From Polyangiales bacterium (GTDB taxonomy: Bacteria > Myxococcota_A > Polyangia > Polyangiales > Ga0077539): 64,000 nucleotides of DNA. Location: NCBI GenBank assembly GCA_046351535.1, contig JAXLYG010000023.1, positions 1-64,000 of the forward strand, read 5' to 3'. The notes under the pieces are model-generated. The model saw only the letters and a list, made by a program, of their open reading frames with translations. It made no database searches and was not told where the DNA came from. Of this stretch, positions 1 through 64,000 are shown piece after piece (positions within the stretch are counted from its first letter, which is position 1; every line of letters begins with the position of its first letter). A program made the translations under genes and the position numbers.

Positions 1-9607: not shown

Positions 9608-11251
9608 TCATCGGAGGCGATCGGGCGCGCCGGGCGTCGATCCGTCCGCGGCGTCGTAGGTCCACGCGGCGGGGTCGAGGTCGTCGAGGGCGGTCTCCGC
9701 GCGCACGAGGCTCACGCCGGCTCTCGGCGCGCGAGCGGGAGCGCTCCCGGGCATCTGCGAGAGGACGCGACCCTCGGGGTCGGTGAGCGACACGTCGGCG
9801 CCCGAGTCTCGCAGCCCCCTCCCCGCGAGCGCCCCGCGGAGGGCGATCACCGTCGCGCCGGGCGCAACGGGCGGATCACCCTGCGAGGCCACGCCGCGCG
9901 GATCGAAGCTCGCGCCCACCACGATGGCGCGACGCCCCGGAGGAATCACCGCGCCCTCGGGCAACGTCGATCGAGAAGCCCCCTGCGAGAGACCGTACCC
10001 GGTGAGGTCCGCGGGGCCTGCTCCCTCGTTGAGGAGCTCGATGAACTCCTGCGCGCTCGTGCTGCGCGGGCGCGCGAGCACCTCGGTGATGCGCACCCTC
10101 GGGCGCGCGGGCGCGCTGCGTACGACCGCGAGCGCGCGGGTCTCGTGGGCGCGTCCGTCGAGGCCGAGGCACGCCGCGGTGATCGCGTAGTCGGCGTCTT
10201 CGCGCGGCGTCGCGACGAGCACGCGGTGGAGCGTTCCCGAGGCGCCGAGCGAGACGCGGGGAGGATCGCCCGACGAGGCCGCGGTCACGCGCACGATCGC
10301 AGGTCCCGTCGTCGACGCGCGAACCTCGATCGCGCCCGCGGCGACGCGGACGCAGAGGTCTCCATCGGCGGCCTCGTCGGCGCCGCACACGGGCGACGGG
10401 CCGAAGCCCACGCGGGCGGCGTCCCTGCGCGGCCCCGTGACGAAGCTGTCGAGCTCGGCCTCGACGCGCGCGCCGTTGCTCGCGACGAGGGCGCCGAAGC
10501 CCACGCGGTACACCGTGTCTGCGACGAGGGGATCGACGGGCTCGACCCACGCGCAGCGGGCCGTGTCTCCGTCGAGGCAGTCGAGCGATGCGCGGGTGGC
10601 GACGGGCGCGGCGCCGTCGGGCGAGAGCGAGAGCGGCGCCGCTGCGCGAGCGCGGTGCACCGGGCGATCGAAGCGGACGAAGATCCGCGCGGGGTTCGCG
10701 GGGCCATCGCCGGGGCTCACGGGCTCGACCCGCGCGAGCGCGCCGCAGCGTCGGGCGGGGGCCACCGTGAGCGGGATGGCGCGCGCGCGGCGTCCGCTGT
10801 CGGCGTCGTTGAACGCGACGCCCTCTTCGCTTCGAAGCAGCGACGAGACCAGCAGCGTCGCGGGCGTGTCGGGCAGCAGCGCCGCGAGCGCGTCGACGTG
10901 AATCACCGTGGAATCAAGCGGATCGCGAGAGAGACGCACGGAGACCCTGCGCGCGGCGTTGCTCGCGGTGAGCGCGCCGTCGGCGGCGTCGGCGCGGAGC
11001 GCGTCGCTCGGCGAGCCCGTCACGAGCAGCGCGGCGCCCTCCTCGGGCCACGCGACGGGGCGATCGAAGCGGAGCGTGAGCGACGGCACGCGGCCGATGC
11101 CGTCGAGGTCGCCGGTGGGCGTCTCGATCGCGACGAGCGACGGCGGCGACGGCGGGTCGCGCAGCGGCGGGACCGCGATGCAGCGGGTGGCGAGCGTGAA
11201 TGAGAGGAGGGTCGCGAGAGCCTGGCGGGCGCGGCGCATGAGCGCGGTCAT
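9608..11251 (-). CDS. secreted protein with C-terminal lamin-tail-domain (LTD)-like region
   Basis: Signal peptide (ALATLLSFTLATRCIAVPP). C-terminal segment (RVRITEVLARPRSTSAQEFIELLNEGAGPADLTGYGLSQG) matches the LTD consensus (ITEv...EfIEL.N.g...dLsGw.L). Confidence 0.6.
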   Translation of the reverse strand: MTALMRRARQALATLLSFTLATRCIAVPPLRDPPSPPSLVAIETPTGDLDGIGRVPSLTLRFDRPVAWPEEGAALLVTGSPSDALRADAADGALTASNAARRVSVRLSRDPLDSTVIHVDALAALLPDTPATLLVSSLLRSEEGVAFNDADSGRRARAIPLTVAPARRCGALARVEPVSPGDGPANPARIFVRFDRPVHRARAAAPLSLSPDGAAPVATRASLDCLDGDTARCAWVEPVDPLVADTVYRVGFGALVASNGARVEAELDSFVTGPRRDAARVGFGPSPVCGADEAADGDLCVRVAAGAIEVRASTTGPAIVRVTAASSGDPPRVSLGASGTLHRVLVATPREDADYAITAACLGLDGRAHETRALAVVRSAPARPRVRITEVLARPRSTSAQEFIELLNEGAGPADLTGYGLSQGASRSTLPEGAVIPPGRRAIVVGASFDPRGVASQGDPPVAPGATVIALRGALAGRGLRDSGADVSLTDPEGRVLSQMPGSAPARAPRAGVSLVRAETALDDLDPAAWTYDAADGSTPGAPDRLR

Positions 11252-11294
11252 CGCGCGCGGCGCGGCGCGGGTTGCGTCGGTCGCGGAGAAAAAC

Positions 11295-12473
11295 TCAGTC
11301 GCGCATCGCTTCGAAGGCGGCGCGCGTCGCGGCCCGGAGCTCGGCGTCGACGAGGAACTCCGCGGCGGTGCGCGCCATCGCGCTGGCGGCCTTGAGCATC
11401 GTGTCGAGGCCCACGGGCGAGGCCGCGGCGAGGGCGAACTCGTGCTGGTGGCAGAGCGTCTCGTTCTCGCCGCAGATCGCGAGCCACGGGTGGATCGCGG
11501 GGACGGCGTGCGAGATGTCGCCCATGTCGGTGCTCCCCGCGCCGACGCGGTCGTCGTTCTCGACGGCGCCGCGGCCGAGGTCCGTGAGGTGGCGGCCGAA
11601 GGCGCGCGCGAGGGGCATGTTGTTGACCATGTCGCGGTAGCCCTGGCGCACGGCGAGGTCGACCTCGACGCCGCAGGCGATGGCGGCCCCGCGGGCGCAG
11701 CGCTCGACGATGGCCTTCACGCGCTCGAGCTCGCGGCCGTTGCGCGCGCGCACCGAGAACTCGCACGCGGCGTGCTCGGGGATGATGTTCACGGCCTGTC
11801 CGCCGTCGGTGATGAAGCCGTGGACGCGCACGCCGTCGCGGAAGTGAACGCGCTGCGAGTCGATGAGCGAGAAGGTCTGGAGGCACGCCGTGAGCGCGCT
11901 CGCGCCGTCGTGCGGAGCGGCCGCGGCGTGGGCCGGGCGACCGTGGAACTTCATGGTGATCCACACGCTCGCGAGCGCCGGGTGCGAGACCAGGTCGCGG
12001 TCGAAGGGGTGGAACATCATCGCCGCGTCGACGCCCTCGAAGGCGCCCTCGCGCAGGAGGATGATCTTGCCGCCGCCGCCCTCTTCGGCGGGCGTTCCCA
12101 CGAGGTCGACGGAGCCGCCGAGCTCCTTCGCGAGGGGCGCGAGCGCGAGGAAGGCCCCGACGGCGCCCGCGGCGATGAGGTTGTGCCCGCAGGCGTGACC
12201 GATCTCGGGCAGCGCGTCGTACTCCGCGAGGATCGCGACGCGCGGACCGCCCTCCCCCGCCCTCGCGCGAAAGGCCGTGGGGAGCCCGCCGAGGGCGCGC
12301 TCCACGGCGTGACCGTGGGCTTCGAGCGCCTCGGAGATCCACGCGGAGGCCCGGTGCTCTTCGAAGCGCAGCTCGGGGTGCGCGTGGATCTTGAGGGAGA
12401 GGGCCGAGAGGGCTTCGCGGTGCCGCTCGACGCCCGCGTCGATGCGTCGGATGGTGTCGTCGTTGAGGGCCAT
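11295..12473 (-). CDS. M20 family amidohydrolase / peptidase (M20D, hippurate hydrolase-like)
   Basis: ATG at 12473 (MALNDDTIRR...). Metal-binding motifs typical of M20D (HAHPELRFEEH; AILAEYDALPEIGHACGHN; FHGRPAHAA). Confidence 0.85.
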   Translation of the reverse strand: MALNDDTIRRIDAGVERHREALSALSLKIHAHPELRFEEHRASAWISEALEAHGHAVERALGGLPTAFRARAGEGGPRVAILAEYDALPEIGHACGHNLIAAGAVGAFLALAPLAKELGGSVDLVGTPAEEGGGGKIILLREGAFEGVDAAMMFHPFDRDLVSHPALASVWITMKFHGRPAHAAAAPHDGASALTACLQTFSLIDSQRVHFRDGVRVHGFITDGGQAVNIIPEHAACEFSVRARNGRELERVKAIVERCARGAAIACGVEVDLAVRQGYRDMVNNMPLARAFGRHLTDLGRGAVENDDRVGAGSTDMGDISHAVPAIHPWLAICGENETLCHQHEFALAAASPVGLDTMLKAASAMARTAAEFLVDAELRAATRAAFEAMRD

Positions 12474-12559
12474 ACGAGAGGCCACTGGGAGTACACCCTC
12501 GCGCGTCGGAAAGTCCATCGCGGCGGGGCGTCCGTGGTAGGGATCGACCGGGCACCACC

Positions 12560-13573
12560 GTGGACATCCACTCAGCGACCGACAGCGCGGCGAAGGGCAA
12601 GCTGCTCCCGATCTATCTGCTCGCGGGCGACGAGCGACTGCTCATCACGCGATGCGCCGACGCGATCCGCGCGGCCACCGTCGGGGGCGGGCCGAGGGGT
12701 CTCTCGGAAGACCTCTTCGACGCGAAGCAGACGACGGGCGCGACGATCATCAACGCGTGCCGCACGCTCCCCATGATGGCGAAGCGTCGCCTCGTGGTGG
12801 TGCGCGGCGTCGAAGAGATGCGCAAGGCCGATCAGGAGACGCTGCTCCCCTACCTCGACAAGCCCGAGCCGAGCGCCGTGCTCCTGCTCGTGGGTCACGG
12901 CTTCGACATGCGTTTGAAGCTCGCGCTCACCGCGAAGGAGAAGGGCTTTCTCTTCGTCGCCAAGGCCCCGTCGGAGGGAGAGCTCGCGCCCTGGATCGAG
13001 CGCGAGGCCAAGGCCCGCGGCGCCACGCTGGAGCCCGGCGCGTCGGACTCGCTCGCGATGCTCATCGGCCCCGACCTGTCGCTCCTCGGCGACGCGCTCG
13101 AGCGGTTGCAGCTCTACACCGCGGGCGGTCCCATCACGACGCGCGCCGTCGACGAGGTGGTGACCGCGGTGCGAGAGATCCCCGCGTGGGACCTCGCCGA
13201 CGCGATCGGTCAGCGCAACGTCGCGTCGTGCATGACGATCCTCGCGCGGCTCACGGCGCAGCGGCAGCACGCGCTCCCGACGCTCGGGCTCATCGCGCGG
13301 CAGATCCACTCGCTCGCGAAGGCCAAGGCCAACGCCGAGGGCAAGCTCCCCGGCGCGCTCGCGTCGGTGCTCAAGATGCCCCCCTTCGCGGCCGACAAGG
13401 TCGCGCAGCAGGCGAAGAAGTGGACCTCGCCGCAGCTCTCGCGCGCGATCCGCGTGCTCGCGGCCACCGACGCGGCGCTCAAGGGCTCGAAGCGCGGCGA
13501 CGAGCGCGTGCTCGAGGAGTGCGTCATCGCCCTCTGCGGCGGACCGGGGATGGGCGAGGCCCCCTCGCGGTAG
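12560..13573 (+). CDS. holA: DNA polymerase III subunit delta
   Basis: LPIYLLAGDERLL...LVVVRGVEEMRKADQETLLPYLDKPEPSAVLLLVG and the C-terminal helical domain (QRQHALPTLGLIARQIHSLAKAK) are typical of HolA. Divergent from the M20 gene. Confidence 0.85.
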   Translation: MDIHSATDSAAKGKLLPIYLLAGDERLLITRCADAIRAATVGGGPRGLSEDLFDAKQTTGATIINACRTLPMMAKRRLVVVRGVEEMRKADQETLLPYLDKPEPSAVLLLVGHGFDMRLKLALTAKEKGFLFVAKAPSEGELAPWIEREAKARGATLEPGASDSLAMLIGPDLSLLGDALERLQLYTAGGPITTRAVDEVVTAVREIPAWDLADAIGQRNVASCMTILARLTAQRQHALPTLGLIARQIHSLAKAKANAEGKLPGALASVLKMPPFAADKVAQQAKKWTSPQLSRAIRVLAATDAALKGSKRGDERVLEECVIALCGGPGMGEAPSR

Positions 13574-13628
13574 CGCCCCCTCCGCGCGACCCTGTTTTTC
13601 GGCGCCGTGATACCGTCCGCGCGTTGCC

Positions 13629-14486
13629 ATGAAGCCAGGGGCTCGCGCGACCGACATGCATGTGTGCCCGCAGTTCACCGGGCCCATCCCCCACGTAGGC
13701 GGACCGATCATCCCCGCGGCGCCGACGCCGACGCAGGCCGAGACGCTCCAGGCCGCGCGGCTCGCGGACTACGCGTTCTGCGTGGGCCCTCAAGACGTGG
13801 TCTTTCAGGGCGCCTCGACGGTGCTCGTCGGGGGCCTGCCCTTCGCAGGTCGGTTCGACTCCACGGCGCACTCGGGGGTCATCATGATGGCCGCGAGCAC
13901 GGTGATGCTCGGCGGCCCGACCTTCTCGCTCCCGCCCAACTTCAGGGTGCGCGGCGGCGCGGCCTTTCAGAACGCCACGATCCGCGACCTCTACTACCTC
14001 TCGACGCTCCCGTCGGGTCGCGCGCTCATGCAGCGCCTCGAAGACTCTGGCGAGACCATCACCTTCGTGCCCGAGAGCGACCCCCACAACTCGTTCTGCT
14101 CGCCCGCGAGCGACTTTCTCGCGCGCCACGGCATCCCGACGGGATCGACCGTGAGCTACAACCCCGACGTCGCGCTGCGCGCGTATGACTCGGGCAACAA
14201 CCTCATCGACATGCCCCCGCAGGCGGTGCTCGGCCACGAAATGGTGCACGCGCTCAACAACGCCGAGGGCACGCATCACTACGGCACCGACCCCGCGGGC
14301 CCGGCCACGCAGCCCGGCATCGAAGAAGAAGAGTCTTCGGCCATCGGAACGGGCAGCCACAGCGGCGACTACCCGACCGAGAACGACCTCCGCAACGACA
14401 TGGGCGGAGGCGTCGGGCGACGCGACAACCACTACGGGCAGAACACCCCGGCGCCCACCGGCAACCGCCGCCCCGGAGGCTACTGA
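13629..14486 (+). CDS. PAAR-like (DUF4150) polymorphic toxin with C-terminal HExxH metallopeptidase-like domain
   Basis: N-terminus (MHVCPQFTGPIPHVGGPIIPAAP...VLVGGLPFAGRFDSTAHSGV...MLGGPTF) matches the PAAR_like/DUF4150 spike-tip fold. C-terminus carries GHEMVHALNNAEGTHHYG followed by an acidic run (IEEEESSAIGTG), i.e. HExxH plus a downstream Glu as in NleD/M91-like or Tox-MPTase domains. Confidence 0.8.
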   Translation: MKPGARATDMHVCPQFTGPIPHVGGPIIPAAPTPTQAETLQAARLADYAFCVGPQDVVFQGASTVLVGGLPFAGRFDSTAHSGVIMMAASTVMLGGPTFSLPPNFRVRGGAAFQNATIRDLYYLSTLPSGRALMQRLEDSGETITFVPESDPHNSFCSPASDFLARHGIPTGSTVSYNPDVALRAYDSGNNLIDMPPQAVLGHEMVHALNNAEGTHHYGTDPAGPATQPGIEEEESSAIGTGSHSGDYPTENDLRNDMGGGVGRRDNHYGQNTPAPTGNRRPGGY

Positions 14487-14491
14487 CCGCC

Positions 14492-15067
14492 ATGAACGTC
14501 TCGCTGCGCTTCACACACCGCTTCGACGGCCGCGACCTCGTCATCGCGTGGACCTTCGCCAACCGCGAGTCCGCGGAGCTCGGCGTCTTCAACCTCATCG
14601 AGGTCGTGCGCCCCGACGGGACGCTGAGCTTCTCGCCCGAGGTCGCCTGGGTCGAGTTCGACGAGGGCGTGCTCACGGTCTCGCAGCGCGCCCTCGCCGC
14701 GCCGCCGGGCCTCGCGATGGCCGCGCGCGTGCCGCCTTCGTGCTCGCGCCTCGCGGCGAGCGCCGACAGCGCGGGAGAGGTCCGCGTCCCGCTGCCGCTG
14801 CGCGTGATGCACACGTATCGCCGCGCGGCGCTCGGCGGACAGGTCGTGGCCGATGTGCCCCGCGAGGCGAGCGTGCTGCGCTTCTCGATGGGCGTGTTTC
14901 CCCTCGACGACCGGTGTCGCCTCGCGGCGGAGCAGCCCGCGTTCCCCGAGGTGTTCTCCGCGCTCCCTCCGGGCGCCGCGCTCGCGCGACAGGAGATCGT
15001 GAGCGCCGAGGTCGCGCTCGCGCACCCCGTCGCGGTGCTCGATTACCGGAGCGTGCCTTGGGACTGA
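14492..15067 (+). CDS. putative immunity protein for upstream PAAR toxin
   Basis: Starts 3 bp after the toxin stop on the same strand. 191 aa, no signal peptide, non-repetitive composition. Its position downstream of a polymorphic toxin is the main evidence. Confidence 0.55.
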   Translation: MNVSLRFTHRFDGRDLVIAWTFANRESAELGVFNLIEVVRPDGTLSFSPEVAWVEFDEGVLTVSQRALAAPPGLAMAARVPPSCSRLAASADSAGEVRVPLPLRVMHTYRRAALGGQVVADVPREASVLRFSMGVFPLDDRCRLAAEQPAFPEVFSALPPGAALARQEIVSAEVALAHPVAVLDYRSVPWD

Positions 15068-15483
15068 GGTGGCTCCCGCTCGCGGGGTTCGTGGCCGCGT
15101 GCGCCGCGACGCCCGCGCGGGTTCAGGTCGACCGCGAGGCCGCGCTCGCGCTCGGACAGCGCGCGGTCTTTCACGCCGCGCACGGCTGCGAGGTGCTCTT
15201 CGAACGCGTCGTCGAAGACGGACGCTGCCCGCGGGGGCGGCAGTGCGCCGCTTCGAACCCCGTGCGGGTGAGCGTGCGGATCACCTGCGCGGGCAGCGCG
15301 CGCAGCGAGGAGCTCGCCGTGCTCGACCGCGACGTGGGCGAGCCGCGCATGCAGGGCGTGAGGTCGTGCGCGCCCATCGACGGCGCCGTGCTTCGCCTGC
15401 GCGACGTGACGCCGTACCCCGGCGCGTCGTCGGAGCGAACGCGCGCGGTCCTCGTCGTCGAAGGGCGCTGCGGCGGGCCTTGA
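15058..15483 (+). CDS. small Cys-rich lipoprotein
   Basis: In-frame TTG/CTG start near 15058-15064 (LRWLPLAGFVAACAATP: lipobox VAAC). 6 Cys in ~140 aa. Overlaps the stop of the upstream gene. Start codon uncertain. Confidence 0.4.
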   Translation: MGLRWLPLAGFVAACAATPARVQVDREAALALGQRAVFHAAHGCEVLFERVVEDGRCPRGRQCAASNPVRVSVRITCAGSARSEELAVLDRDVGEPRMQGVRSCAPIDGAVLRLRDVTPYPGASSERTRAVLVVEGRCGGP

Positions 15484-15510
15484 AAACAGTGCGTTCGAGG
15501 GGTTCGACGC

Positions 15511-17796
15511 TCAGCAGTTGAGCTTCACGAGGGCGCCGGTCACCTCGGCGTTGGCGTTGAGGTTCACCTGCGCGCCGCCCGACGAGGTCATCGTCGCGTT
15601 GCTCGTGAGGTTCACCGCCGCGCCGCCGTTGGAGTGCATGTTGGCGTCGGCCGTGAGGTGCACCATCCCGCCGCCGCTGCCGTGCATGTTGGCGTCGGCC
15701 GTGAGGTACACCTGCGCCCCGTCGTGGGCGTGCATGTCAGCGTTGGCGGTGAGGTACACCTGGGCCCCGTCGGCGGACTTGAGGTCGGCGTTTCCCGTGA
15801 GATAGAGCTGCCCGCCGCCCGAGGCCGTCATGCGCCCGTTGGCGTCGAGGTAGACCTCGGCGCCGCCGCCCGCCACGAGCTTGATGTGGCCGGGGTACAT
15901 CTCGATCTTGCTCCCGCCGCACTCGAAGATGATCGAGTCGGGCGCGGTCATCTTGATGTTCTGCGACACCTCGACGATGTAGTCGCCGGTCACGTTGAGC
16001 TTCGCGCCGTGAAAGTCTCCGCGACCCGCGCCGTCGACGGTGGTGATCTGGTTGCCGTGCACGTGGATGGTCTCGTTGCCCCCCACGCCGAGGGAGCGGC
16101 TCCCTCCCACCGACACGCTCTGGCTGCCGTCGACGCGCATCGTGTGGTTGTGGAGCACCTTCTCGTCGAGGTCGCGCTGCGCGTGCATGTGGATGAGCTC
16201 GTGCCCCGCGGCGTCCTCGAAATAGAGCTCGTTGTAGCCGTTGCCGCCCGGTGAGCTGTTCGTTCGAATGATGCTGCGCGTGGGGTTGGCCTCGAGCTGG
16301 TCGACGGGCGGCGGCGGGTGGTTGTCGAGGTTGTAGACGCAGCCCGTGATGAGCGGACGGTCGGGGTTGCCATCGAGGAAGGTGACCACCACCTCCATGC
16401 CCACGCGGGGGTTGAACACCACGCCCCAGCCCGCGCCCGCCCACGTCTGCGCCACGCGGATCCAGCACGAGCTGTACTTCGACTGCTGCGCGCGCGACCG
16501 CAGCTCGGGGCGCTCCCAATGGAAGCGCACGAGCACGCGGCCGTAGAAATCAACGCACACCTCGGCGTTGGGCGCGCCGGGCATCGCCATCACCTGCGCC
16601 GTCTGCGCGCCGTGGATGCGCGGCCGTCGCACGGTCCTCGCGGGGCGGTACACGGTGCCCTCGGGGACGAGCGTGAACTTGTTCCCGTAGCGCTCCTCGT
16701 CGACGGGCGGATGCGGGTCGTGATCGCCCTCGGCCACGCGGCCCCAGTGCTCTGCCGTGACGATGGTGAAGGGACCCTTCTCGGCGCCGTCTTCGTCGGT
16801 GACCGTCACGCGTCGACCGGGCATGAAGCCCGTGACCACGCCGCGCCCGCTCCAGGTCTCGGCCTGCACCGTGCGCTCGGCGAGGCGCTGCGAGGCGCGC
16901 GTCGCGAGGTCGTTGTTCGCGTAGTAGTGGTCGGCGTTGTAGTCGTAGAAGGTCGCCTCGGCGGGGTAGTCGTAGAGCGAGCGCTCGCCAGCAGATGCGG
17001 GCGACGACTGCGTGGTGGCGGCCTCGCGACCGGGCGACGACTCGTCGGCGCGGTAGGGATGGGTGAAGTCCCAGTCGCGCAGGGTCACGCCCGTGGGCGC
17101 GAGCGCGAAGCGCGTCTCGAGCACGCGCACGCTCTCGGTGTCGAGCGTCGATCCCCCTTCGCCCATCACCGGCACCGCGCCCGCCGCGATCGTGGGGACC
17201 ACCTCGGCGAACGCGTCGACGGCGCTGTCGTCGGCCAGCACGAGCTGCTCGCCGCCCGCCTCGTGGCGGAAGTAGTACGTCACGCCCTCGTCGGCGAGGA
17301 GGCGCTGGATGAAGTCCAGGTCGGTCTCCTGGTACTGCACGCAGAACTCTCGAACGGGGTGCGACTCCATGCGAACGGCCGACGTGTCGAGGCCGCTGTC
17401 GCCCTGGTAGACGCCCGCCGCAGCGAGCACCTCGCGCACCACGTCGATCGCGTGGAGGTCCTGAAAAACACGGCAATCGCGGCGCTGCGAGAGGAGCCAC
17501 AGCGAGGGCACGAGGAGCGCCCGCACGTGGCGCCGACGCACCACGGCGCCGAGGTCTTCGGCGGCGCGAATGACGCCCGCCACGCGACGCGTGAGGGCGC
17601 CGCGGGTGATGGTGAAGGTCGCGGGTCGACCGAGGAGCCCGCGCAGGTCGGAGCGCTCGTCTTCCCACAGGTCGATGACGGCCTCGTAGACCTCGGAGAG
17701 GCCCTCGTGGAGCCTGAAGCTCCGCACCTTCCAGCCCGTCGCGGGCCCGACGGCCCCGCGAAACTCGTAGTCTGCCTCGGGGAGCAGGTCGCTCAT
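15511..17796 (-). CDS. vgrG: type VI secretion spike protein VgrG with C-terminal repeat extension
   Basis: ATG at 17796 (MSDLLPEADYEF...). gp27-like and gp5/OB regions (RFHWERPELRSRAQQSKYSSCWIRVAQTWAGAGWGVVFNPRVGMEVVVTFLDGNPDRPLITGCVYN) and a beta-helix (IHMHAQRDLDEKVLHNHTMRVDG...). The last ~115 aa are degenerate ~15-aa repeats (GAQVYLTANADMHAH...). Confidence 0.9.
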   Translation of the reverse strand: MSDLLPEADYEFRGAVGPATGWKVRSFRLHEGLSEVYEAVIDLWEDERSDLRGLLGRPATFTITRGALTRRVAGVIRAAEDLGAVVRRRHVRALLVPSLWLLSQRRDCRVFQDLHAIDVVREVLAAAGVYQGDSGLDTSAVRMESHPVREFCVQYQETDLDFIQRLLADEGVTYYFRHEAGGEQLVLADDSAVDAFAEVVPTIAAGAVPVMGEGGSTLDTESVRVLETRFALAPTGVTLRDWDFTHPYRADESSPGREAATTQSSPASAGERSLYDYPAEATFYDYNADHYYANNDLATRASQRLAERTVQAETWSGRGVVTGFMPGRRVTVTDEDGAEKGPFTIVTAEHWGRVAEGDHDPHPPVDEERYGNKFTLVPEGTVYRPARTVRRPRIHGAQTAQVMAMPGAPNAEVCVDFYGRVLVRFHWERPELRSRAQQSKYSSCWIRVAQTWAGAGWGVVFNPRVGMEVVVTFLDGNPDRPLITGCVYNLDNHPPPPVDQLEANPTRSIIRTNSSPGGNGYNELYFEDAAGHELIHMHAQRDLDEKVLHNHTMRVDGSQSVSVGGSRSLGVGGNETIHVHGNQITTVDGAGRGDFHGAKLNVTGDYIVEVSQNIKMTAPDSIIFECGGSKIEMYPGHIKLVAGGGAEVYLDANGRMTASGGGQLYLTGNADLKSADGAQVYLTANADMHAHDGAQVYLTADANMHGSGGGMVHLTADANMHSNGGAAVNLTSNATMTSSGGAQVNLNANAEVTGALVKLNC

Positions 17797-18350
17797 GCTC
17801 GGCTCCAATCCGGTCCGTGGAGGGTGTGAAAGCTGATCTGACAGGTGCCCGGCACGATGCCCTCCTCGCGCGCGCGGCCGTGACGGTCGAGGGTGCCCGC
17901 GCGAACGCCGCCGTCGGGCATCGTGATGCGATAGGGGACGTCGGCCATGTCGCGCCCGTCCTGATCGACGAGGTGGATCTCGATCCAGCTCGTGTCGTGC
18001 GGCGAGTCGGGCGCCTCGGGCTCGTCGGCGGGGTCGCTCCCGAAGGCCGCCGTGGGCCTCGCGCGCGTCACGCGATACGCCACCACGCGCCGCACGCGGA
18101 GGGCGTCGGCGACGCGGCGCACGAGCTCGTCGGCCTCGACCCACGAGGCGTCGTCCACGGCGGATCCGAGCGTGCGCAGCACGTCGAGGAGCGCGCCGCG
18201 GAGCCACACGTCATCGCGCAGGCAGCGCTCGATGAAGGCCGCCGCCGCCTCGCGGTGGAGCTTCACCCCGCGCGTCTCGGTGGTCACGTCGCTCGGGAGG
18301 TAGAGGGTCACCTCGCCGTCACCGTCAGGGAGTCTCGTGAGGTACCGCAT
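17793..18350 (-). CDS. hypothetical protein in vgrG operon (185 aa)
   Basis: ATGA overlap with the vgrG start, and 4 bp after the upstream gene stop. Sequence MRYLTRLPDGDGEVTLYLPSDV... No family recognised. Could be an adaptor/chaperone or immunity component. Confidence 0.6.
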   Translation of the reverse strand: MRYLTRLPDGDGEVTLYLPSDVTTETRGVKLHREAAAAFIERCLRDDVWLRGALLDVLRTLGSAVDDASWVEADELVRRVADALRVRRVVAYRVTRARPTAAFGSDPADEPEAPDSPHDTSWIEIHLVDQDGRDMADVPYRITMPDGGVRAGTLDRHGRAREEGIVPGTCQISFHTLHGPDWSRA

Positions 18351-18354
18351 GCGC

Positions 18355-20253
18355 TCACTCCAGCGGCGAGAGGACCGCCGCGCCGTTCGCGCGGATGCGG
18401 GCCTCCTGCGCGATGCCCACGGCGGGCGTGTCGTAGGCCACGGCGGCCTCGTCGAAGCGCTTGCTGCCGTCGACGGGGTGATCGCCCGACGTTCCGTTCC
18501 GCATCACCTGCGTGTTCACCGTCGCGTGGATCGCGTCGAGCATCACGTGCCCGCACTCGTGCGGTCCGCTCACGGGGTTGTTGTCGGTGCCGTCCATCAC
18601 GATCTGCGCGACGGTCGCCGAGCGGATCACCTGCGCGATCGCCTGGCGCCCCGCCGTGTAGATGTTCCCCGGCATGAGGGCCTGCCCGCGGTCGCCTGAG
18701 GTGTGCGCGCCGATGACGAAGAGGTCGATGCGGTCGCTGCCCGTGTCGTAGGCCTGCGCGAGCACGCGCTGCTGGATCGACCCGATGACCCAGTCCTGCC
18801 GACCGCCCGCGGCCCAGCCCACGAAGGCGCCGACGTTCACGCGCCCCACGGTGATCGTCTGCGAGGGATCATTCGCGGCGAGGGCCTCGACGGTCACGCG
18901 TCCGCCGTCGGGGTCCGTGATCACGATGTCCGCGGAGCCTCCCGCGATGGTGACGTCGAGCGGCGGCGGGTTCTGCACCACGCGCACGTTGAAGGTCCCG
19001 TCGGCGTTGATGAGCGCCGCGAGCGCGTTGGCCGTCGTGATCGGCGTGTCGCCCGCGGTGAACGCGCGCGGACCGATGACCGCGACCTTGTCGGCCACGC
19101 CCGCCCTCGTCGCGCGAAGCGTGAAGCGCGCCTGACGCCCCGCGCCGCCCGTCGCGTTCGCGCCCGTGTAGTCCGAGACGGAGATGAGGTTCTCGAGGGG
19201 ATCGACGGTGCGCACGAGCTTGAGGTCGGGCGCCATCGAGATCTGCGCGTAGAGCCTGCGCCACCACTTGAAGACGCGGACGCGCGCGTCGTCTTCGGTC
19301 ACCACGCCCGCCGCGCCCGGCGCCGTTCGCACGATGTGAACCGCGAGCGCGATGCGTGAGCGGGTGGCGCCGCCGACGGTGGCGCGCGCGGCGACGACCT
19401 CGCCCGACGAGCCCGTGTAGCGCACGCGGACGTACTGCCCGAGGATGTCGACGGCGTGATCGGTCGAGTCCCAGTCGGTGAGGAGCGTCTGCGTGGGCGC
19501 CGCGGCGAGGTCCTGGTCGTCGACGACGAGGCGCAGGTAGCGCGAGCGAAAGCGCTTCGTCCCCGCGACGCGGTGGAGCTCGACCTGCAGCGTGCGCGCG
19601 GGCGCGAAGTCCGCCGGGTCGTGGTCGAGGGGGATCCAGAGGCGCTCGCCCACGTGAATCACATTGGGGTCGGGATGCGCCGCGGCCCACGCGCGGTTGC
19701 GCGGGTGCAGCGTGATCGTGCGCCAGTCTTCGATGCCGTAGCGCGCGGCGATGCGCGAGAGCGACTCGCCCGCCGCGACGACGTGCGTGCGCCCGTTCCG
19801 CAGCGCTTCGAGCGTGACGCGCGCCGCGGGGATCGAGTCTCCCCCTTCGCCCTCGTCTTCGACCTCGATCTTGAAGTTGTCCCGGTCCGTCGACGGGTCG
19901 GTGAAGCCCGCGGGGAGGTCCGCGGTGGTGACGCGGTTGCTCACCTCGACGCGCGTGCGCACCACGGCGGCGGGCGCGGCGGGAGCCCCGAGGTCGTCGA
20001 CGATGCGCACCACCGCGGGCTTCGCGACGACGGCCCTGAACTCGTGGATCGACTCGGTGCCGCCCGCGAGGACCTTCACCTCGGGGTCGGGGATGGTCAC
20101 CGCGTCGCCGGGGAGGCACTTCCACGTCTCGTGTCGCTTCGCGCGGAGGGCGGCGTTGGCCGCGTGGTCCCAGATCGCGCGCCACGACGCGAAGCCGTTC
20201 TCCTTCGCGTAGCGGGTGAAGCTGTCTCCCTCCGCGTAGCGCACGGTCCTCAC
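18355..20253 (-). CDS. LysM-domain protein with C-terminal HExxH motif (candidate T6SS cargo/effector)
   Basis: Two LysM-like segments (YAEGDSFTRYAKENGFASWRAIWDHAANA...PGDAVTIP; HVVAAGESLSRIAARYGIEDWRTITLHPRN...GERLWIP). C-terminal GPHECGHVMLDAIH (HExxH). 632 aa. 4-bp overlaps with both neighbours. Confidence 0.7.
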   Translation of the reverse strand: MRTVRYAEGDSFTRYAKENGFASWRAIWDHAANAALRAKRHETWKCLPGDAVTIPDPEVKVLAGGTESIHEFRAVVAKPAVVRIVDDLGAPAAPAAVVRTRVEVSNRVTTADLPAGFTDPSTDRDNFKIEVEDEGEGGDSIPAARVTLEALRNGRTHVVAAGESLSRIAARYGIEDWRTITLHPRNRAWAAAHPDPNVIHVGERLWIPLDHDPADFAPARTLQVELHRVAGTKRFRSRYLRLVVDDQDLAAAPTQTLLTDWDSTDHAVDILGQYVRVRYTGSSGEVVAARATVGGATRSRIALAVHIVRTAPGAAGVVTEDDARVRVFKWWRRLYAQISMAPDLKLVRTVDPLENLISVSDYTGANATGGAGRQARFTLRATRAGVADKVAVIGPRAFTAGDTPITTANALAALINADGTFNVRVVQNPPPLDVTIAGGSADIVITDPDGGRVTVEALAANDPSQTITVGRVNVGAFVGWAAGGRQDWVIGSIQQRVLAQAYDTGSDRIDLFVIGAHTSGDRGQALMPGNIYTAGRQAIAQVIRSATVAQIVMDGTDNNPVSGPHECGHVMLDAIHATVNTQVMRNGTSGDHPVDGSKRFDEAAVAYDTPAVGIAQEARIRANGAAVLSPLE

Positions 20254-21107
20254 GGCGAAGCCTCCGGCGCGAGCACGGCGCGGAGGCTCCCCGCGGCGCG
20301 CAGCTCGGTGACCTCTTCGGCGCTGAGGTCACCGCCGAAGACCTGCACCGCGGCGAGGGCCTTCGCGCGCTGCCCCGCGGGCGCGTCGTCGCCCATGCGC
20401 GCGAGGCACCGTCGAAACGCGGCCATCGGACGCGACGGGTCGCTGAACCCGACGCGCGCGAGGAGCCACACGCACGCGGGTTCGAGGTGCTCGCGCCAGG
20501 TCATGTCGCGGCCGACGTAGACGTCGGCGCAGCGATCGAGGCGCGCCTCCTCGGAGGGCTGCGCGGTGATGCTCCGCCACGCCGCGAGGGCCTCGGTGAG
20601 CCGCGGAAGGGCGACGTCGCGCACGTCGGCGGCCTCGCGCGCGAGGAGGCCCGCCTGCGGGTCGCGCGACGAGACCTGCTCGCGAACGAAGCCGTCGAGG
20701 CGAGCGCTCAGCGTCGAGGCGTCACCGAGCGCCCACGCGACGGGGAGGAGCTCGGCGAAGCGATCGTTCCAACGCGGGTGCTGCGCGATGGGCGCGAAGG
20801 CGGCGGAGGCCTCTTCGCGGGCGCGCGTGTCACCGACGAGGGCGACGGCGCGAACGGCCTGTGCAGCCACGGCGAGGGCGTTCGCGTCGCGGCCTTCGGG
20901 GCGCATGCGAGGGCGCCACGCGTCGACGGCGGCGTCGAGGTGATAGAAGGCCGTGAGCTCCGCGAGGCGCGTCGCGGGCATCGGGGCGAGGTCTGCCGCG
21001 CGGAGCTGCTCGACGACGAAGCGCTCGACCTCTTCGCGCGGGAGCCCCGAGGGGAAGCGATCGGCGCGAGGGTCGAAGTGCGCGACGTAGTCGTGGAGGG
21101 TGGTCAT
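20250..21107 (-). CDS. hypothetical alpha-helical protein, first gene of vgrG operon (286 aa)
   Basis: ATG at 21107 (MTTLHDYVAHFDPRADRFPSGLPREEVERF...). No signal peptide. Ala/Leu/Arg-rich helical protein. 4-bp overlap with the downstream LysM gene. Size and position fit a T6SS adaptor (DUF4123-like) but the similarity is not established. Confidence 0.55.
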   Translation of the reverse strand: MTTLHDYVAHFDPRADRFPSGLPREEVERFVVEQLRAADLAPMPATRLAELTAFYHLDAAVDAWRPRMRPEGRDANALAVAAQAVRAVALVGDTRAREEASAAFAPIAQHPRWNDRFAELLPVAWALGDASTLSARLDGFVREQVSSRDPQAGLLAREAADVRDVALPRLTEALAAWRSITAQPSEEARLDRCADVYVGRDMTWREHLEPACVWLLARVGFSDPSRPMAAFRRCLARMGDDAPAGQRAKALAAVQVFGGDLSAEEVTELRAAGSLRAVLAPEASP

Positions 21108-21345
21108 CGAAGGGCTCCCGCGTTGGGGCGGCGGTGCGGGCGGAGCGAGCGCGCGCGCGTCGGACGAGCGCGCAGGGCGCGACCTCGTCGCAGGACATGC
21201 GAGGAGGAGGAGGAGAGAGAGGCACCAGCGTCGCGTCACCGCGCCCACGGCGCGAATGAGAGCGACAGTGTGAAGAGCGTGTCAACGGCCCACCGCGCGA
21301 TGCGCAGCGCGCAGCGCGCGCGCCGACGCGCATCGACTTCGCGGG

Positions 21346-22194
21346 CTACTCGTCGGCGACGGTGTTGCGCAGCACGCCGACGCCGCGCACCTCGACCTCG
21401 ACCACGTCGCCGCGCTTCATGAACACGGGCGGATCGCGCTTCCACCCGACGCCGCCGGGGGTTCCCGTGGCGATCACGTCGCCGGGGACGAGCTCGGTGA
21501 AGGCCGAGATGTACTCGATGAGCGCCGGCACATCGAAGATGAGCAGGTCCGTCGTCGACCGCTGCATCTCGTCGCCGTTGAGGCGCAGCACCACCTCGAG
21601 CTTCGAGGGATCGGGTAGCTCCTCGGGCGTCACGAGCCACGGGCCGAGGCCCGCCGTCGCGACGAAGTTCTTGCCCGGCGTGAACTGCGTCGTGTGCCGC
21701 TGCCAGTCGCGCACCGACGCGTCGTTGAAGCACGCGTAGCCCGCGACGTGCGCGAGCGCGTCTTCGCGGGCGACGTGTCGCGCGGGCTTGCCGATGATCA
21801 CCGCCATTTCGGCTTCGAAATCGAGCTGCGACGAGACCCTCGGGCGAACGAGCGCGCCGCCGTGGCCCACGAGCGTGTTGGCGAAGCGCGTGAAGAGCGT
21901 CGGGTACGGGACCGCGTCGCGGCCCGTCTCGAGCCTGTGCGCCACGTAGTTCACGCCGACGCAGAACACCTTGTCGGGCGACGGGATCACCGGGTCGAAG
22001 GCCACGGCGTCGAGCGCGACGTCGGCCGAGCGCTGGAGCGCGTAGTCGGCGATCTCCGCGAGCGCGCCGCGGTCGAGCGCGCTTCGAAGCGTCGGGAAGC
22101 GTCCGTCGAGGTGCCTCCCCACGTCGACGATCCCCTGATCGATGACGACGCCCCACGAGGCGACGGAGTCGATGCGATAGCTTGCGAGTCGCAT
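21346..22194 (-). CDS. fumarylacetoacetate hydrolase (FAH) family protein
   Basis: DKVFCVGVNYVAHRLE...EAEMAVIIGKPARHV...LVPGDVIATGTPGGVG are classic FAH-fold motifs. Confidence 0.85.
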   Translation of the reverse strand: MRLASYRIDSVASWGVVIDQGIVDVGRHLDGRFPTLRSALDRGALAEIADYALQRSADVALDAVAFDPVIPSPDKVFCVGVNYVAHRLETGRDAVPYPTLFTRFANTLVGHGGALVRPRVSSQLDFEAEMAVIIGKPARHVAREDALAHVAGYACFNDASVRDWQRHTTQFTPGKNFVATAGLGPWLVTPEELPDPSKLEVVLRLNGDEMQRSTTDLLIFDVPALIEYISAFTELVPGDVIATGTPGGVGWKRDPPVFMKRGDVVEVEVRGVGVLRNTVADE

Positions 22195-22245
22195 GGCGGT
22201 CTCTGTGATTTGCTGGAGGGAGTGGAGGGTGCCGCCGCGGAGCGC

Positions 22246-22797
22246 TCAGGCGCCGGGCGTGAACGAGCCGTAGCTGCGGTTGTGATAGGCGAGCGCGTCG
22301 GCCGCGCCCCCGAGGTGCATCGCGGTGACGTCGCCGAGGCAGAGCGTGTGATCGCCCGCGGCGACGAGCTCTCGCACCGTCGCGGACCACGCCCCGAGCG
22401 CGCCGGGCAGGAGCGGGACCCCGTGCGCATCGGGCGTCCAGGTGTGCACGGAGAAGGGCTCGCCGCGGCGGTCGTGGGGCGTGGCGAAGAGGTCGGCGAG
22501 GTGGCGCTGCCCGAGGGCGAGGTGATTCACCGCGAAGCACTCCGCGTCGCGCAGCATCGCGAAGGCGCTGCCCGCGTTCGAGGCCGACACCAGGATGATG
22601 GGCGGCGCCATCGAGACCGTGATGAAGCTCGTGGCCGTGAAGCCGTCGAGGAGCGGCGCAAATACCCCTACGGCGCCCTCGCGACGGCGCACCGTGATGA
22701 TCGAGACCCCGGCGGTCTGGACGCGCGCGAGGCGGCGATAGGCGTCGCCATCACCAGGGCCGAAATTCTCGAAGGGAGGCGACGTGGCGGCAGACAT
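22246..22797 (-). CDS. flavin reductase family protein (FMN-binding split barrel)
   Basis: ATG at 22797 (MSAATSPPFENFGPGDGDAYRRLARVQTAGVSIITVRRREGAVGVFAPLLDGFTATSF...). Typical HpaC/NADH:FMN oxidoreductase-like sequence. Confidence 0.8.
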   Translation of the reverse strand: MSAATSPPFENFGPGDGDAYRRLARVQTAGVSIITVRRREGAVGVFAPLLDGFTATSFITVSMAPPIILVSASNAGSAFAMLRDAECFAVNHLALGQRHLADLFATPHDRRGEPFSVHTWTPDAHGVPLLPGALGAWSATVRELVAAGDHTLCLGDVTAMHLGGAADALAYHNRSYGSFTPGA

Positions 22798-23084
22798 CGG
22801 CGCTGTCTCACTGGCGACGTGGTGACGAAGTTTTCGAAGAACTGATCGATGGGGTCGACGGAGCTCCTGGCGATGTCGCCGCTCCGACGCGTTGTGTACC
22901 CGTCTCGGGGAGGCCGCGCGAGGGTTTCTTTCGGTCGACGCCTCACGCTGCGGCCGAGGTCCGCCGTAGTGAAGGATGAGAGTCGACAAGTGATGGCTAC
23001 CTCACACGATCGCCGGTTCGAGCTTCGCGCAGTCGGCGCTGGCCCCCGCCAGACGCCCCAGATGAGCGGCATGGAGGCACTGGG

Positions 23085-25154
23085 ATGAGCGCAGATTCCG
23101 CCCTTTCGTCGGCTGCACCGGCGCTGTTCCCTCGGGAGCCGCGTCGCGTCGGCAAGTTCGATTTCCTCATGCGGCTCGGACAGGGCGGCATGGCGACCGT
23201 CTACCTGGCCCGAACGGTCAGCACGGGCGGCTTCCAGCGCCTCGTCGCGATCAAGCTGATGCACCAGTTCCTCGGGGCTGATGGGCAGTTCGTCGAGATG
23301 TTCCTCGACGAGGCCAGGGTGGCGGCCAACATCCGTCACCCCAACATCGTCTCGATCGTCGACCTGGGCACCGACGGCGACAACCTCTTCATGGTGATGG
23401 ACTACGTCGAGGGCGACACCCTCGCCGCCATCGAGGGAACCGCCGCCCGCCTCGGCCGCGCCATTCCCCTCGGGGTCGTCCTGCGGATCGTCCTCGACTC
23501 GCTCGCCGGCCTCGACGCCGCGCACGAGCTCAGGACGCCCGACGGCGTGGACCTCAAGGTCGTCCACCGCGACGTCTCTCCGCAGAACATCCTCATCGGC
23601 GTCGATGGTGCCGCGAGGCTCACCGACTTCGGCATCGCGCGCGCCGAGCAGCGCATCGCCACGACCCGCACCGGGATGCTCAAGGGCAAGGCGCCCTTCA
23701 TGGCCCCCGAGCAGTTCGAGGGAAAGCCCGTCGACCGCCGCGCCGACGTCTTCGCGATGGGCGTCACGCTCTGGGAGGCCGTCGCCCTCCGTCGCCTCTA
23801 TCCCGGCCGCGAGAGCTACGAGCAGGCCGTTCGCAACGCCCGCGCGCCGTACCGCAAGCTCAAGGACATCCTCCCGTCGGTGCCCGACAGCCTCGACGAC
23901 ATCGTCCGCAAGGCGCTCGCGCCCGACCCCGCCGATCGCTACCCCACGGCGGCCGCCTTCGCCGACGCGCTCGAAGAGGAGTTCCGCGCCATCCTCGCGT
24001 CGCACCGCCAGGTGGGATCGTTCATGTCGGCCGTCGCGTCGGAGAAGATCCAGCGCGAGCGCGACGCCGTTCGCAAGGCCCCGAAGCCCGAGGAGAGCAA
24101 CCCTCGCGCTGGCGGGCGGCCCTCGCGTTCGACCGCGTTCGGCATGCGCAGGGTCGACGAGCCCATCGCGCACACCGCCGCGAAGGCCTTCGAATCGAGG
24201 CCGCCGGAGCGCTTCCCCTCGGTGCCCCCGGAGCCGCCTGCGAACGACGTCTCGGAGGCCGACGACGACGAGGTCGAGGCCGCGCTCCAGGCGCTCAACG
24301 AGATGCCCGAAGACGTGGTCGAAGCCGCGGAGCTCCCGGTGCCGTCGCTGCACCGCGCGGCGACCCCGGCTCGGATGCGCTCCGAGGATGACCTCCCCGT
24401 GGCCCGCGGCAACACGCCGACGCGCAACGTGGGCCTCCCCGCGCGGCGCGCGCGCTCGTCGACGCTCATGCACCCGCCGCCCACGCAGACCGGCGCGCGC
24501 AAGAGCACACCCCCGCGCCTGAGGAGCACCGTCGCCAACGTCGACAACGCGCAGTTCCGCGGCGTCCCCAAGGCCCGCGGCACCATCGGCGCGCCGCCCG
24601 CCGCGCCCGCGAAGCACGACGAGCTCGACCTTCAGCCTCCGCGTCGCCGCAGGGCCCCCTCGCTCGCAGGACCGCGCGCGATGCTCGAAGCGCCGCGCAT
24701 GCCCCAGGAGCCCGTCGAGCCTCCCTCGCTCGACCTCGCGCCCGCGACGCCCGTGCCGCCGGCGCCCGTGCGTCCGAGCGTTCGCCCGCTCGGCGAAGGC
24801 ATCGCCGACTCGACCATCGAGTTCGATCTCGTCGCCCGGCAGGCGCGCAAGCACGGCGCCGAGAACAAGCTCCCGGCCACCACGATCACCGCGGCCAGCC
24901 GCGTCGAGCGCCCCCGCGCCGACGAGCGGAAGGTCAACAGCGAGGCGCGACGGCTCATCGCCGACACCGCGATCGTGCTCACGCCGACGACACCCGAACA
25001 GCCCGGCACGAAGCGTCAGCCGACGGCCGTGGCGCGCTTCCCCTCGCTCGTTCCGTCGCCGAAGACGAGCCTGCTCCAGAACCGCTGGGTCGCGGGGAGC
25101 GTCGTCGTCGCCGTGCTCTCGGTGGTCTTCTTCGTCCTCGCCCGCGGCCTCTGA
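23085..25154 (+). CDS. Ser/Thr protein kinase with C-terminal transmembrane anchor
   Basis: Hanks kinase motifs (LGQGGMATVYLA, AIK, HRDVSPQNILI, DFG, APE). Long Pro/Ala-rich linker. C-terminal TM helix (WVAGSVVVAVLSVVFFVLA). Confidence 0.9.
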   Translation: MSADSALSSAAPALFPREPRRVGKFDFLMRLGQGGMATVYLARTVSTGGFQRLVAIKLMHQFLGADGQFVEMFLDEARVAANIRHPNIVSIVDLGTDGDNLFMVMDYVEGDTLAAIEGTAARLGRAIPLGVVLRIVLDSLAGLDAAHELRTPDGVDLKVVHRDVSPQNILIGVDGAARLTDFGIARAEQRIATTRTGMLKGKAPFMAPEQFEGKPVDRRADVFAMGVTLWEAVALRRLYPGRESYEQAVRNARAPYRKLKDILPSVPDSLDDIVRKALAPDPADRYPTAAAFADALEEEFRAILASHRQVGSFMSAVASEKIQRERDAVRKAPKPEESNPRAGGRPSRSTAFGMRRVDEPIAHTAAKAFESRPPERFPSVPPEPPANDVSEADDDEVEAALQALNEMPEDVVEAAELPVPSLHRAATPARMRSEDDLPVARGNTPTRNVGLPARRARSSTLMHPPPTQTGARKSTPPRLRSTVANVDNAQFRGVPKARGTIGAPPAAPAKHDELDLQPPRRRRAPSLAGPRAMLEAPRMPQEPVEPPSLDLAPATPVPPAPVRPSVRPLGEGIADSTIEFDLVARQARKHGAENKLPATTITAASRVERPRADERKVNSEARRLIADTAIVLTPTTPEQPGTKRQPTAVARFPSLVPSPKTSLLQNRWVAGSVVVAVLSVVFFVLARGL

Positions 25155-25163
25155 ACCCGTCGC

Positions 25164-25655
25164 TCAGCTCCGCCCCTCCGCAGGCCAGAGGCGCCGAAAG
25201 CCGATGGCCAGCATGGCCCCGTCGGGCCGCGCGACCAGGGCTCCGTAGCGGCAGCGCTCGACGACGTGCCCCTCGGCCACCGCGCCGCCGCCGGCGTCGT
25301 ACAGCACCCGCCGCCCGCGCTCGATCGCACCAAACACCCGCGCGTCGGCCGACGCCTTGAGCATCTCGTCGGAGATCTCGCGCGTCGTCGCGTCGACCGC
25401 CACCACGACTTCGACGCGCGTGCGACGCACCACCGTGGCGCCGAGCCACACGTCGACCTCACGGTCGGTCTGGTGCAGCACCACGCCGAGCGAAGGGGGC
25501 TTGCCTTCGAGGCGGAGCTCGACGAAGCGTCCCGCGCCGAGGTTCGAAAGGGCCTCTCCGCCGAGGCGCTGACGCGCGCGTTCGAGGTGCAGGGGTCCGT
25601 CGTCGACGCGACCTTTGTGGTTCTGCGTGATCACCGGGAGCGAGCGCTTGGTCAT
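25164..25655 (-). CDS. hypothetical protein downstream of Ser/Thr kinase (163 aa)
   Basis: ATG at 25655 (MTKRSLPVITQNHKGRVDDGPLHLERARQRLGGEAL...). It is the only natural-looking part of the long 25164..27227 ORF. 53 bp downstream of the kinase stop and co-directional. Confidence 0.45.
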   Translation of the reverse strand: MTKRSLPVITQNHKGRVDDGPLHLERARQRLGGEALSNLGAGRFVELRLEGKPPSLGVVLHQTDREVDVWLGATVVRRTRVEVVVAVDATTREISDEMLKASADARVFGAIERGRRVLYDAGGGAVAEGHVVERCRYGALVARPDGAMLAIGFRRLWPAEGRS

Positions 25656-25708
25656 GGCGAGGCGCGAGTCTCTCGCGATGGAGCACCGCGCGTCGAGGGG
25701 CCCAGGGC

Positions 25709-27211
25709 TCAGGCTCGCAGAACGCGCACCAGCGCGATGACCACGCAGGCCGCCACGAAGATCACCCACGCCGCGACGGGGACGCGCCGACGCCGCGCCG
25801 CGCGGTTCGACTCCGTGGGAGGGCTCTGCAGCGGCGTCCAGCGCACGGGTTCGAGGGCCACCTCGACGTGCTCGACCTCGCGGTCGTCGATCACCTCGAT
25901 GGAGAGCGGCGCGACGGCCTCGGGCGGCACGGGAGTCGGGGTGGCGCCGACCTTTCGCTCCATCGGGAGCTCGCGCGTGACCGACTCGTCGGGGTCCGCC
26001 ACGCGCTGCGCGGCCTTCGGAAAGAAGCGGCTCGCGGGCGCGTTGGGGTCGGGCGCCTCCATCGATACGCGCCGACGCTGCGGCACGAGCGGGATCGGTT
26101 CGAGCACCGACGCCTCGAGCATCTCGGTGACCGACGGGAGCTTCGGCTGCGGCGCGGCGACCTGCGGCGGCGGGCGATCGGAGCCGCCCGCCACACGACG
26201 CGGCGCGGCCCTCAACGCCGCGCGCTCGCGATCGAGCTTCTCGCGCGCCACCGCGGCGATCAGGGCGCCGACCTCGCGCGACGACGCGAGCGTGGGGCCG
26301 AACGCCTGCTCGATCGCGTCGGCGAAGGCCGCCGCCGTGGGGTAGCGATCGGCGGGGTCGTGCGCGAGCGCCTTCGCGCAGATCTCGTCGAGCACCGGCG
26401 GCGCGCCCTTGAGAAAGCCGCCGAGCGGACGGTACGGGGCCCGCGCGTTCTGCCGCGCGCGCTCGTAGGTCTCGCGCCCCGTGAAGAGGCGACGAAGCGT
26501 GAGAGTCTCCCAGAGCGTGACGCCCATCGCGAAGACGTCGGCGCGGCGATCGAGCTCCGTCGCCTCGAGCTGCTCGGGGGGCATGTACGACAGCTTGCCC
26601 TTGAGCATCCCGAGGGAGGTCGCGACGAGGCGGCCGCGCGCCCGCGCGACGCCGAAGTCGGTGAGCCTCGCGGTGCCGTCGACGCCGATGAGGATGTTCT
26701 GCGGGGTCACGTCGCGGTGGACGAGGCTGAGGGGCTCGCCGCGCTCGTCGCGGAGCTCGTGCGCAGCGTGGAGCCCCGAGAGCACGTCGATCGCGATGCG
26801 CAGCGCGATGGGGATCGGCACGCCCTTTCCGAGCGCCGTCGCCGTGGACTGCACCGCCGCGAGGGTGTCTCCCTCGACGTAGTCCATCACGTTGTAGAGC
26901 AGGCCGTCTTCCATCCCCACGTCGAGAATGCTCACGACGTTGGGGTGGAGGATGTTGGCCGCGACGCGCGCCTCGTGGAGGAACATGTCGACGAAGCCGC
27001 GATCTTCGGCCAGGTGGGGGTGGAGCACCTTCACGGCCGCGAGGCGCTCGAAGCCGCGGTCGTCGCGCATGCTCCCGACGGCGCGCGCGAGGTAGACGTT
27101 CGCCATGCCCCCCGCGCCGATGCGCTCGATGACCTCGTAGCGACCGACACGGAAAGGCAGCGACCGCCCGGCCACACGTCGCGCGTCTTGCTTGGGGCGT
27201 TCTGCGGTCAT
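25709..27211 (-). CDS. Ser/Thr protein kinase with C-terminal transmembrane anchor (paralog of 23085..25154)
   Basis: IGAGGMANVYLA, AVK, HRDVTPQNILI, DFG, PPE motifs. C-terminal TM helix (VPVAAWVIFVAACVVIALV). The catalytic domain is highly similar to the convergent kinase. Confidence 0.9.
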   Translation of the reverse strand: MTAERPKQDARRVAGRSLPFRVGRYEVIERIGAGGMANVYLARAVGSMRDDRGFERLAAVKVLHPHLAEDRGFVDMFLHEARVAANILHPNVVSILDVGMEDGLLYNVMDYVEGDTLAAVQSTATALGKGVPIPIALRIAIDVLSGLHAAHELRDERGEPLSLVHRDVTPQNILIGVDGTARLTDFGVARARGRLVATSLGMLKGKLSYMPPEQLEATELDRRADVFAMGVTLWETLTLRRLFTGRETYERARQNARAPYRPLGGFLKGAPPVLDEICAKALAHDPADRYPTAAAFADAIEQAFGPTLASSREVGALIAAVAREKLDRERAALRAAPRRVAGGSDRPPPQVAAPQPKLPSVTEMLEASVLEPIPLVPQRRRVSMEAPDPNAPASRFFPKAAQRVADPDESVTRELPMERKVGATPTPVPPEAVAPLSIEVIDDREVEHVEVALEPVRWTPLQSPPTESNRAARRRRVPVAAWVIFVAACVVIALVRVLRA

Positions 27212-27315
27212 CGTGAAAGACGCCCACAACGGACGCGTCCTGCGTCTATCGTAACCGTTCTCGCGCGGTGCCGCGATGTCTCGCGGCGCCTCCCTCACGC
27301 GGAGCGCCGCGCGGG

Positions 27316-28740
27316 TCATGCGCCCCTCGTCCCGTCGACCTCGAGCATCATGAAGAGTCGTTCGACGTCGGGCGTCGCCACGAGGAGGGCCTCGACCTCG
27401 CCGTCGTGAAGGGCGCCGCCGTCGTACGCGCGCACCGTCACCCGACCGCCCTCGCGCGACACGGCGACGCGCACGGCGCCGGTGGTCGTCCACTGCGCGC
27501 GGTGGGCGAACGGACGCTCGTGCGGCCCCGGCGCGTCGTCGGGCAGCGCGGGCCGCGTCGCGCCCTCGGGCGGCTCGGTCAACGGCGGAACCGAGGGCGT
27601 GACCGCGAGCACGAGGCCCTCGAGCTTGTGCTCCTCCGTCGACCTGTCTTCGACGCGCGGGGGCTCCGGCGCAGACACCGGCGGCGCTTCCTTCGCGTGC
27701 GGAACCGTGAGCGGTCGCGGCGGCGTGGCGGTCCGCGGCATTGCGAGCGGCGTGAGGAACTTTCGATCGAAGCGGGGTCGATCGATGACCTCGTCGCGAG
27801 GCTCCTCCGCGCGCTTCTCGGCCGCGTCGTGCGCGGCCATCACGTCGATCTTCGAGGGCGCGTCGGAGGGCACCGTCACGCGCGTCGAGGCGTCTTCGAC
27901 CGCGAGCCTCGCAGCCTCGGCCACCAGCGCCTCCGACGGGCTCGCGGGAGCCTCGGTAGGCACCCTGGGCGCGGGCCTCGACGAGTCGTCGCTCCGCGTG
28001 CTTCGAAGCGGCGGCCTCGCCGTCGCGGTTCGCAGCCCGGCAGGCGGACGACTCGAACGGTTTCGTCCCGTGATCGGCCGCGGCGGCGCGGTGCGCGGAA
28101 CCGGCGGCGGCAGCGGAACGGACAGACGCTTCGCGGGCGCCTCGTCGACAGGCGCGGCGGCGACGGGCTCGGGCTCTCGGAGCTCTCGCGGCGCGGGCGC
28201 GGCGCTCGTCGCAACAGGCTTCACCGAAGCCGTTTCCTGTGACGCCGCGACGGGCGGAGGGTCCGACGTGACGGGCGGAGGCGCGGGGTTCGCGACGGGC
28301 GGAGGCGTGGGGCTCGCGACGAGCGGAGGCGCGGGGCTCGCGACGGGCGGAGGCGCGGGGCTCGCGACGGGTGGCGTCACGCTCGCGACCGGCGGAGGCG
28401 CGGGACTCACGACGGGCGCGGGCGCGTGAACAACGGGCGGAGGCACGGTCCCCGCGTTGGGCGAGGGCAGCGCGGTGACCGTCGCGGGCGGCGCCGCCGT
28501 CGAGGTCGCAGAGGGCTTCGCGCTCGGCGCGGGTGGCACCAGCGAGGCGATCGCGGCGGCGGACTTCGAGAGCTCCAGACCGCGCTCGTCGAGGCCCGCT
28601 TCGAAGGCCTCGTCGACGGCCTTCCGCAGCCATTTCATCGCCTCGGCCTGCTCTCCGCGGGACCACATCGAGGCGCCCACCTCGAGCGCGGTCACCACCG
28701 AGTCGGGATCAGCTTCGAGCGGTTCGGGATAGTCAGCCAT
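27316..28740 (-). CDS. proline-rich repeat protein (474 aa)
   Basis: Globular N-terminal region (MADYPEPLEADPDSVVTALEVGASMWSRGEQAEAMKWLRKAVDEAFEAGL). Long Pro/Ala-rich region with tandem PAPPPVAS octapeptides. Globular C-terminal ~70 aa (AQWTTTGAVRVAVSREGGRVTVRAYDGG...). Upstream of and co-directional with the second kinase. Confidence 0.65.
   Translation of the reverse strand: MADYPEPLEADPDSVVTALEVGASMWSRGEQAEAMKWLRKAVDEAFEAGLDERGLELSKSAAAIASLVPPAPSAKPSATSTAAPPATVTALPSPNAGTVPPPVVHAPAPVVSPAPPPVASVTPPVASPAPPPVASPAPPLVASPTPPPVANPAPPPVTSDPPPVAASQETASVKPVATSAAPAPRELREPEPVAAAPVDEAPAKRLSVPLPPPVPRTAPPRPITGRNRSSRPPAGLRTATARPPLRSTRSDDSSRPAPRVPTEAPASPSEALVAEAARLAVEDASTRVTVPSDAPSKIDVMAAHDAAEKRAEEPRDEVIDRPRFDRKFLTPLAMPRTATPPRPLTVPHAKEAPPVSAPEPPRVEDRSTEEHKLEGLVLAVTPSVPPLTEPPEGATRPALPDDAPGPHERPFAHRAQWTTTGAVRVAVSREGGRVTVRAYDGGALHDGEVEALLVATPDVERLFMMLEVDGTRGA
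28250..28430. repeat. 24-bp tandem repeat (~7 units) encoding PAPPPVAS octapeptide repeats
   Basis: Repeating unit gcgacgggcggaggcgcggggctc with point variants, read directly in the sequence. It lies in-frame inside CDS 27316..28740. Confidence 0.8.
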
Positions 28741-28851
28741 GGCAGTGCTTCAAACGGTACTCTCGCGGCGTCCGTCGACGCACCTTCTCGGCGTCTTTCT
28801 GCGCCGCGCGCGTTGACAACGCTCGCGCGCGTCCGCGACACACATCCCTCG

Positions 28852-29169
28852 ATGCGCGAAGCCTCCATAAAACGCGGCCCCCGCTACGCCACCGCAGCCG
28901 CCGCGCTCGTCGCGCTCGCGCCGACGGTCTACCTCGTCGTGCGCGGCATCGCCCATCGACGCGCGCCCGAACCCGACCCCACCGTGATGCTCTGGACCGA
29001 GCGCTCGACGCTCGTCGGCCGCGTCGCGGTGACGGGCTACGTCGTCTTCGCGCTCGTCGCCCTCGTCGCGCCCTGGCTCGCGCGCCGCCCCGCCGCCGCG
29101 GCGCGAGCCTTCGACGTGAGCGTCGCGGTGAGCCTCGTCGCGGCGCTCGTCGCGGGCTTCGTCCGATGA
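28852..29169 (+). CDS. small membrane protein (105 aa)
   Basis: ATG at 28852 (MREASIKRGPRYATAAAALVALAPTVYLVV...). Two or three hydrophobic helices. The stop overlaps the next ATG (ATGA). Confidence 0.4.
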   Translation: MREASIKRGPRYATAAAALVALAPTVYLVVRGIAHRRAPEPDPTVMLWTERSTLVGRVAVTGYVVFALVALVAPWLARRPAAAARAFDVSVAVSLVAALVAGFVR

Positions 29170-29531
29170 GGGCCACGGCGTGGATCGTCGTGTGCGCCTC
29201 GGCCTCTTCGCTCGCGGCGTCGCTGGGCGGAGCGCGCGTCGGCCCCGCGCGGGCTCGGTGGGCGGCCCTCGCGGTCTCGGTCGCGGGCGTCGCCGCGATC
29301 CTCGCGACGCGGCACGGGTGGGAGTTCGAAGTGCGCCGTCCGCTGTGGCTCCTCGACGCGGCGAAGGGGCGCTGGCTGGAGCGCGGCGTCGAGTGGTCGC
29401 TCTCGTCGCTCGCGCTCCTCGGCGCGGCGGGGCTGCGGGCCTTCGGTGAACCGATGACGGGGCGCGCGTGGTGGGCCTCGTCGGCGCTCGCAGCCGCCGC
29501 GCTCGGGGCGCTGGCGTGGGCCTCGTCGTGA
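29166..29531 (+). CDS. small membrane protein (~121 aa)
   Basis: MRATAWIVVCASASSLAASLGG... with several hydrophobic segments. Translationally coupled to the upstream small ORF. Confidence 0.4.
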   Translation: MRATAWIVVCASASSLAASLGGARVGPARARWAALAVSVAGVAAILATRHGWEFEVRRPLWLLDAAKGRWLERGVEWSLSSLALLGAAGLRAFGEPMTGRAWWASSALAAAALGALAWASS

Positions 29532-29534
29532 CGG

Positions 29535-30551
29535 CTACGACGCTTCGGCGATGGGCTTCGCGGCGGGCGCGACGGCCCTGACCGCGTCGCGGAGCTTCGC
29601 GTAGAGGGCGGGGTTCGACAGGAGGGCCTCGCGGCACTTCTCGCGGCCGTTGCCGACGTGCGCGCCCGCGAAGGTGAGGTGCGAGCCCGAGCGCTCGAGC
29701 ACGCCGCGGTCGACGCCCGCGTCGAGCACCTCGGAGACCGCGTCGATGCCCGCGCCGTAGCGCACGTCGAACTCGGCCTCGCGGAAGGGCGGCGCGAGCT
29801 TGTTCTTCACGACCTTCACGCGCGTGCGGCTGCCCTGCACCTCGTCGCCCGACTTGAGCGCGCCGACGCGGCGCACGTCGAGGCGCATCGAGGCGTAGAA
29901 CTTCAGCGCGTTGCCCCCGGTGGTGGTCTCGGGGTTGCCGAACATCACCCCGATCTTCATGCGGAGCTGGTTGATGAACATCACGCACGCGCCGTTGCGG
30001 TGCGCCGCCGCCGTGAGCTTGCGGAGCGCCTGCGACATGAGCCGCGCCTGGAGGCCCGGGAGCTGGTCGCCCATGTCTCCGTCGAGCTCGGCCTTCGGGA
30101 CGAGCGCCGCCACGGAGTCGACGACGATGAGGTCGACGGCGCCCGAGCGGATGAGCGCGTCGGCGATCTCGAGGGCCTGCTCGCCCGTGTCGGGCTGCGA
30201 GATGAGGAGCTCCGCGAGGTTGACGCCGAGGGCCTTGGCGTACGCGGTGTCGAGCGCGTGCTCGGCGTCGATGAAGGCCGCCACGCCGCCCATGCGCTGC
30301 ACCTCGGCGATCGCGTGGAGGGTGAGCGTGGTCTTGCCCGAGCTCTCGGGGCCGTAGACCTCGACGATGCGCCCGCGGGGGTAGCCTCCGATGCCCAGGG
30401 CGGCGTCGAGGGAGAGCGACCCGCTGGGGATCACGGCCTGCGGCTCGCGCTCGCCCTCGTCGCCGAGGGTCATGATGGTGCCCTTGCCGAACTGCTTCTC
30501 GAGCGCGTTGATGGCCGTGCGAACCGTGCGGAACTTCTCGGTGATGTTCAT
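29535..30551 (-). CDS. recA: recombinase RecA
   Basis: ATG at 30551 ([27 protein letters not shown]). Walker [10 protein letters not shown], then FIDAEHALD and VDSVAAL. Unmistakable RecA. Confidence 0.95.
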
Positions 30552-30649
30552 GGCGTTGGTCTCTCTCTCCGTGAGGTCGGTCACTCGGGCGGCGCCGGTC
30601 TTCGGCGCGCCACTGACGGAGCCTCGGGTGTAGGCGCCGTACCATCGCG

Positions 30650-30664
30650 TGAAACACCTTGTTT
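30650..30664. promoter_or_regulatory. putative SOS (LexA-type) operator palindrome upstream of recA
   Basis: GAAACACCTTGTTTC is a perfect GAAAC-N5-GTTTC inverted repeat ~100 bp upstream of the recA start. It resembles the GAAC-N4-GTTC class of LexA boxes. Confidence 0.3.
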
Positions 30665-30811
30665 CCAGGCACTTCACAAAGCAGGGTAGCGGAAAGGGTG
30701 AGGAGGGTGGCGAGGGTGGCGGGCCCGCCACCCCGGGCGCGCGAAGACGGTTCGTGCGCGCCCGCGGAGGCGGAGGTGGTGTATAGACCTCGCTCGACGC
30801 AAATGGCCGAA

Positions 30812-32190
30812 ACGAAGTCGGATCCTCATCGTCGACGACGAGGCGAACGCGCGCGCGGCGCTCTCAGGAGATCCTCGTGAGAGGAGGCTACGGACGCCGA
30901 GACCGCCGCCGATGGCTTCAAGGCGCTCGGCAAGATCGGGTCGTTCTCGCCCGATCTCATCCTCCTGGACCTCAAGATGCCTGGCCCTCGACGGGATCGA
31001 ATGCTTGAAGGCCCGCGCGGCGTCGCCCACCACCGTGGTCGTGGTGATGACCGCCTTCGGCACCATCGACTCCGCCGTCGAGGCCATCAAGGCCGGCGCC
31101 GAGAACTACCTCACCAAGCCCCTCGACCCGGTGACCCTCGTCGCCGTCGTCGAGCGCGCGATGGAGAAATCGAAGCTCCTCGAAGAGACCGCGCTCCTGC
31201 GGGAAGCGGCTGCGCGGTACAACGCCTTCAGGCGCATCGGCGAGCGTCGATGAAGGCCCTCCTCGACACGGTGGCGCAGGTCGGCGTGAGCCGGTCGAGC
31301 GTGCTCATCGTGGGCGAGTCGGGCACGGGCAAGGAGCTCATCGCCGCGGCCCTCCATCGCTCGTCTCCGCGCGCGCCGCAGCCCTTCGTGCGGCTCAACT
31401 GCGCAGCCCTCGCGGAATCGCTGCTCGAGAGCGGGCTCTTCGGTCACGGCGGCGCCTTCACGGGCGCCATCGGGCGGCGCGAGGGCGCTTCCGTCGAGCC
31501 CGACGGAGGGACGCTCTTTCTCGACGAGGTGAGCGAGATCCCGCTAGCCACGCAGGTGAAGCTCCTGCGCTTTTCTTCAAGGAGCGCGAGTTCGAGCGCG
31601 TCGGCGGCAACGAGACCCTCAAGGTCGACGTGCGCATCCTCGCAGCCACAACGCATCGACCTCGAGCGCGCGTCCATCGCCGATCGTTCCGCGGAGCCTC
31701 TTCCTCCGCCTCAACGTCATCCGTCTGGAGATTCCCTCGCTGCGTCAGCGGCGGAGCGACATCCGCTGCTCGCGGGCTTCTTTCCTCAAGCGCTACAGCC
31801 AGGAGAACGCTTGCCGACCTCGCCGACCTGCCGAAGACGCCCTCCAGCGGCTGATGGTGGCCGGGCAACGTGCGCGAGCTCGAAAACGCGCACCATCGAG
31901 CGCGGCGTGGTGCTCGCCCGCGCGAACTACGTCGAGGCCGACAACCTCCCGCCGGCCCTCGCCCCCTCGCCCTCGCAGCGAGGCGCCGCGACGCGGTGAC
32001 GCCTGTGCCGGGAGCACCATCACGAGACCTCGAACGCCACGCCATTCTCGAGACGCTCAAGGCCATGAGCGGGAGCACTTCAGAAGCCGCGCGCATCCTC
32101 GGGATCTCGCCGCGCAAGATCCGGGTACAAGCTCGAGTACCCGGGAGAGCGGGCGGATCGACGGCCCCACAGCCGCCGGACGACCGGTGA
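30812..32190 (+). pseudogene. sigma-54-dependent Fis-family response regulator (NtrC-like), disrupted by multiple frameshifts
   Basis: REC, AAA+ sigma-54 activator and HTH segments are all present but split over all three plus frames (ORFs 30659..30880, 30912..31253, 30977..31999, 31630..31854, 31870..32190). Recognisable pieces include [14 protein letters not shown] / [13 protein letters not shown] / [18 protein letters not shown] / [23 protein letters not shown] / GNVRELEN / EAARILGISPRKIRY. At least ~10 single-base indels are needed to restore one frame, several of them in homopolymer runs. Confidence 0.7.
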
Positions 32191-32638
32191 TGTCTTCAAG
32201 TGAGCGCGCGGGCGCCGCGGTCGGTGTTGCTGAATGCCGGGAACAGGCACGGGCGAGAGCTGCAGGCGCTCGGCGACGCTGCCGAGAAAATTGAGCCGGT
32301 CGAGGCCCCTGCGCGCCTCGCTGGCCGCGACGATCACGTCGCCGCCCTTGTGCACGTACGAGATGAGCTCCTCGGCAGCGCGGCCGCGCACGACGCCGTA
32401 GTCGACGTGGGCGTGGTGGTCGCGCGGCCGGGCGCTGATCTGCTGGAGGCGCTCCTCGATGTGGAGCATGGCGTCGTTGTCGCCGCCGGGCGACGCGCGG
32501 TGGGCCTCGTCCGTGGCCTCGGGGAGCACGTGCACGAGGATGGTGGTGCCGTGCGTGGACTTCGCGAGGTTGATCGCCACGCCGACCGCGCGATCGGTCT
32601 TCGGGGTGAAATCGATGCCGACGATGACTTTCTTGAAC
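32080..32638 (-). CDS. universal stress protein (UspA family)
   Basis: GTG start near 32638 with GGGAGGA SD (VFKKVIVGIDFTPKTDRAVGVAINLAKSTHGTTILVHV...IVAASEARRGLDRLNFLGSVAERL). The ORF continues to 32080, well past the expected Usp C-terminus, and overlaps the 3' end of the sigma-54 pseudogene, so the true stop is uncertain. Confidence 0.7.
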
Positions 32639-32718
32639 ACGTTCGTTCCTCCCGTCGAAGGAATTCCGTTGGGCGGCGGTACTTCCCACAATCGCCCGCC
32701 GTTGGCGATGGTCGAGCG

Positions 32719-32985
32719 TCAGCGCGCTGCGGGATCTTCGGGATCACTCTTCGGGGGCGGCTGAGACGAGGCGCTTGGGGTCGCGCGCTCCGCATCCTCT
32801 CGGAGCTTGTCTGCGGGCGCGCGGCGAAGGTCGCGACCTCGCGGCTCCTCTCCGACAGCCACTTCGCCCTCGCGACCGAGGCGCGCGAGGGCGCCTTCGG
32901 CCTCTTCGAGCGAACGGCTCACCTGCGGCTCGACCTGGCTCGCGACCTTGCGCGCCGCGGCAGAAGTGGGTGGGCCTCGGCTCAT
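32719..32985 (-). CDS. possible small hypothetical protein (88 aa)
   Basis: ATG at 32985. Charged E/R/A-rich sequence with no SD and no family. It could be a spurious ORF. Confidence 0.25.
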   Translation of the reverse strand: MSRGPPTSAAARKVASQVEPQVSRSLEEAEGALARLGREGEVAVGEEPRGRDLRRAPADKLREDAERATPSASSQPPPKSDPEDPAAR

Positions 32986-33480
32986 CGATGCCGTTGCGCT
33001 CGGCCGGGACTTTGGGATCTTCAGGGGTGGTCATCTGCGTGTCTCCGTGTGGCCTCCACGCGAGGCGTGCACGACCTGCTGCACGACGCGGCGAAGGGAC
33101 TGTGAAGGGATTTGTGGCCGTTCGGGAGGTCGAGAGGTTGTAGGTCGCGATGTCGTCGGCGTTGTTCTCCAGGTGCCGACTCGATGAGGGCGCGACGCAC
33201 TGAATCGCCGCGGGGTTGACCCGTCAGCGTGGCTCACGGCGCCGGTGCTGTCGCGCACCGGAACTGCACGCGCGTCGCGGGTGACCGCGAACAGCCCCGC
33301 AGACACTCGAGGAGCCGCGCGCGCGGCGAAGCCGCCCTCGATGGCCTCGGCGTTGAGCCGCGCGGGCGCTTGAAGGCCATCGACGCCGCCCGACGACAGG
33401 CGCCCGAGCCGTTGTTCGCCGTGGCCGTGGCGGTCTGCGTGTCGCCGTTTCTCACGCGCGTCCACGGCGTTTCAGGCTGA

Positions 33481-35261
33481 TCAGGGCGGCGCGGGGTGCG
33501 CGGCGATCTCGTCGAGCACGCGACGCTCTGCGGGGCCTCCCATCGCGCCGACGGCGAGCACGGCCTGTTCGAGCGCGGCGTCGAGCGGGTCTTGTTCGCC
33601 GACGTGGCGATCGTCGATGAGCTCTCCGCCACCCACGGGTGGGAGCATCCCGGTGTCGGCGTGGTAGAGCCGCAGGAAGTCGACGAGGGGCGCGACCGCG
33701 GCGGTGTCACCGAGCTCCCGCAGCGCCGCGACGACCTGGGGCAGATCCGCGGACGGGGTCGCCGGGTCTTGAAGGTGCGCGATGAGCGCGGGAACAGCCC
33801 TGCGCTCATGCGCCGCAGCGACACCGCGCGCGAGGAGCCCCACGGGCGGCACGGCCACGTCGCGGACGTAGTCTTGATGGACCGCCAGCGCTTCGAGCAT
33901 CGCCTCGGCGCCGTTGGTGCGGTGCGTGATCGCCTCGCCCGCAGCGGCGCGGAGCTCCTGCGGATACTGCCGGTGCGTGAGCACGGCGACCAGGGCGTGC
34001 GTGGCCTCGGCCGCGTCGATCTCGATGAGCGTGCGCACGGCGAAGAGCTGCGCGGGCATGAGCCGCGTGTCGGTCCCCCCCGCCGCGAGGAGCAGGTCTT
34101 CGACGAGGGAGCGCGCGGGTTCACCCGCCGCCCCGCCGCTCGGCGCGAAGTCCGCCGGGACGCGGATCACCGCCTGCGCGGTCGGCGTGTTGAGCTCGGC
34201 GCGCCACTGGACTCTCCCCGTGTTCGCGTCGATGAAGCTCGCGTGTCCGCCGTCGTCGATCACCGTGACGCCGCCGCGCGAGACCTCGAGGCCCGCGATG
34301 TCCGCGGGGCTCACGAGCGCCCACTTCACCGCGCTCGACTGCGCGTCGATCGCGAACACGTCACGGTGAAAGACCGAGTACACCGAGTTGTTGAGCAGCG
34401 TCACGCCGGGCGCCACACCGTCGGGTCGCCACGCGAGGCGCACGCGCTCCCTCGCGTCGAGGCCCGCGTTGAGCGTCACGTAGGGGTCGTTCATGAAGGG
34501 CGGATCGCCGGGCAATCCCGGCCGTGAGAACGCGAAGCGCTGCGCGTTGGCCGAGCGTCCGTCGGCGAGCTCGGGCCCGAAGCGATAGAGGGCGCGCGCG
34601 CCGATCCAGACCGTGGGGCCCTCGCGCCGCGCGAAGCCGAAGGTGTCGTCGCGCGAGCGAACGCGCGCGATCTCGTCGCCGCTCGCGGCGTCGAAGACCG
34701 AGAGGTTCTGTCCGTCCCACGGAACGTAGAGGTCTCGCGCGACGAGCACCGGGACACCGAACGCGTGCGACTCGGGGCGCTGCACGATCGAGGACCCCGA
34801 CGCCGCGTCGACCACGAGGAGCGCGCCGCTGCGACGCGTGACGCCCGCGCCGCCGAGGGTGATCGCGACGCGTCCTTCGTCTTGCGACGCGCCCACGAGC
34901 GAGTAGCCGCGGTCGGGCACGCGCCAGTGCTCACGGCCGTCGAAGCCCCACGCGATGATCGAGCCGGGCTCGCGCGCGAGCACGAGGTCGCCCGCGATCA
35001 CGGGGCGTCCGGTGATGGCCGCGCCGACCTGACCGAGCCGAACACCCTCGGGCAGGCTGAACACCGTGAAGCCCCGCGCGGGCGCGGGCGGAACGATCAC
35101 CGCCACGGCGGGTCCCTCGGCGGATCCGTTGCTCGCGCGGGCGACGATGGCCGAGAGATCCGCCGACGAGGAGGGCGCGTAGGCGAGGCCGAAGGCGCCG
35201 TGCGTTCCCGCACTGCACGCGACCAGCGACGCGAGCGCGGCGATGGAGATGAAGCCCCTCA
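33481..35261 (-). CDS. lipoprotein with beta-propeller (PQQ-like) N-region and HEAT/armadillo-like C-region
   Basis: ATG near 35261 (MRGFISIAALASLVACSAG: lipobox LVAC). Repeated W/G-containing beta-blade motifs (WGFDGREHWRV; VKWALVSPAD; VQWRAELNT). C-terminal helical repeats (ALIAHLQDPATPSADLPQVVAALRELGD). ATGA overlap with the upstream gene. Confidence 0.7.
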
Positions 35262-36103
35262 TGACCCGCCTCCCGGCTCTTGAATGCGCTGCGCGTTGGC
35301 GCGCGCGAGGTCGACCCACCGCGCGGGGCGACCGTGGTGATTCGTCGCCGCGCGCAGGAGGAACTCCCTCGCCTCGCCCGTCGCGAGGCTGCCCACGGTG
35401 TTCACCACGCGCTCCTTCACGCTGTCGGGGATGTTGTCGCGCTCCAGCGCGATCTCGAAGGCCTCGGTGAGCGACTGCAGCGGCGCGCGTCGCAGATATC
35501 CGAGGAGCCGCTCGATGTCGTCGGCGCTCGATAGACGCGCGATCGAGTGCGCGCACCCGCGGATGAGCGGCGTGCCCTCGGAGTGGAGCGAGGTGCCGAG
35601 CTCGCGGTCGAGCGCGGTCCAGAGCGATCCGAGGGCGGCGCGATCACCCATGTCTCCCAGGGCCATCGCAGCGTCGCCGCGCACCTCGACGTCGGGGTCT
35701 CCGACGCGGGTCTCGACCGCGCGCGCGAGCGACGAGCCTCCGATGGCCACCGCCGCCGCGATCGCGTGACGACGAAGACCCGGCCTGCGGTGCGAGAGAA
35801 AGCGCTGAACGGCGAGCGCCCCCTCGGGGCGCGCGAGGGCCGCGAGCGCGTGCAGTCCGTAGGCTGCGACGTGGGGCTCGACGCCGTGGAGCAGGGCCGC
35901 GGAGATGTTCCTCGCGGCGGCCGCGGGCTCACCCGCAGCGGCCTGCTGCATGCGCTGCAGGAGCGCGTCGGAGTCGTTCATGTTCCACCACGCGGGCACG
36001 CCGGCGTTGGGCGCGTCGTGCTCGTGGGTGACCTGCTGCGCCGCGGCGACGGGCGCGAACGCCAGCGTCGCCAGGACGATCAACCCGACACATGGGGCCC
36101 GCA
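35259..36103 (-). CDS. secreted HEAT-repeat protein
   Basis: ATG near 36103 (MRAPCVGLIVLATLAFAPVAAAQQ: signal peptide). Repeats of the form GDPDVEVRGDAAMALGDMGDRAALGSL are HEAT/PBS-lyase-like. Confidence 0.65.
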
Positions 36104-36168
36104 TGGGCGCGACGATACACCATCCCGCGGGGGGCGAAACGCCCTTCTGCGCAGGGGTTTGCGCGAGG

Positions 36169-39100
36169 TCACTCCTTGCGTCGCGGCGCACCGGGCGGCG
36201 GAGGCACGTCGCCGCCCGAGGGGACGAAGGTCAACGCAGCGAGGGCGTCGAGCGAGGGCGCGTCGTCGGAGTCCGAGAGGCTCACCTCGACGTCACCCGC
36301 ATCGACCTCCTCGGCGTCCGAGACGCTCAGCTCGTCGAGGGCGTCGAAGGGAGAGGGTGCAGGCGGTGCAGACGCCTGGGGCTCCGCAGGAGGCGCAGGG
36401 GGCGCCGACATCCGCGGCAGCGGCGGCGGGAACGACGGCGACGGATCAGGCTGCGCAGCCGCGGCGACGGGCGCGATGGGCGCAGGCGCGGCGGGCCACA
36501 CGGGGCGAACCTCTTCGGCATCGGCGACGAACTCCGCCGACACCTCGGGCGCGTCGAGGAAGCTCTGCCCCGCAGGGTTCGCCTCGCTCACGCTGGGGAA
36601 CGAAGGCGGCGAGGGCATCCGCGGCGGAGACACCTGCGCGAGCGCGGCCCCGAGGTTCGCAGGCGGCGGCACCGTCGGCGTCTCGGCGACATCCTCGTGG
36701 AAGCGAAGCGGCGGGGCCTCGGCGCTCGCATCACCGAACGACGACGCGCCGAAGAGCGGCTGCGCGGCGGGCGCGACCGGCATCGCAGGAGGCGCCTCGT
36801 ACGCGGGCTGCTGCGCGTACTCGGGCTGCGCCGGATACTGCGGCGGCGCGACGAACTCGGCCTGCGCCGGGTACTGCGGCTGCGCTTCGTACTGCGGCTG
36901 GGCTTCGTACTGCGGCTGCGCTTCGTACTGCGGCGCGGCCTCGTACTGCGGCTGCGCCTCGTAGGTCTGCGCGACCTCGTACGAGGGCGCGGCGTCGAAC
37001 ATCACCGTGGGCGGATCGTCGGCGGGGATGTTCCCTCGCTGCGTGACGGAGCCCTGCTCCTCCTCGGGCGCCGACGGGACCACGGGCGTCGTCGTCGCGG
37101 GCTCCGCGGGAGCCTCCTCGAAGGCCATGAGGTCGGCCTCGATGATCGTGGGCCTGCGCTCCAGGCGTTCGAGCGCGGCCTTCGCCTCCTCGTCGCCGGG
37201 GGCCATCTTCAGCACGCGGCGCCAGATGTCGCGCGCTTCGAAGACGTTCTTGATCCGCGTCTCCCAGATCACCGCCATGCGACGCATCACCGCCGCGCGG
37301 TCTCCGCCCGCGTCGATCTCACGCTCGAGCGCCATGAGCAGCGGCTGCCAGCGCTCGTGACGCTCCAGCAATGACTGGAGCGCGCGCAGCACGTCGATGT
37401 CCTTGGGGGCGAGCTCGGCGAGCCGCTGGTACGCCTCGATGGCCTCCTCGACGCGACCGAGACGGTCGGCCAGGAGCGACGCGCGACGCCCCGTGTACGT
37501 GCGCGCGGTGCGAGCCTCGTAGGCCTCGTCGATCACCTTGCGGTAGAGGGTCACCACCTCGCCGAGACGGTCCGCGCGACCCGCGGCGTCTTCGAGCGCA
37601 GCGGCGCCGCGGACGTCATCGGGCCACACCGAGACCGCGCGGGTGTAGAGCCCGAGCGCGTGATCGAGGAGCGCGAGCTCCTGCTCACACAGCGCGCCGG
37701 CGCGACGGAGCAGCACGGCGCCCACGCGGGGGTTGTCTTCGACGGCGTCTTCCGCGAGGCGCGCGTAGCGCTCGACGAGGCCCGAGACCATGCCCGCGTC
37801 GGCGCGACGCTGGTCGGCCTGGATGCAGGCGTTCTCGACGCGCGCGAGCATCTCCTCGTCGGGCTCCTTGCGGCCCACGGCCTGACCGATGGCCTGCTCG
37901 ACGTACTGAAAGGCCGTCTCGCGGTCACCGAGCGAGCCGCCCGCGGTCTCGGCCGCGCGGAGCGTCACGCCGAAGCGCTCGGAGTCCGACTGCGCCGCCT
38001 TCTTGCGGCGATCGAAGGCCACGAAGAGGTCCGCGTGGCGCTTCGCGTTGGGCACCAGCCGCACCACCGCGTCGAGGATCTCGTCGTCGGCAGGCGCCTT
38101 CGCGAGCGCCGCGAGCGCGAACTCGAAGGCCTGCGCCCGGCCGCCGCTGCCCTCGATGGCGTTGAGGCCGCGCATCGAGAGCTCGTGCGCGAGCGTCGGA
38201 TCGGTGCACCCGTCGAGCGCGGCTTTGTACGCCTCGGCCACGCGCTGCGGGCGCTTGACCTTCGAAGCGAGCGCGTCGATGTGCGTGAGGTCCTCGGCGT
38301 CGACCTTGGCCACCGCGGCGCTCACCCACGCTTCGAAGGCCCCCTCCGGGTCACCGAGGAAGGTCTCCTTGCGCCGCGCCACCTCGCGCCAGAGCATCGA
38401 GCGCCCTTCGCGGTCGCTCACGCGGTTCGAGAGCTCCGAGAGGATCGGCACGAGCGCCGCGTGGAGGTCACGCTTGTTCGACAGGTCGAGCATCATCTCG
38501 ATGCACGCGACGTCGCCGCTCTTCACGGGCGCGATGAGCACCTCCCAGGCGCGGTGCGCGTCGTCGAGCTTCTCATCCGAGAGGTGCGCGATGCGCTGCG
38601 CGAGCTTCGAGATCTCCTCGTCGTCGCCCTCGATCTCGATGAGCTGATCGAGGTAGCCCACGGCCTCGCGGTAGCGCCCCTCGGCCTCGCACATGTCCGC
38701 GAGGCGCTGGATCACACCGAGGTCGCCCTGATCGGCGCGGTGCTGGATCTCGAGCGCCTTGATGATCGCCTCGGGCGTCTTGACCTCGCGCTCGACCATC
38801 GTCACGAGTCGCGAGGCGTGATCGGCGCGACGCTCGTCGTCCTCTTCGGGCGTGAGGTCGACCTGACGCTCGATGGCCTCCGACGCCACGTCCCAGCGAC
38901 GCGCTTCGAGGGCCATCTTCTCGAGGAGCTCCCAGGTCTCGGCGTGATCGGCGCCGTGCTCTCGCGCGGCCGCGGCGAGGGCGTCGACGGCCTCGTCGAC
39001 CCGACCGAGCTCCGTCGCGAGGAGCTGCGCGCGACGCTTGAGGATCTCGCGCTTCGCCTCGCGATCCTTCGCGGCGGCGGCGGCTTCGATGAAGAGCCCC

Positions 39101-41316
39101 GCGAGCGCCTCGTTGTCGCCCTTGAGCTCGGCGATGCCCATGAGCGCTTCGAGCGCCTCGGAGTCATCTCCGAGCGCGGCGCGCATCGAGACCTCGCGAA
39201 GCTCACGCCACACGCCCGACGCGGCCACGGCGTCCGAGAGTCCGACGACCCTCGCCGCGCGGCGCAGGAGCTCGACCTTCGCCTCTCCATCCGGCAGTCG
39301 CGCGGTGCGCTCACGCACGAACGCGAGGAGCCGCTCACGCTGCCCCGACGCTTCGAGCGCGTTCATCAGGGCGCCCGCGAGCGAGTCGTCATCGGGCGCC
39401 ATCTTCACGGCGCGCTCGGCCTCTTCGAGCGCGGTGGCGGTGTCGCCCATCGCCCGCGCGGCGTCGGCGGCCCTCGCATGGAGCGCGGCCCTCGCGGGAC
39501 CTTCAGGCAGCGCCTCGGCGCGGTTGACGAGCGTCGCGTAGAGCTCTGCGTTCTGTCCCGCGCGCGAGAGGAGCCGTTCGAGCGTGGCCCAGCCTTCGGG
39601 GTACTCGGGGTTGCGACCCACGACCTCGCGCCACGCCTCGATGGCCTCGGGGAGCTGCCCCGCCTCTTCGCGCGCCGCGCCGAGCTCGGCCTGACGCTGC
39701 GTGATGTTCTCTTCGGTCGCGACGTCGACGCGCGCGCGCATCACATCGGCCGCGCCCGCGGGGTCACCCGAGTCGCGGCGGGCGCGCGCGAGCTTCAGCG
39801 CGACGGCGTCATCGTCGGGCGTGAGGTCCCACACCATCGCGAGGATGAGCGCCTCGCTCGACGGATCCTCGCGGCGCTCGCGGTGAACCTCGGCGAGCTT
39901 GAGCAGCGTGTCGCGCCGCTCCGTCGCATCGGGAACGAGGTCGGCGCACTGGCCGAGCACGTCGGCGTAGGCCTCCCACTGGCCGCTGCGTTCGAAGAGG
40001 GCCCCGAGGGCGCGCAGCGCGTCGAGGTCCGTGGGGATCGTCTCGACGACCTCGCGCCACGCCTCGATGGCCGACTCGACGTCGTTGAGGTTCTCGGCGT
40101 TGACCTTGCCGAGCTCGCGCAGCTTCGGGATGCGCACGTCGGGCGGGCATCCCGGCGAGCGCACCGCGTTGGCGATGAGGTCGCGCAGCTCTTCGAACTG
40201 CCCCTTCGCGCGGAGGTCGTCTTCGACGAGGGTGAGCGCGTCGGTGTCCGCGGGCGACTGCGCCAGCACGGCGCGCATCGTCGCGAGCATCGAGGCCCTG
40301 TCGCCGTGGGCTCCCTGGAGCACGGCGAGATCTTTCATGTCTTGCAGGCGCTGCTCGTCGCTCGACGAGGGCGCGAGCTGATCGATGAGGGCCGCGAGGT
40401 CCTGCACGCGGCCCGCCTGGCGGTAGAGCGCCGCGAGCTGGCGCGCGAGCGAGGGGTCGTCGTTGATGAGCGGTTCGAGGCAGGTGATGGCGTCGTCGAC
40501 CTGACCGACGGCGGCGTACATCTCCGCGAGGCTGCGGCGGATCGACGGCGTGTACGGGCTCGTGGGGTTCGTCGTGACGAAGGCGATCTGTCGTACGGCG
40601 AGGTCTTCGCCGCGGCCCGCGTTCGTGTAGGCCTCGTGAACGACCTGATAGGCCATTTCATCGCCGGGGTATGTGTCGAGCGCGATCTCGGCGAAGGCGA
40701 GCCCGTGCTCGGGGCCCATCGCTTGCGAGAGCGCGCCGAGCAGCGAGGCCGCGCGCGGCGCGTCGTCGGGCTGCGCCTGCGGAGACTGCGACCGCGCGAT
40801 GAGCGCCTCGGAGAGGTCGCGCATCACGTCCCAGTCGTCGGGCGAGAGCGAGTAGAGCTCTTCGAGGCACGCGATGCGACGGCCCGTGTCGTTGGCCTGC
40901 GCGTAGATGCCCGCGGCCTCGCGCAGCCTCGGGAGCCTCAAGAGCGGGTCGGAGATCGCGTTGAGGACGCGCTCCAGCAGCGGCGACGCGGCGCGGAGGT
41001 TCCCGATCTGGACGTAGATCTGGTAGCAGGCTTCGAGCGCGGGGAGCAGCGACGGATCGAGCTCGAACGCGCGCTTGTAGCAGGCCACCGCTTTGTCCGG
41101 TCGACCTACGTTCTTCGCCCAGATCTCGCCTGCCCGGTAGAAGAGATCCGCGGAAGACGCGGGGTCCGGGCGTCTCCCTGCGATCTGCTCGGCGAGCGTC
41201 GCGAGCTGTTGAAACTCCCCTCTCGACGCATAGTAGTCCCAGAGGAACGCGAGCGACTCGGCGTCATCGGGGTTGGCGCGCAGACGCTCGTAGTAGGCGT
41301 AGATCGTTGGGTCCAT
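36169..41316 (-). CDS. giant tetratricopeptide-repeat (TPR) protein, 1715 aa, with Pro/Ala/Gln-rich C-terminal tail
   Basis: Dozens of TPR-like helical hairpins (…AVACYKRAFELDPSLLPALEACYQIYVQIGNL…). The C-terminal ~350 aa are low-complexity and contain tandem YEAQPQ hexapeptides. Confidence 0.85.
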   Translation of the reverse strand: MDPTIYAYYERLRANPDDAESLAFLWDYYASRGEFQQLATLAEQIAGRRPDPASSADLFYRAGEIWAKNVGRPDKAVACYKRAFELDPSLLPALEACYQIYVQIGNLRAASPLLERVLNAISDPLLRLPRLREAAGIYAQANDTGRRIACLEELYSLSPDDWDVMRDLSEALIARSQSPQAQPDDAPRAASLLGALSQAMGPEHGLAFAEIALDTYPGDEMAYQVVHEAYTNAGRGEDLAVRQIAFVTTNPTSPYTPSIRRSLAEMYAAVGQVDDAITCLEPLINDDPSLARQLAALYRQAGRVQDLAALIDQLAPSSSDEQRLQDMKDLAVLQGAHGDRASMLATMRAVLAQSPADTDALTLVEDDLRAKGQFEELRDLIANAVRSPGCPPDVRIPKLRELGKVNAENLNDVESAIEAWREVVETIPTDLDALRALGALFERSGQWEAYADVLGQCADLVPDATERRDTLLKLAEVHRERREDPSSEALILAMVWDLTPDDDAVALKLARARRDSGDPAGAADVMRARVDVATEENITQRQAELGAAREEAGQLPEAIEAWREVVGRNPEYPEGWATLERLLSRAGQNAELYATLVNRAEALPEGPARAALHARAADAARAMGDTATALEEAERAVKMAPDDDSLAGALMNALEASGQRERLLAFVRERTARLPDGEAKVELLRRAARVVGLSDAVAASGVWRELREVSMRAALGDDSEALEALMGIAELKGDNEALAGLFIEAAAAAKDREAKREILKRRAQLLATELGRVDEAVDALAAAAREHGADHAETWELLEKMALEARRWDVASEAIERQVDLTPEEDDERRADHASRLVTMVEREVKTPEAIIKALEIQHRADQGDLGVIQRLADMCEAEGRYREAVGYLDQLIEIEGDDEEISKLAQRIAHLSDEKLDDAHRAWEVLIAPVKSGDVACIEMMLDLSNKRDLHAALVPILSELSNRVSDREGRSMLWREVARRKETFLGDPEGAFEAWVSAAVAKVDAEDLTHIDALASKVKRPQRVAEAYKAALDGCTDPTLAHELSMRGLNAIEGSGGRAQAFEFALAALAKAPADDEILDAVVRLVPNAKRHADLFVAFDRRKKAAQSDSERFGVTLRAAETAGGSLGDRETAFQYVEQAIGQAVGRKEPDEEMLARVENACIQADQRRADAGMVSGLVERYARLAEDAVEDNPRVGAVLLRRAGALCEQELALLDHALGLYTRAVSVWPDDVRGAAALEDAAGRADRLGEVVTLYRKVIDEAYEARTARTYTGRRASLLADRLGRVEEAIEAYQRLAELAPKDIDVLRALQSLLERHERWQPLLMALEREIDAGGDRAAVMRRMAVIWETRIKNVFEARDIWRRVLKMAPGDEEAKAALERLERRPTIIEADLMAFEEAPAEPATTTPVVPSAPEEEQGSVTQRGNIPADDPPTVMFDAAPSYEVAQTYEAQPQYEAAPQYEAQPQYEAQPQYEAQPQYPAQAEFVAPPQYPAQPEYAQQPAYEAPPAMPVAPAAQPLFGASSFGDASAEAPPLRFHEDVAETPTVPPPANLGAALAQVSPPRMPSPPSFPSVSEANPAGQSFLDAPEVSAEFVADAEEVRPVWPAAPAPIAPVAAAAQPDPSPSFPPPLPRMSAPPAPPAEPQASAPPAPSPFDALDELSVSDAEEVDAGDVEVSLSDSDDAPSLDALAALTFVPSGGDVPPPPGAPRRKE
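36800..36965. repeat. 15/18-bp tandem repeat encoding (YEAQPQ)n inside the TPR gene
   Basis: ctgcgcttcgtactgcgg units repeated ~8 times on the plus strand (minus-strand sense QYEAQP). Confidence 0.75.
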
Positions 41317-41382
41317 CGCGAGCGGCGCGACGGTATCACGCTGCGACCCGGCCGGAACAACTCCCGTCGAGCCTTCGAAGTG

Positions 41383-42786
41383 TTACCGGAACACGGCGCT
41401 CGACCGGCCTCTGCGGGTGCCTCGGGGCCTTCGCACCGCGAGCCTGCGGGGCCTCTCCCTCGGACTCGGATCCGCTTCGGGCGCGCGTCGCGCGTGCAGC
41501 ACCGACTCGCTCCGAACGCTCGCTTCTGCGGCTCCTGCGACGGCTTCGACGGGGAGCAACATCGCAGCGTCGGCGTCGCGGAGCGTGCGAGACCACGCCC
41601 GGGTCATCCTCCGATCGCCTCCTCCGTCGCGGGGCATGAGCCCTGCGCTGACGTGTACGGCGGGCGCATCGGGCGAGGCCCTGTGTGAATTGACCGTCCA
41701 CAGCGGGAGGTATCCCGCCGACGCGACGGCGAGGCGCTCACCCCTGCGTTCGAAGCGCAGCACGGCGAGCAGGCCCGCGCGGGTCCTCGCGTCGAGCGAC
41801 ACGTGGGGATGCCTGAGGTCTTCGAGGAGCGCTGCCTCGGCGTTGGCGCCCTGATTCGAAACCAGGTTGCCGAGCGAGTAGTAGAGCGGAACGAGCCTGC
41901 CCCCCGCGTCGATCCACTCGGCGCGCAGCGGGACGTGGGGGTGGTGACCGATCACCGCGTCTGCGCCGGCCTCGGCGACGCGACGAAAGAACGCGCGCTC
42001 CACGGGCGCGACGCGGTCCTGATACTCGCTGCCTGCGTGGAGCGAGACCATCACCGCGCCGCAGCGCGCACGGGCCTCTCGCACGGCGCGAAGGAAGCGC
42101 TCCTCCTCGGCGGGGACCTCGGGCCTCGCGATGGCGACACGCGCGCGATCGGGTCCGGGGATCTCCATGTCGAAGTTGAGGAGGCGCGTCGCGGCGAGCA
42201 CGCAGAGCGTCGAGCCCGCGAGCGGAAACACCTGCGGCGTGAGGGGATCCTCGCCCGCGAGCGCGGCGCCCACGGGGGTGACGTGACGGCTACGAAGCGC
42301 GCGCACGGTCTCGTCGACGCCCGCGACGCCCTGATCGAAGACGTGGTTGTTGGCCGACGACACCGCGTCGACGCCCGCCACGGTGAGCGCGTCGAGGAAC
42401 GCGGGATGCACGTTGAAGCGCATCTGCTCGCGCGACACGGGACGCGACGCGGCCACCGGGGTCTCGAGGTTCACGAGCGCGAGGTCCGCCGCGCGCAGCA
42501 CCGGCGCGACGGGCGCGAGGAGCGCGAAGGTCCCGTAGGCATCGACCGCATCGAGCACCTCGGCGTGCGGAACGAGGTCTCCCGCGAAGACCACCGTCGC
42601 GGCGGTCGGCGGCTCCTCCGCGGAGGCAGCGGGGAGCTCCCGCACGGACTCGGTGACGATGGGCGCGGTGAGCGCGGCGCTGATTGCGGTCGCGCGAACG
42701 GCCACCGACGGACGCGGATCCGCGTACGCGGACGACGCGCCGAGGAGCGCGCACACGAGCGAGAGGAGGGTGGTCGAGCGGCCCAC
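41383..42786 (-). CDS. CapA/PgsA-like metallophosphatase (poly-gamma-glutamate capsule biosynthesis family), secreted
   Basis: Signal peptide (LLSLVCALLGASSAYADP). Calcineurin-like motifs (VVFAGDLVPH; LALVNLETP; SSANNHVFDQG; IGHHPHV). Confidence 0.75.
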   Translation of the reverse strand: MGRSTTLLSLVCALLGASSAYADPRPSVAVRATAISAALTAPIVTESVRELPAASAEEPPTAATVVFAGDLVPHAEVLDAVDAYGTFALLAPVAPVLRAADLALVNLETPVAASRPVSREQMRFNVHPAFLDALTVAGVDAVSSANNHVFDQGVAGVDETVRALRSRHVTPVGAALAGEDPLTPQVFPLAGSTLCVLAATRLLNFDMEIPGPDRARVAIARPEVPAEEERFLRAVREARARCGAVMVSLHAGSEYQDRVAPVERAFFRRVAEAGADAVIGHHPHVPLRAEWIDAGGRLVPLYYSLGNLVSNQGANAEAALLEDLRHPHVSLDARTRAGLLAVLRFERRGERLAVASAGYLPLWTVNSHRASPDAPAVHVSAGLMPRDGGGDRRMTRAWSRTLRDADAAMLLPVEAVAGAAEASVRSESVLHARRAPEADPSPRERPRRLAVRRPRGTRRGRSSAVFR

Positions 42787-42825
42787 GTCGTCGCCGGTAT
42801 CACGGCGCGAAGTGGAAGGTGAAAT

Positions 42826-43682
42826 TCAGTGCTGACCGGTGAGGACCTGCGCGGGCGCGGTGAGGATCTGCGTGGGGTTGGCGCCCTGCACGCCGGGGAT
42901 CGGGAGCCCCTGCCCTCCCCCGTTGTTGAGACCGGGAACGGGCACCGGGAAGGTGTTCTGCGACGACTGCCCGCCCGCGATGCCGGGGATGGGCACGCCG
43001 GGGATCGGTCCCGCGCTCGCGCCGTTGTTCATGCCGGGGATCGCAGGCGTCGGGATCGCCGGAGGACGCCCCGTGCCCGACTGGAACCACGACTGCCCCA
43101 TCGAGCGCGCGCCCGCATAGACAGCCTGTGCGGCGGCCATGCAGGGCGTCTCGAGGAGCCCGCGATGCTCCGAGCGACAGATCGCGTTGAGGTCTTCGTG
43201 GAGGCGGTCGTCGATGCGCGTGCGACGGCCCTCGGTGCGGTCGAGGGCGAGGCCGGTGCCGCCATAGTTCCGGTAGCCGAAATCGTGGCGGTTGCAGGCG
43301 CGGTTGAAGCTCTCGCGGAACGGCCCGCTGATCTCCCCGAAGGAGCACCCGTCGGCCGACCAGTCGAAGGGCGGCGGATGGAGCGCGCGCATGTTCTGAA
43401 AGGTCTCGAGCGGGAGGTTCATGTACCCGTCGGCGGTCATCACGAGGAGCTGCCTCGGCGCATTGGCCGGGAGCGGCGTTCCGAGCGCGGTTCCGCGCGA
43501 GCGCGTGGCGCGACCGCGGGAGCGACCCGACGAGGCCGTGGCGGGGCTGTTGCCGAGCGCGCCGTTCATCACGTTGGTGGCCGCCCCGACCATCTGATCG
43601 ATGGGGACGTTCTGCGCAGAGACCGTGGGCGAGAGGGCCGCGACGGCGACCCCGAGCGTGAAGGCCGTGACGTACGTTCGCA
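42826..43682 (-). CDS. secreted prokaryotic phospholipase A2 (Phospholip_A2_3-like) with Pro/Gly-rich C-terminal tail
   Basis: ATG near 43682 (MRTYVTAFTLGVAVAALSPTVSAQ). DGCSFGEISGPFRESFNRACNRHDFGYRNYG matches the catalytic His-Asp segment of Streptomyces-type secreted PLA2 (…ACARHDFGYRNY…). C-terminal IPGxx repeats. Confidence 0.75.
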
Positions 43683-43719
43683 TGGCGGGCAACGGTGCTC
43701 GAAAGAGGGGCGCCGTGCA

Positions 43720-44576
43720 ACCCTCTCCCCGTCCCTCTCCCGCGAAGCGGGAGAGGGTGCCCGTTGGTAGCTGCCATGCCCTCACCCCGCCCTCTCCCGC
43801 CAGAGGCGGGAGAGGGAGTCCGCGAGGCGACCCCGTCGCGCAGCGCCACGCAGGAAGCCTGGCACCGCGTCACCGTGTCGCGCGACGCGCCTGTCACAGC
43901 CCCACGCGCGAAGCGAACGCGCGACACGGCGGCGCGGCAACGAGCGCGCGGTCATCGCCCTCCGCCATCGCCGCGCTGTCTGTCATCGCCCTCCGCCCGT
44001 CGCCGCGTCTCGTCGCGTGACGTCTCCCTCTCCCGCCAGAGGAGTCTGACCGCCATTGGGGAGTTGACGGCGCCAGACGCTTCCCGTCGCGCCTGGGGTT
44101 CGGCCCGCGTGAGAGGGACGCGCGTGACGCGCCCAGGGCTCGCCCCCCGAGGGATGTACGCGATCGGGGGGCTCGGCCTGGGCTTCATCAAGGCACGGAT
44201 CACCGGTCTTCGACCGGTTCAGAAGGCATGGCGAGGCTCTCTCTGCTGAACCCTCGAAGAGGGTGATCCGTGCCTCGTCATAGCCCTGGCTGAGCCCCCG
44301 ATCGTGTACATCCCTTGGGGGGCGAACCCTGGGCGCGTCACGCGCGTATCTCCCTGGGCGCGTCACGCGCGTATCTCCCTGGGCGCGTCACGCGCGTATC
44401 TCCCTGGGCGCGTCACGCGCGTCCCTCTCACGCGGGCCGAACCCCAGGCGCGACGGGAAGCGTCTGGCGCCGTCAACTCCCCAATGGCGGTCAGACTCCT
44501 CTGGCGGGAGAGGGCGGGGTGAGGGCATGCCAGCTACCAACGGGCACCCGACTCCCGCTTCGCGGGAGAGGGACGG
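43720..44576. repeat. non-coding nested inverted-repeat element (outer arms ~43720-43820 / 44505-44576; inner ~117-bp arms 44019-44137 / 44404-44520)
   Basis: Direct reverse-complement matches were found by eye. gacgtctccctctcccgccagaggagtctgaccgccattggggagttgacggcgccagacgcttcccgtcgcgcctggggttcggcccgcgtgagagggacgcgcgtgacgcgcccagg (44019-) reappears as its reverse complement at 44404-. The outer arm ggtgcccgttggtagctgccatgccctcaccccgccctctcccgcc matches the reverse complement of 44520-44565 with 1 mismatch. Only R/A/G-rich spurious ORFs overlap the region. Confidence 0.8.
44328..44427. repeat. 4 x 25-bp perfect tandem repeat (cctgggcgcgtcacgcgcgtatctc) within the inverted-repeat element
   Basis: Read directly in the sequence. 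The unit duplicates the distal end of the inner inverted repeat. Confidence 0.85.
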
Positions 44577-44584
44577 GGTGAGGG

Positions 44585-45145
44585 TCAGTGGTTGTCAGTC
44601 CCGGTCTTCGCGGGCGCGTGGGCGTCGTTGGCGGGCGCGCTGACCTTCATCTCGGCGCGGACCTTCGAGGCCCTCGCGAGGCCCTGTGCGACGGAGGCGC
44701 CGTGCGCTTCGACGTAGTCCCGCACGCCGCCGTAGCTCTCGGCGGGAATGCGTCCCCGCTCGATCCTGCGGGTGACCTCCTCGTAGGCTTCGCGGAGCAT
44801 GGCGTCGGCCTTCGGCTCGATCACGGCGCGGCGGGCCTCGACGTATTGCCGCAGCGCTTCGAGGCGCGCGAGAAAGCTCCAGATCGCATCGAGCTCGTTG
44901 GCGACGGCGCCGCACCGCTGTTGAGAGGGCGCGAGATCGCCGAGGTCTTCGCCGTTCACCTCGATCTCGCGCAGCCCGCGGAGGCACTCCGCGCGATTGC
45001 CCTCGGCGATGCGCCACTTGCTGTCGCCCGCGGCTTCGAGCACCTCCTTGCGATCACCAGGGACCACGGGCAGTTGCGCCACGCTCATCGACTGCCCACC
45101 GAACACGATCACGCCGTTGATCGGCGTCTGCAACGTCGTCGCCAT
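44585..45145 (-). CDS. hypothetical protein (186 aa)
   Basis: ATG at 45145 (MATTLQTPINGVIVFGGQSMSVAQLPVVPGDRKEVLEAAGDSKWRIAEGNRAECLRG...). Mixed composition, no family recognised. A hairpin repeat lies immediately 3' of the stop. Confidence 0.55.
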   Translation of the reverse strand: MATTLQTPINGVIVFGGQSMSVAQLPVVPGDRKEVLEAAGDSKWRIAEGNRAECLRGLREIEVNGEDLGDLAPSQQRCGAVANELDAIWSFLARLEALRQYVEARRAVIEPKADAMLREAYEEVTRRIERGRIPAESYGGVRDYVEAHGASVAQGLARASKVRAEMKVSAPANDAHAPAKTGTDNH

Positions 45146-45405
45146 CGGACACTCCGCGAGCGAACCGCCGCCGTCGAACGCACCGCGCGCCCTCCTCCGC
45201 AGTCACTCACAAGAGGCGGGAACGGCCACGTCTCGGAGTTCTTGAACGCTTTTTGAATTTTTCTCTCCGTCCCTCCCATGCGTCATGAGGATGCGCGCTC
45301 GACGCGGCGCGTCTCTCCGAAGATGTGATTTTTCGTGTGAGGTCACGAAGGAACGAAGCATCGGGTACCTCTCCCCCGCGTCGCGCGTCTGCGAAGCGAT
45401 GCCGG

Positions 45406-45768
45406 TCACGTCCGCCGCGCGCGTCTTCGAAGCGCCGCGTTGGGGAACTCCGGGAGCACCGCACCATCCCGCGCGACCGCGCGCACGATCCAGAGAACCC
45501 CGGCGAGGAGCACGGCCCGGCCGGAGCGTTCCTTCAGCTCCCTCCACGAGATGGCATCGTGGTCGAAGCCGGGGTAGGTCACGCAGAACGAGGGGAGGCT
45601 CGCGTCGTCGACGGTGACGCCCACCGTGGCCTCGCTGTCGGAGAACGCCAGCACGAGCGTGTCGCCCTGGATCTCCCCACGCACCGCGTCACCGCAGACG
45701 GCCCTGATCTCCGCGAGGACCTCAGCGAGCATTCCCGCCTCCGCTGCATTCACGGCCCGCGGTCCCAC
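45406..45768 (-). CDS. possible small hypothetical protein (120 aa)
   Basis: ATG start. Contains W/Y/F/C (SLPSFCVTYPGFDHDAISWRELKERSG). No family recognised. Confidence 0.35.
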   Translation of the reverse strand: MGPRAVNAAEAGMLAEVLAEIRAVCGDAVRGEIQGDTLVLAFSDSEATVGVTVDDASLPSFCVTYPGFDHDAISWRELKERSGRAVLLAGVLWIVRAVARDGAVLPEFPNAALRRRARRT

Positions 45769-45819
45769 GCGGGTCGCGGTGTCGAGCCGAGCACGATCGC
45801 GCGGCGATCGCGTCGCGGT

Positions 45820-46155
45820 TCACTCGGGGTGGTACACATATCGGGCGTAGCGCTCCGCATAGAACGCCTCGAGCGACAGGCGCGATTCGAACAGCTCCGA
45901 CCAGAGCTCGTAGCCATCGACGAGGGGCGCTCCGTCCTGCTCATAGCCGATTCGCTCGGGGTGGATGGCGAGGTCGCGATCCTTCGCATAGTCGAGCGAC
46001 TCGGCCCTGGCCTTCTCATGGGCCTCGGTCCAGTCTCGCGCGTTGAAGGAGACGACGCGCTCCTCGAAAACGTTGGTTCCGCACTCTTGGTCACGCCGAA
46101 GTGGTAGACGGTTCGGATGGCGTACCAGGGCATCGGGGTCACCCCTGTACGGCAT
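45820..46155 (-). CDS. hypothetical protein (111 aa), acidic/aromatic-rich
   Basis: NVFEERVVSFNARDWTEAHEKARAESLDYAKDRDLAIHPERIGYEQDGAPLVDGYELWSELFESRLSLEAFYAERYARYVYHPE has a natural-looking composition. A second frame upstream (MPWYAIRTVYHFGVTK) suggests a possible frameshift near 46080. Confidence 0.45.
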   Translation of the reverse strand: MPYRGDPDALVRHPNRLPLRRDQECGTNVFEERVVSFNARDWTEAHEKARAESLDYAKDRDLAIHPERIGYEQDGAPLVDGYELWSELFESRLSLEAFYAERYARYVYHPE

Positions 46156-46653
46156 CCTTGAGCGTCCGGGCGAGCGCCATCACCTCCTCGGCGGGGCACG
46201 CGCGCACGAAGACCTGCACCCACGCCGGTAGCATCACGCAGTGTGAGGCATAGAACAGCCTCTCGTCTCGCATCGGGCGTCCGGCGAACACGAAGTCGAT
46301 GCCGTCGGTCTCGTCGAGTCGCAGGTCGAGCGACGTACCGGCTTCCCGCTCCAGACGCGCCTGCTCGTCGATCAGGGGGCGCAGCTTGCGCTTCACCATC
46401 AGCACGGTGTCACTCCCCGAGAAGAGCCTCGCGTCGGCCTTGACCTCGAGCAACCGGGGACCTTGCAAGTCGGCCAGCGTCTTCGCCTGCATGTTGATCC
46501 GGAACACCTCGAAGATGACGTGCGGCCCATGCTCCCTGAGCATCTCGTCCTCTCTCTTGAAGTGTGCCTCGACGGCGTCGTGCCCCTCGATCGTCGTGCC
46601 ATCGACGACGTTCACGACTCGGACATTGTCGTAGCGCGTGTCGGTCTCTTTCA
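46139..46653 (-). CDS. hypothetical protein, NTF2/SnoaL-like fold suspected (171 aa)
   Basis: ATG near 46653 (MKETDTRYDNVRVVNVVDGTTIEGHDAVEAHFKREDEMLREHGPHVIFEVFRINMQ...). The pattern of polar and hydrophobic residues fits a cone-shaped alpha+beta barrel, but this is tentative. Confidence 0.5.
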
Positions 46654-46724
46654 TCGGTTGCACACGTCGCGCAGCCGTCGTCGATCTGGCGCTGCCGATG
46701 GTAGGTCTCTGGAGCGCTCCTCGC

Positions 46725-47432
46725 TCACACCCGACGCGCACGCCCCGCGACGCGCCCCAGGAACGGCGCCACATGCGCCCATGCCTCTCGCGGCCGCGCT
46801 TGCAGGAGGAGGTGCGGCGCATCAACCAGCGCGAACGCAGCGTCCGGTCTCACCGCGCGCATGCGTTCGGCGCTTCGGGCGCTCACGAGTCGATCTCGCC
46901 CCGCGTTCAGGCACAACACAGGACAGCTCAGTTGCTGGAACTCCCGTGCGACATTCACCCGGGAGACCGAGGCGACGCGCTCCGCGATGACCTCACCGCG
47001 CACACCGAGCATCGCACGTCGAACGGTTGCCGCGAGCGCAGCGTCGCCGCCGGTCAGGAACACGCCCAACAGGAACTCGGGCGGCGGTCGGCTCCACATC
47101 TGCGAGGGAACGAGCCGGGAGAGCGCAGAGAGCGGACCGGACAACGGAGGCTCGATGAAGGTGGTGCTGAGCACGACACCCACCACCCGAACGCTCCGAG
47201 CCGCGAGAAGGATCGCGAGCGGTCCAGAGAACGACTCCGCCACGAGCACCACGTCGCCGTCTGGCAGACTGGCCTGCACCCGTTCCGCGAGCTCGGGATA
47301 GCGCTGCGCGCCGTCGTCAGGGAGCCGCAATCGCGCAACTGCGAGCCCCGGTGGCGCGGCTGCGATGAAGGGCGCGAACAGATCCCCCGTTCCGTCGAGA
47401 CCGGGAAGCAACACCGTGGTGGTCTGGCTCAC
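46725..47432 (-). CDS. alpha/beta hydrolase family protein
   Basis: VLLPGLDGTGDLFAPF...DVVLVAESFSGPLAIL carries the nucleophile elbow (GxSxG-like ESFSG) and matches the fold pattern. Confidence 0.7.
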   Translation of the reverse strand: MSQTTTVLLPGLDGTGDLFAPFIAAAPPGLAVARLRLPDDGAQRYPELAERVQASLPDGDVVLVAESFSGPLAILLAARSVRVVGVVLSTTFIEPPLSGPLSALSRLVPSQMWSRPPPEFLLGVFLTGGDAALAATVRRAMLGVRGEVIAERVASVSRVNVAREFQQLSCPVLCLNAGRDRLVSARSAERMRAVRPDAAFALVDAPHLLLQARPREAWAHVAPFLGRVAGRARRV

Positions 47433-47529
47433 GTCGCGGTCTCCGGGTCAGCGCGCGGCCGAAGCGTGCCCGCATGAACCGCCCTCGACACGCGACGTGT
47501 GAGCCCCTCGCCCGTCTGGAACCGTCGCG

Positions 47530-48018
47530 CTACTCAAGCTTCGCAAGCTCCTCCAGCAAGCACGCCTGAAGCTCTTCCCCCAGTTGAAAGAAACCGTCCG
47601 CCGACAAGATCACGTGTCGCGGGCTGGCCCGGTAGGAGCCAGGAAGAAGCTGTCCACCCCTGACCTCGAACCCGCCCACGATGTCCTCAGGCGGCACGGC
47701 GCCGTTCGGCGTTCGAGTCCGCTGGTCGATGACGTAGAGCCAGCCATCACCCTGTCGCCGGGCCGCCGCGACAAGGCCCGAAGCGCCCGGCCCACGACGG
47801 GCGATCACGTCGTGCATGAAGTCTACGAACACGCGGTTCCTCGCGAAGATCGCCGGGGTGATGTCCTCCCCGGGCTTCGGGGGCCGGAGCAGAACGCCGA
47901 CGATCGCCTCGGGCGCAAGCCCGCGCGCGAACACATGTTCGCCAGGCAGACAGCTTACATAGTGCTTGATCCCCTCGGGCGTATTGGACTCGTAGATGCT
48001 CATTGAAAACTCAGCCAT
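47530..48018 (-). CDS. hypothetical protein (163 aa)
   Basis: ATG at 48018 (MAEFSMSIYESNTPEGIKHYVSCLPGEHVFARGLAPEAIVGVLLRPPKPGEDITPAIFARNRVFVDFMHDVIARRG...). Natural-looking composition. No family recognised. Confidence 0.5.
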   Translation of the reverse strand: MAEFSMSIYESNTPEGIKHYVSCLPGEHVFARGLAPEAIVGVLLRPPKPGEDITPAIFARNRVFVDFMHDVIARRGPGASGLVAAARRQGDGWLYVIDQRTRTPNGAVPPEDIVGGFEVRGGQLLPGSYRASPRHVILSADGFFQLGEELQACLLEELAKLE

Positions 48019-48234
48019 CGCACCCCGCTCCTCGCGCTCAACCGCCTGCCACGACTGCCCCAGAGAGATCGACGGTATCATGGGCGCTCGTCGCCCGCCC
48101 CGCCAGCCGCGCCTCGCGCGAAATCGGGGGCGTCACGGTCACCACCCGAGCTGCCATGTCGGTCTCCTACCTCAGTTCATACGGAATGGCGAGCGCGGCC
48201 GGTGTCCGCACACCCGAAACACACGCCCGTCCGA

Positions 48235-48915
48235 TCAAGCCCCCGTCGCGACACCGTTCATGCGGAGCAGCGGTCGGAGACCGTACTCATCTACGGTGCT
48301 CCGACAGAACGCAGATTGGAAGCGCGGATCCTGCACCGACTCGTAGACCGGCCGCCCTCCCGCCTCGTAGCCGACGACGCGCCCATGAACGACACAGGCG
48401 AGCGGAAACGCGCCCGCGAGCCGCACCGTCGCCGAGGGACTGAACGGGTGAGGCGTGTCTCCGCGGGTCGAGGCCACAGGACCGAGCTCCACCACGAGCT
48501 CGGCGCGAAGACCGTTGGCCGCGAACACGAACTGAAACGCGCGAACGGGCCGCGCCACGCCGCCGAGTCCCACCGGATACACGACGCGGCTGACGGTCTC
48601 CTCCGCGGGAATCTCGACGCGCACGCCCGCAAGAAGGAGCTGCGATCGGTCGGGCGTCAGGTCGATCGTCCAGTCGAGCAGCTCGATCTCGTCGCCCCCG
48701 GGACGACCCACCGACTGAAAGCTGTAGGTGAGTCCGCGGCCCTCCTCGACGACGAAGCCACCGTGGAGCGCGAAGGTTCCAGTCGCATCGGTCACCGCGC
48801 CGGTCACGGGTGCAGGCGTGAGGTCGGGCATGAAGCCGGGTACGTGCGTCCCGCCCGCGTCGCACGCGACGAGGAGGGCGAAGGTCACGAGATTGAGCGC
48901 GACGCGATCGGGCAT
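48235..48915 (-). CDS. hypothetical lipoprotein
   Basis: Internal ATG (MPDRVALNLVTFALLVACDAG: lipobox LVAC). Beta-rich mature region. Confidence 0.5.
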   Translation of the reverse strand: MPDRVALNLVTFALLVACDAGGTHVPGFMPDLTPAPVTGAVTDATGTFALHGGFVVEEGRGLTYSFQSVGRPGGDEIELLDWTIDLTPDRSQLLLAGVRVEIPAEETVSRVVYPVGLGGVARPVRAFQFVFAANGLRAELVVELGPVASTRGDTPHPFSPSATVRLAGAFPLACVVHGRVVGYEAGGRPVYESVQDPRFQSAFCRSTVDEYGLRPLLRMNGVATGA

Positions 48916-49027
48916 ACGGTCACTTCGTGGACCTCGACGATACACCGACGGCCCGCCTCTCACGCGCGATCCCTGCTAACCCTCCAGTAACGTCAGTCCG
49001 CCGCCGATCACCGTCGCTCGTCGTCGT

Positions 49028-49118
49028 TGCCGAACGGCTGGCCGATGTGCCGCCGCAGCGGGTGGAGCGGGTTGGCAATGCGTGAGGTGGGGGCGGACGG
49101 CACCATCGGCTTGTTCGG
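49028..49118. repeat. attC-like imperfect inverted repeat, copy 1 (91 bp)
   Basis: Begins gccgaac (RYYYAAC-like, one mismatch) and ends gttcggc (GTTRRRY-like). Inner paired boxes ggctggccgatgtgcc / ggcaccatcggc. Lies ~120 bp downstream of CDS 49241..49849. Confidence 0.5.
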
Positions 49119-49240
49119 CAAGCCTGACTCGGCGACGAACCTAACCGTTGCGATCACGTGCTGCCCCTCCGAGACCGTTGTGCCTTGGTTCGTTGCATCC
49201 ATCCTCGGGGCGCATTCTCTCCCAATTTCGCTCTTATGGA

Positions 49241-49849
49241 TCAACTCTCTTCGTCCGCAGTTCGCTTGGGCTTCGATCCACGCCCTTCACTCACCGTCCG
49301 TACAGATGCGGCGCCCGCTTCAGCCTCCACCGTCGGCAGCCCGATGTACTTACCCTGAAGCGCGACATGCACTCCGTCCGCGCGGTAGTCCGTGAGGATC
49401 ACCTCCACAGTGGATGATAACCGCGAGTAGGTGAGTGATCTGTAGCTCTGCCTAATGGGGGCTATGCCCTCGAGCTCGGGTTGCTCGACCGTGACTCCGT
49501 GGGGGTCGTCGCGATCGGGCACCCCGAGGACGCGAAACGCATCCTCCACCGACTTGATCCCGGCAAGCAGTCGGTCGAGCCGCTGCCGCTCCTCCGGGGA
49601 GATGACGGCAAACAGCAGGTGTCGCTTCGACTCGGGAGCCGCGCCGCCGCAGAATGGGCAGTGGTAGATCCGCAGCGACGCGTTGCCGACCTCGCACGTA
49701 CCGTCGCTGCTAGGGTCGGGGTACACGAAGTTGTACTCGTTCAGTTTCGGGTCGAAGACGATCGGCGATTGCGGATCGTCGGCAGCGCGCTCCAGATAGT
49801 GGCAGGCGCACGACTGCTCAGTCACGGAAGCAAAGGTCGGCTTCGCCAT
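49241..49849 (-). CDS. hypothetical zinc-ribbon-like protein (cassette ORF)
   Basis: ATG at 49849 (MAKPTFASVTEQSCACHYLERAADDPQSPIVFDPKLNEYNFVYPDPSSDGTCEVGNASLRIYHCPFCGG...). CxC…C…CPFC Cys cluster. Lower local GC. Confidence 0.55.
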   Translation of the reverse strand: MAKPTFASVTEQSCACHYLERAADDPQSPIVFDPKLNEYNFVYPDPSSDGTCEVGNASLRIYHCPFCGGAAPESKRHLLFAVISPEERQRLDRLLAGIKSVEDAFRVLGVPDRDDPHGVTVEQPELEGIAPIRQSYRSLTYSRLSSTVEVILTDYRADGVHVALQGKYIGLPTVEAEAGAASVRTVSEGRGSKPKRTADEES

Positions 49850-49913
49850 TGGATCACCTCCACCAACACCGCCGAACGGCCGAGACGGGCCTCGCCAGCG
49901 CGATTGCTTGGAG

Positions 49914-50003
49914 GCCGAACGGCTGGCCGATGTGCCGCCGCCCCGAGGGCCGTGCGGGCTCCGCAAGGGCAGCGGTGGCGGTCGGCACCATCGGCTTGTT
50001 GGG
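49914..50003. repeat. attC-like imperfect inverted repeat, copy 2 (90 bp)
   Basis: gccgaac ... gttgggc, where the terminal core GTTGGGC fits GTTRRRY exactly. Same internal boxes as copy 1. A partial extra gccgaacggcc lies at 49871. ~168 bp downstream of CDS 50171..50707. Confidence 0.5.
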
Positions 50004-50170
50004 CATCCCGCTCGTGCTCGCATCACACGCGTCCGACGCTCTCTGCCGCCTCCTGCTCGTAGCTTTGTTCATCTACCTCTCCGTAGCTGCACCGCCGTGC
50101 CCGTCGGCCAACGCCTGCCGCTCCCTAGCGGGCCGTCGGAGCGGAGGCACATCGAACGGCAGCAAAAGAA

Positions 50171-50707
50171 TCACGCTTCGGAGAAATCCAGGTTCATTGG
50201 GGCGGACTTGATTGAGTACATCGACTGCATGTTGGTGGCGGGCACCGAATCATCGACAGCCTCGAAGCGCACGTCCGCCCAGAAGAGCTCGCCGCTCCCC
50301 GTGAGAATATTCGAGATGAAGATCGCGTTGGCCTCCTCGGGGACGTCGAGCACGCACGCGTAGTGAGTCCATTCTGTAGTTCCGGAGACAGCTGGACGCG
50401 TCTCCATATTGTCGAACGCTAGAGTTCGTCGTGAGCCGTCCGACTCAGCGCCATCGATGCGGAAGCAAATCGCGGCGCGGCCGGTTACATCTACCGTGCG
50501 TAGAGCAGCCGAGAGCCGGACGCGCCTCCCACGATATGGATCGGGCTTGAATACCTGAAACATTGCGCCGAAGCCATCGGCCCCATCAGCCGAACGCCAC
50601 ATCCGAACAACGGGCTTTCCGCTGTGCACCTCAGAACTGACCTCAGCCGAATACGCGTCGCTCCTTGAACCCGTAATGCCCCAGTCCTTCACCGCACAGG
50701 TGCCCAT
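50171..50707 (-). CDS. hypothetical protein (178 aa, cassette ORF)
   Basis: MGTCAVKDWGITGSRSDAYSAEVSSEVHSGKPVVRMWRSADGADGFGAMFQVFKPDPYRG... with natural-looking composition and a lower GC than the flanks. Confidence 0.5.
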   Translation of the reverse strand: MGTCAVKDWGITGSRSDAYSAEVSSEVHSGKPVVRMWRSADGADGFGAMFQVFKPDPYRGRRVRLSAALRTVDVTGRAAICFRIDGAESDGSRRTLAFDNMETRPAVSGTTEWTHYACVLDVPEEANAIFISNILTGSGELFWADVRFEAVDDSVPATNMQSMYSIKSAPMNLDFSEA

Positions 50708-50757
50708 CGGAGTGCCTCCTTCTCGACCGTAGAGGAAATTCGGTGCTTTCGCAGGCT

Positions 50758-50848
50758 GCCCAACGGCTGGCCGATGTGGCGCCGCCCCGAGTCAGGTGAG
50801 TAGTTCGCGAGTTGAGTGGGTGCGGTCGCCACCATCGGCTTGTTCGGC
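50758..50848. repeat. attC-like imperfect inverted repeat, copy 3 (91 bp)
   Basis: gcccaac (exact RYYYAAC) ... gttcggc. Internal boxes ggctggccgatgtggc / gccaccatcggc. Confidence 0.5.
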
Positions 50849-51190
50849 CCGGCGGGTCCAGTGGGCTGATCCACGGGGGCCACAGCCAACCGCTCCGTCG
50901 CTCGGAGTCCGTTGCCCGTCGCTCGCCTCGTGAGTCCCGCCACCGTCACCCTTGCTTTTTGTCGTTCAACACCCATTGCCGCCAACTCGTCAAGAGCTTT
51001 CCGACCGCGTCGACGCCATGACCAGCGAGTTTCTAGCCTGTGAGGGGAGATCGCGGGCGTGGATGGACAGGCGCGTCGGGCGCCCGCTCCGCGCCTCGGA
51101 AACTCTGGTCTACGGACCAATGCACCGGCACCGCGGCATCAGATCAAACCCTCCCGACTACACCTCCCCGTGTCCGAATCTCCTTACCGA

Positions 51191-51568
51191 CTATCGAGCT
51201 GTGCACGCCCTTCCCGAGACGATGGCACCAGAATCCGAAATCACCGCAGCGGTATTACAATGATACTGACTTGTGAGTCTTCTTGAACAGTACGTCGACT
51301 CATCGCACGCGAGTGCGCAGACACGTGACGTCGTATCCACCAAACAAACCACGCCGACTCCACCGCAATCGAAAATATTTTCGCAGTATTTCGTGCACAC
51401 TCCTTGCGGAAACTGAGCGCTTCGCAGGCAAAATGTGCTTGGTGGGCAATCCGCGTTGAGTGAACACGGGGCCGAAATTGGCGAATATTCCTCTGTGGCC
51501 CCACCACACCCTCCACCCTCCCATGCTGACGCGACAGCAAGAATTACCCCCACCTTCACGGAGTTCAC
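51191..51568 (-). CDS. small secreted Cys-rich protein (125 aa, cassette ORF)
   Basis: Signal peptide (MNSVKVGVILAVASAW). 14 Cys (…CSLNADCPPSTFCLRSAQFPQGVCTKYCENIFDCGG…). Low GC. Confidence 0.45.
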   Translation of the reverse strand: MNSVKVGVILAVASAWEGGGCGGATEEYSPISAPCSLNADCPPSTFCLRSAQFPQGVCTKYCENIFDCGGVGVVCLVDTTSRVCALACDESTYCSRRLTSQYHCNTAAVISDSGAIVSGRACTAR

Positions 51569-51612
51569 GGGCTCAACTCCCTACGTCGCCGCCGACCACC
51601 GCCGCCGAAGCT

Positions 51613-51703
51613 GCCGAACGACTGGCCGGTCTGCCGCCGCAGCGAGCCAGGCGCGTAGTTGTTGAGTGAAGTGCAAGCGGTCGGCAGCACCGGCTTGTTC
51701 GGC
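51613..51703. repeat. attC-like imperfect inverted repeat, copy 4 (91 bp)
   Basis: gccgaac ... gttcggc. Begins 34 bp after the stop of CDS 51737..52321. Confidence 0.5.
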
Positions 51704-51736
51704 ATTGTGTTCATCAATTTCGGAGGTCTTCCTCAG

Positions 51737-52321
51737 TCAAAATATCCCGCCGCCGCAGAGCACGAGACCACGGCCGTCGGCCAATGGCAACAGTGTCGGC
51801 GCGAAATACCGAGCCTGCCACTGGGGCGCTTCGGTAGTCTGCCGCGCGCTGTTCGCTGACGAGATCTCGTACGCGACCACTCCGCCTGTGATCCAGCCGA
51901 TCGCGGTCGTGACCATGGGAACGACCGAGAGATCATTATCCGCGAGTTGGAACGGAACACCTACCAGGTAGCCCGCGAACCCGCCTGCCCAGCCGCCGAG
52001 CATGGTCCACCCATAGCCGCCGCCTCCCCCCATCGCATTGCCGGTGAGCGTGATGCCTCCCGGAACCGCGAACCACGTTCCGACGGCGCCTACCACGATG
52101 ATCGAGATTGTACCGGCGCTCGAACTGCCTTCGAAGCCCGCCAGCGCGAGGCCGTAGGTCAAGCCGAAACCGAGCGCGAAGGCCGCGCTCCCTCCGCCAA
52201 CTTCCACGAGCACGCGCCCCGTACTGATAGGACTGATCGGGTGCCCCTGAGCCCACACGTCCGAGGCGCTCATGCACACGGCAAGCGAGAGCGGAACAGA
52301 CCCGGCGATTCGCCAACTCAC
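51737..52321 (-). CDS. secreted Gly-rich hypothetical protein (194 aa, first cassette ORF)
   Basis: Signal peptide (MSWRIAGSVPLSLAVCMSASDVWAQG). Gly/Ala/aromatic-rich repeats (GFGLTYGLALAGFEG; GGGGGYGWTMLGGWAGGFAGYL). Confidence 0.5.
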   Translation of the reverse strand: MSWRIAGSVPLSLAVCMSASDVWAQGHPISPISTGRVLVEVGGGSAAFALGFGLTYGLALAGFEGSSSAGTISIIVVGAVGTWFAVPGGITLTGNAMGGGGGYGWTMLGGWAGGFAGYLVGVPFQLADNDLSVVPMVTTAIGWITGGVVAYEISSANSARQTTEAPQWQARYFAPTLLPLADGRGLVLCGGGIF

Positions 52322-52539
52322 GGGTATGTAGCGCGCAGGCGCCCTGACAGATATGGCATTCGGCTCACGAGCGCTTGGAGGTGAAGGTCTCGGTCTGGCC
52401 CCAATCGACGGCGAGCACTACTGTTCTTGGTAGGTCGCTTGCCCCTATACGCCGCATCTCTCGGCTCACCTAGTGCTCCTCGTTGACCGCCGCTCATCGC
52501 GGCTGCCGAACATCTCATTCACCCGCAGGACGATAACAC

Positions 52540-52990
52540 GCATACGCGCGTCGCGTCCGAACACCTGTCTGCACGCGACGTCCGAACACCCATACGCGCG
52601 TCGCACGGTAACACCCTTCTGCATGCCGCAACAGAGAAACGTCCCGCCCGCCGCGTCCGCTCCCTCCCCGCCCCTACATCCCCCTACCCCACGCGACACA
52701 CACTCCCTCCGTCCGCCACGCCCGCACGCTCCCCTTCACTGAACAACACCCTCTCCGACACTGTGCAACACTCTCCCGGATACTCTGTGACACTATATTT
52801 CATGCGTGTCACACTCGCCCTCCCTTGAAGATCTCCGACACTCTCCCCGTGACACTACAACTCTCTCCGAGAAGATCTCCCACTCTCTCCTGGTGACACT
52901 ACAACTCTCTCCCGCGACATCTCCCAGTCTCTCCCCAAACGACTCGCGCCGCTCCCCTCCCCCCGCGACCTCGCGCCGCTGGACCGGTCG
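52540..52990. other. strand-asymmetric polypyrimidine (C/T/A-rich, G-poor) low-complexity tract with direct repeats and a palindrome
   Basis: The top strand has almost no G for ~450 bp. Direct repeats catacgcgcgtcgc x2, gtccgaacacc x2 and gtgacactacaactctctcc x2. Palindrome ctgtgacactatatttcatgcgtgtcacac includes an AT-rich tatattt box. No plausible ORF. Confidence 0.6.
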
Positions 52991-53210
52991 CGACCCACGT
53001 CCGGGTCTTGTCGCCTGCTCTCGCGAGGGCTGTATCAGCTAGGCAACGCTCAGCCATCGCCCCGCTCCGGAGCTTCGGGGAGCTGTCAGCAACACCCCCC
53101 GTTCGCCGGAGCGAGACGTCGTCAGTGACCATCCTTCACGCGCGGCCACAGCGCGGCCACGGAGGCGCTCCCGCGGACCGGAGCGCCCCCTGTGGGCCCG
53201 GCGTCAGCGG

Positions 53211-53777
53211 TCAGCGGTCGGCCGAGGCGTCGGTGCTCGCGTCGGCACCACCGTCCGCCGCGGCGCACACGCTCGCGGGGATCATCCGGCGCACGGGCGG
53301 GAGCGCGCGGAGGTACCGCGCGACCAGCGTCGCATCGGCCACGGACATCATGCGGTAGCGCGGCATGGTCGGGCACAGCACGCGACCGCCGGCGCCGACG
53401 CCCATGAGAATCGCGGCCACGATGTCGGCCTCGCTGCGGTCTCCGAGGCCGGTCATGTCAGGCGTGAGATTCGATCCGTAGGCCGTGGTCATCGGGCGCG
53501 GATCCGTCTGCCCCGAGAGCACGCCGTCGGCGGCGTTGGTCGATTGATGGCAGTTGCGGCACCCCGAGCGGGCGACCACCGCCTGCCCCGGATCGACGGC
53601 CGCGCCGTCGGACGCGTCGGAGGTCGCATCGGTCGCGACCGGCGTGTCGGACGTCACGTCGCTCGCGGACGGAACGTCGGCGGGGGTCGCCGGGTCGCTG
53701 CTGCACCCGGTCATCGAAGCGAATACGAACGGAACACTGGCCGCAGCCATCTGGATCACCCTACGAATCGTCATCAT
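53211..53777 (-). CDS. c-type cytochrome lipoprotein
   Basis: Start MMTIRRVIQMAAASVPFVFASMTGCSSD (lipobox MTGC). Heme-binding CRNCH (CxxCH). Downstream Met ligand region (PTMPRYRMM). Confidence 0.75.
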   Translation of the reverse strand: MMTIRRVIQMAAASVPFVFASMTGCSSDPATPADVPSASDVTSDTPVATDATSDASDGAAVDPGQAVVARSGCRNCHQSTNAADGVLSGQTDPRPMTTAYGSNLTPDMTGLGDRSEADIVAAILMGVGAGGRVLCPTMPRYRMMSVADATLVARYLRALPPVRRMIPASVCAAADGGADASTDASADR

Positions 53778-54038
53778 CTCGAGAATCCCTCCGAAGTGGT
53801 CATGTGCGAGGAAACCGGGCGCGCCGTCGCGGCCTCCTCGGATACCCCTCGCGGTCACATGACCGAACGAACGAGCGCAACCCTACCTTCAGGCGGGTCG
53901 CGCCGACGATGACATTCGGACCTCATCCCGATATCACCCCAACATCACACACCTGTTCAGACATGGGACGCTTGTTATTCCGCGTTCCATTGCCTACAGC
54001 GTGAGGGGTGTGTCTGTGAGTGCGGACAGAGCCTGTCG

Positions 54039-55625
54039 CTACCGGAACACTTCGGCCAGCGGGATCACCCGCACATCCTCGGCCCGCACGGGGAGCTGAT
54101 ACGCGGCGATCTCGGCGTCTTCGCGCGTGACCTCCGCGGGCTTCGGCGTGTCGTATGTGATCGGCGACGGCGCGTTCGCACCGATGGCCTGGGCGAGTTC
54201 CTGCGCGTTGGGCGCGATGATCGCGACCCAGAGGTCCTGCGCGGTGAGGTGTTGCCGCGCGGCGGCGCGTACGGTCTCGACCGTCAACCCGCTCAGGCCC
54301 TCGCGCGTGCGGGTCACCCAGGAGCCCTGGGCGTTTCCGGTGAACACGTCGTCGATGGCGTACCCGAGCCTCGCGCTCTCGGTCTGCGCGTAGAGCCCCA
54401 CGTAGCCGTCGAGAAAGCCCCTCACCCGCGTGAGGTCTCCTTCGGGGACGCCGTCGTGAATCACACGGTCGAGCGCCCGCACCGCGGCCCGCAGCGCGAA
54501 ATGCGCCGACCTCGCAGGAACGGGCCTGATCCACACCGACGTGTACTGCTGCCTTCGAACGATGTTCGATCGGGGGAAGCGCGTCCCGTCCTCCTGATCG
54601 AAGTGCTCCGCGTAGGCGTAGTCGCCGTAGTTGAGACCGCGCGCTTCACGGATGGTCTGATAGAGCACGCCCACGCTCTGGCGGTGCAGCCCGAGGTAGT
54701 TCGTCGCGAACTGAACCGCGCCGAAGTCGGGATCGCGACGGGTCACCGTGGCGGGCGTTCCGATTGAAATCGCCGTGCTCGACGACGCGGGCTTGTCGAC
54801 GATCACCACGTGCATCCCGTGAGGACGCTCCACCGCCGTCAGCGCAGGACGCTCGCCGCACTGCGCCGGGAGCGTCGAGAGGTCTCCGCGGATCGTGTCG
54901 AGGAGGGCCGTGGGGTAGCTCCCTGCGACGCCGAAGGTCACACCCGCCACGCAGACCACGCGGGCGTAGTGGGCGCGCAGCTCGTCGAGGGTGATCGCTT
55001 CGAGGCCGCGCTCGGTCCCCACGGGGGGATGGCCGTACGGGTGCCCCTGGTAGATCACCGACTGGAGCACCTCCTTTCCGAGCGTCTCGTCGCTCGAACC
55101 GCGGAGGTCGAGGCGCAGGTCCGCGAGGCTCTGCGTCTTCACACGGCGGAAGTCCTCGTCGGCGAAGCGCGGCGCCAGAAGTACATCACGCAGCAACGGA
55201 TAGAAGACCTGGACGTGATCGCGATGGGCCTCTCCCGTGATCACCACGTGGTCGCGATCGATCTGGTAGTGGATCGTCGCGGCCATCGGAAAGAGCCGCC
55301 GCGTGAGCTGTTCGAAGCTCAGCGCGCGGGTGCCGCCCTCGACCATGAGCCGGGTCATCAGCCGGGTCATTCCCTCGCGGCCCGTGGGGTCGTCGGCGCT
55401 CCCCACGTCGAGCACCACGCGGAAGGTCACCCGCGTCGACGCCTCGTTGCGAAGCTCCACGATCCTCACCGGGGGACGCGTCGGCGCCGCGACGGCCTCG
55501 ACCTGTTGGTTCCTCGGCTCGGGGTTCGTCCTCGGCGTCGGGTCTGTCATCACGGGCCTCGCGCTCGCGCACGACACCGCGAGTCCGAGCACCGCGCACT
55601 TCATGAAGTCGTTACGGATCTTCAC
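54039..55625 (-). CDS. M16 family peptidase-like protein (likely non-catalytic subunit, no HxxEH)
   Basis: Signal/lipoprotein N-terminus (MKCAVLGLAVSCASA). M16 fold segments (LDVGSADDPTGREGMTRLMTRLMVEGGT; GLNYGDYAYAE). Lacks the zinc-binding HxxEH. 4-bp overlap with the upstream M16 gene. Confidence 0.75.
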   Translation of the reverse strand: MKIRNDFMKCAVLGLAVSCASARPVMTDPTPRTNPEPRNQQVEAVAAPTRPPVRIVELRNEASTRVTFRVVLDVGSADDPTGREGMTRLMTRLMVEGGTRALSFEQLTRRLFPMAATIHYQIDRDHVVITGEAHRDHVQVFYPLLRDVLLAPRFADEDFRRVKTQSLADLRLDLRGSSDETLGKEVLQSVIYQGHPYGHPPVGTERGLEAITLDELRAHYARVVCVAGVTFGVAGSYPTALLDTIRGDLSTLPAQCGERPALTAVERPHGMHVVIVDKPASSSTAISIGTPATVTRRDPDFGAVQFATNYLGLHRQSVGVLYQTIREARGLNYGDYAYAEHFDQEDGTRFPRSNIVRRQQYTSVWIRPVPARSAHFALRAAVRALDRVIHDGVPEGDLTRVRGFLDGYVGLYAQTESARLGYAIDDVFTGNAQGSWVTRTREGLSGLTVETVRAAARQHLTAQDLWVAIIAPNAQELAQAIGANAPSPITYDTPKPAEVTREDAEIAAYQLPVRAEDVRVIPLAEVFR

Positions 55626-57043
55626 GGCGTCCTCCGGATGCGGGGCGCGGGGCGGTTGGGGCCTGCGTGAACAGCTCCGGCGGGTGCGCTCGCGGCGGGC
55701 GAGAGCGTCACCACGTCGCGTCGAGCCTCGGTGAGAAAGGTCCTCGCCACGCGGGCCACGTCGTCGGCCGTCACGTTCGAGAGGCGGTCGTGGTAGCGCT
55801 GATAGGTCATCACCTCGCCCGTGAGCGCCATGTACCGCGCGACCGTGTGCGCCGCGTCGAAGGGCGTCTGCACCGAGAGCGGGAGCCGATAGCGCAGGTG
55901 CGAGATCACGTCGGCGATGCGCTCGGCGGGGACCTCTCCGCGACCGATGCGCGCGAGCTCGGCGGTCACCGCGGCGGAGACCTCGTCGTGGGTGATGTGC
56001 TCGCCGAGCGTGGCTTCGACCACGAAGAGACCGGGGTCACGGTGAAACTCTCCGGGCCAGCTCTCGAGGCCCAGGAGCTTCGACTCTCGCACCACGAGCT
56101 GCTGATAGAGGTCCGACGATTCGCTGAAGGCCAGCGCGTGAACGACCTCGAGGGCCGCCGTGTCGGCGCTGTCGAGCGAGAAGCCCGGGACGCGATACCC
56201 GAGGAGCATCCTCGGCGGAGAGGTTCCCTCCCAGGCGAGGGCGCGCGCGCGGGGCGCCGACTGCTGCGGCTCGGGGGGAATGACCGGCGTGGCGCGATGG
56301 GAGTTCCACGGGCCATAGTGCTCCGTCGCGAGTGCGACGAGGCGGGCGCGGTCGACGTCACCCGCGACGATCACGGCGCAGTTGTCGGGTGTGTAGAAGC
56401 GCCGAAAGAACTGCTGCGAGTACGCGTAGTAGCGCGGCATCGCCTGGATGTCCGCGAGGTAGCCCATGGTCGTGTGACCGTAGGTGTGGCGCGTGAAGGC
56501 CAGCTCGCTCAGCGTCTCCCACATCTGGTGAACGGGCGAGGCCGCGTTCTTGTTGTACTCGCCGAAGACCGCGCGGGTCTCGGTCTGAAAGTCCTGCTGC
56601 GCATAGTAGAGACTTCGAAAGCGATCGGCCTCGACGGGGACGAGCTCCGCGAGCGACGCCGACGGCATGGTCACCGTGTAGAGGGTGTAGTCCTCGGTGG
56701 TGTAGGCGTTGTTGTCGGCGCCCATGTGCTGCATCCGGTGCTCGTACTCGCGCGCCGGGAGCTGCCGCGTCCCTCGGAACATCATGTGTTCGAAGAGGTG
56801 CGCGAAGCCCGAGTGACCGGCCTCGACCTCGTCGCGCGACCCCGTCCGCACGAGGGTGAAATACGCCACGATCCCAGGCGCGTCGTAGGGAACGGTCACC
56901 ACCGTGAGCCCGTTGGGCAGACGATCGACCGTGGGCTCGTGGGGGAGCACCTGAGCGCTCCCTTCGCGCGCGACGGAGAGGCCGAGCGCGAGTGCCGCGA
57001 CGCCGACCGCGACGCGGAGACGTGTGTGCTTCGAGTGAACCAT
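55622..57043 (-). CDS. M16 family zinc peptidase (pitrilysin-like, HxxEH)
   Basis: ATG near 57043 (MVHSKHTRLRVAVGVAALALGLSVA: signal peptide). GFAHLFEHMMFRGT carries the inverted zinc-binding motif HxxEH. Downstream E (…NAYTTEDYT…). Confidence 0.85.
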   Translation of the reverse strand: MVHSKHTRLRVAVGVAALALGLSVAREGSAQVLPHEPTVDRLPNGLTVVTVPYDAPGIVAYFTLVRTGSRDEVEAGHSGFAHLFEHMMFRGTRQLPAREYEHRMQHMGADNNAYTTEDYTLYTVTMPSASLAELVPVEADRFRSLYYAQQDFQTETRAVFGEYNKNAASPVHQMWETLSELAFTRHTYGHTTMGYLADIQAMPRYYAYSQQFFRRFYTPDNCAVIVAGDVDRARLVALATEHYGPWNSHRATPVIPPEPQQSAPRARALAWEGTSPPRMLLGYRVPGFSLDSADTAALEVVHALAFSESSDLYQQLVVRESKLLGLESWPGEFHRDPGLFVVEATLGEHITHDEVSAAVTAELARIGRGEVPAERIADVISHLRYRLPLSVQTPFDAAHTVARYMALTGEVMTYQRYHDRLSNVTADDVARVARTFLTEARRDVVTLSPAASAPAGAVHAGPNRPAPRIRRTP

Positions 57044-57174
57044 TGGAGGTGCGCGAGGGTATAACCCCGCCGCTCCGCCCAAGGGAACGGCCTTCGCGCG
57101 CGGCCCTCGACGCGCCTCCGCCGCGGTGCGATCGTCAAGCTTCCAGCGATCCCAAGGAGCGCCCCGTGAAGCGA

Positions 57175-58809
57175 TGGATCCGCGTGTTCGCGCCGCTCGC
57201 CGTCGTGCTCTCGGTGAACCTCTTCGCCGCGTACGGCGACAACTGGCGCGTCGCGTGGCAACGGATCGCCCACGGCTGCGGCGACTGGGGCAGCGCGGTC
57301 TTCGCCGTCACCGCGCTCGGGGTCGCGCTCCTCGGCCTCGCGAGCGCCACGGGACCGCGCGCCTGGGTGGTGCTCATCCCGACGCTTCCACCGTTCACCG
57401 CGGCGTTGGGCGTGGCCGTGCAGCTCCGCGCGCTTCGTCCCGCGATCATCGAGCGGGCGAGCTACGGGAGCGACGCATTCGGCGCTCCGTCGAGCCTCTC
57501 GCCGGACCTGATCCGCACGTGGGCGTCGGACCACGGGATGTTGCGCGCCCTCGCCGCGCAGCAGGGCCTCGCCCTCGCGCTCGCCACGCTCCTCGTCGCG
57601 TGGCGCTGGTCTCCGTGGCCGCGGGAACGACGCGCTCCGATCGCGCTCGCGATGATTCCGCTCGGACTCGCGACGCTCGCGCTCTGGGGGCCCGTGACCG
57701 CCATCAGCACGCCCTCGATGGACGTGAGCGCGCTGATGCTGCTCCTCGTGGCGCTCGCGATCCTCGCGCCTGCGACCCTCGCGACCTCGTTCCGGGGCGC
57801 CGCGCCCGACGGCGCCGAGACGCCTCCCTCGACACCCTATCGCGCGCCCCTCGATGCGCCCTACGAAGCCCCGAGCGTCGATGCTCCCTCGATCGCGGTG
57901 ATGGTCTCGCTCGTGATGCCGTGGCTCGCGCGCGGACTCCTCCGCGGAACCGTCGCGATGCACGCGGCGTGGTGGCCCTTCTCCGTGGATCCCTTCGCGG
58001 TCACCGCCCCGAGCCTCAACCTCGCGCTCCTCGCGTTCGCGTCACGTTGGGATCGCTACGTCCTCACGCTCGGCGTGACCCTCGCGCTCGTCGCGCTCGT
58101 GCGCGGCGCCGATCGTCGGGGGCTTCGAATGTGGGCCGTCGCCGTCGCGCTCCTCCTCGCGGGAGACATCACCGGCGCGCGCTCGCTCCGCGCGATCCGC
58201 GACACGATGCTGCGCGCGCGTCATCCCCACGTGTGGCTCGCGACGCCGGGCGCCGCGTGGCTCGAACGCATGCCCGACCTCTCGCACCCGCCCACCGAAG
58301 AGCTCATCTGGCGCGCGTCGGGCGAGGTCGCCGCGGTGCCTCCGCCGTCGAGGAGCGCGTCGTGGCACGCGGGTCCGCTGGTTCATGTCGATCCCGCGAT
58401 GACGGCGCGCGTGTGGAGGGCGCAGCTCCGACGCTGGCGCGCGACCTCACCCGACGGCGTGCTCACGCTGAGCGGGGGCTGCCCGCCCGATCCGCGGTCG
58501 TGGCTCTCGGACTCGCGGCAGGAGGTCGACCTCTCGAACACCCCTGGAATCACCGAGTGTCACACGGTGGCCGAGGTGGCGCCTCTCGACGGCGCCGTCA
58601 CCGACACGCTGCGTGTGATGAGCGCGTCACGCGCGACGCTCCTCGACGCGCGCGGAGAGACGCACGAGATCGACCTCCGCACCTGGCGCCCGGGGCCCGA
58701 GACGCAGTCGATCACGGTGATCGCAGGCGACGACACGGTGCGCGCGAGCGTGGTCGTCAACGCCGCGCGTCGGCTCTACGACGGACGGCGTCGCGTGCTG
58801 TTCGGGTAG
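57175..58809 (+). CDS. polytopic membrane protein, hypothetical (~544 aa)
   Basis: GTG at 57175, preceded by AAGGAG SD at 57163-57168. More than 10 hydrophobic helices (VFAPLAVVLSVNLFAAY; AVFAVTALGVALLGLASA; ALALATLLVAW; MLLLVALAILAPATLA...). Soluble C-terminal ~170 aa. Confidence 0.6.
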   Translation, partial: WIRVFAPLAVVLSVNLFAAYGDNWRVAWQRIAHGCGDWGSAVFAVTALGVALLGLASATGPRAWVVLIPTLPPFTAALGVAVQLRALRPAIIERASYGSDAFGAPSSLSPDLIRTWASDHGMLRALAAQQGLALALATLLVAWRWSPWPRERRAPIALAMIPLGLATLALWGPVTAISTPSMDVSALMLLLVALAILAPATLATSFRGAAPDGAETPPSTPYRAPLDAPYEAPSVDAPSIAVMVSLVMPWLARGLLRGTVAMHAAWWPFSVDPFAVTAPSLNLALLAFASRWDRYVLTLGVTLALVALVRGADRRGLRMWAVAVALLLAGDITGARSLRAIRDTMLRARHPHVWLATPGAAWLERMPDLSHPPTEELIWRASGEVAAVPPPSRSASWHAGPLVHVDPAMTARVWRAQLRRWRATSPDGVLTLSGGCPPDPRSWLSDSRQEVDLSNTPGITECHTVAEVAPLDGAVTDTLRVMSASRATLLDARGETHEIDLRTWRPGPETQSITVIAGDDTVRASVVVNAARRLYDGRRRVLFG

Positions 58810-58859
58810 CCCTCCCCCGGTCCCTCCCCCGCGAAGGGGGAGAGGGACGGGGTGAGGGC
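58810..58859. terminator. GC-rich imperfect hairpin (gccctcccccggtccctccccc-gcgaa-gggggagagggacggggtgagggc), a member of a dispersed palindromic repeat family
   Basis: Lies directly after the stop of CDS 57175..58809. The same gggagagggacggggtgaggg motif occurs at 43731-43756 and 44545-44575. Confidence 0.5.
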
Positions 58860-58966
58860 TTCACAACTCGCGCATCCCGCCGCACAACCCGTCCGCGAGG
58901 CACGCGCGAAATCGCCGTGTTTCCCAGCGGTATGCGCGCTGCAAACGCATCGCGGAGAGGTGATCT

Positions 58967-59659
58967 GTGACCTTTCCGCTCGCGTCCGCATCAAGCTCGA
59001 CTCCCGCGCGTTCTGCCACCGCGCGCACCGGCGCGCTCCCCTGGATCGCGGGGCTGCTCGTGACCGTCGGCGTCGTGGCGGCGATCAGCCGCTACCTGCT
59101 CCCGCACGCGCTCCACCAGTCGATCACGGCGCCGCTCTATGGGAGCTACGCCCCCGAGCAGCTCCCCGTGCTCGCGCGGCACCCGGTTTCTGAGGCGCTC
59201 CATCGCCTCGGCGGGGCGCTCTACCTGCTCCTCGGAGTGATGCAGTTCAACCCGTCGCTCCGCGCGCGTCGACCGACGCTCCACCGCTGGTCGGGCAGGG
59301 TCTTCGTGGCGCTCTCGATCGTGGCCGCGGTGTCGGGCGCCTACATGGCCCTCGCGTTCGGCTACGAGCCCGGCGAGCGCGCGCCGAGCGTGCTCTTCGC
59401 CGCCGTGATGATCGTGTCGGCGCTGATGGCCGTGTACGAGATCCGCCGCGGACGCGTCGAGGCGCACCGCGCGTGGGTCACCCGCTGCTTCGCCGTGGGC
59501 CTCGGGATCGCGACGATTCGCGTGATGGCGGTGATCGCGCTCCACACGACGCCGTGGACGACGCGTCAGCTCATCACGCCCATCTTCTGGATCGGCTGGA
59601 CGCTTACCCTCGCGATCGCCGAGCTCCTCATTCGGAGTCGGAGGCGCTCCGCTCAGTGA
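58967..59659 (+). CDS. DUF2306-like membrane protein
   Basis: Four or five TM helices (WIAGLLVTVGVVAAI; LGGALYLLLGVMQF; VFVALSIVAAVSGAYMAL; VLFAAVMIVSALMAV; FAVGLGIATIRVMAVIAL) and a conserved HRWSGR-type loop. Confidence 0.6.
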   Translation: MTFPLASASSSTPARSATARTGALPWIAGLLVTVGVVAAISRYLLPHALHQSITAPLYGSYAPEQLPVLARHPVSEALHRLGGALYLLLGVMQFNPSLRARRPTLHRWSGRVFVALSIVAAVSGAYMALAFGYEPGERAPSVLFAAVMIVSALMAVYEIRRGRVEAHRAWVTRCFAVGLGIATIRVMAVIALHTTPWTTRQLITPIFWIGWTLTLAIAELLIRSRRRSAQ

Positions 59660-60295
59660 GCGGCGCGGGGGGCGCGGAGGTCGAAGCGGATCGTGACCTC
59701 GTCGCGAATGAGGTTGTCGGGCATCCCGGGGTACACGAGCCCGAAGTCCCGGCGGTTGATGACGAACTCGCTCCGCGCGGTGACCTCCGACGCGCCCACC
59801 GCGATGGTCGCGGGGAAGGTGATCGACCGCGACTGACCGTGCAGCGAGAGCGTTCCGGTGACCGTGTGGGTCGCGCCGTTGGAGCCGCCCACACTCGATC
59901 GCCGTCGACTCGAAGGTCGCGCGGGGAAAGCGCGCCACGTCGAAGAAGTCGGCCGACTTGAGGTGGTTGGTGAGTCGATCCCGGTCGGTGCTCACCGAGG
60001 CCGTCTCGATGGTCACCGAGATGCGGCTGTTCTCGGGGTGCGCCGCGTCGAGGTCGATGGCGCCGTTGAACGCGCCGAAGGTGCCGTTGTGGCTCCCGGT
60101 GACCTTGGCCCCGGTGAACCCGAGGCTCGACGTGGGGGGCGCGAAGACGAGGTGCTCGCTCCCCGCTGCGGGAGCGCTCGGTGCAGCCGTCGTCGCCGCG
60201 GTGGAAGTCGCGCGCGGGACGCCCGCGTTGGGATCCTTGCAGGCCGCGAGCGCGAGGATCGGGAGCGAGAGGAGCAGTGTGGCGTGGTGGCGCAT
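59653..60295 (-). pseudogene. YceI-family periplasmic lipoprotein with single frameshift
   Basis: The N-terminal 134 aa sit in frame of ORF 58991..60931 (MRHHATLLLSLPILALAACKD…NGTFGAFNGAIDLDAAHPENSRISVTIETASVSTDRDRLTNHLKSADFFDVARFPRATFESTAIE). The C-terminal 79 aa sit in ORF 59653..59892 (GGSNGATHTVTGTLSLHGQSRSITFPATIAVG…). The junction is at a g-run (gtgggcgg, ~59888); a 1-bp change restores a full-length YceI. Confidence 0.65.
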
Positions 60296-60426
60296 GGGCG
60301 TTGCGATCGTCTCTTCGTTGGGGTGGTGCTGCGCGCGACGACGAATCATCGCCGCGTGGATGGGGTAGAGCCGCGAGCGGTGCATCGCAATGTGCGATCG
60401 AGGCAACGCGCCGTTGCGGAGGGCGC

Positions 60427-61704
60427 TCAGCCGAAGGTCCAGCTCCGCTCGACCCAGCGGTCTCCGACGAAATAGAACTCTCGCGCGCGGTGTTCGAAGA
60501 GCACCGTGGCGGTGATCGTCTGCGCGCCCGCGTGGAGCACCTCCGACGCGTACTTCACGAACCCGACGCCGTACTCGGGGTGCGCGACGACGACGCCGCC
60601 TCGGGTGCGCGGCGAGAGCGCGTCGAGGGGCGTCGGTGAGGGACCGGCGTCCTTGACCTTGCGGCTCCATGCGCTGCGACGCGTCGAGGCGAGCTTCGCG
60701 GTGAGCTTCTCGAAGGGGACGCGCTTCTCCTTTCGCAGCGCGGCGAGGTCGTACTCGTGCGCGTCGTGGGCGTGCAGCACGAGCAGGGCGTCGCGCGACC
60801 TCACCCACACGGGCTTCGGCGTGAAGAGCGGCATCGTCGGGCTCAGGCGCATGGCCTTGAGGTCGAGGGCGATGACCTCGCGCTCCTTCGGAAACACCCA
60901 GTGCACGGTCTCGTCGCAGAGCAGGAACCACGTCGCATCAGGGCCGGGCGCGGCGGAGCGAACGGGGTGAGAGCCCGGCGAGATCTCCGTGTGATGGCCG
61001 TCGCGGTCGAGCGTGAGAAAGTGATCGTGCACGACCGCGAGCGCGCGTCCCGCGTCGTCGATGGCGCCGTGACGCCCCTCACGGAGCGACTCCCACGAGG
61101 CGAAGAGTCGGTCGAGCGAGAGCGGCGTCACGCCGTCGCGTCCCGCGCGATGGAGCCGCTCGAACCAGATCACGAGCGCCTCGTCGTCGGGCAGCGGAAT
61201 CACATCGACGCGGTCCAACGGACGCGGCACCGCGTACCGACGCCCGCCCGACTCGATCACCGCGGGGGCCTCTGGAACAGGGAGTTCGAGCGGCGTCACG
61301 GCGCCGTCCTCTGCCCACCACGAGGGTCTGCGTGAGGGGTCCTTGAGGTCGATCGCGGGCACCACCATCACGCGTTCACCGACGGCGAAGACCGAGGTGA
61401 GCGAGGTCCACGGCGCGTTGAACGGCAGCGCCTTCACGCGCGCGGCGTCGAGGTCGATCTCGTAGAGCTTGTAGGGGTTGTCGTGGTGGTGCCGCGCGAC
61501 GGCGAAGACCCTTCCGCTGCGCGTTCGCGCCACGCTCGACGCGAAGAAGCCGGGGATCGACTTCACGGTCATGGGCCACGCGCCGAGGTCGAGCGCGTAG
61601 CTCACGTCGGGCATCGAGGCCGAGAGAAAGACCGTGTCGCCCCACGCGATTCCGAGGTCGCTGCTGGTGGGGAGCTTCGCCGTGCGCGCGGGGGTGATCG
61701 CCAT
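60427..61704 (-). CDS. hypothetical protein (425 aa)
   Basis: ATG at 61704 (MAITPARTAKLPTSSDLGIAWGDTVFLSAS…). The upstream part of the ORF-track ORF is S/G/V-rich antisense sequence of the neighbouring gene and was excluded. W/F/H-rich natural composition. Divergent from 61793..63682. Confidence 0.55.
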   Translation of the reverse strand: MAITPARTAKLPTSSDLGIAWGDTVFLSASMPDVSYALDLGAWPMTVKSIPGFFASSVARTRSGRVFAVARHHHDNPYKLYEIDLDAARVKALPFNAPWTSLTSVFAVGERVMVVPAIDLKDPSRRPSWWAEDGAVTPLELPVPEAPAVIESGGRRYAVPRPLDRVDVIPLPDDEALVIWFERLHRAGRDGVTPLSLDRLFASWESLREGRHGAIDDAGRALAVVHDHFLTLDRDGHHTEISPGSHPVRSAAPGPDATWFLLCDETVHWVFPKEREVIALDLKAMRLSPTMPLFTPKPVWVRSRDALLVLHAHDAHEYDLAALRKEKRVPFEKLTAKLASTRRSAWSRKVKDAGPSPTPLDALSPRTRGGVVVAHPEYGVGFVKYASEVLHAGAQTITATVLFEHRAREFYFVGDRWVERSWTFG

Positions 61705-61792
61705 CGTGGCGCCGACGGTATCGCAGCCTCGCGCCGCGGATGGAGCACGATCGCACCCACGCATTTTGAGCCCCCCGGCGACCTCCGATACC

Positions 61793-63682
61793 ATGCGCGC
61801 CATGAACTCGCTTCGATTCGCCCTCGTCGCCTCGGCGCTCACCCTCGCGGCGTGCGCGCCGAAATCGACCTCGGGAAACGTCTCGTTCAACGACGTGCAC
61901 TCCACCGACGGAGACCCCGGCGATGTCGTCACCACCGACACGCCGACGCCGACGGACACCCCTACGCCCACCGACGTCACGACCGATGCGCCCGATCCGC
62001 AGGACGTCGTCACCCCCACCGACACACCGACCGACACGCCGCCGCCGCTCGACGCGCCCGTCGACGTGGTGACCGACGTCTCCGTCGACGCGGTGACCGA
62101 CGCGCCCGCCGACGTTCCGACGGATGCGCGCCCGAGCTGTCGCAGCGACCGCGAGTGCGCGGCGAGCTCCCAGGTCTGCGACCTCTCACAGTCGCGCTGC
62201 GTCGACTGCGTGCGCGACGCCGACTGCCTCACGGCCGGCACGCGGTGCCTCTCGAACCGCTGCGTGACGCCCGTGATGTGCACGAGCTCCCGCATGTGTC
62301 CCGGCCAGGTCTGCGACACGACGCGGAGCCTCTGCGTCGACTGCGTGGCCGACGTCGACTGCGCGCCCACCGAGATGTGCCGCGCCAGCGCGTGCGTGCT
62401 GCGTCCTCCGACCTGCGCGTCGGACGCCGAGTGCGCAGCGCCGACGCCGCGCTGCAACCCCACGTCACACGCCTGCGTGGCCTGCAACGTCAACGCAGAC
62501 TGCGGCCCGTCGAGGGCCTGCACCGCGGATCACGTCTGCGTCTCGACGGCGTGCACCCCCGGCGCGACGGACTGCTTCGACTCCCGCACGCGTCGCGTCT
62601 GCGCGGCCGACGGGATGTCGTCGATGAACACCCCCTGCCCCGACGCGACCGGAGGCACCGGCGCATGCGCCGCGGGCGCCTGCACGATCACCTGCGCCGC
62701 GGGCCTCGCCAACTGCGACGGGATGGCGGCCAACGGCTGCGAGACCTCGCTCAACTCGAACCCGCTCAACTGCGGCGCGTGCGGAAACCGCTGCGCCGCC
62801 GTGGGCGACAGCTCGACCCCCGTGTGCACCGCGGGCCGTTGCAGCCTCGCGTGCGCGGCCGGTCGCGGAGACTGCGACGGCGTCGTTTCGAACGGCTGCG
62901 AGACCGACCTGCTCACGTCGAACACCAACTGCGGACGCTGCGGAAATACGTGTTCCACGGGCGCGTGCAGCGCCGGCGCGTGCCCGCGCATCCTGCGGAC
63001 CTTCACGGGCCCCACGGGCATCGGCACCAACTGCCTCGCCCCCAACGACGACGGGTCGTGGGCGGGCGCCGGGGTGATGACCGGCGCGGGTGTGCCCATC
63101 GACATCACGCCCGCGTTCGCGATGGGGCTCCAGTACTTCGGCGCCAACTACCGGGCGATGTACGTGAACAACAACGGCAACATCACGTTCCGCGGCGCGC
63201 TCGGGACGTACACGCCGGCGCCCTTCCCCGTGGCGATGCAGCCGATGACCGCGCCGTGGTGGGGCGACGTCGACACGCGCGGCGTCGGCCAGCCCATGCG
63301 CAACAACGTGTGCTTCGTGGTCGAGCCCTCGCGGGTCATCGTGACGTGGGATCGCGTGGGGTACTTCTCGTCGCACGACGATCGGCAGAACACCTTTCAG
63401 CTCCTCCTCTCGACGCGCGCGGGCCTCGCGGCGGGCGACTTCGACGTGGAGTTCCGCTACGAGCGCTGCGAGTGGACGACGGGCGACGCCTCGGGCGGCG
63501 CGGGCGGCTTCGGCGGAACCCCCGCGCAGGTCGGCTTCGACGCGGGTGACATGCGCACCTACTTCTCGCTCCCGATGTCACGCACGATGGCGATCCTCGA
63601 CGTGTGCACGTCGTCGAACGTCGGCACGCCCGGCATCTGGCGCTTCCAGGTCCGCGGCAGCGTGATCACCCCCGGCCTCTGA
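61793..63682 (+). CDS. lipoprotein with Thr/Pro/Asp linker, myxobacterial Cys-rich repeats and C-terminal NIDO domain
   Basis: MRAMNSLRFALVASALTLAACAP (lipobox LAAC). TDTPTPTD linker. About 9 Cys-rich repeats (CxxDxDCxxGxxCxxxxCV type). C-terminal 250 aa (YFGANYRAMYVNNNGNITFRG…YTPAPFP…APWWGDVDTRG…VTWDRVGYF…NTFQLLLSTRAG…FDVEFRYERCEWTTGDASGG…AQVGFDAGD…YFSLP) follows the NIDO domain consensus. Confidence 0.8.
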   Translation: MRAMNSLRFALVASALTLAACAPKSTSGNVSFNDVHSTDGDPGDVVTTDTPTPTDTPTPTDVTTDAPDPQDVVTPTDTPTDTPPPLDAPVDVVTDVSVDAVTDAPADVPTDARPSCRSDRECAASSQVCDLSQSRCVDCVRDADCLTAGTRCLSNRCVTPVMCTSSRMCPGQVCDTTRSLCVDCVADVDCAPTEMCRASACVLRPPTCASDAECAAPTPRCNPTSHACVACNVNADCGPSRACTADHVCVSTACTPGATDCFDSRTRRVCAADGMSSMNTPCPDATGGTGACAAGACTITCAAGLANCDGMAANGCETSLNSNPLNCGACGNRCAAVGDSSTPVCTAGRCSLACAAGRGDCDGVVSNGCETDLLTSNTNCGRCGNTCSTGACSAGACPRILRTFTGPTGIGTNCLAPNDDGSWAGAGVMTGAGVPIDITPAFAMGLQYFGANYRAMYVNNNGNITFRGALGTYTPAPFPVAMQPMTAPWWGDVDTRGVGQPMRNNVCFVVEPSRVIVTWDRVGYFSSHDDRQNTFQLLLSTRAGLAAGDFDVEFRYERCEWTTGDASGGAGGFGGTPAQVGFDAGDMRTYFSLPMSRTMAILDVCTSSNVGTPGIWRFQVRGSVITPGL

Positions 63683-63937
63683 CCCGCAGCGAGCGGCGCG
63701 TTCACGCCCGCTCCGTCCCATTCCCCCCAATCACCGCTTCGTCCGACCGGCACCGTGCGTGTCGGCGACGCACGCGTCGGAATCGTCCCTCCGTCTGCCC
63801 TGAATGTCATAGCCGCGGGTCGCACCACAGAGTCCGACCGCGCCCGACGGGAACACAGGGCGGGCATTCGGAGCGTGACGTCCGTCGCGCCTCCGTCGCG
63901 GTCTCCCATTCACTCGCTGACGAAAGGAGATCGTGCG

Positions 63938-64000
63938 ATGACCTCGCGCTGTTTCGTCGCGTGCGCGTTCGCGTGCGCGTGCTCTCTCGCGCTCTGGGGC
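63938..64000 (+). CDS. start of a secreted/lipoprotein gene (partial, runs off window end)
   Basis: AAGGAG SD followed by ATG at 63938 (MTSRCFVACAFACACSLALWG: signal-peptide-like). Only 21 codons are visible. Confidence 0.3.
   Translation, partial: MTSRCFVACAFACACSLALWG

Follow-up and report, generated by a model that had tools for sequence, protein, structure and literature searches.

Clusters of attC sites lacking an integron-integrase are termed CALINs, as defined with IntegronFinder (Cury et al. 2016, PMC4889954). In the attC sites of mobile integrons, which are 57–141 bp in length, the extrahelical bases lie opposite the AAC triplet, the distal one is a conserved T, and the R and L boxes are usually separated by a spacer of 5–6 nt per arm (Nivina et al. 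2016, PMC5027507). Models of attC exist for particular taxa, among them 'Deltaproteobacteria' (Ghaly et al. 2021, PMC8352920). For 'Deltaproteobacteria'/Myxococcota, both integrons and taxon-specific attC sites are already known generally; within the literature searched, no paper was devoted specifically to the integrons of Polyangiales.

The sequence analysed here is a 64-kb stretch of the genome of a Polyangiales bacterium (the window). Its segment 49029–52526 is, with a probability of about 90%, a chromosomal integron array without an integrase, consisting of four minus-strand cassettes with 91-nt attC sites and, at the upstream end, an attI-like head (Table 1).

Table 1. Features of the integron array and of the adjoining repeats, in window coordinates.
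Feature	Position	Strand	Remarks
attC of cassette 4 (last in the array)	49029–49119	+	106 bits with both covariance models; R' GCCGAAC, R'' GTTCGGC; fold with R box, asymmetric spacer and, in the 3' arm, the bulges C and A; + would be the recombinogenic bottom strand
Cassette 4	49035–49919 (885 bp)	−	homologous cassettes in related loci
Cassette 4 ORF	49241–49849	−	202 aa; DUF6980; CxxC-type motifs
attC of cassette 3	49914–50004	+	fold and covariance models; left core GCCGAAC, right core GTTGGGC (intra-element mismatch); right core matches that on the left of the following element, as predicted for a core-internal crossover
Cassette 3	49920–50763 (844 bp)	−	split cores GTTGGGC and GCCCAA, self-consistent
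Cassette 3 ORF	50171–50707	−	178 aa
attC of cassette 2	50758–50848	+	left core GCCCAAC, right core GTTCGGC; compensatory stem change GTGGC/GCCAC
Cassette 2	50764–51618 (855 bp)	−	lowest-GC part of the window
Cassette 2 candidate ORF	51191–51568	−	125 aa; Cys-rich; GGGAG ribosome-binding site upstream
attC of cassette 1 (attI-proximal)	51613–51703	+	fold and covariance models; single compensatory stem change, A-T to G-C (GCCGGT/ACCGGC); G-to-C swap of the innermost L-box pair with its neighbouring bulge
Cassette 1	51619–52510 (892 bp)	−	split cores GTTCGGC and GCCGAA, self-consistent
Cassette 1 ORF	51737–52321	−	194 aa; Gly-rich; hydrophobic N-terminus
attI-like site	52505–52526	+	core GCCGAAC (52505–52511), then conserved motif ATCTCATTCACCCGC
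Direct repeats	52531–52626	+	four, 25-nt period; each with a core-like motif: (C)CGAACAC, GATAACAC or GGTAACAC

The attC sites and their family

The four attC copies are imperfect palindromes of 91 nt in the same orientation, with start-to-start distances of 885, 844 and 855 bp. An earlier sequence-only reading of this DNA had described them as four co-structured repeats of about 91 bp, and this description is confirmed, although three of the eight claimed ends were off by one base. Each arm of the repeat has four matches at no more than three mismatches in the 64 kb, whereas shuffled sequences give an expectation of 0.02 and 0.00. A fifth copy was not found in the window with two covariance models run with filters off, and the elements have no match in Rfam, which contains no attC family. 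The lower GC content of the segment, also pointed out earlier, amounts to 0.61–0.65 at 49–53 kb versus about 0.70–0.75 in the rest of the window.

The copies fold into a hairpin with 23 conserved pairs. Its outer stem of 7 bp (GCCSAAC/GTTSGGC in the window) is followed by an asymmetric internal loop, GGCTG in the 5' arm versus TT in the 3' arm, and then by a 16-bp stem which in all four copies carries two one-base bulges in the 3' arm of the + strand. The extrahelical bases that the sequence-only reading proposed to look for by folding the bottom strand are present, on the arm opposite AAC. Conservation is lowest in the centre, and compensatory changes can be noted in the third and fourth copies.

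The same repeat was found in Polyangiales/Myxococcota MAGs, in about 165 copies at 59–60 loci. The copies are co-oriented within every locus, and their median spacing of 776 bp is cassette-sized. The length is 91 nt in 125 of 150 family copies. In the same set, 93.7% of the cells are paired, as against 20–54% with the partners slid; the two bulge bases opposite AAC are conserved as T (144/150) and as C (130/150, with G in 18/150), and every position of the AAC and GTT triplets is conserved in at least 142 copies. One MAG contains at least 37 attC copies; at least ten loci over seven contigs were found in one MAG and three intI-linked loci in another. The assemblies of related MAGs are fragmented at integrons. 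This integron family is common in Polyangiales genomes, and the array in the window is a fairly ordinary member of it.

The AAC and GTT triplets are likewise invariant in the four window copies. Position 4 of the left core is G in three of them, and the right core has C in three; the commonest core of the window, GCCGAAC/GTTCGGC, deviates at this position from RYYYAAC/GTTRRRY. A core with G/C at position 4 is a minor variant in the family (about 16 of 154 copies), whereas the family consensus GCCCAAC/GTTGGGC is an exact fit to RYYYAAC/GTTRRRY, and its other form, GTCTAAC/GTTAGAC, fits as well.

The + strand of the window repeats folds more stably than the − strand. Among the family copies, the bottom strand is the more stable one in 142 of 147 (mean −23.0 versus −19.4 kcal/mol); G makes up 51% of the centre. 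A published strand-stability bias of attC sites has the same direction as that in the Polyangiales repeat family.

The + strand of each attC would be the recombinogenic bottom strand. In the single-stranded state, this strand is expected to form a hairpin in which the R box is followed by an unpaired spacer, by an L-box stem carrying two extrahelical bases and by a terminal structure rich in G. The integrase would bind this hairpin and cut between A and C of 5'-GCCSAA/C-3'. Recombination of two attC sites could then excise a cassette as a circle, and recombination of attI with attC could re-insert it at 52510/52511. Since there is no intI in cis, present-day mobility would need an integrase encoded elsewhere in the genome or supplied from outside.

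The head of the array and the fate of the integrase

The core GCCGAAC near 52504, reported earlier as an orphan, is indeed present; however, it is not an orphan but the core of the attI-like site. The adjoining motif ATCTCATTCACCCGC was found with no more than three mismatches in eight related loci besides the window, always one cassette past the final attC, towards the integrase. Its neighbour is an intact intI in locus L008, while in loci L056 and L018 it borders intI remnants. Since related loci have this motif at the integrase-proximal end of their arrays, we consider the core at 52505 to be attI-like; this identity rests mainly on position and on the three loci named. The crossover would take place at 52510/52511. 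With such a site at its head, the element is better called an integron whose intI has been lost than a bare attC cluster. Direct repeats with core-like GCCNAAC motifs are located at the same position in related loci. The attI1 site carries the DR1 and DR2 repeats, a model for an accessory integrase-binding role, and by analogy the 25-nt repeats of the window may be accessory integrase-binding repeats of attI. A promoter-like site upstream of the array was not found.

A tblastn search with IntI1 and two integrases of the family revealed neither intI nor its remnant in the 64-kb window (best E about 1). The search reached 49 kb on one side of the array and 11.5 kb on the other, and the remark that no integrase was in view thus holds for the whole window. 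In eight related loci, IntI homologues adjoin arrays of the same family, and in all eight the gene lies on the equivalent of the window's + strand, pointing away from the array. The three full-length family integrases tested score 398–408 bits on the NCBIfam model TIGR02249 (cut-off 265). The integrases of the family share 45–50% identity with IntI1 over about 315 aa and contain the IntI-specific segment around LPxAL..K.PGA...WQYVFP. On the IntI1 equivalog model NF011946 they reach 297–309 bits, which is below the cut-off of 435; therefore, they are not class 1 integrases.

Most likely, the array goes back to a complete integron of the Polyangiales family and lost its intI by deletion. Arrays sharing the attI motif on long contigs are intI-less or have a decayed intI in loci L018, L019, L024, L053 and L056. 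Because several relatives show this state inside long contigs, loss of intI can be regarded as a recurrent real state in the family. The retained attI-like site at the head of the window array points to this specific origin.

Alternatively, the cluster could have arisen by rearrangement or by IntI-mediated insertion at a secondary, non-attI site, rather than by loss of intI. The window does not contain any intI remnant, most published CALINs are free of pseudogenes of intI, and insertion at secondary sites is an accepted route (PMC4889954). In addition, the motif adjoining the core is best conserved in intI-less arrays, and most of the loci that keep an intact intI have a more diverged version of it. 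We nevertheless consider this origin improbable: about 20 nt of common sequence together with core-like direct repeats would be unexpected at a secondary site, and the motif and the repeats are arranged as in L008, where intI is intact, and as in L056 and L018 with their intI remnants.

Even less credible is the explanation that the integron is complete and only seemingly lacks its integrase through mis-assembly or chimerism at the repeat-rich, low-complexity stretch of 52.6–53.2 kb. This non-coding, C-rich stretch follows the attI-like site and contains 25-nt and 44-nt direct repeats; in intact relatives, intI begins about 160–260 nt past the ATCTCATTCACCCGC motif, so its start is expected exactly here, and breaks at integrons are seen in related MAG assemblies. 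However, another 11.5 kb of sequence follows with ordinary chromosomal genes, including one for a cytochrome c-like protein and two for M16 peptidases, and the five relatives with the same attI motif are also intI-less or intI-decayed.

Crossover footprint and reordered cassettes

The cores of the family carry a footprint of recombination. In 64 of 85 adjacent pairs, the right core of one element and the left core of the following one match perfectly across the intervening segment, while the two cores of the same element match perfectly in only 40 of 146 cases (27%), near the level of random pairs (20%). Among the informative core pairs, 43 favour matching across the segment and five favour matching within the element, with seven ties. 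Thus, the crossover takes place inside the core. The split cores of all four window cassettes are self-consistent, and those of cassette 3 are unlike the split cores of the adjacent cassettes.

Cassettes are also shared and reordered among related loci. Cassettes 3 and 4 recur in other MAGs at 74–79% nucleotide identity. Homologues of cassette 4 are found in L039, L032 and L013 (68–75% amino acid identity), and a homologue of cassette 3 is found in the L039 array (78%). Both ends of the cassette 4 matches in L032 and L039 are bounded by attC, while the matches of cassette 4 in L013 and of cassette 3 in L039 stop before attC at one end. The order of cassettes 3 and 4 in L039 is swapped.

The four repeats do lie downstream of minus-strand ORFs, as had been claimed; given gaps of 33, 342, 166 and 121 nt, the phrase 'just downstream' suits two of them only loosely. 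The coding assignment of cassette 2 is uncertain, with a GC3 heuristic weakly favouring a + strand ORF at 50952–51263. In the cassettes of the family, 68 ORFs are on the top strand versus 18 on the other. The product of the cassette 4 ORF scores 28.4 bits on PF22400 (cut-off 27), while the cassette 1 ORF has no Pfam or PADLOC match and a single NCBIfam match far below the threshold. Among the window's cassette genes, no resistance or defence signature was found, and any function assigned to them would be putative.

The sequence-only reading had left a choice between a CALIN-type cassette array and a novel attC-like MITE family. The integrases adjoining family arrays in relatives, the co-oriented copies, the cores matching across the segment and the reordered cassettes support the former. 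A dispersed MITE- or REP-like palindrome between small genes, moving whole or acting as a terminator or structural repeat without integron recombination, would suit the high conservation of the palindromes across genomes, their copy number and a window without an integrase, but it is excluded for practical purposes, since mobility of the unit predicts matching ends of the element itself, the reverse of what the cores show, and since the copies are co-oriented at cassette-sized spacing at all 59–60 loci, integron integrases flank arrays in relatives, the bulges are conserved and strand-asymmetric, and no match was found in viral contigs or in Rfam.

Comparison with known integrons

The intI-less integron of the window belongs to a family that documents, in Polyangiales, a uniform 91-nt attC with non-canonical details, an integrase clade of its own and a recognisable attI motif, as well as multiple arrays per genome, with intI lost or being lost from several of them. 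Possibly, though we hold this as a doubtful suggestion, Polyangiales have a distributed integron system, in which many short arrays scattered over the chromosome, each with a conserved attI-like head and core-like direct repeats of its own and mostly without intI, are serviced in trans. In that case, one or a few integrases would serve all arrays, the array in the window would be a working satellite platform and not a dead remnant, and the non-canonical attC geometry would imply somewhat different IntI–attC recognition.

The covariance model and the attI motif can be used to annotate such elements in myxobacterial MAGs, and the natural attC variants provide a test set for the published rules on the identity and spacing of extrahelical bases. 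The retained attI is a case that shows the origin of a CALIN. It can also be noted that reading the sequence alone correctly picked out an integron array in a high-GC myxobacterial genome.

When compared with CALINs, the array exceeds the minimum of two same-strand attC sites spaced by less than 4 kb, and neither intI nor a pseudogene of it lies within 10 kb; its four sites are close to the published mean of about 5–6, and its cassettes are without assigned function and without resistance genes. Unlike the CALIN definitions found in the literature, which make no reference to attI, it keeps an attI-like site and direct repeats. With sedentary chromosomal integrons, such as the VCR arrays of Vibrio cholerae and the Xanthomonas integrons with decayed intI, it shares the chromosomal location, the lineage-homogeneous attC sites, the small ORFs without assigned function, mostly in one orientation, and the recurrent decay of the integrase. 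It differs from them in its Polyangiales host, in a single attC type across many MAGs and in several separate short arrays per genome instead of one large array. Like the attC sites of mobile integrons (attCaadA7, attCoxa2; PMC5027507), those of the family have RYYYAAC/GTTRRRY R boxes with invariant AAC/GTT, extrahelical bases opposite AAC with a distal T, a bottom strand that is G-rich and the more stable of the two, and a length in the range of 57–141 bp. Unlike them, the family has a spacer of 5 nt versus 2 nt, a 7-bp stem ahead of the first extrahelical base, which is usually C and not G, extrahelical bases 5 bp apart and not 6, and a stem that is long and conserved in sequence.

Repeats and their fold

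The four repeats of about 91 bp described in the sequence-only reading are present, and all lie in one orientation; five of its eight repeat ends were exact, and three were wrong by one base. Their start-to-start spacing is 885, 844, and 855 bp. When up to three mismatches are allowed, the 64-kb window contains exactly four occurrences of either arm of the repeat, while shuffled sequences are expected to contain 0.02 and 0.00. The lower GC content noted for this region was also found, at 0.61–0.65 in 49–53 kb vs. about 0.70–0.75 in the rest of the window.

With filters off, two covariance models revealed no further convincing attC copy in the window. Left of 49029, no attC was detected by these models or by a generic RYYYAAC...GTTRRRY hairpin scan of 43–53.3 kb. 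Weak matches at 63230 and 35495 were dismissed, since they lie inside ordinary coding-like sequence. An Rfam scan of 43–55 kb at E ≤ 1 gave no match, which is uninformative either way because Rfam has no attC family.

Features of the array and its left flank
Feature	Position	Strand	Description
attC copy 1	49029-49119	+	91-nt imperfect palindrome
attC copy 2	49914-50004	+	91-nt imperfect palindrome
attC copy 3	50758-50848	+	91-nt imperfect palindrome
attC copy 4	51613-51703	+	91-nt imperfect palindrome
Cassette 4 ORF	49241-49849	-	DUF6980
Cassette 3 ORF	50171-50707	-	
ORF	46725-47432	-	alpha/beta-hydrolase-like
ORF	45820-46155	-	weak DUF4288 match

Folded as single-stranded DNA, the plus strand of the attC sites forms an outer stem of 7 bp (GCCSAAC/GTTSGGC) and an asymmetric internal loop with GGCTG in the 5′ arm and TT in the 3′ arm. 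Past the loop, a 7-bp stem leads to a one-base bulge (C) and a 5-bp stem to a second one (T, but A in copy 1), both in the 3′ arm, at positions 17 and 23 when numbered along that arm from the outer edge of the right core, R″. The fold ends with 4 bp of stem and a centre of about 36 nt that is less conserved. Compensatory changes are seen in copies 3 and 4. The outer cores are mismatched within the element in copies 2 and 3; across the intervening segment, the right core GTTGGGC of copy 2 matches the left core GCCCAAC of copy 3.

Related arrays, their integrases and the crossover footprint

A single scan of a species-representative genome collection, with a pattern demanding both arms, yielded 59 loci, mostly in MAGs labelled Polyangiales, Myxococcales, Myxococcaceae, or Deltaproteobacteria. 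A model built on the four window copies found 165 repeat copies in them. With the window counted in, the copies occupy a single strand in 60 of 60 loci; their spacing has a median of 776 bp (mostly 300–1800 bp), and 125 of the 150 aligned copies are 91 nt long, although the homogeneity of the family is partly by construction because the scan pattern demanded conserved arms. The consensus cores GCCCAAC/GTTGGGC and GTCTAAC/GTTAGAC fit RYYYAAC/GTTRRRY exactly. Among the 150 copies, the T bulge is conserved in 144 and the C bulge in 130 (G in 18). The proposed structure is paired in 93.7% of the cells of this alignment, compared with 20–54% when partners are slid, and double changes occur at nine pairs. 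For 142 of 147 family copies, the bottom strand has the more stable fold (mean −23.0 vs. −19.4 kcal/mol), and the family centre contains 51% G.

The closest match to the window sequence in the collection has 80% identity over 640 nt. One MAG carries at least ten array loci spread over seven contigs; no copy of the repeat was found in the viral contigs searched. Family attC sites also occur on three short contigs (L037, L052, and L058; 1.6–5.3 kb) in MAGs labelled Schlesneria (Planctomycetota), Leptospiraceae, and Phycisphaerales, which are either mis-binned myxobacterial contigs or cases of cassette transfer between phyla.

A tblastn search of the 59 loci with an IntI1 sequence as a probe revealed homologues with 45–50% identity and E-values down to 1e-88 in L033, L055, L008, L044, L001, L011, L045, and L040. 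Family IntI probes confirmed these eight loci and added decayed fragments in L056 and L018. Three full-length proteins scored 398–408 bits against the NCBIfam model TIGR02249 ‘integron integrase’ (cut-off 265) and fell below the cut-off of the IntI1 equivalog model; therefore, they are integron integrases but not of class 1. The intI gene of each of the eight loci is located at one array end, on the strand equivalent to the window plus strand, and is directed away from the array, which is the canonical divergent arrangement. It follows that in the window plus is the bottom strand, that the cassettes read on minus, and that the attI end lies to the right. L001, L033, and L040 are separate contigs of STL-MYX9 (JAXLYI01, Polyangiales), a MAG other than the one with at least ten array loci, each with an intI gene adjoining family attC, which suggests several integron platforms within one genome.

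Cleavage inside the core (bottom strand, GCCSAA|C) would give each cassette a complete core plus six bases belonging to the following one, and such a crossover predicts that variable core positions match across the cassette, not within one attC. Of 85 adjacent pairs, 64 show a perfect match between a right core and the next left core. Perfect matches between the left and right core of one element number 40 in 146, and the rate for random pairs is 20%. Of 55 informative neighbours, 43 match across, 5 within, and 7 are ties; the split cores are self-consistent in all four window cassettes. A MITE or REP element mobile as a unit, an attC-like MITE family being the alternative offered in the sequence-only reading, predicts the reverse of this pattern and is excluded, because core matches run across cassettes and not within elements.

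Cassettes, attI-like site and flanks

Choosing the best ORF with GC3 weighting gave a top-strand ORF for 68 cassettes and a bottom-strand ORF for 18, with a median gap of 50 nt between stop codon and attC. In the window, cassettes are numbered right to left from the attI end, cassette 4 ending in copy 1. Relatives of cassette 4 with 74–76% nucleotide identity were found in L039, L032, and L013, and the match spans attC to attC in L039 and L032. Cassette 3 has a relative in L039 (79% nucleotide identity), where the order of the two cassettes is reversed. Comparison of attC centres across genomes indicated a family consensus, and the centre of copy 1 is close to it; for this reason, the centres are uninformative on which of the two neighbouring attC sites moves together with cassette 4. 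Searches of the cassette proteins against Pfam, NCBIfam, PADLOC, and PDB sequences gave DUF6980 in cassette 4 as the sole match, with none in PADLOC; no identical proteins are on record for cassettes 3 and 4.

The GCCGAAC core described as an orphan is present at 52505–52511, followed by ATCTCATTCACCCGC; however, it is not an orphan but the core of an attI-like site. The 18-mer AACATCTCATTCACCCGC (up to three mismatches) was found in eight related loci, in all of them on the attC strand, on the integrase side, and one cassette past the last attC. In L008 an intact intI starts about 160 nt from the motif, and decayed fragments of intI come after the motif in L056 and L018; in L019, L024, L053, and L028 no intI was seen within the 3–6 kb present beside it. 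In most loci with intact intI the motif is more diverged (e.g., AACATCGAAGTAACCCGC in L033), and the main support for the attI assignment is therefore its position, together with L008, L056, and L018. Direct repeats with core-like GCCNAAC motifs come after the motif in related loci; in the window there are four, of 25 nt, at 52531–52626. Accessory direct repeats are a feature of attI1, and by analogy we infer that the 25-nt repeats are putative integrase-binding sites.

Past the repeats, C-rich, repeat-bearing non-coding DNA extends to about 53.2 kb, and then a cytochrome c-like gene and two M16 peptidase genes follow. The non-coding stretch 52640–53000 contains a C-rich tract (52640–52740), an inverted repeat TGTGACAC...GTGTCACA around 52788–52815, and two copies of a 44-nt direct repeat (52827–52914) with recurring GACACT motifs. 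A similar tract, CCGCTCCCTCC, comes after the attI repeats in L008. Regulatory or promoter elements may be present in 52640–53000; a promoter and terminator scan of 52.3–53.3 kb found none.

Directly downstream of the last attC, small minus-strand ORFs follow in a row (44585–48963, GC 0.66–0.68), co-directional with the cassettes. No attC lies between the ORFs at 44.6–49 kb, and they have no homologues in the 59 related loci. They are not demonstrable as cassettes, because no attC was detected left of 49029, and may represent either former cassettes or a separate island. A long near-perfect palindrome of about 865 bp (43720–44585) lies at the left edge of the lower-GC island (~44.6–53 kb) enclosing the array. 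Its arms 44026–44138 and 44402–44514 are 100% complementary over 113 nt, its outer arms 97–98%, and it holds a 25-nt tandem repeat CCCTGGGCGCGTCACGCGCGTATCT present 4–5 times (44302–44451). The palindrome may represent a foldback element, mark the boundary of the island, or be an artefact of assembly.

Missing integrase and comparison with known integrons

The absence of intI, noted previously within 10 kb, extends to the whole window: IntI1 and two family integrases as probes found neither the gene nor a remnant, the window reaching 49 kb to the left of the array and 11.5 kb to the right. When the neighbouring M16 peptidase was used to seek an orthologous locus in metagenomes, the closest relative was 54% identical, synteny was limited to the peptidase pair, and no attC or intI was nearby. 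Elsewhere in the family, intI is split by a frameshift in L011 (SCUS01000148.1, 2547–3495), reduced to C-terminal fragments in L056 (2017–2378), and to a fragment of 150 nt in L018 (~1390–1540); these decaying genes adjoin the same attI motif or attC family. Together with the remnant-free window, the three loci form a series of intI decay.

The reading of the element as a CALIN-type integron cassette array, that is, a cluster of attC sites lacking integron-integrase, is supported by IntI-linked relatives, the core footprint, and cassette reordering. Cury et al. listed four possible origins of CALINs (PMC4889954); loss of intI from a complete integron is favoured here because attI is retained. 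The non-canonical attC geometry, an attI motif recognisable in arrays without integrase, and multiple arrays per Polyangiales genome are of specialist interest.

The window element fits the CALIN definition used in IntegronFinder (PMC4889954) and is similar to sedentary chromosomal integrons with lineage-specific attC sites (PMC8352920). The attC sites of mobile integrons show a strand stability bias in the same direction as this family (PMC5027507). Compared with the textbook attC (PMC5027507), the spacer here is asymmetric, with 5 nt on one arm and 2 nt on the other, C usually replaces G as the first extrahelical base, and the extrahelical bases are 5 bp apart instead of 6 bp. The published bulge positions are 16 and 23/24, vs. 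17 and 23 here, although the numbering origin in that paper may differ (PMC5027507).

Follow-up and report, generated by a model that had tools for sequence, protein, structure and literature searches.

A 64,000-nucleotide stretch of a Polyangiales bacterium contig (the window) carries, towards its end, a gene in which the first-pass annotation saw a domain of animal matrix proteins, NIDO (nidogen-like), fused to cysteine-rich repeats behind a lipoprotein signal peptide. The locus raises the question of what such a domain might do when it is presented by a bacterial lipoprotein. It is known that nidogen-like proteins are common and automatically named in Myxococcota, and standard tools are enough to reproduce the domain call. 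Because close relatives are already annotated automatically and the family is populous, the window gene alone adds little. The wider picture to which it belongs is one of numerous NIDO-headed, lipid-anchored stalk proteins in Myxococcota, which appear to follow the plan of TraA, the receptor for outer-membrane exchange in Myxococcus xanthus.

Gene, signal peptide and linker

The features of the locus on which the analysis rests are the following.

60427-61704, minus strand: divergent upstream gene, 425 aa, no Pfam match, no signal peptide
61793..63682, plus strand: complete coding sequence of the NIDO lipoprotein (629 aa plus stop; open frame, GC3 and orthologues)
61793..61855, plus strand: lipoprotein signal peptide, aa 1-21 (basic n-region, hydrophobic core, lipobox L-A-A-C)
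61856..62137, plus strand: low-complexity linker rich in Asp, Pro, Thr and Val, aa 22-115 (TDTPTPTD..., DVVTDVSVDAVTD...)
62138..62551, plus strand: Cys-rich block A, aa 116-253 (three 8-Cys double units by Cys positions)
62552..62983, plus strand: Cys-rich block B/C, aa 254-397 (one 6-Cys unit, then two 8-Cys units)
63005..63679, plus strand: NIDO (nidogen-like) domain, aa 405-629 (Pfam PF06119)

The frame at 61793-63682 on the plus strand is a real gene: it runs uninterrupted for 629 codons with a GC3 of 0.935, which is in the genuine-gene range for a window of 70-72% GC. Its full-length orthologues number 14 in all (P0001 at 88% identity, plus 13 others) and come from metagenome-assembled genomes of Polyangiales and other Myxococcota; the exact 629-aa protein was absent from a collection of 15 billion proteins. 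A longer version starting at a GTG at 61634 was rejected, as it has a lower GC3 and overlaps the divergent upstream gene, and the orthologues begin at the methionine of MNSLRF. The first-pass annotation had placed the start correctly to within three codons, but its residue range for the NIDO domain (430-680) follows the numbering of the GTG open reading frame at 61634. The minus-strand open reading frames 62465-63376 and 62530-63147, and the 5' part of 60427-62523, were set aside as antisense shadows of the NIDO lipoprotein frame.

The signal sequence, MRAMNSLRFALVASALTLAA, is followed by C, so that Cys21 stands directly after LAA. The lipobox call was made by inspection, and the sequence shows the pattern [LVI][ASTVI][GAS]C within the first ~35 residues together with an n-region and an h-region. 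Cys21, with which the mature protein is predicted to begin and which would carry the lipid, is aligned in 14 of 14 full-length orthologues, and the lipoprotein signal peptide proposed ahead of the Cys-rich region is thus upheld. As a separate observation, a lipobox alone is not proof of surface exposure, many diderm lipoproteins being periplasm-facing.

The acidic linker that follows (~95 residues) is the least conserved part of the protein, with many indels among orthologues; its identity is 78% to P0001 and 26-43% in the orthologues more distant than P0001. The DNA that encodes it consists partly of short tandem repeats, for example at 62050-62114 (period 24, 2.7 copies). Lying beside the anchor, this long low-complexity segment could plausibly be cut by a protease, and one could imagine the stalk and NIDO domain being released in this way into the extracellular matrix. 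Precedent would come from alpha-tectorin, an animal NIDO protein that is lipid-anchored and needs release to work (PMC6881170), and from the existence of short proteins that are NIDO only and show no obvious anchor. Neither a cleavage site nor a dedicated protease gene was identified, however, and this reading is speculation to which we give little likelihood; the arrangement preferred below is one in which the protein stays tethered.

The nidogen-like head

The assignment of the C-terminal part to NIDO had been staked on an HMM match, and PF06119 is the sole Pfam family reported for the protein (125.6 bits, E 3.1e-36, gathering cutoff 25), a score far beyond chance. Every motif quoted in support of that assignment (YFG, YVNNNGNITF, YTPAPFP, APWWGDVDTRG, WDRVGYF, NTFQ, EWTTGD and GFDAGD) was also found. 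The PF06119 match falls into two stretches, the best of which spans model positions 82-185 of 186; in the 70%-identical paralogue P0031, positions 3-185 of 186 are matched in a single stretch.

A profile of bacterial NIDO sequences was compared by hhalign with the N-terminus of human nidogen-1 (the latter sequence entered by hand), giving a probability of 97.4% and an E-value of 1.5e-11 over 190 columns (aa 409-624). The motifs common to the two are DD, V-x-T/N-NG, AP-F/W-x-x-D-x-DT, VTW, NTFQ and SSN-G-x-G-x-W-x-F. Judged by the Pfam score and hhalign, the NIDO domain of the window protein is homologous to that of animals. The most invariant bacterial segment, W-TTGDASGG-x-GG-x-GGTPAQ, lies opposite unrelated sequence in the hand-entered nidogen-1, and bacterial and animal NIDO domains may therefore differ in how they act. 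A serine-protease reading of the GDASGG within this segment was rejected, given the beta-sandwich fold and the lack of any protease among the fold neighbours.

The AF2 model of the NIDO domain, made with a 74-sequence alignment (pLDDT 93.5, pTM 0.91), is all-beta with one short helix, and the predicted fold of the head is a beta-sandwich. Disulfides are predicted between Cys414 and Cys507 and between Cys559 and Cys605. The second pair co-occurs in 49 of the 53 sequences that have either cysteine and the first in 11 of 18, Cys507 never appearing without Cys414. This covariation argues for two disulfides and hence for an extracytoplasmic protein; taken together with the 46 cysteines of the stalk, the pairs fit an oxidising, extracytoplasmic location. 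Outside the cysteines, NIDO is the best conserved region of the protein, with 49-69% identity in orthologues more distant than P0001, compared with 31-58% at the non-Cys stalk positions in the same orthologues.

Searches of the PDB with the NIDO single sequence and with the 74-sequence profile returned no NIDO chain, the hits to cathepsin H (E 0.21) and beta-lactamase (E 0.81) being attributable to chance, and a Foldseek search of the PDB with the NIDO model returned no match (best E 0.47, TM<0.25). A study of SNED1 likewise described NIDO as a domain without a structure, a known interacting domain or a clearly associated function, and no NIDO ligand, animal or bacterial, is known (10.1101/2020.07.27.223107). 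Our literature searches on bacterial NIDO yielded animal papers only, in agreement with the earlier description of the bacterial domain as uncharacterised.

Bacterial NIDO domains share nearly invariant polar and Gly-rich motifs (NDDGS, NNNGN, GDVDTR and W-TTGDASGG), and catalytic aldose 1-epimerases are among the weak fold neighbours of the model. Both would suit a head with enzymatic activity on a carbohydrate or other extracellular polymer, with the stalk merely positioning it. The fold neighbours are, however, mostly non-catalytic accessory domains of larger enzymes, neither Pfam nor NCBIfam places the head in a catalytic family, and the NIDO proteins of animals have a structural part in the matrix, with no enzymatic activity reported for them (10.1101/2020.07.27.223107). 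We consider an enzymatic head improbable and favour a head that binds.

The cysteine-rich stalk

Between the linker and the head, aa 116-397 contain 46 of the 51 cysteines of the protein. Three double units of 8 Cys each (six half-repeats) are followed by a 6-Cys unit and then by a pair of 8-Cys units. Counted by half-repeats these are 9 Cys-rich units, so the number initially given (about nine) holds. The family to which they had been attributed does not: TIGR02232 gave no match at E<=1 with the whole protein or at E<=10 with the isolated Cys-rich segments.

The units of block A share the spacing C-x5-C-x4/6-C-x6-C-x2-C-x5-C-x5/6-C-x4/5-C, and the third is absent from some orthologues. The TraA-type repeat model TIGR04201 (Myxo_Cys_RPT, cutoff 25) scores 15.1 bits on the whole protein and 25.3 bits, in four stretches and just at threshold, when aa 115-253 are scanned alone. 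The TraA model itself, NF033759, scores 25.2 bits (cutoff 750) in the stalk only, with model positions 304-389 aligned to block A.

The 8-Cys units of block B/C follow the pattern 'C..G..DCDG...NGCE......CG.CG..C', which is present in 1 to 4 copies across orthologues. Against NF041328 (MXAN_6577-like, cutoff 100), the whole protein scores 23.6 bits and the block B/C segment 31.8 bits, both below threshold; on these scores the block B/C modules are related to MXAN_6577-like modules and are not members of the NF041328 family. Pfam Stig1 (PF04885) scores 14.1 bits, short of its cutoff of 24.1, and some homologues have precomputed PF04885 matches.

The variable number of modules among orthologues fits what would be expected of a spacer. 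The structural model of the stalk (pLDDT 84.3, pTM 0.41) consists of short beta-hairpins, and aa 116-397 are predicted to form a rod of ~285 residues made of small disulfide-bonded modules with up to 23 disulfides. We infer that the Cys-rich region serves as a rigid stalk.

Distribution and layouts of relatives

When 1.84 billion cluster representatives were searched exhaustively with a single sequence, 5,202 clusters at 50% identity matched NIDO at E<=1e-3, and 796 did so at E<=1e-30. Scanning one genome for each GTDB species by pattern confirmed at least 580 NIDO loci, several genomes having multiple paralogues. NCBI names are also in use already, several relatives (e.g. P0001, P0005 and P0011) bearing the automatic name 'nidogen-like domain-containing protein'. 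These numbers contradict the initial view that NIDO is rare in bacteria. The best 80 of the at least 580 loci are mostly from Polyangiales, Sandaracinaceae and other Myxococcota, with a few from Gammaproteobacteria (Alcanivorax, Steroidobacteraceae, Sedimenticola and Ca. Parabeggiatoa).

A search with the NIDO part only retrieved many proteins of ~250-360 aa that are mostly NIDO, some truncated by the contig and some ending in PEP-CTERM; at the other extreme, one relative of 4,253 aa has at least 15 tandem NIDO domains. Layouts were tallied for 70 NIDO open reading frames within the best 80 of the at least 580 loci (species-representative genomes). The commonest, with 39 of the 70, has a signal peptide, an N-terminal NIDO domain, ~45 cysteines and a MYXO-CTERM-like tail. 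A further nine begin in the same way with a signal peptide and N-terminal NIDO, but their tail is different or incomplete; 14 consist of NIDO only, and four are built differently or on a larger scale. The remaining four share the arrangement of the window gene (lipobox, stalk, C-terminal NIDO), which makes the MYXO-CTERM layout about ten times commoner within the best 80 loci (39 versus 4).

The MYXO-CTERM model TIGR03901 (cutoff 20) scores 21.2 bits in P0044 and falls just short in P0035 (19.8), and the PEP-CTERM model TIGR02595 scores above its cutoff in P0216 and P0230. On these predictions, bacterial NIDO is repeatedly joined to three anchoring or sorting signals: the lipobox, MYXO-CTERM and PEP-CTERM. 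MYXO-CTERM is predicted to be lipidated at an invariant Cys, and has been shown experimentally to put TraA and MXAN_4924 on the cell surface, by way of myxosortase and type II secretion (PMC11980579). Of the two layouts with a stalk, one is the mirror image of the other, and NIDO lies at the tip far from the anchor in both. In a quick neighbour-joining tree, which has no support values and serves as a lead only, the MYXO-CTERM clade is nested in NIDO sequences of the lipoprotein type.

These relatives also bear on which side of the membrane the protein faces. Since a lipobox does not imply the surface, disulfides also form in the periplasm, and the linker and rod together are long enough to span it, the protein might instead be a periplasm-facing envelope spacer or scaffold, contacting, for example, peptidoglycan or periplasmic glycans. 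Against such an orientation, relatives with the same head use the surface-sorting tags MYXO-CTERM and PEP-CTERM (PMC11980579), and the giant proteins with at least 15 tandem NIDO domains resemble extracellular fibres. We regard a periplasmic role as unlikely, though with a chance worth bearing in mind, and prefer display at the cell surface.

Comparison with known systems

The closest counterparts of the window protein are P0001 (88% identity), P0005 (51%) and P0011 (47%), aligned over approximately the full length, which have the same lipobox, acidic linker, Cys modules and C-terminal NIDO domain and differ only in sequence and in the number of Cys modules. P0031, P0035 and P0044 have a NIDO head 63-70% identical to that of the window protein, a spacer with ~45 cysteines and, at the other end from the head, a predicted lipid anchor, but in mirrored order: NIDO comes right after the signal peptide and the anchor is a C-terminal MYXO-CTERM. 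Their spacers are not detectably similar to that of the window protein, as BLAST coverage is confined to the NIDO part.

The design proposed for TraA has PA14 as its head, carried on a Cys-rich 'rigid stalk' of TIGR04201 repeats and anchored by MYXO-CTERM (PMC3325183). The window protein shares with TraA the logic of a distal head, a Cys-rich stalk (which reaches TIGR04201 only at threshold, in block A) and a predicted lipid anchor. TraA differs in its polymorphic PA14 head, its C-terminal MYXO-CTERM anchor and its partner TraB, whereas the head of the window protein is a conserved NIDO domain. By analogy, the window protein resembles the TraA-type stalked design with the polarity of the chain reversed and NIDO replacing PA14. 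Measured by the NF033759 score, a PA14 domain, a MYXO-CTERM and an adjacent traB, neither the protein nor its locus qualifies as TraA.

This likeness invites the idea of a kin-recognition receptor of the TraA kind, in which NIDO domains of neighbouring cells would bind each other homotypically and polymorphism of the head would set specificity. The parallel in head, Cys-rich stalk and lipid anchor (PMC3325183), the alignment of block A to the TraA stalk with a TIGR04201 score at threshold, and the several NIDO paralogues per genome are all compatible with it. The NIDO head, however, is the most conserved part of the protein and not a variable one, the TraA model reaches 25 bits against a cutoff of 750, and there is no PA14 or MYXO-CTERM in the window protein and no TraB/OmpA gene nearby. 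We therefore hold kin recognition to be very unlikely.

Animal NIDO proteins (nidogen-1/2, SNED1, mucin-4, alpha-tectorin, Mesh and DEX-1) have a homologous domain and are extracellular. Their NIDO domains are likewise carried on rods of small disulfide-rich modules, which in their case are EGF modules (10.1101/2020.07.27.223107). A likeness of design alone connects the window protein to CglB, an outer-membrane lipoprotein adhesin of M. xanthus, which is also a lipoprotein presenting a domain of animal matrix or adhesion type; CglB differs in having a von Willebrand A head and in being part of the gliding machinery (PMC9946355). It nevertheless offers a myxobacterial precedent for an adhesin of this general sort.

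Proposed role

We propose that the NIDO lipoprotein is a displayed binding module, that is, an adhesin or matrix tether rather than an enzyme or a kin-discriminating receptor, and put the chance of this at about even. The precursor would be exported, lipidated at Cys21 and cut by signal peptidase II, leaving the mature protein tethered by its N-terminus to a membrane, which is most likely the outer membrane. Moving away from the anchor, a flexible acidic linker rich in Pro and Thr would be followed by the disulfide-rich rod and, at the far end, by the NIDO domain. The head would be the working part, binding a conserved extracellular ligand; more speculatively, this might be a glycan or polysaccharide from the cell's own matrix or from the surface of another cell. 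That the NIDO head is conserved, unlike the polymorphic head of TraA, points to a conserved ligand and argues against kin discrimination. An adhesin or matrix-binding role is a reasonable reading of the sequence.

A bolder proposal is that NIDO-headed, lipid-anchored stalk proteins make up a large and so far unstudied group of surface receptors in myxobacteria, alongside TraA, with a head that binds glycan or matrix and is perhaps metal-dependent, via the conserved Asp/Asn loops. We consider this doubtful as things stand, but its consequences would be considerable. The ligand of a bacterial NIDO domain would provide the first molecular function for the domain, including that of nidogen, mucin-4 and alpha-tectorin, and a bacterial origin of this animal matrix domain would be suggested. 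NIDO would also be the second type of head for the TraA-style receptor design in social bacteria. Thousands of bacterial NIDO proteins exist, in simple layouts defined by their anchors. With its ~225 residues, two predicted disulfides and confident model, the bacterial NIDO head could offer a practical route to a first NIDO structure and ligand.

Genomic neighbourhood

The gene is surrounded by genes for a DUF2306 membrane protein, a frameshifted YceI, the 425-aa protein and a pair of M16 peptidases. This set of neighbours was found in one close relative only (contig L001) and not in L002; the 425-aa upstream gene is common only to the window and L001, and synteny with L001 stops at the stop codon of the NIDO gene. 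The 51%-identical orthologue P0005 is surrounded by wholly different genes, and all-against-all clustering of open reading frames around the best 80 of the at least 580 loci revealed no shared neighbour. The gene neighbourhood gives no functional hint for the NIDO lipoprotein.

Scans for promoters and terminators revealed neither a sigma-70-like site upstream of the gene nor a terminator between its stop codon and the start of the next open reading frame, and Rfam and tRNA scans of the 64-kb window gave no matches. The NIDO lipoprotein gene appears to be monocistronic. A gene for a small Cys-rich lipoprotein lies downstream of NIDO in 10 of the best 80 loci.

Domain order and relatives of the NIDO lipoprotein

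The C-terminal NIDO head of the window lipoprotein shares ~70% identity with the N-terminal NIDO domain of the MYXO-CTERM paralogues (P0031-type, which have the mirror-image layout), compared to a lower 57-62% with the heads of several lipoproteins of its own architecture (alignment of P0001-P0018). In a neighbour-joining tree constructed without support values, the MYXO-CTERM clade sits inside the lipoprotein-type NIDO sequences. Together, this closer similarity of the head to the MYXO-CTERM paralogues and the nesting of their clade hint, from sequence comparison, that domain order might have been rearranged in the evolution of these two types of NIDO protein.

Among the best 80 of at least 580 NIDO loci from GTDB species representatives, a single recurrent neighbour was found: a gene for a Cys-rich lipoprotein of ~248 aa, which adjoins or overlaps the 3' end of a gene of the NIDO, Cys-rich, MYXO-CTERM type at 10 of the 80 loci, including the following.

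L041 5548-6294, (+) strand: Cys-rich lipoprotein gene

Examination of the NIDO ORFs at six loci (L059, L065, L072, L055, L080 and L064) revealed a common tail within the C-terminal 40 residues, in which the pattern ...T-x-(T/I)-(Y/D)-(D/F/Y)-S-(G/R)-GG... precedes a stretch of consecutive Arg residues and a hydrophobic helix is lacking. The proteins sharing this tail are NIDO-only, are about 280-320 aa long where the ORF start is clear, and are present in Sandaracinaceae and related MAGs. The tail was not recognised in an NCBIfam scan of P0167 and P0168, two NIDO proteins, and may be an undescribed C-terminal signal. Giant tandem-NIDO proteins also occur: P0240 (4253 aa; at least 15 Pfam stretches, 2,609 bits) and P0241 (1525 aa; at least 6 stretches).

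Surroundings of the NIDO gene in the window

Features on the two sides of the NIDO gene were as follows.

59653-60295, (-) strand: frameshifted YceI-like lipoprotein gene, in two frames with the break near 59893
63937-64000, (+) strand: start of an ORF cut by the window end, preceded by a strong AAAGGAG ribosome-binding site

Once its two frames are joined, the YceI-like gene matches YceI over the full length at 137.7 bits; the split reflects either a gene in decay or a sequencing error. The closely related contig L001, otherwise syntenic, lacks the entire ~770-bp segment carrying this gene. The N-terminus encoded by the truncated ORF is Cys-rich and hydrophobic (MTSRCFVACAFACACSLALWG). L001 has no equivalent of this region; there, in contrast, the NIDO gene is followed by a gene for a 1,563-aa multihaem cytochrome.

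Further from the NIDO gene, the stretch at ~46000-53000 has a GC content of 0.62-0.67, compared to 0.70-0.75 in the rest of the window, and GC skew is strongly negative at 50-54 kb. Its ORFs are short, with one DUF6980 as the single Pfam match, and no tRNA or Rfam matches were detected at its borders. The stretch may be acquired DNA.

The window also contains a three-gene run.

36169-43785, (-) strand: 1,715-aa TPR protein, PGA_cap protein and prokaryotic phospholipase A2

The PGA_cap protein is of the poly-gamma-glutamate capsule synthesis type.
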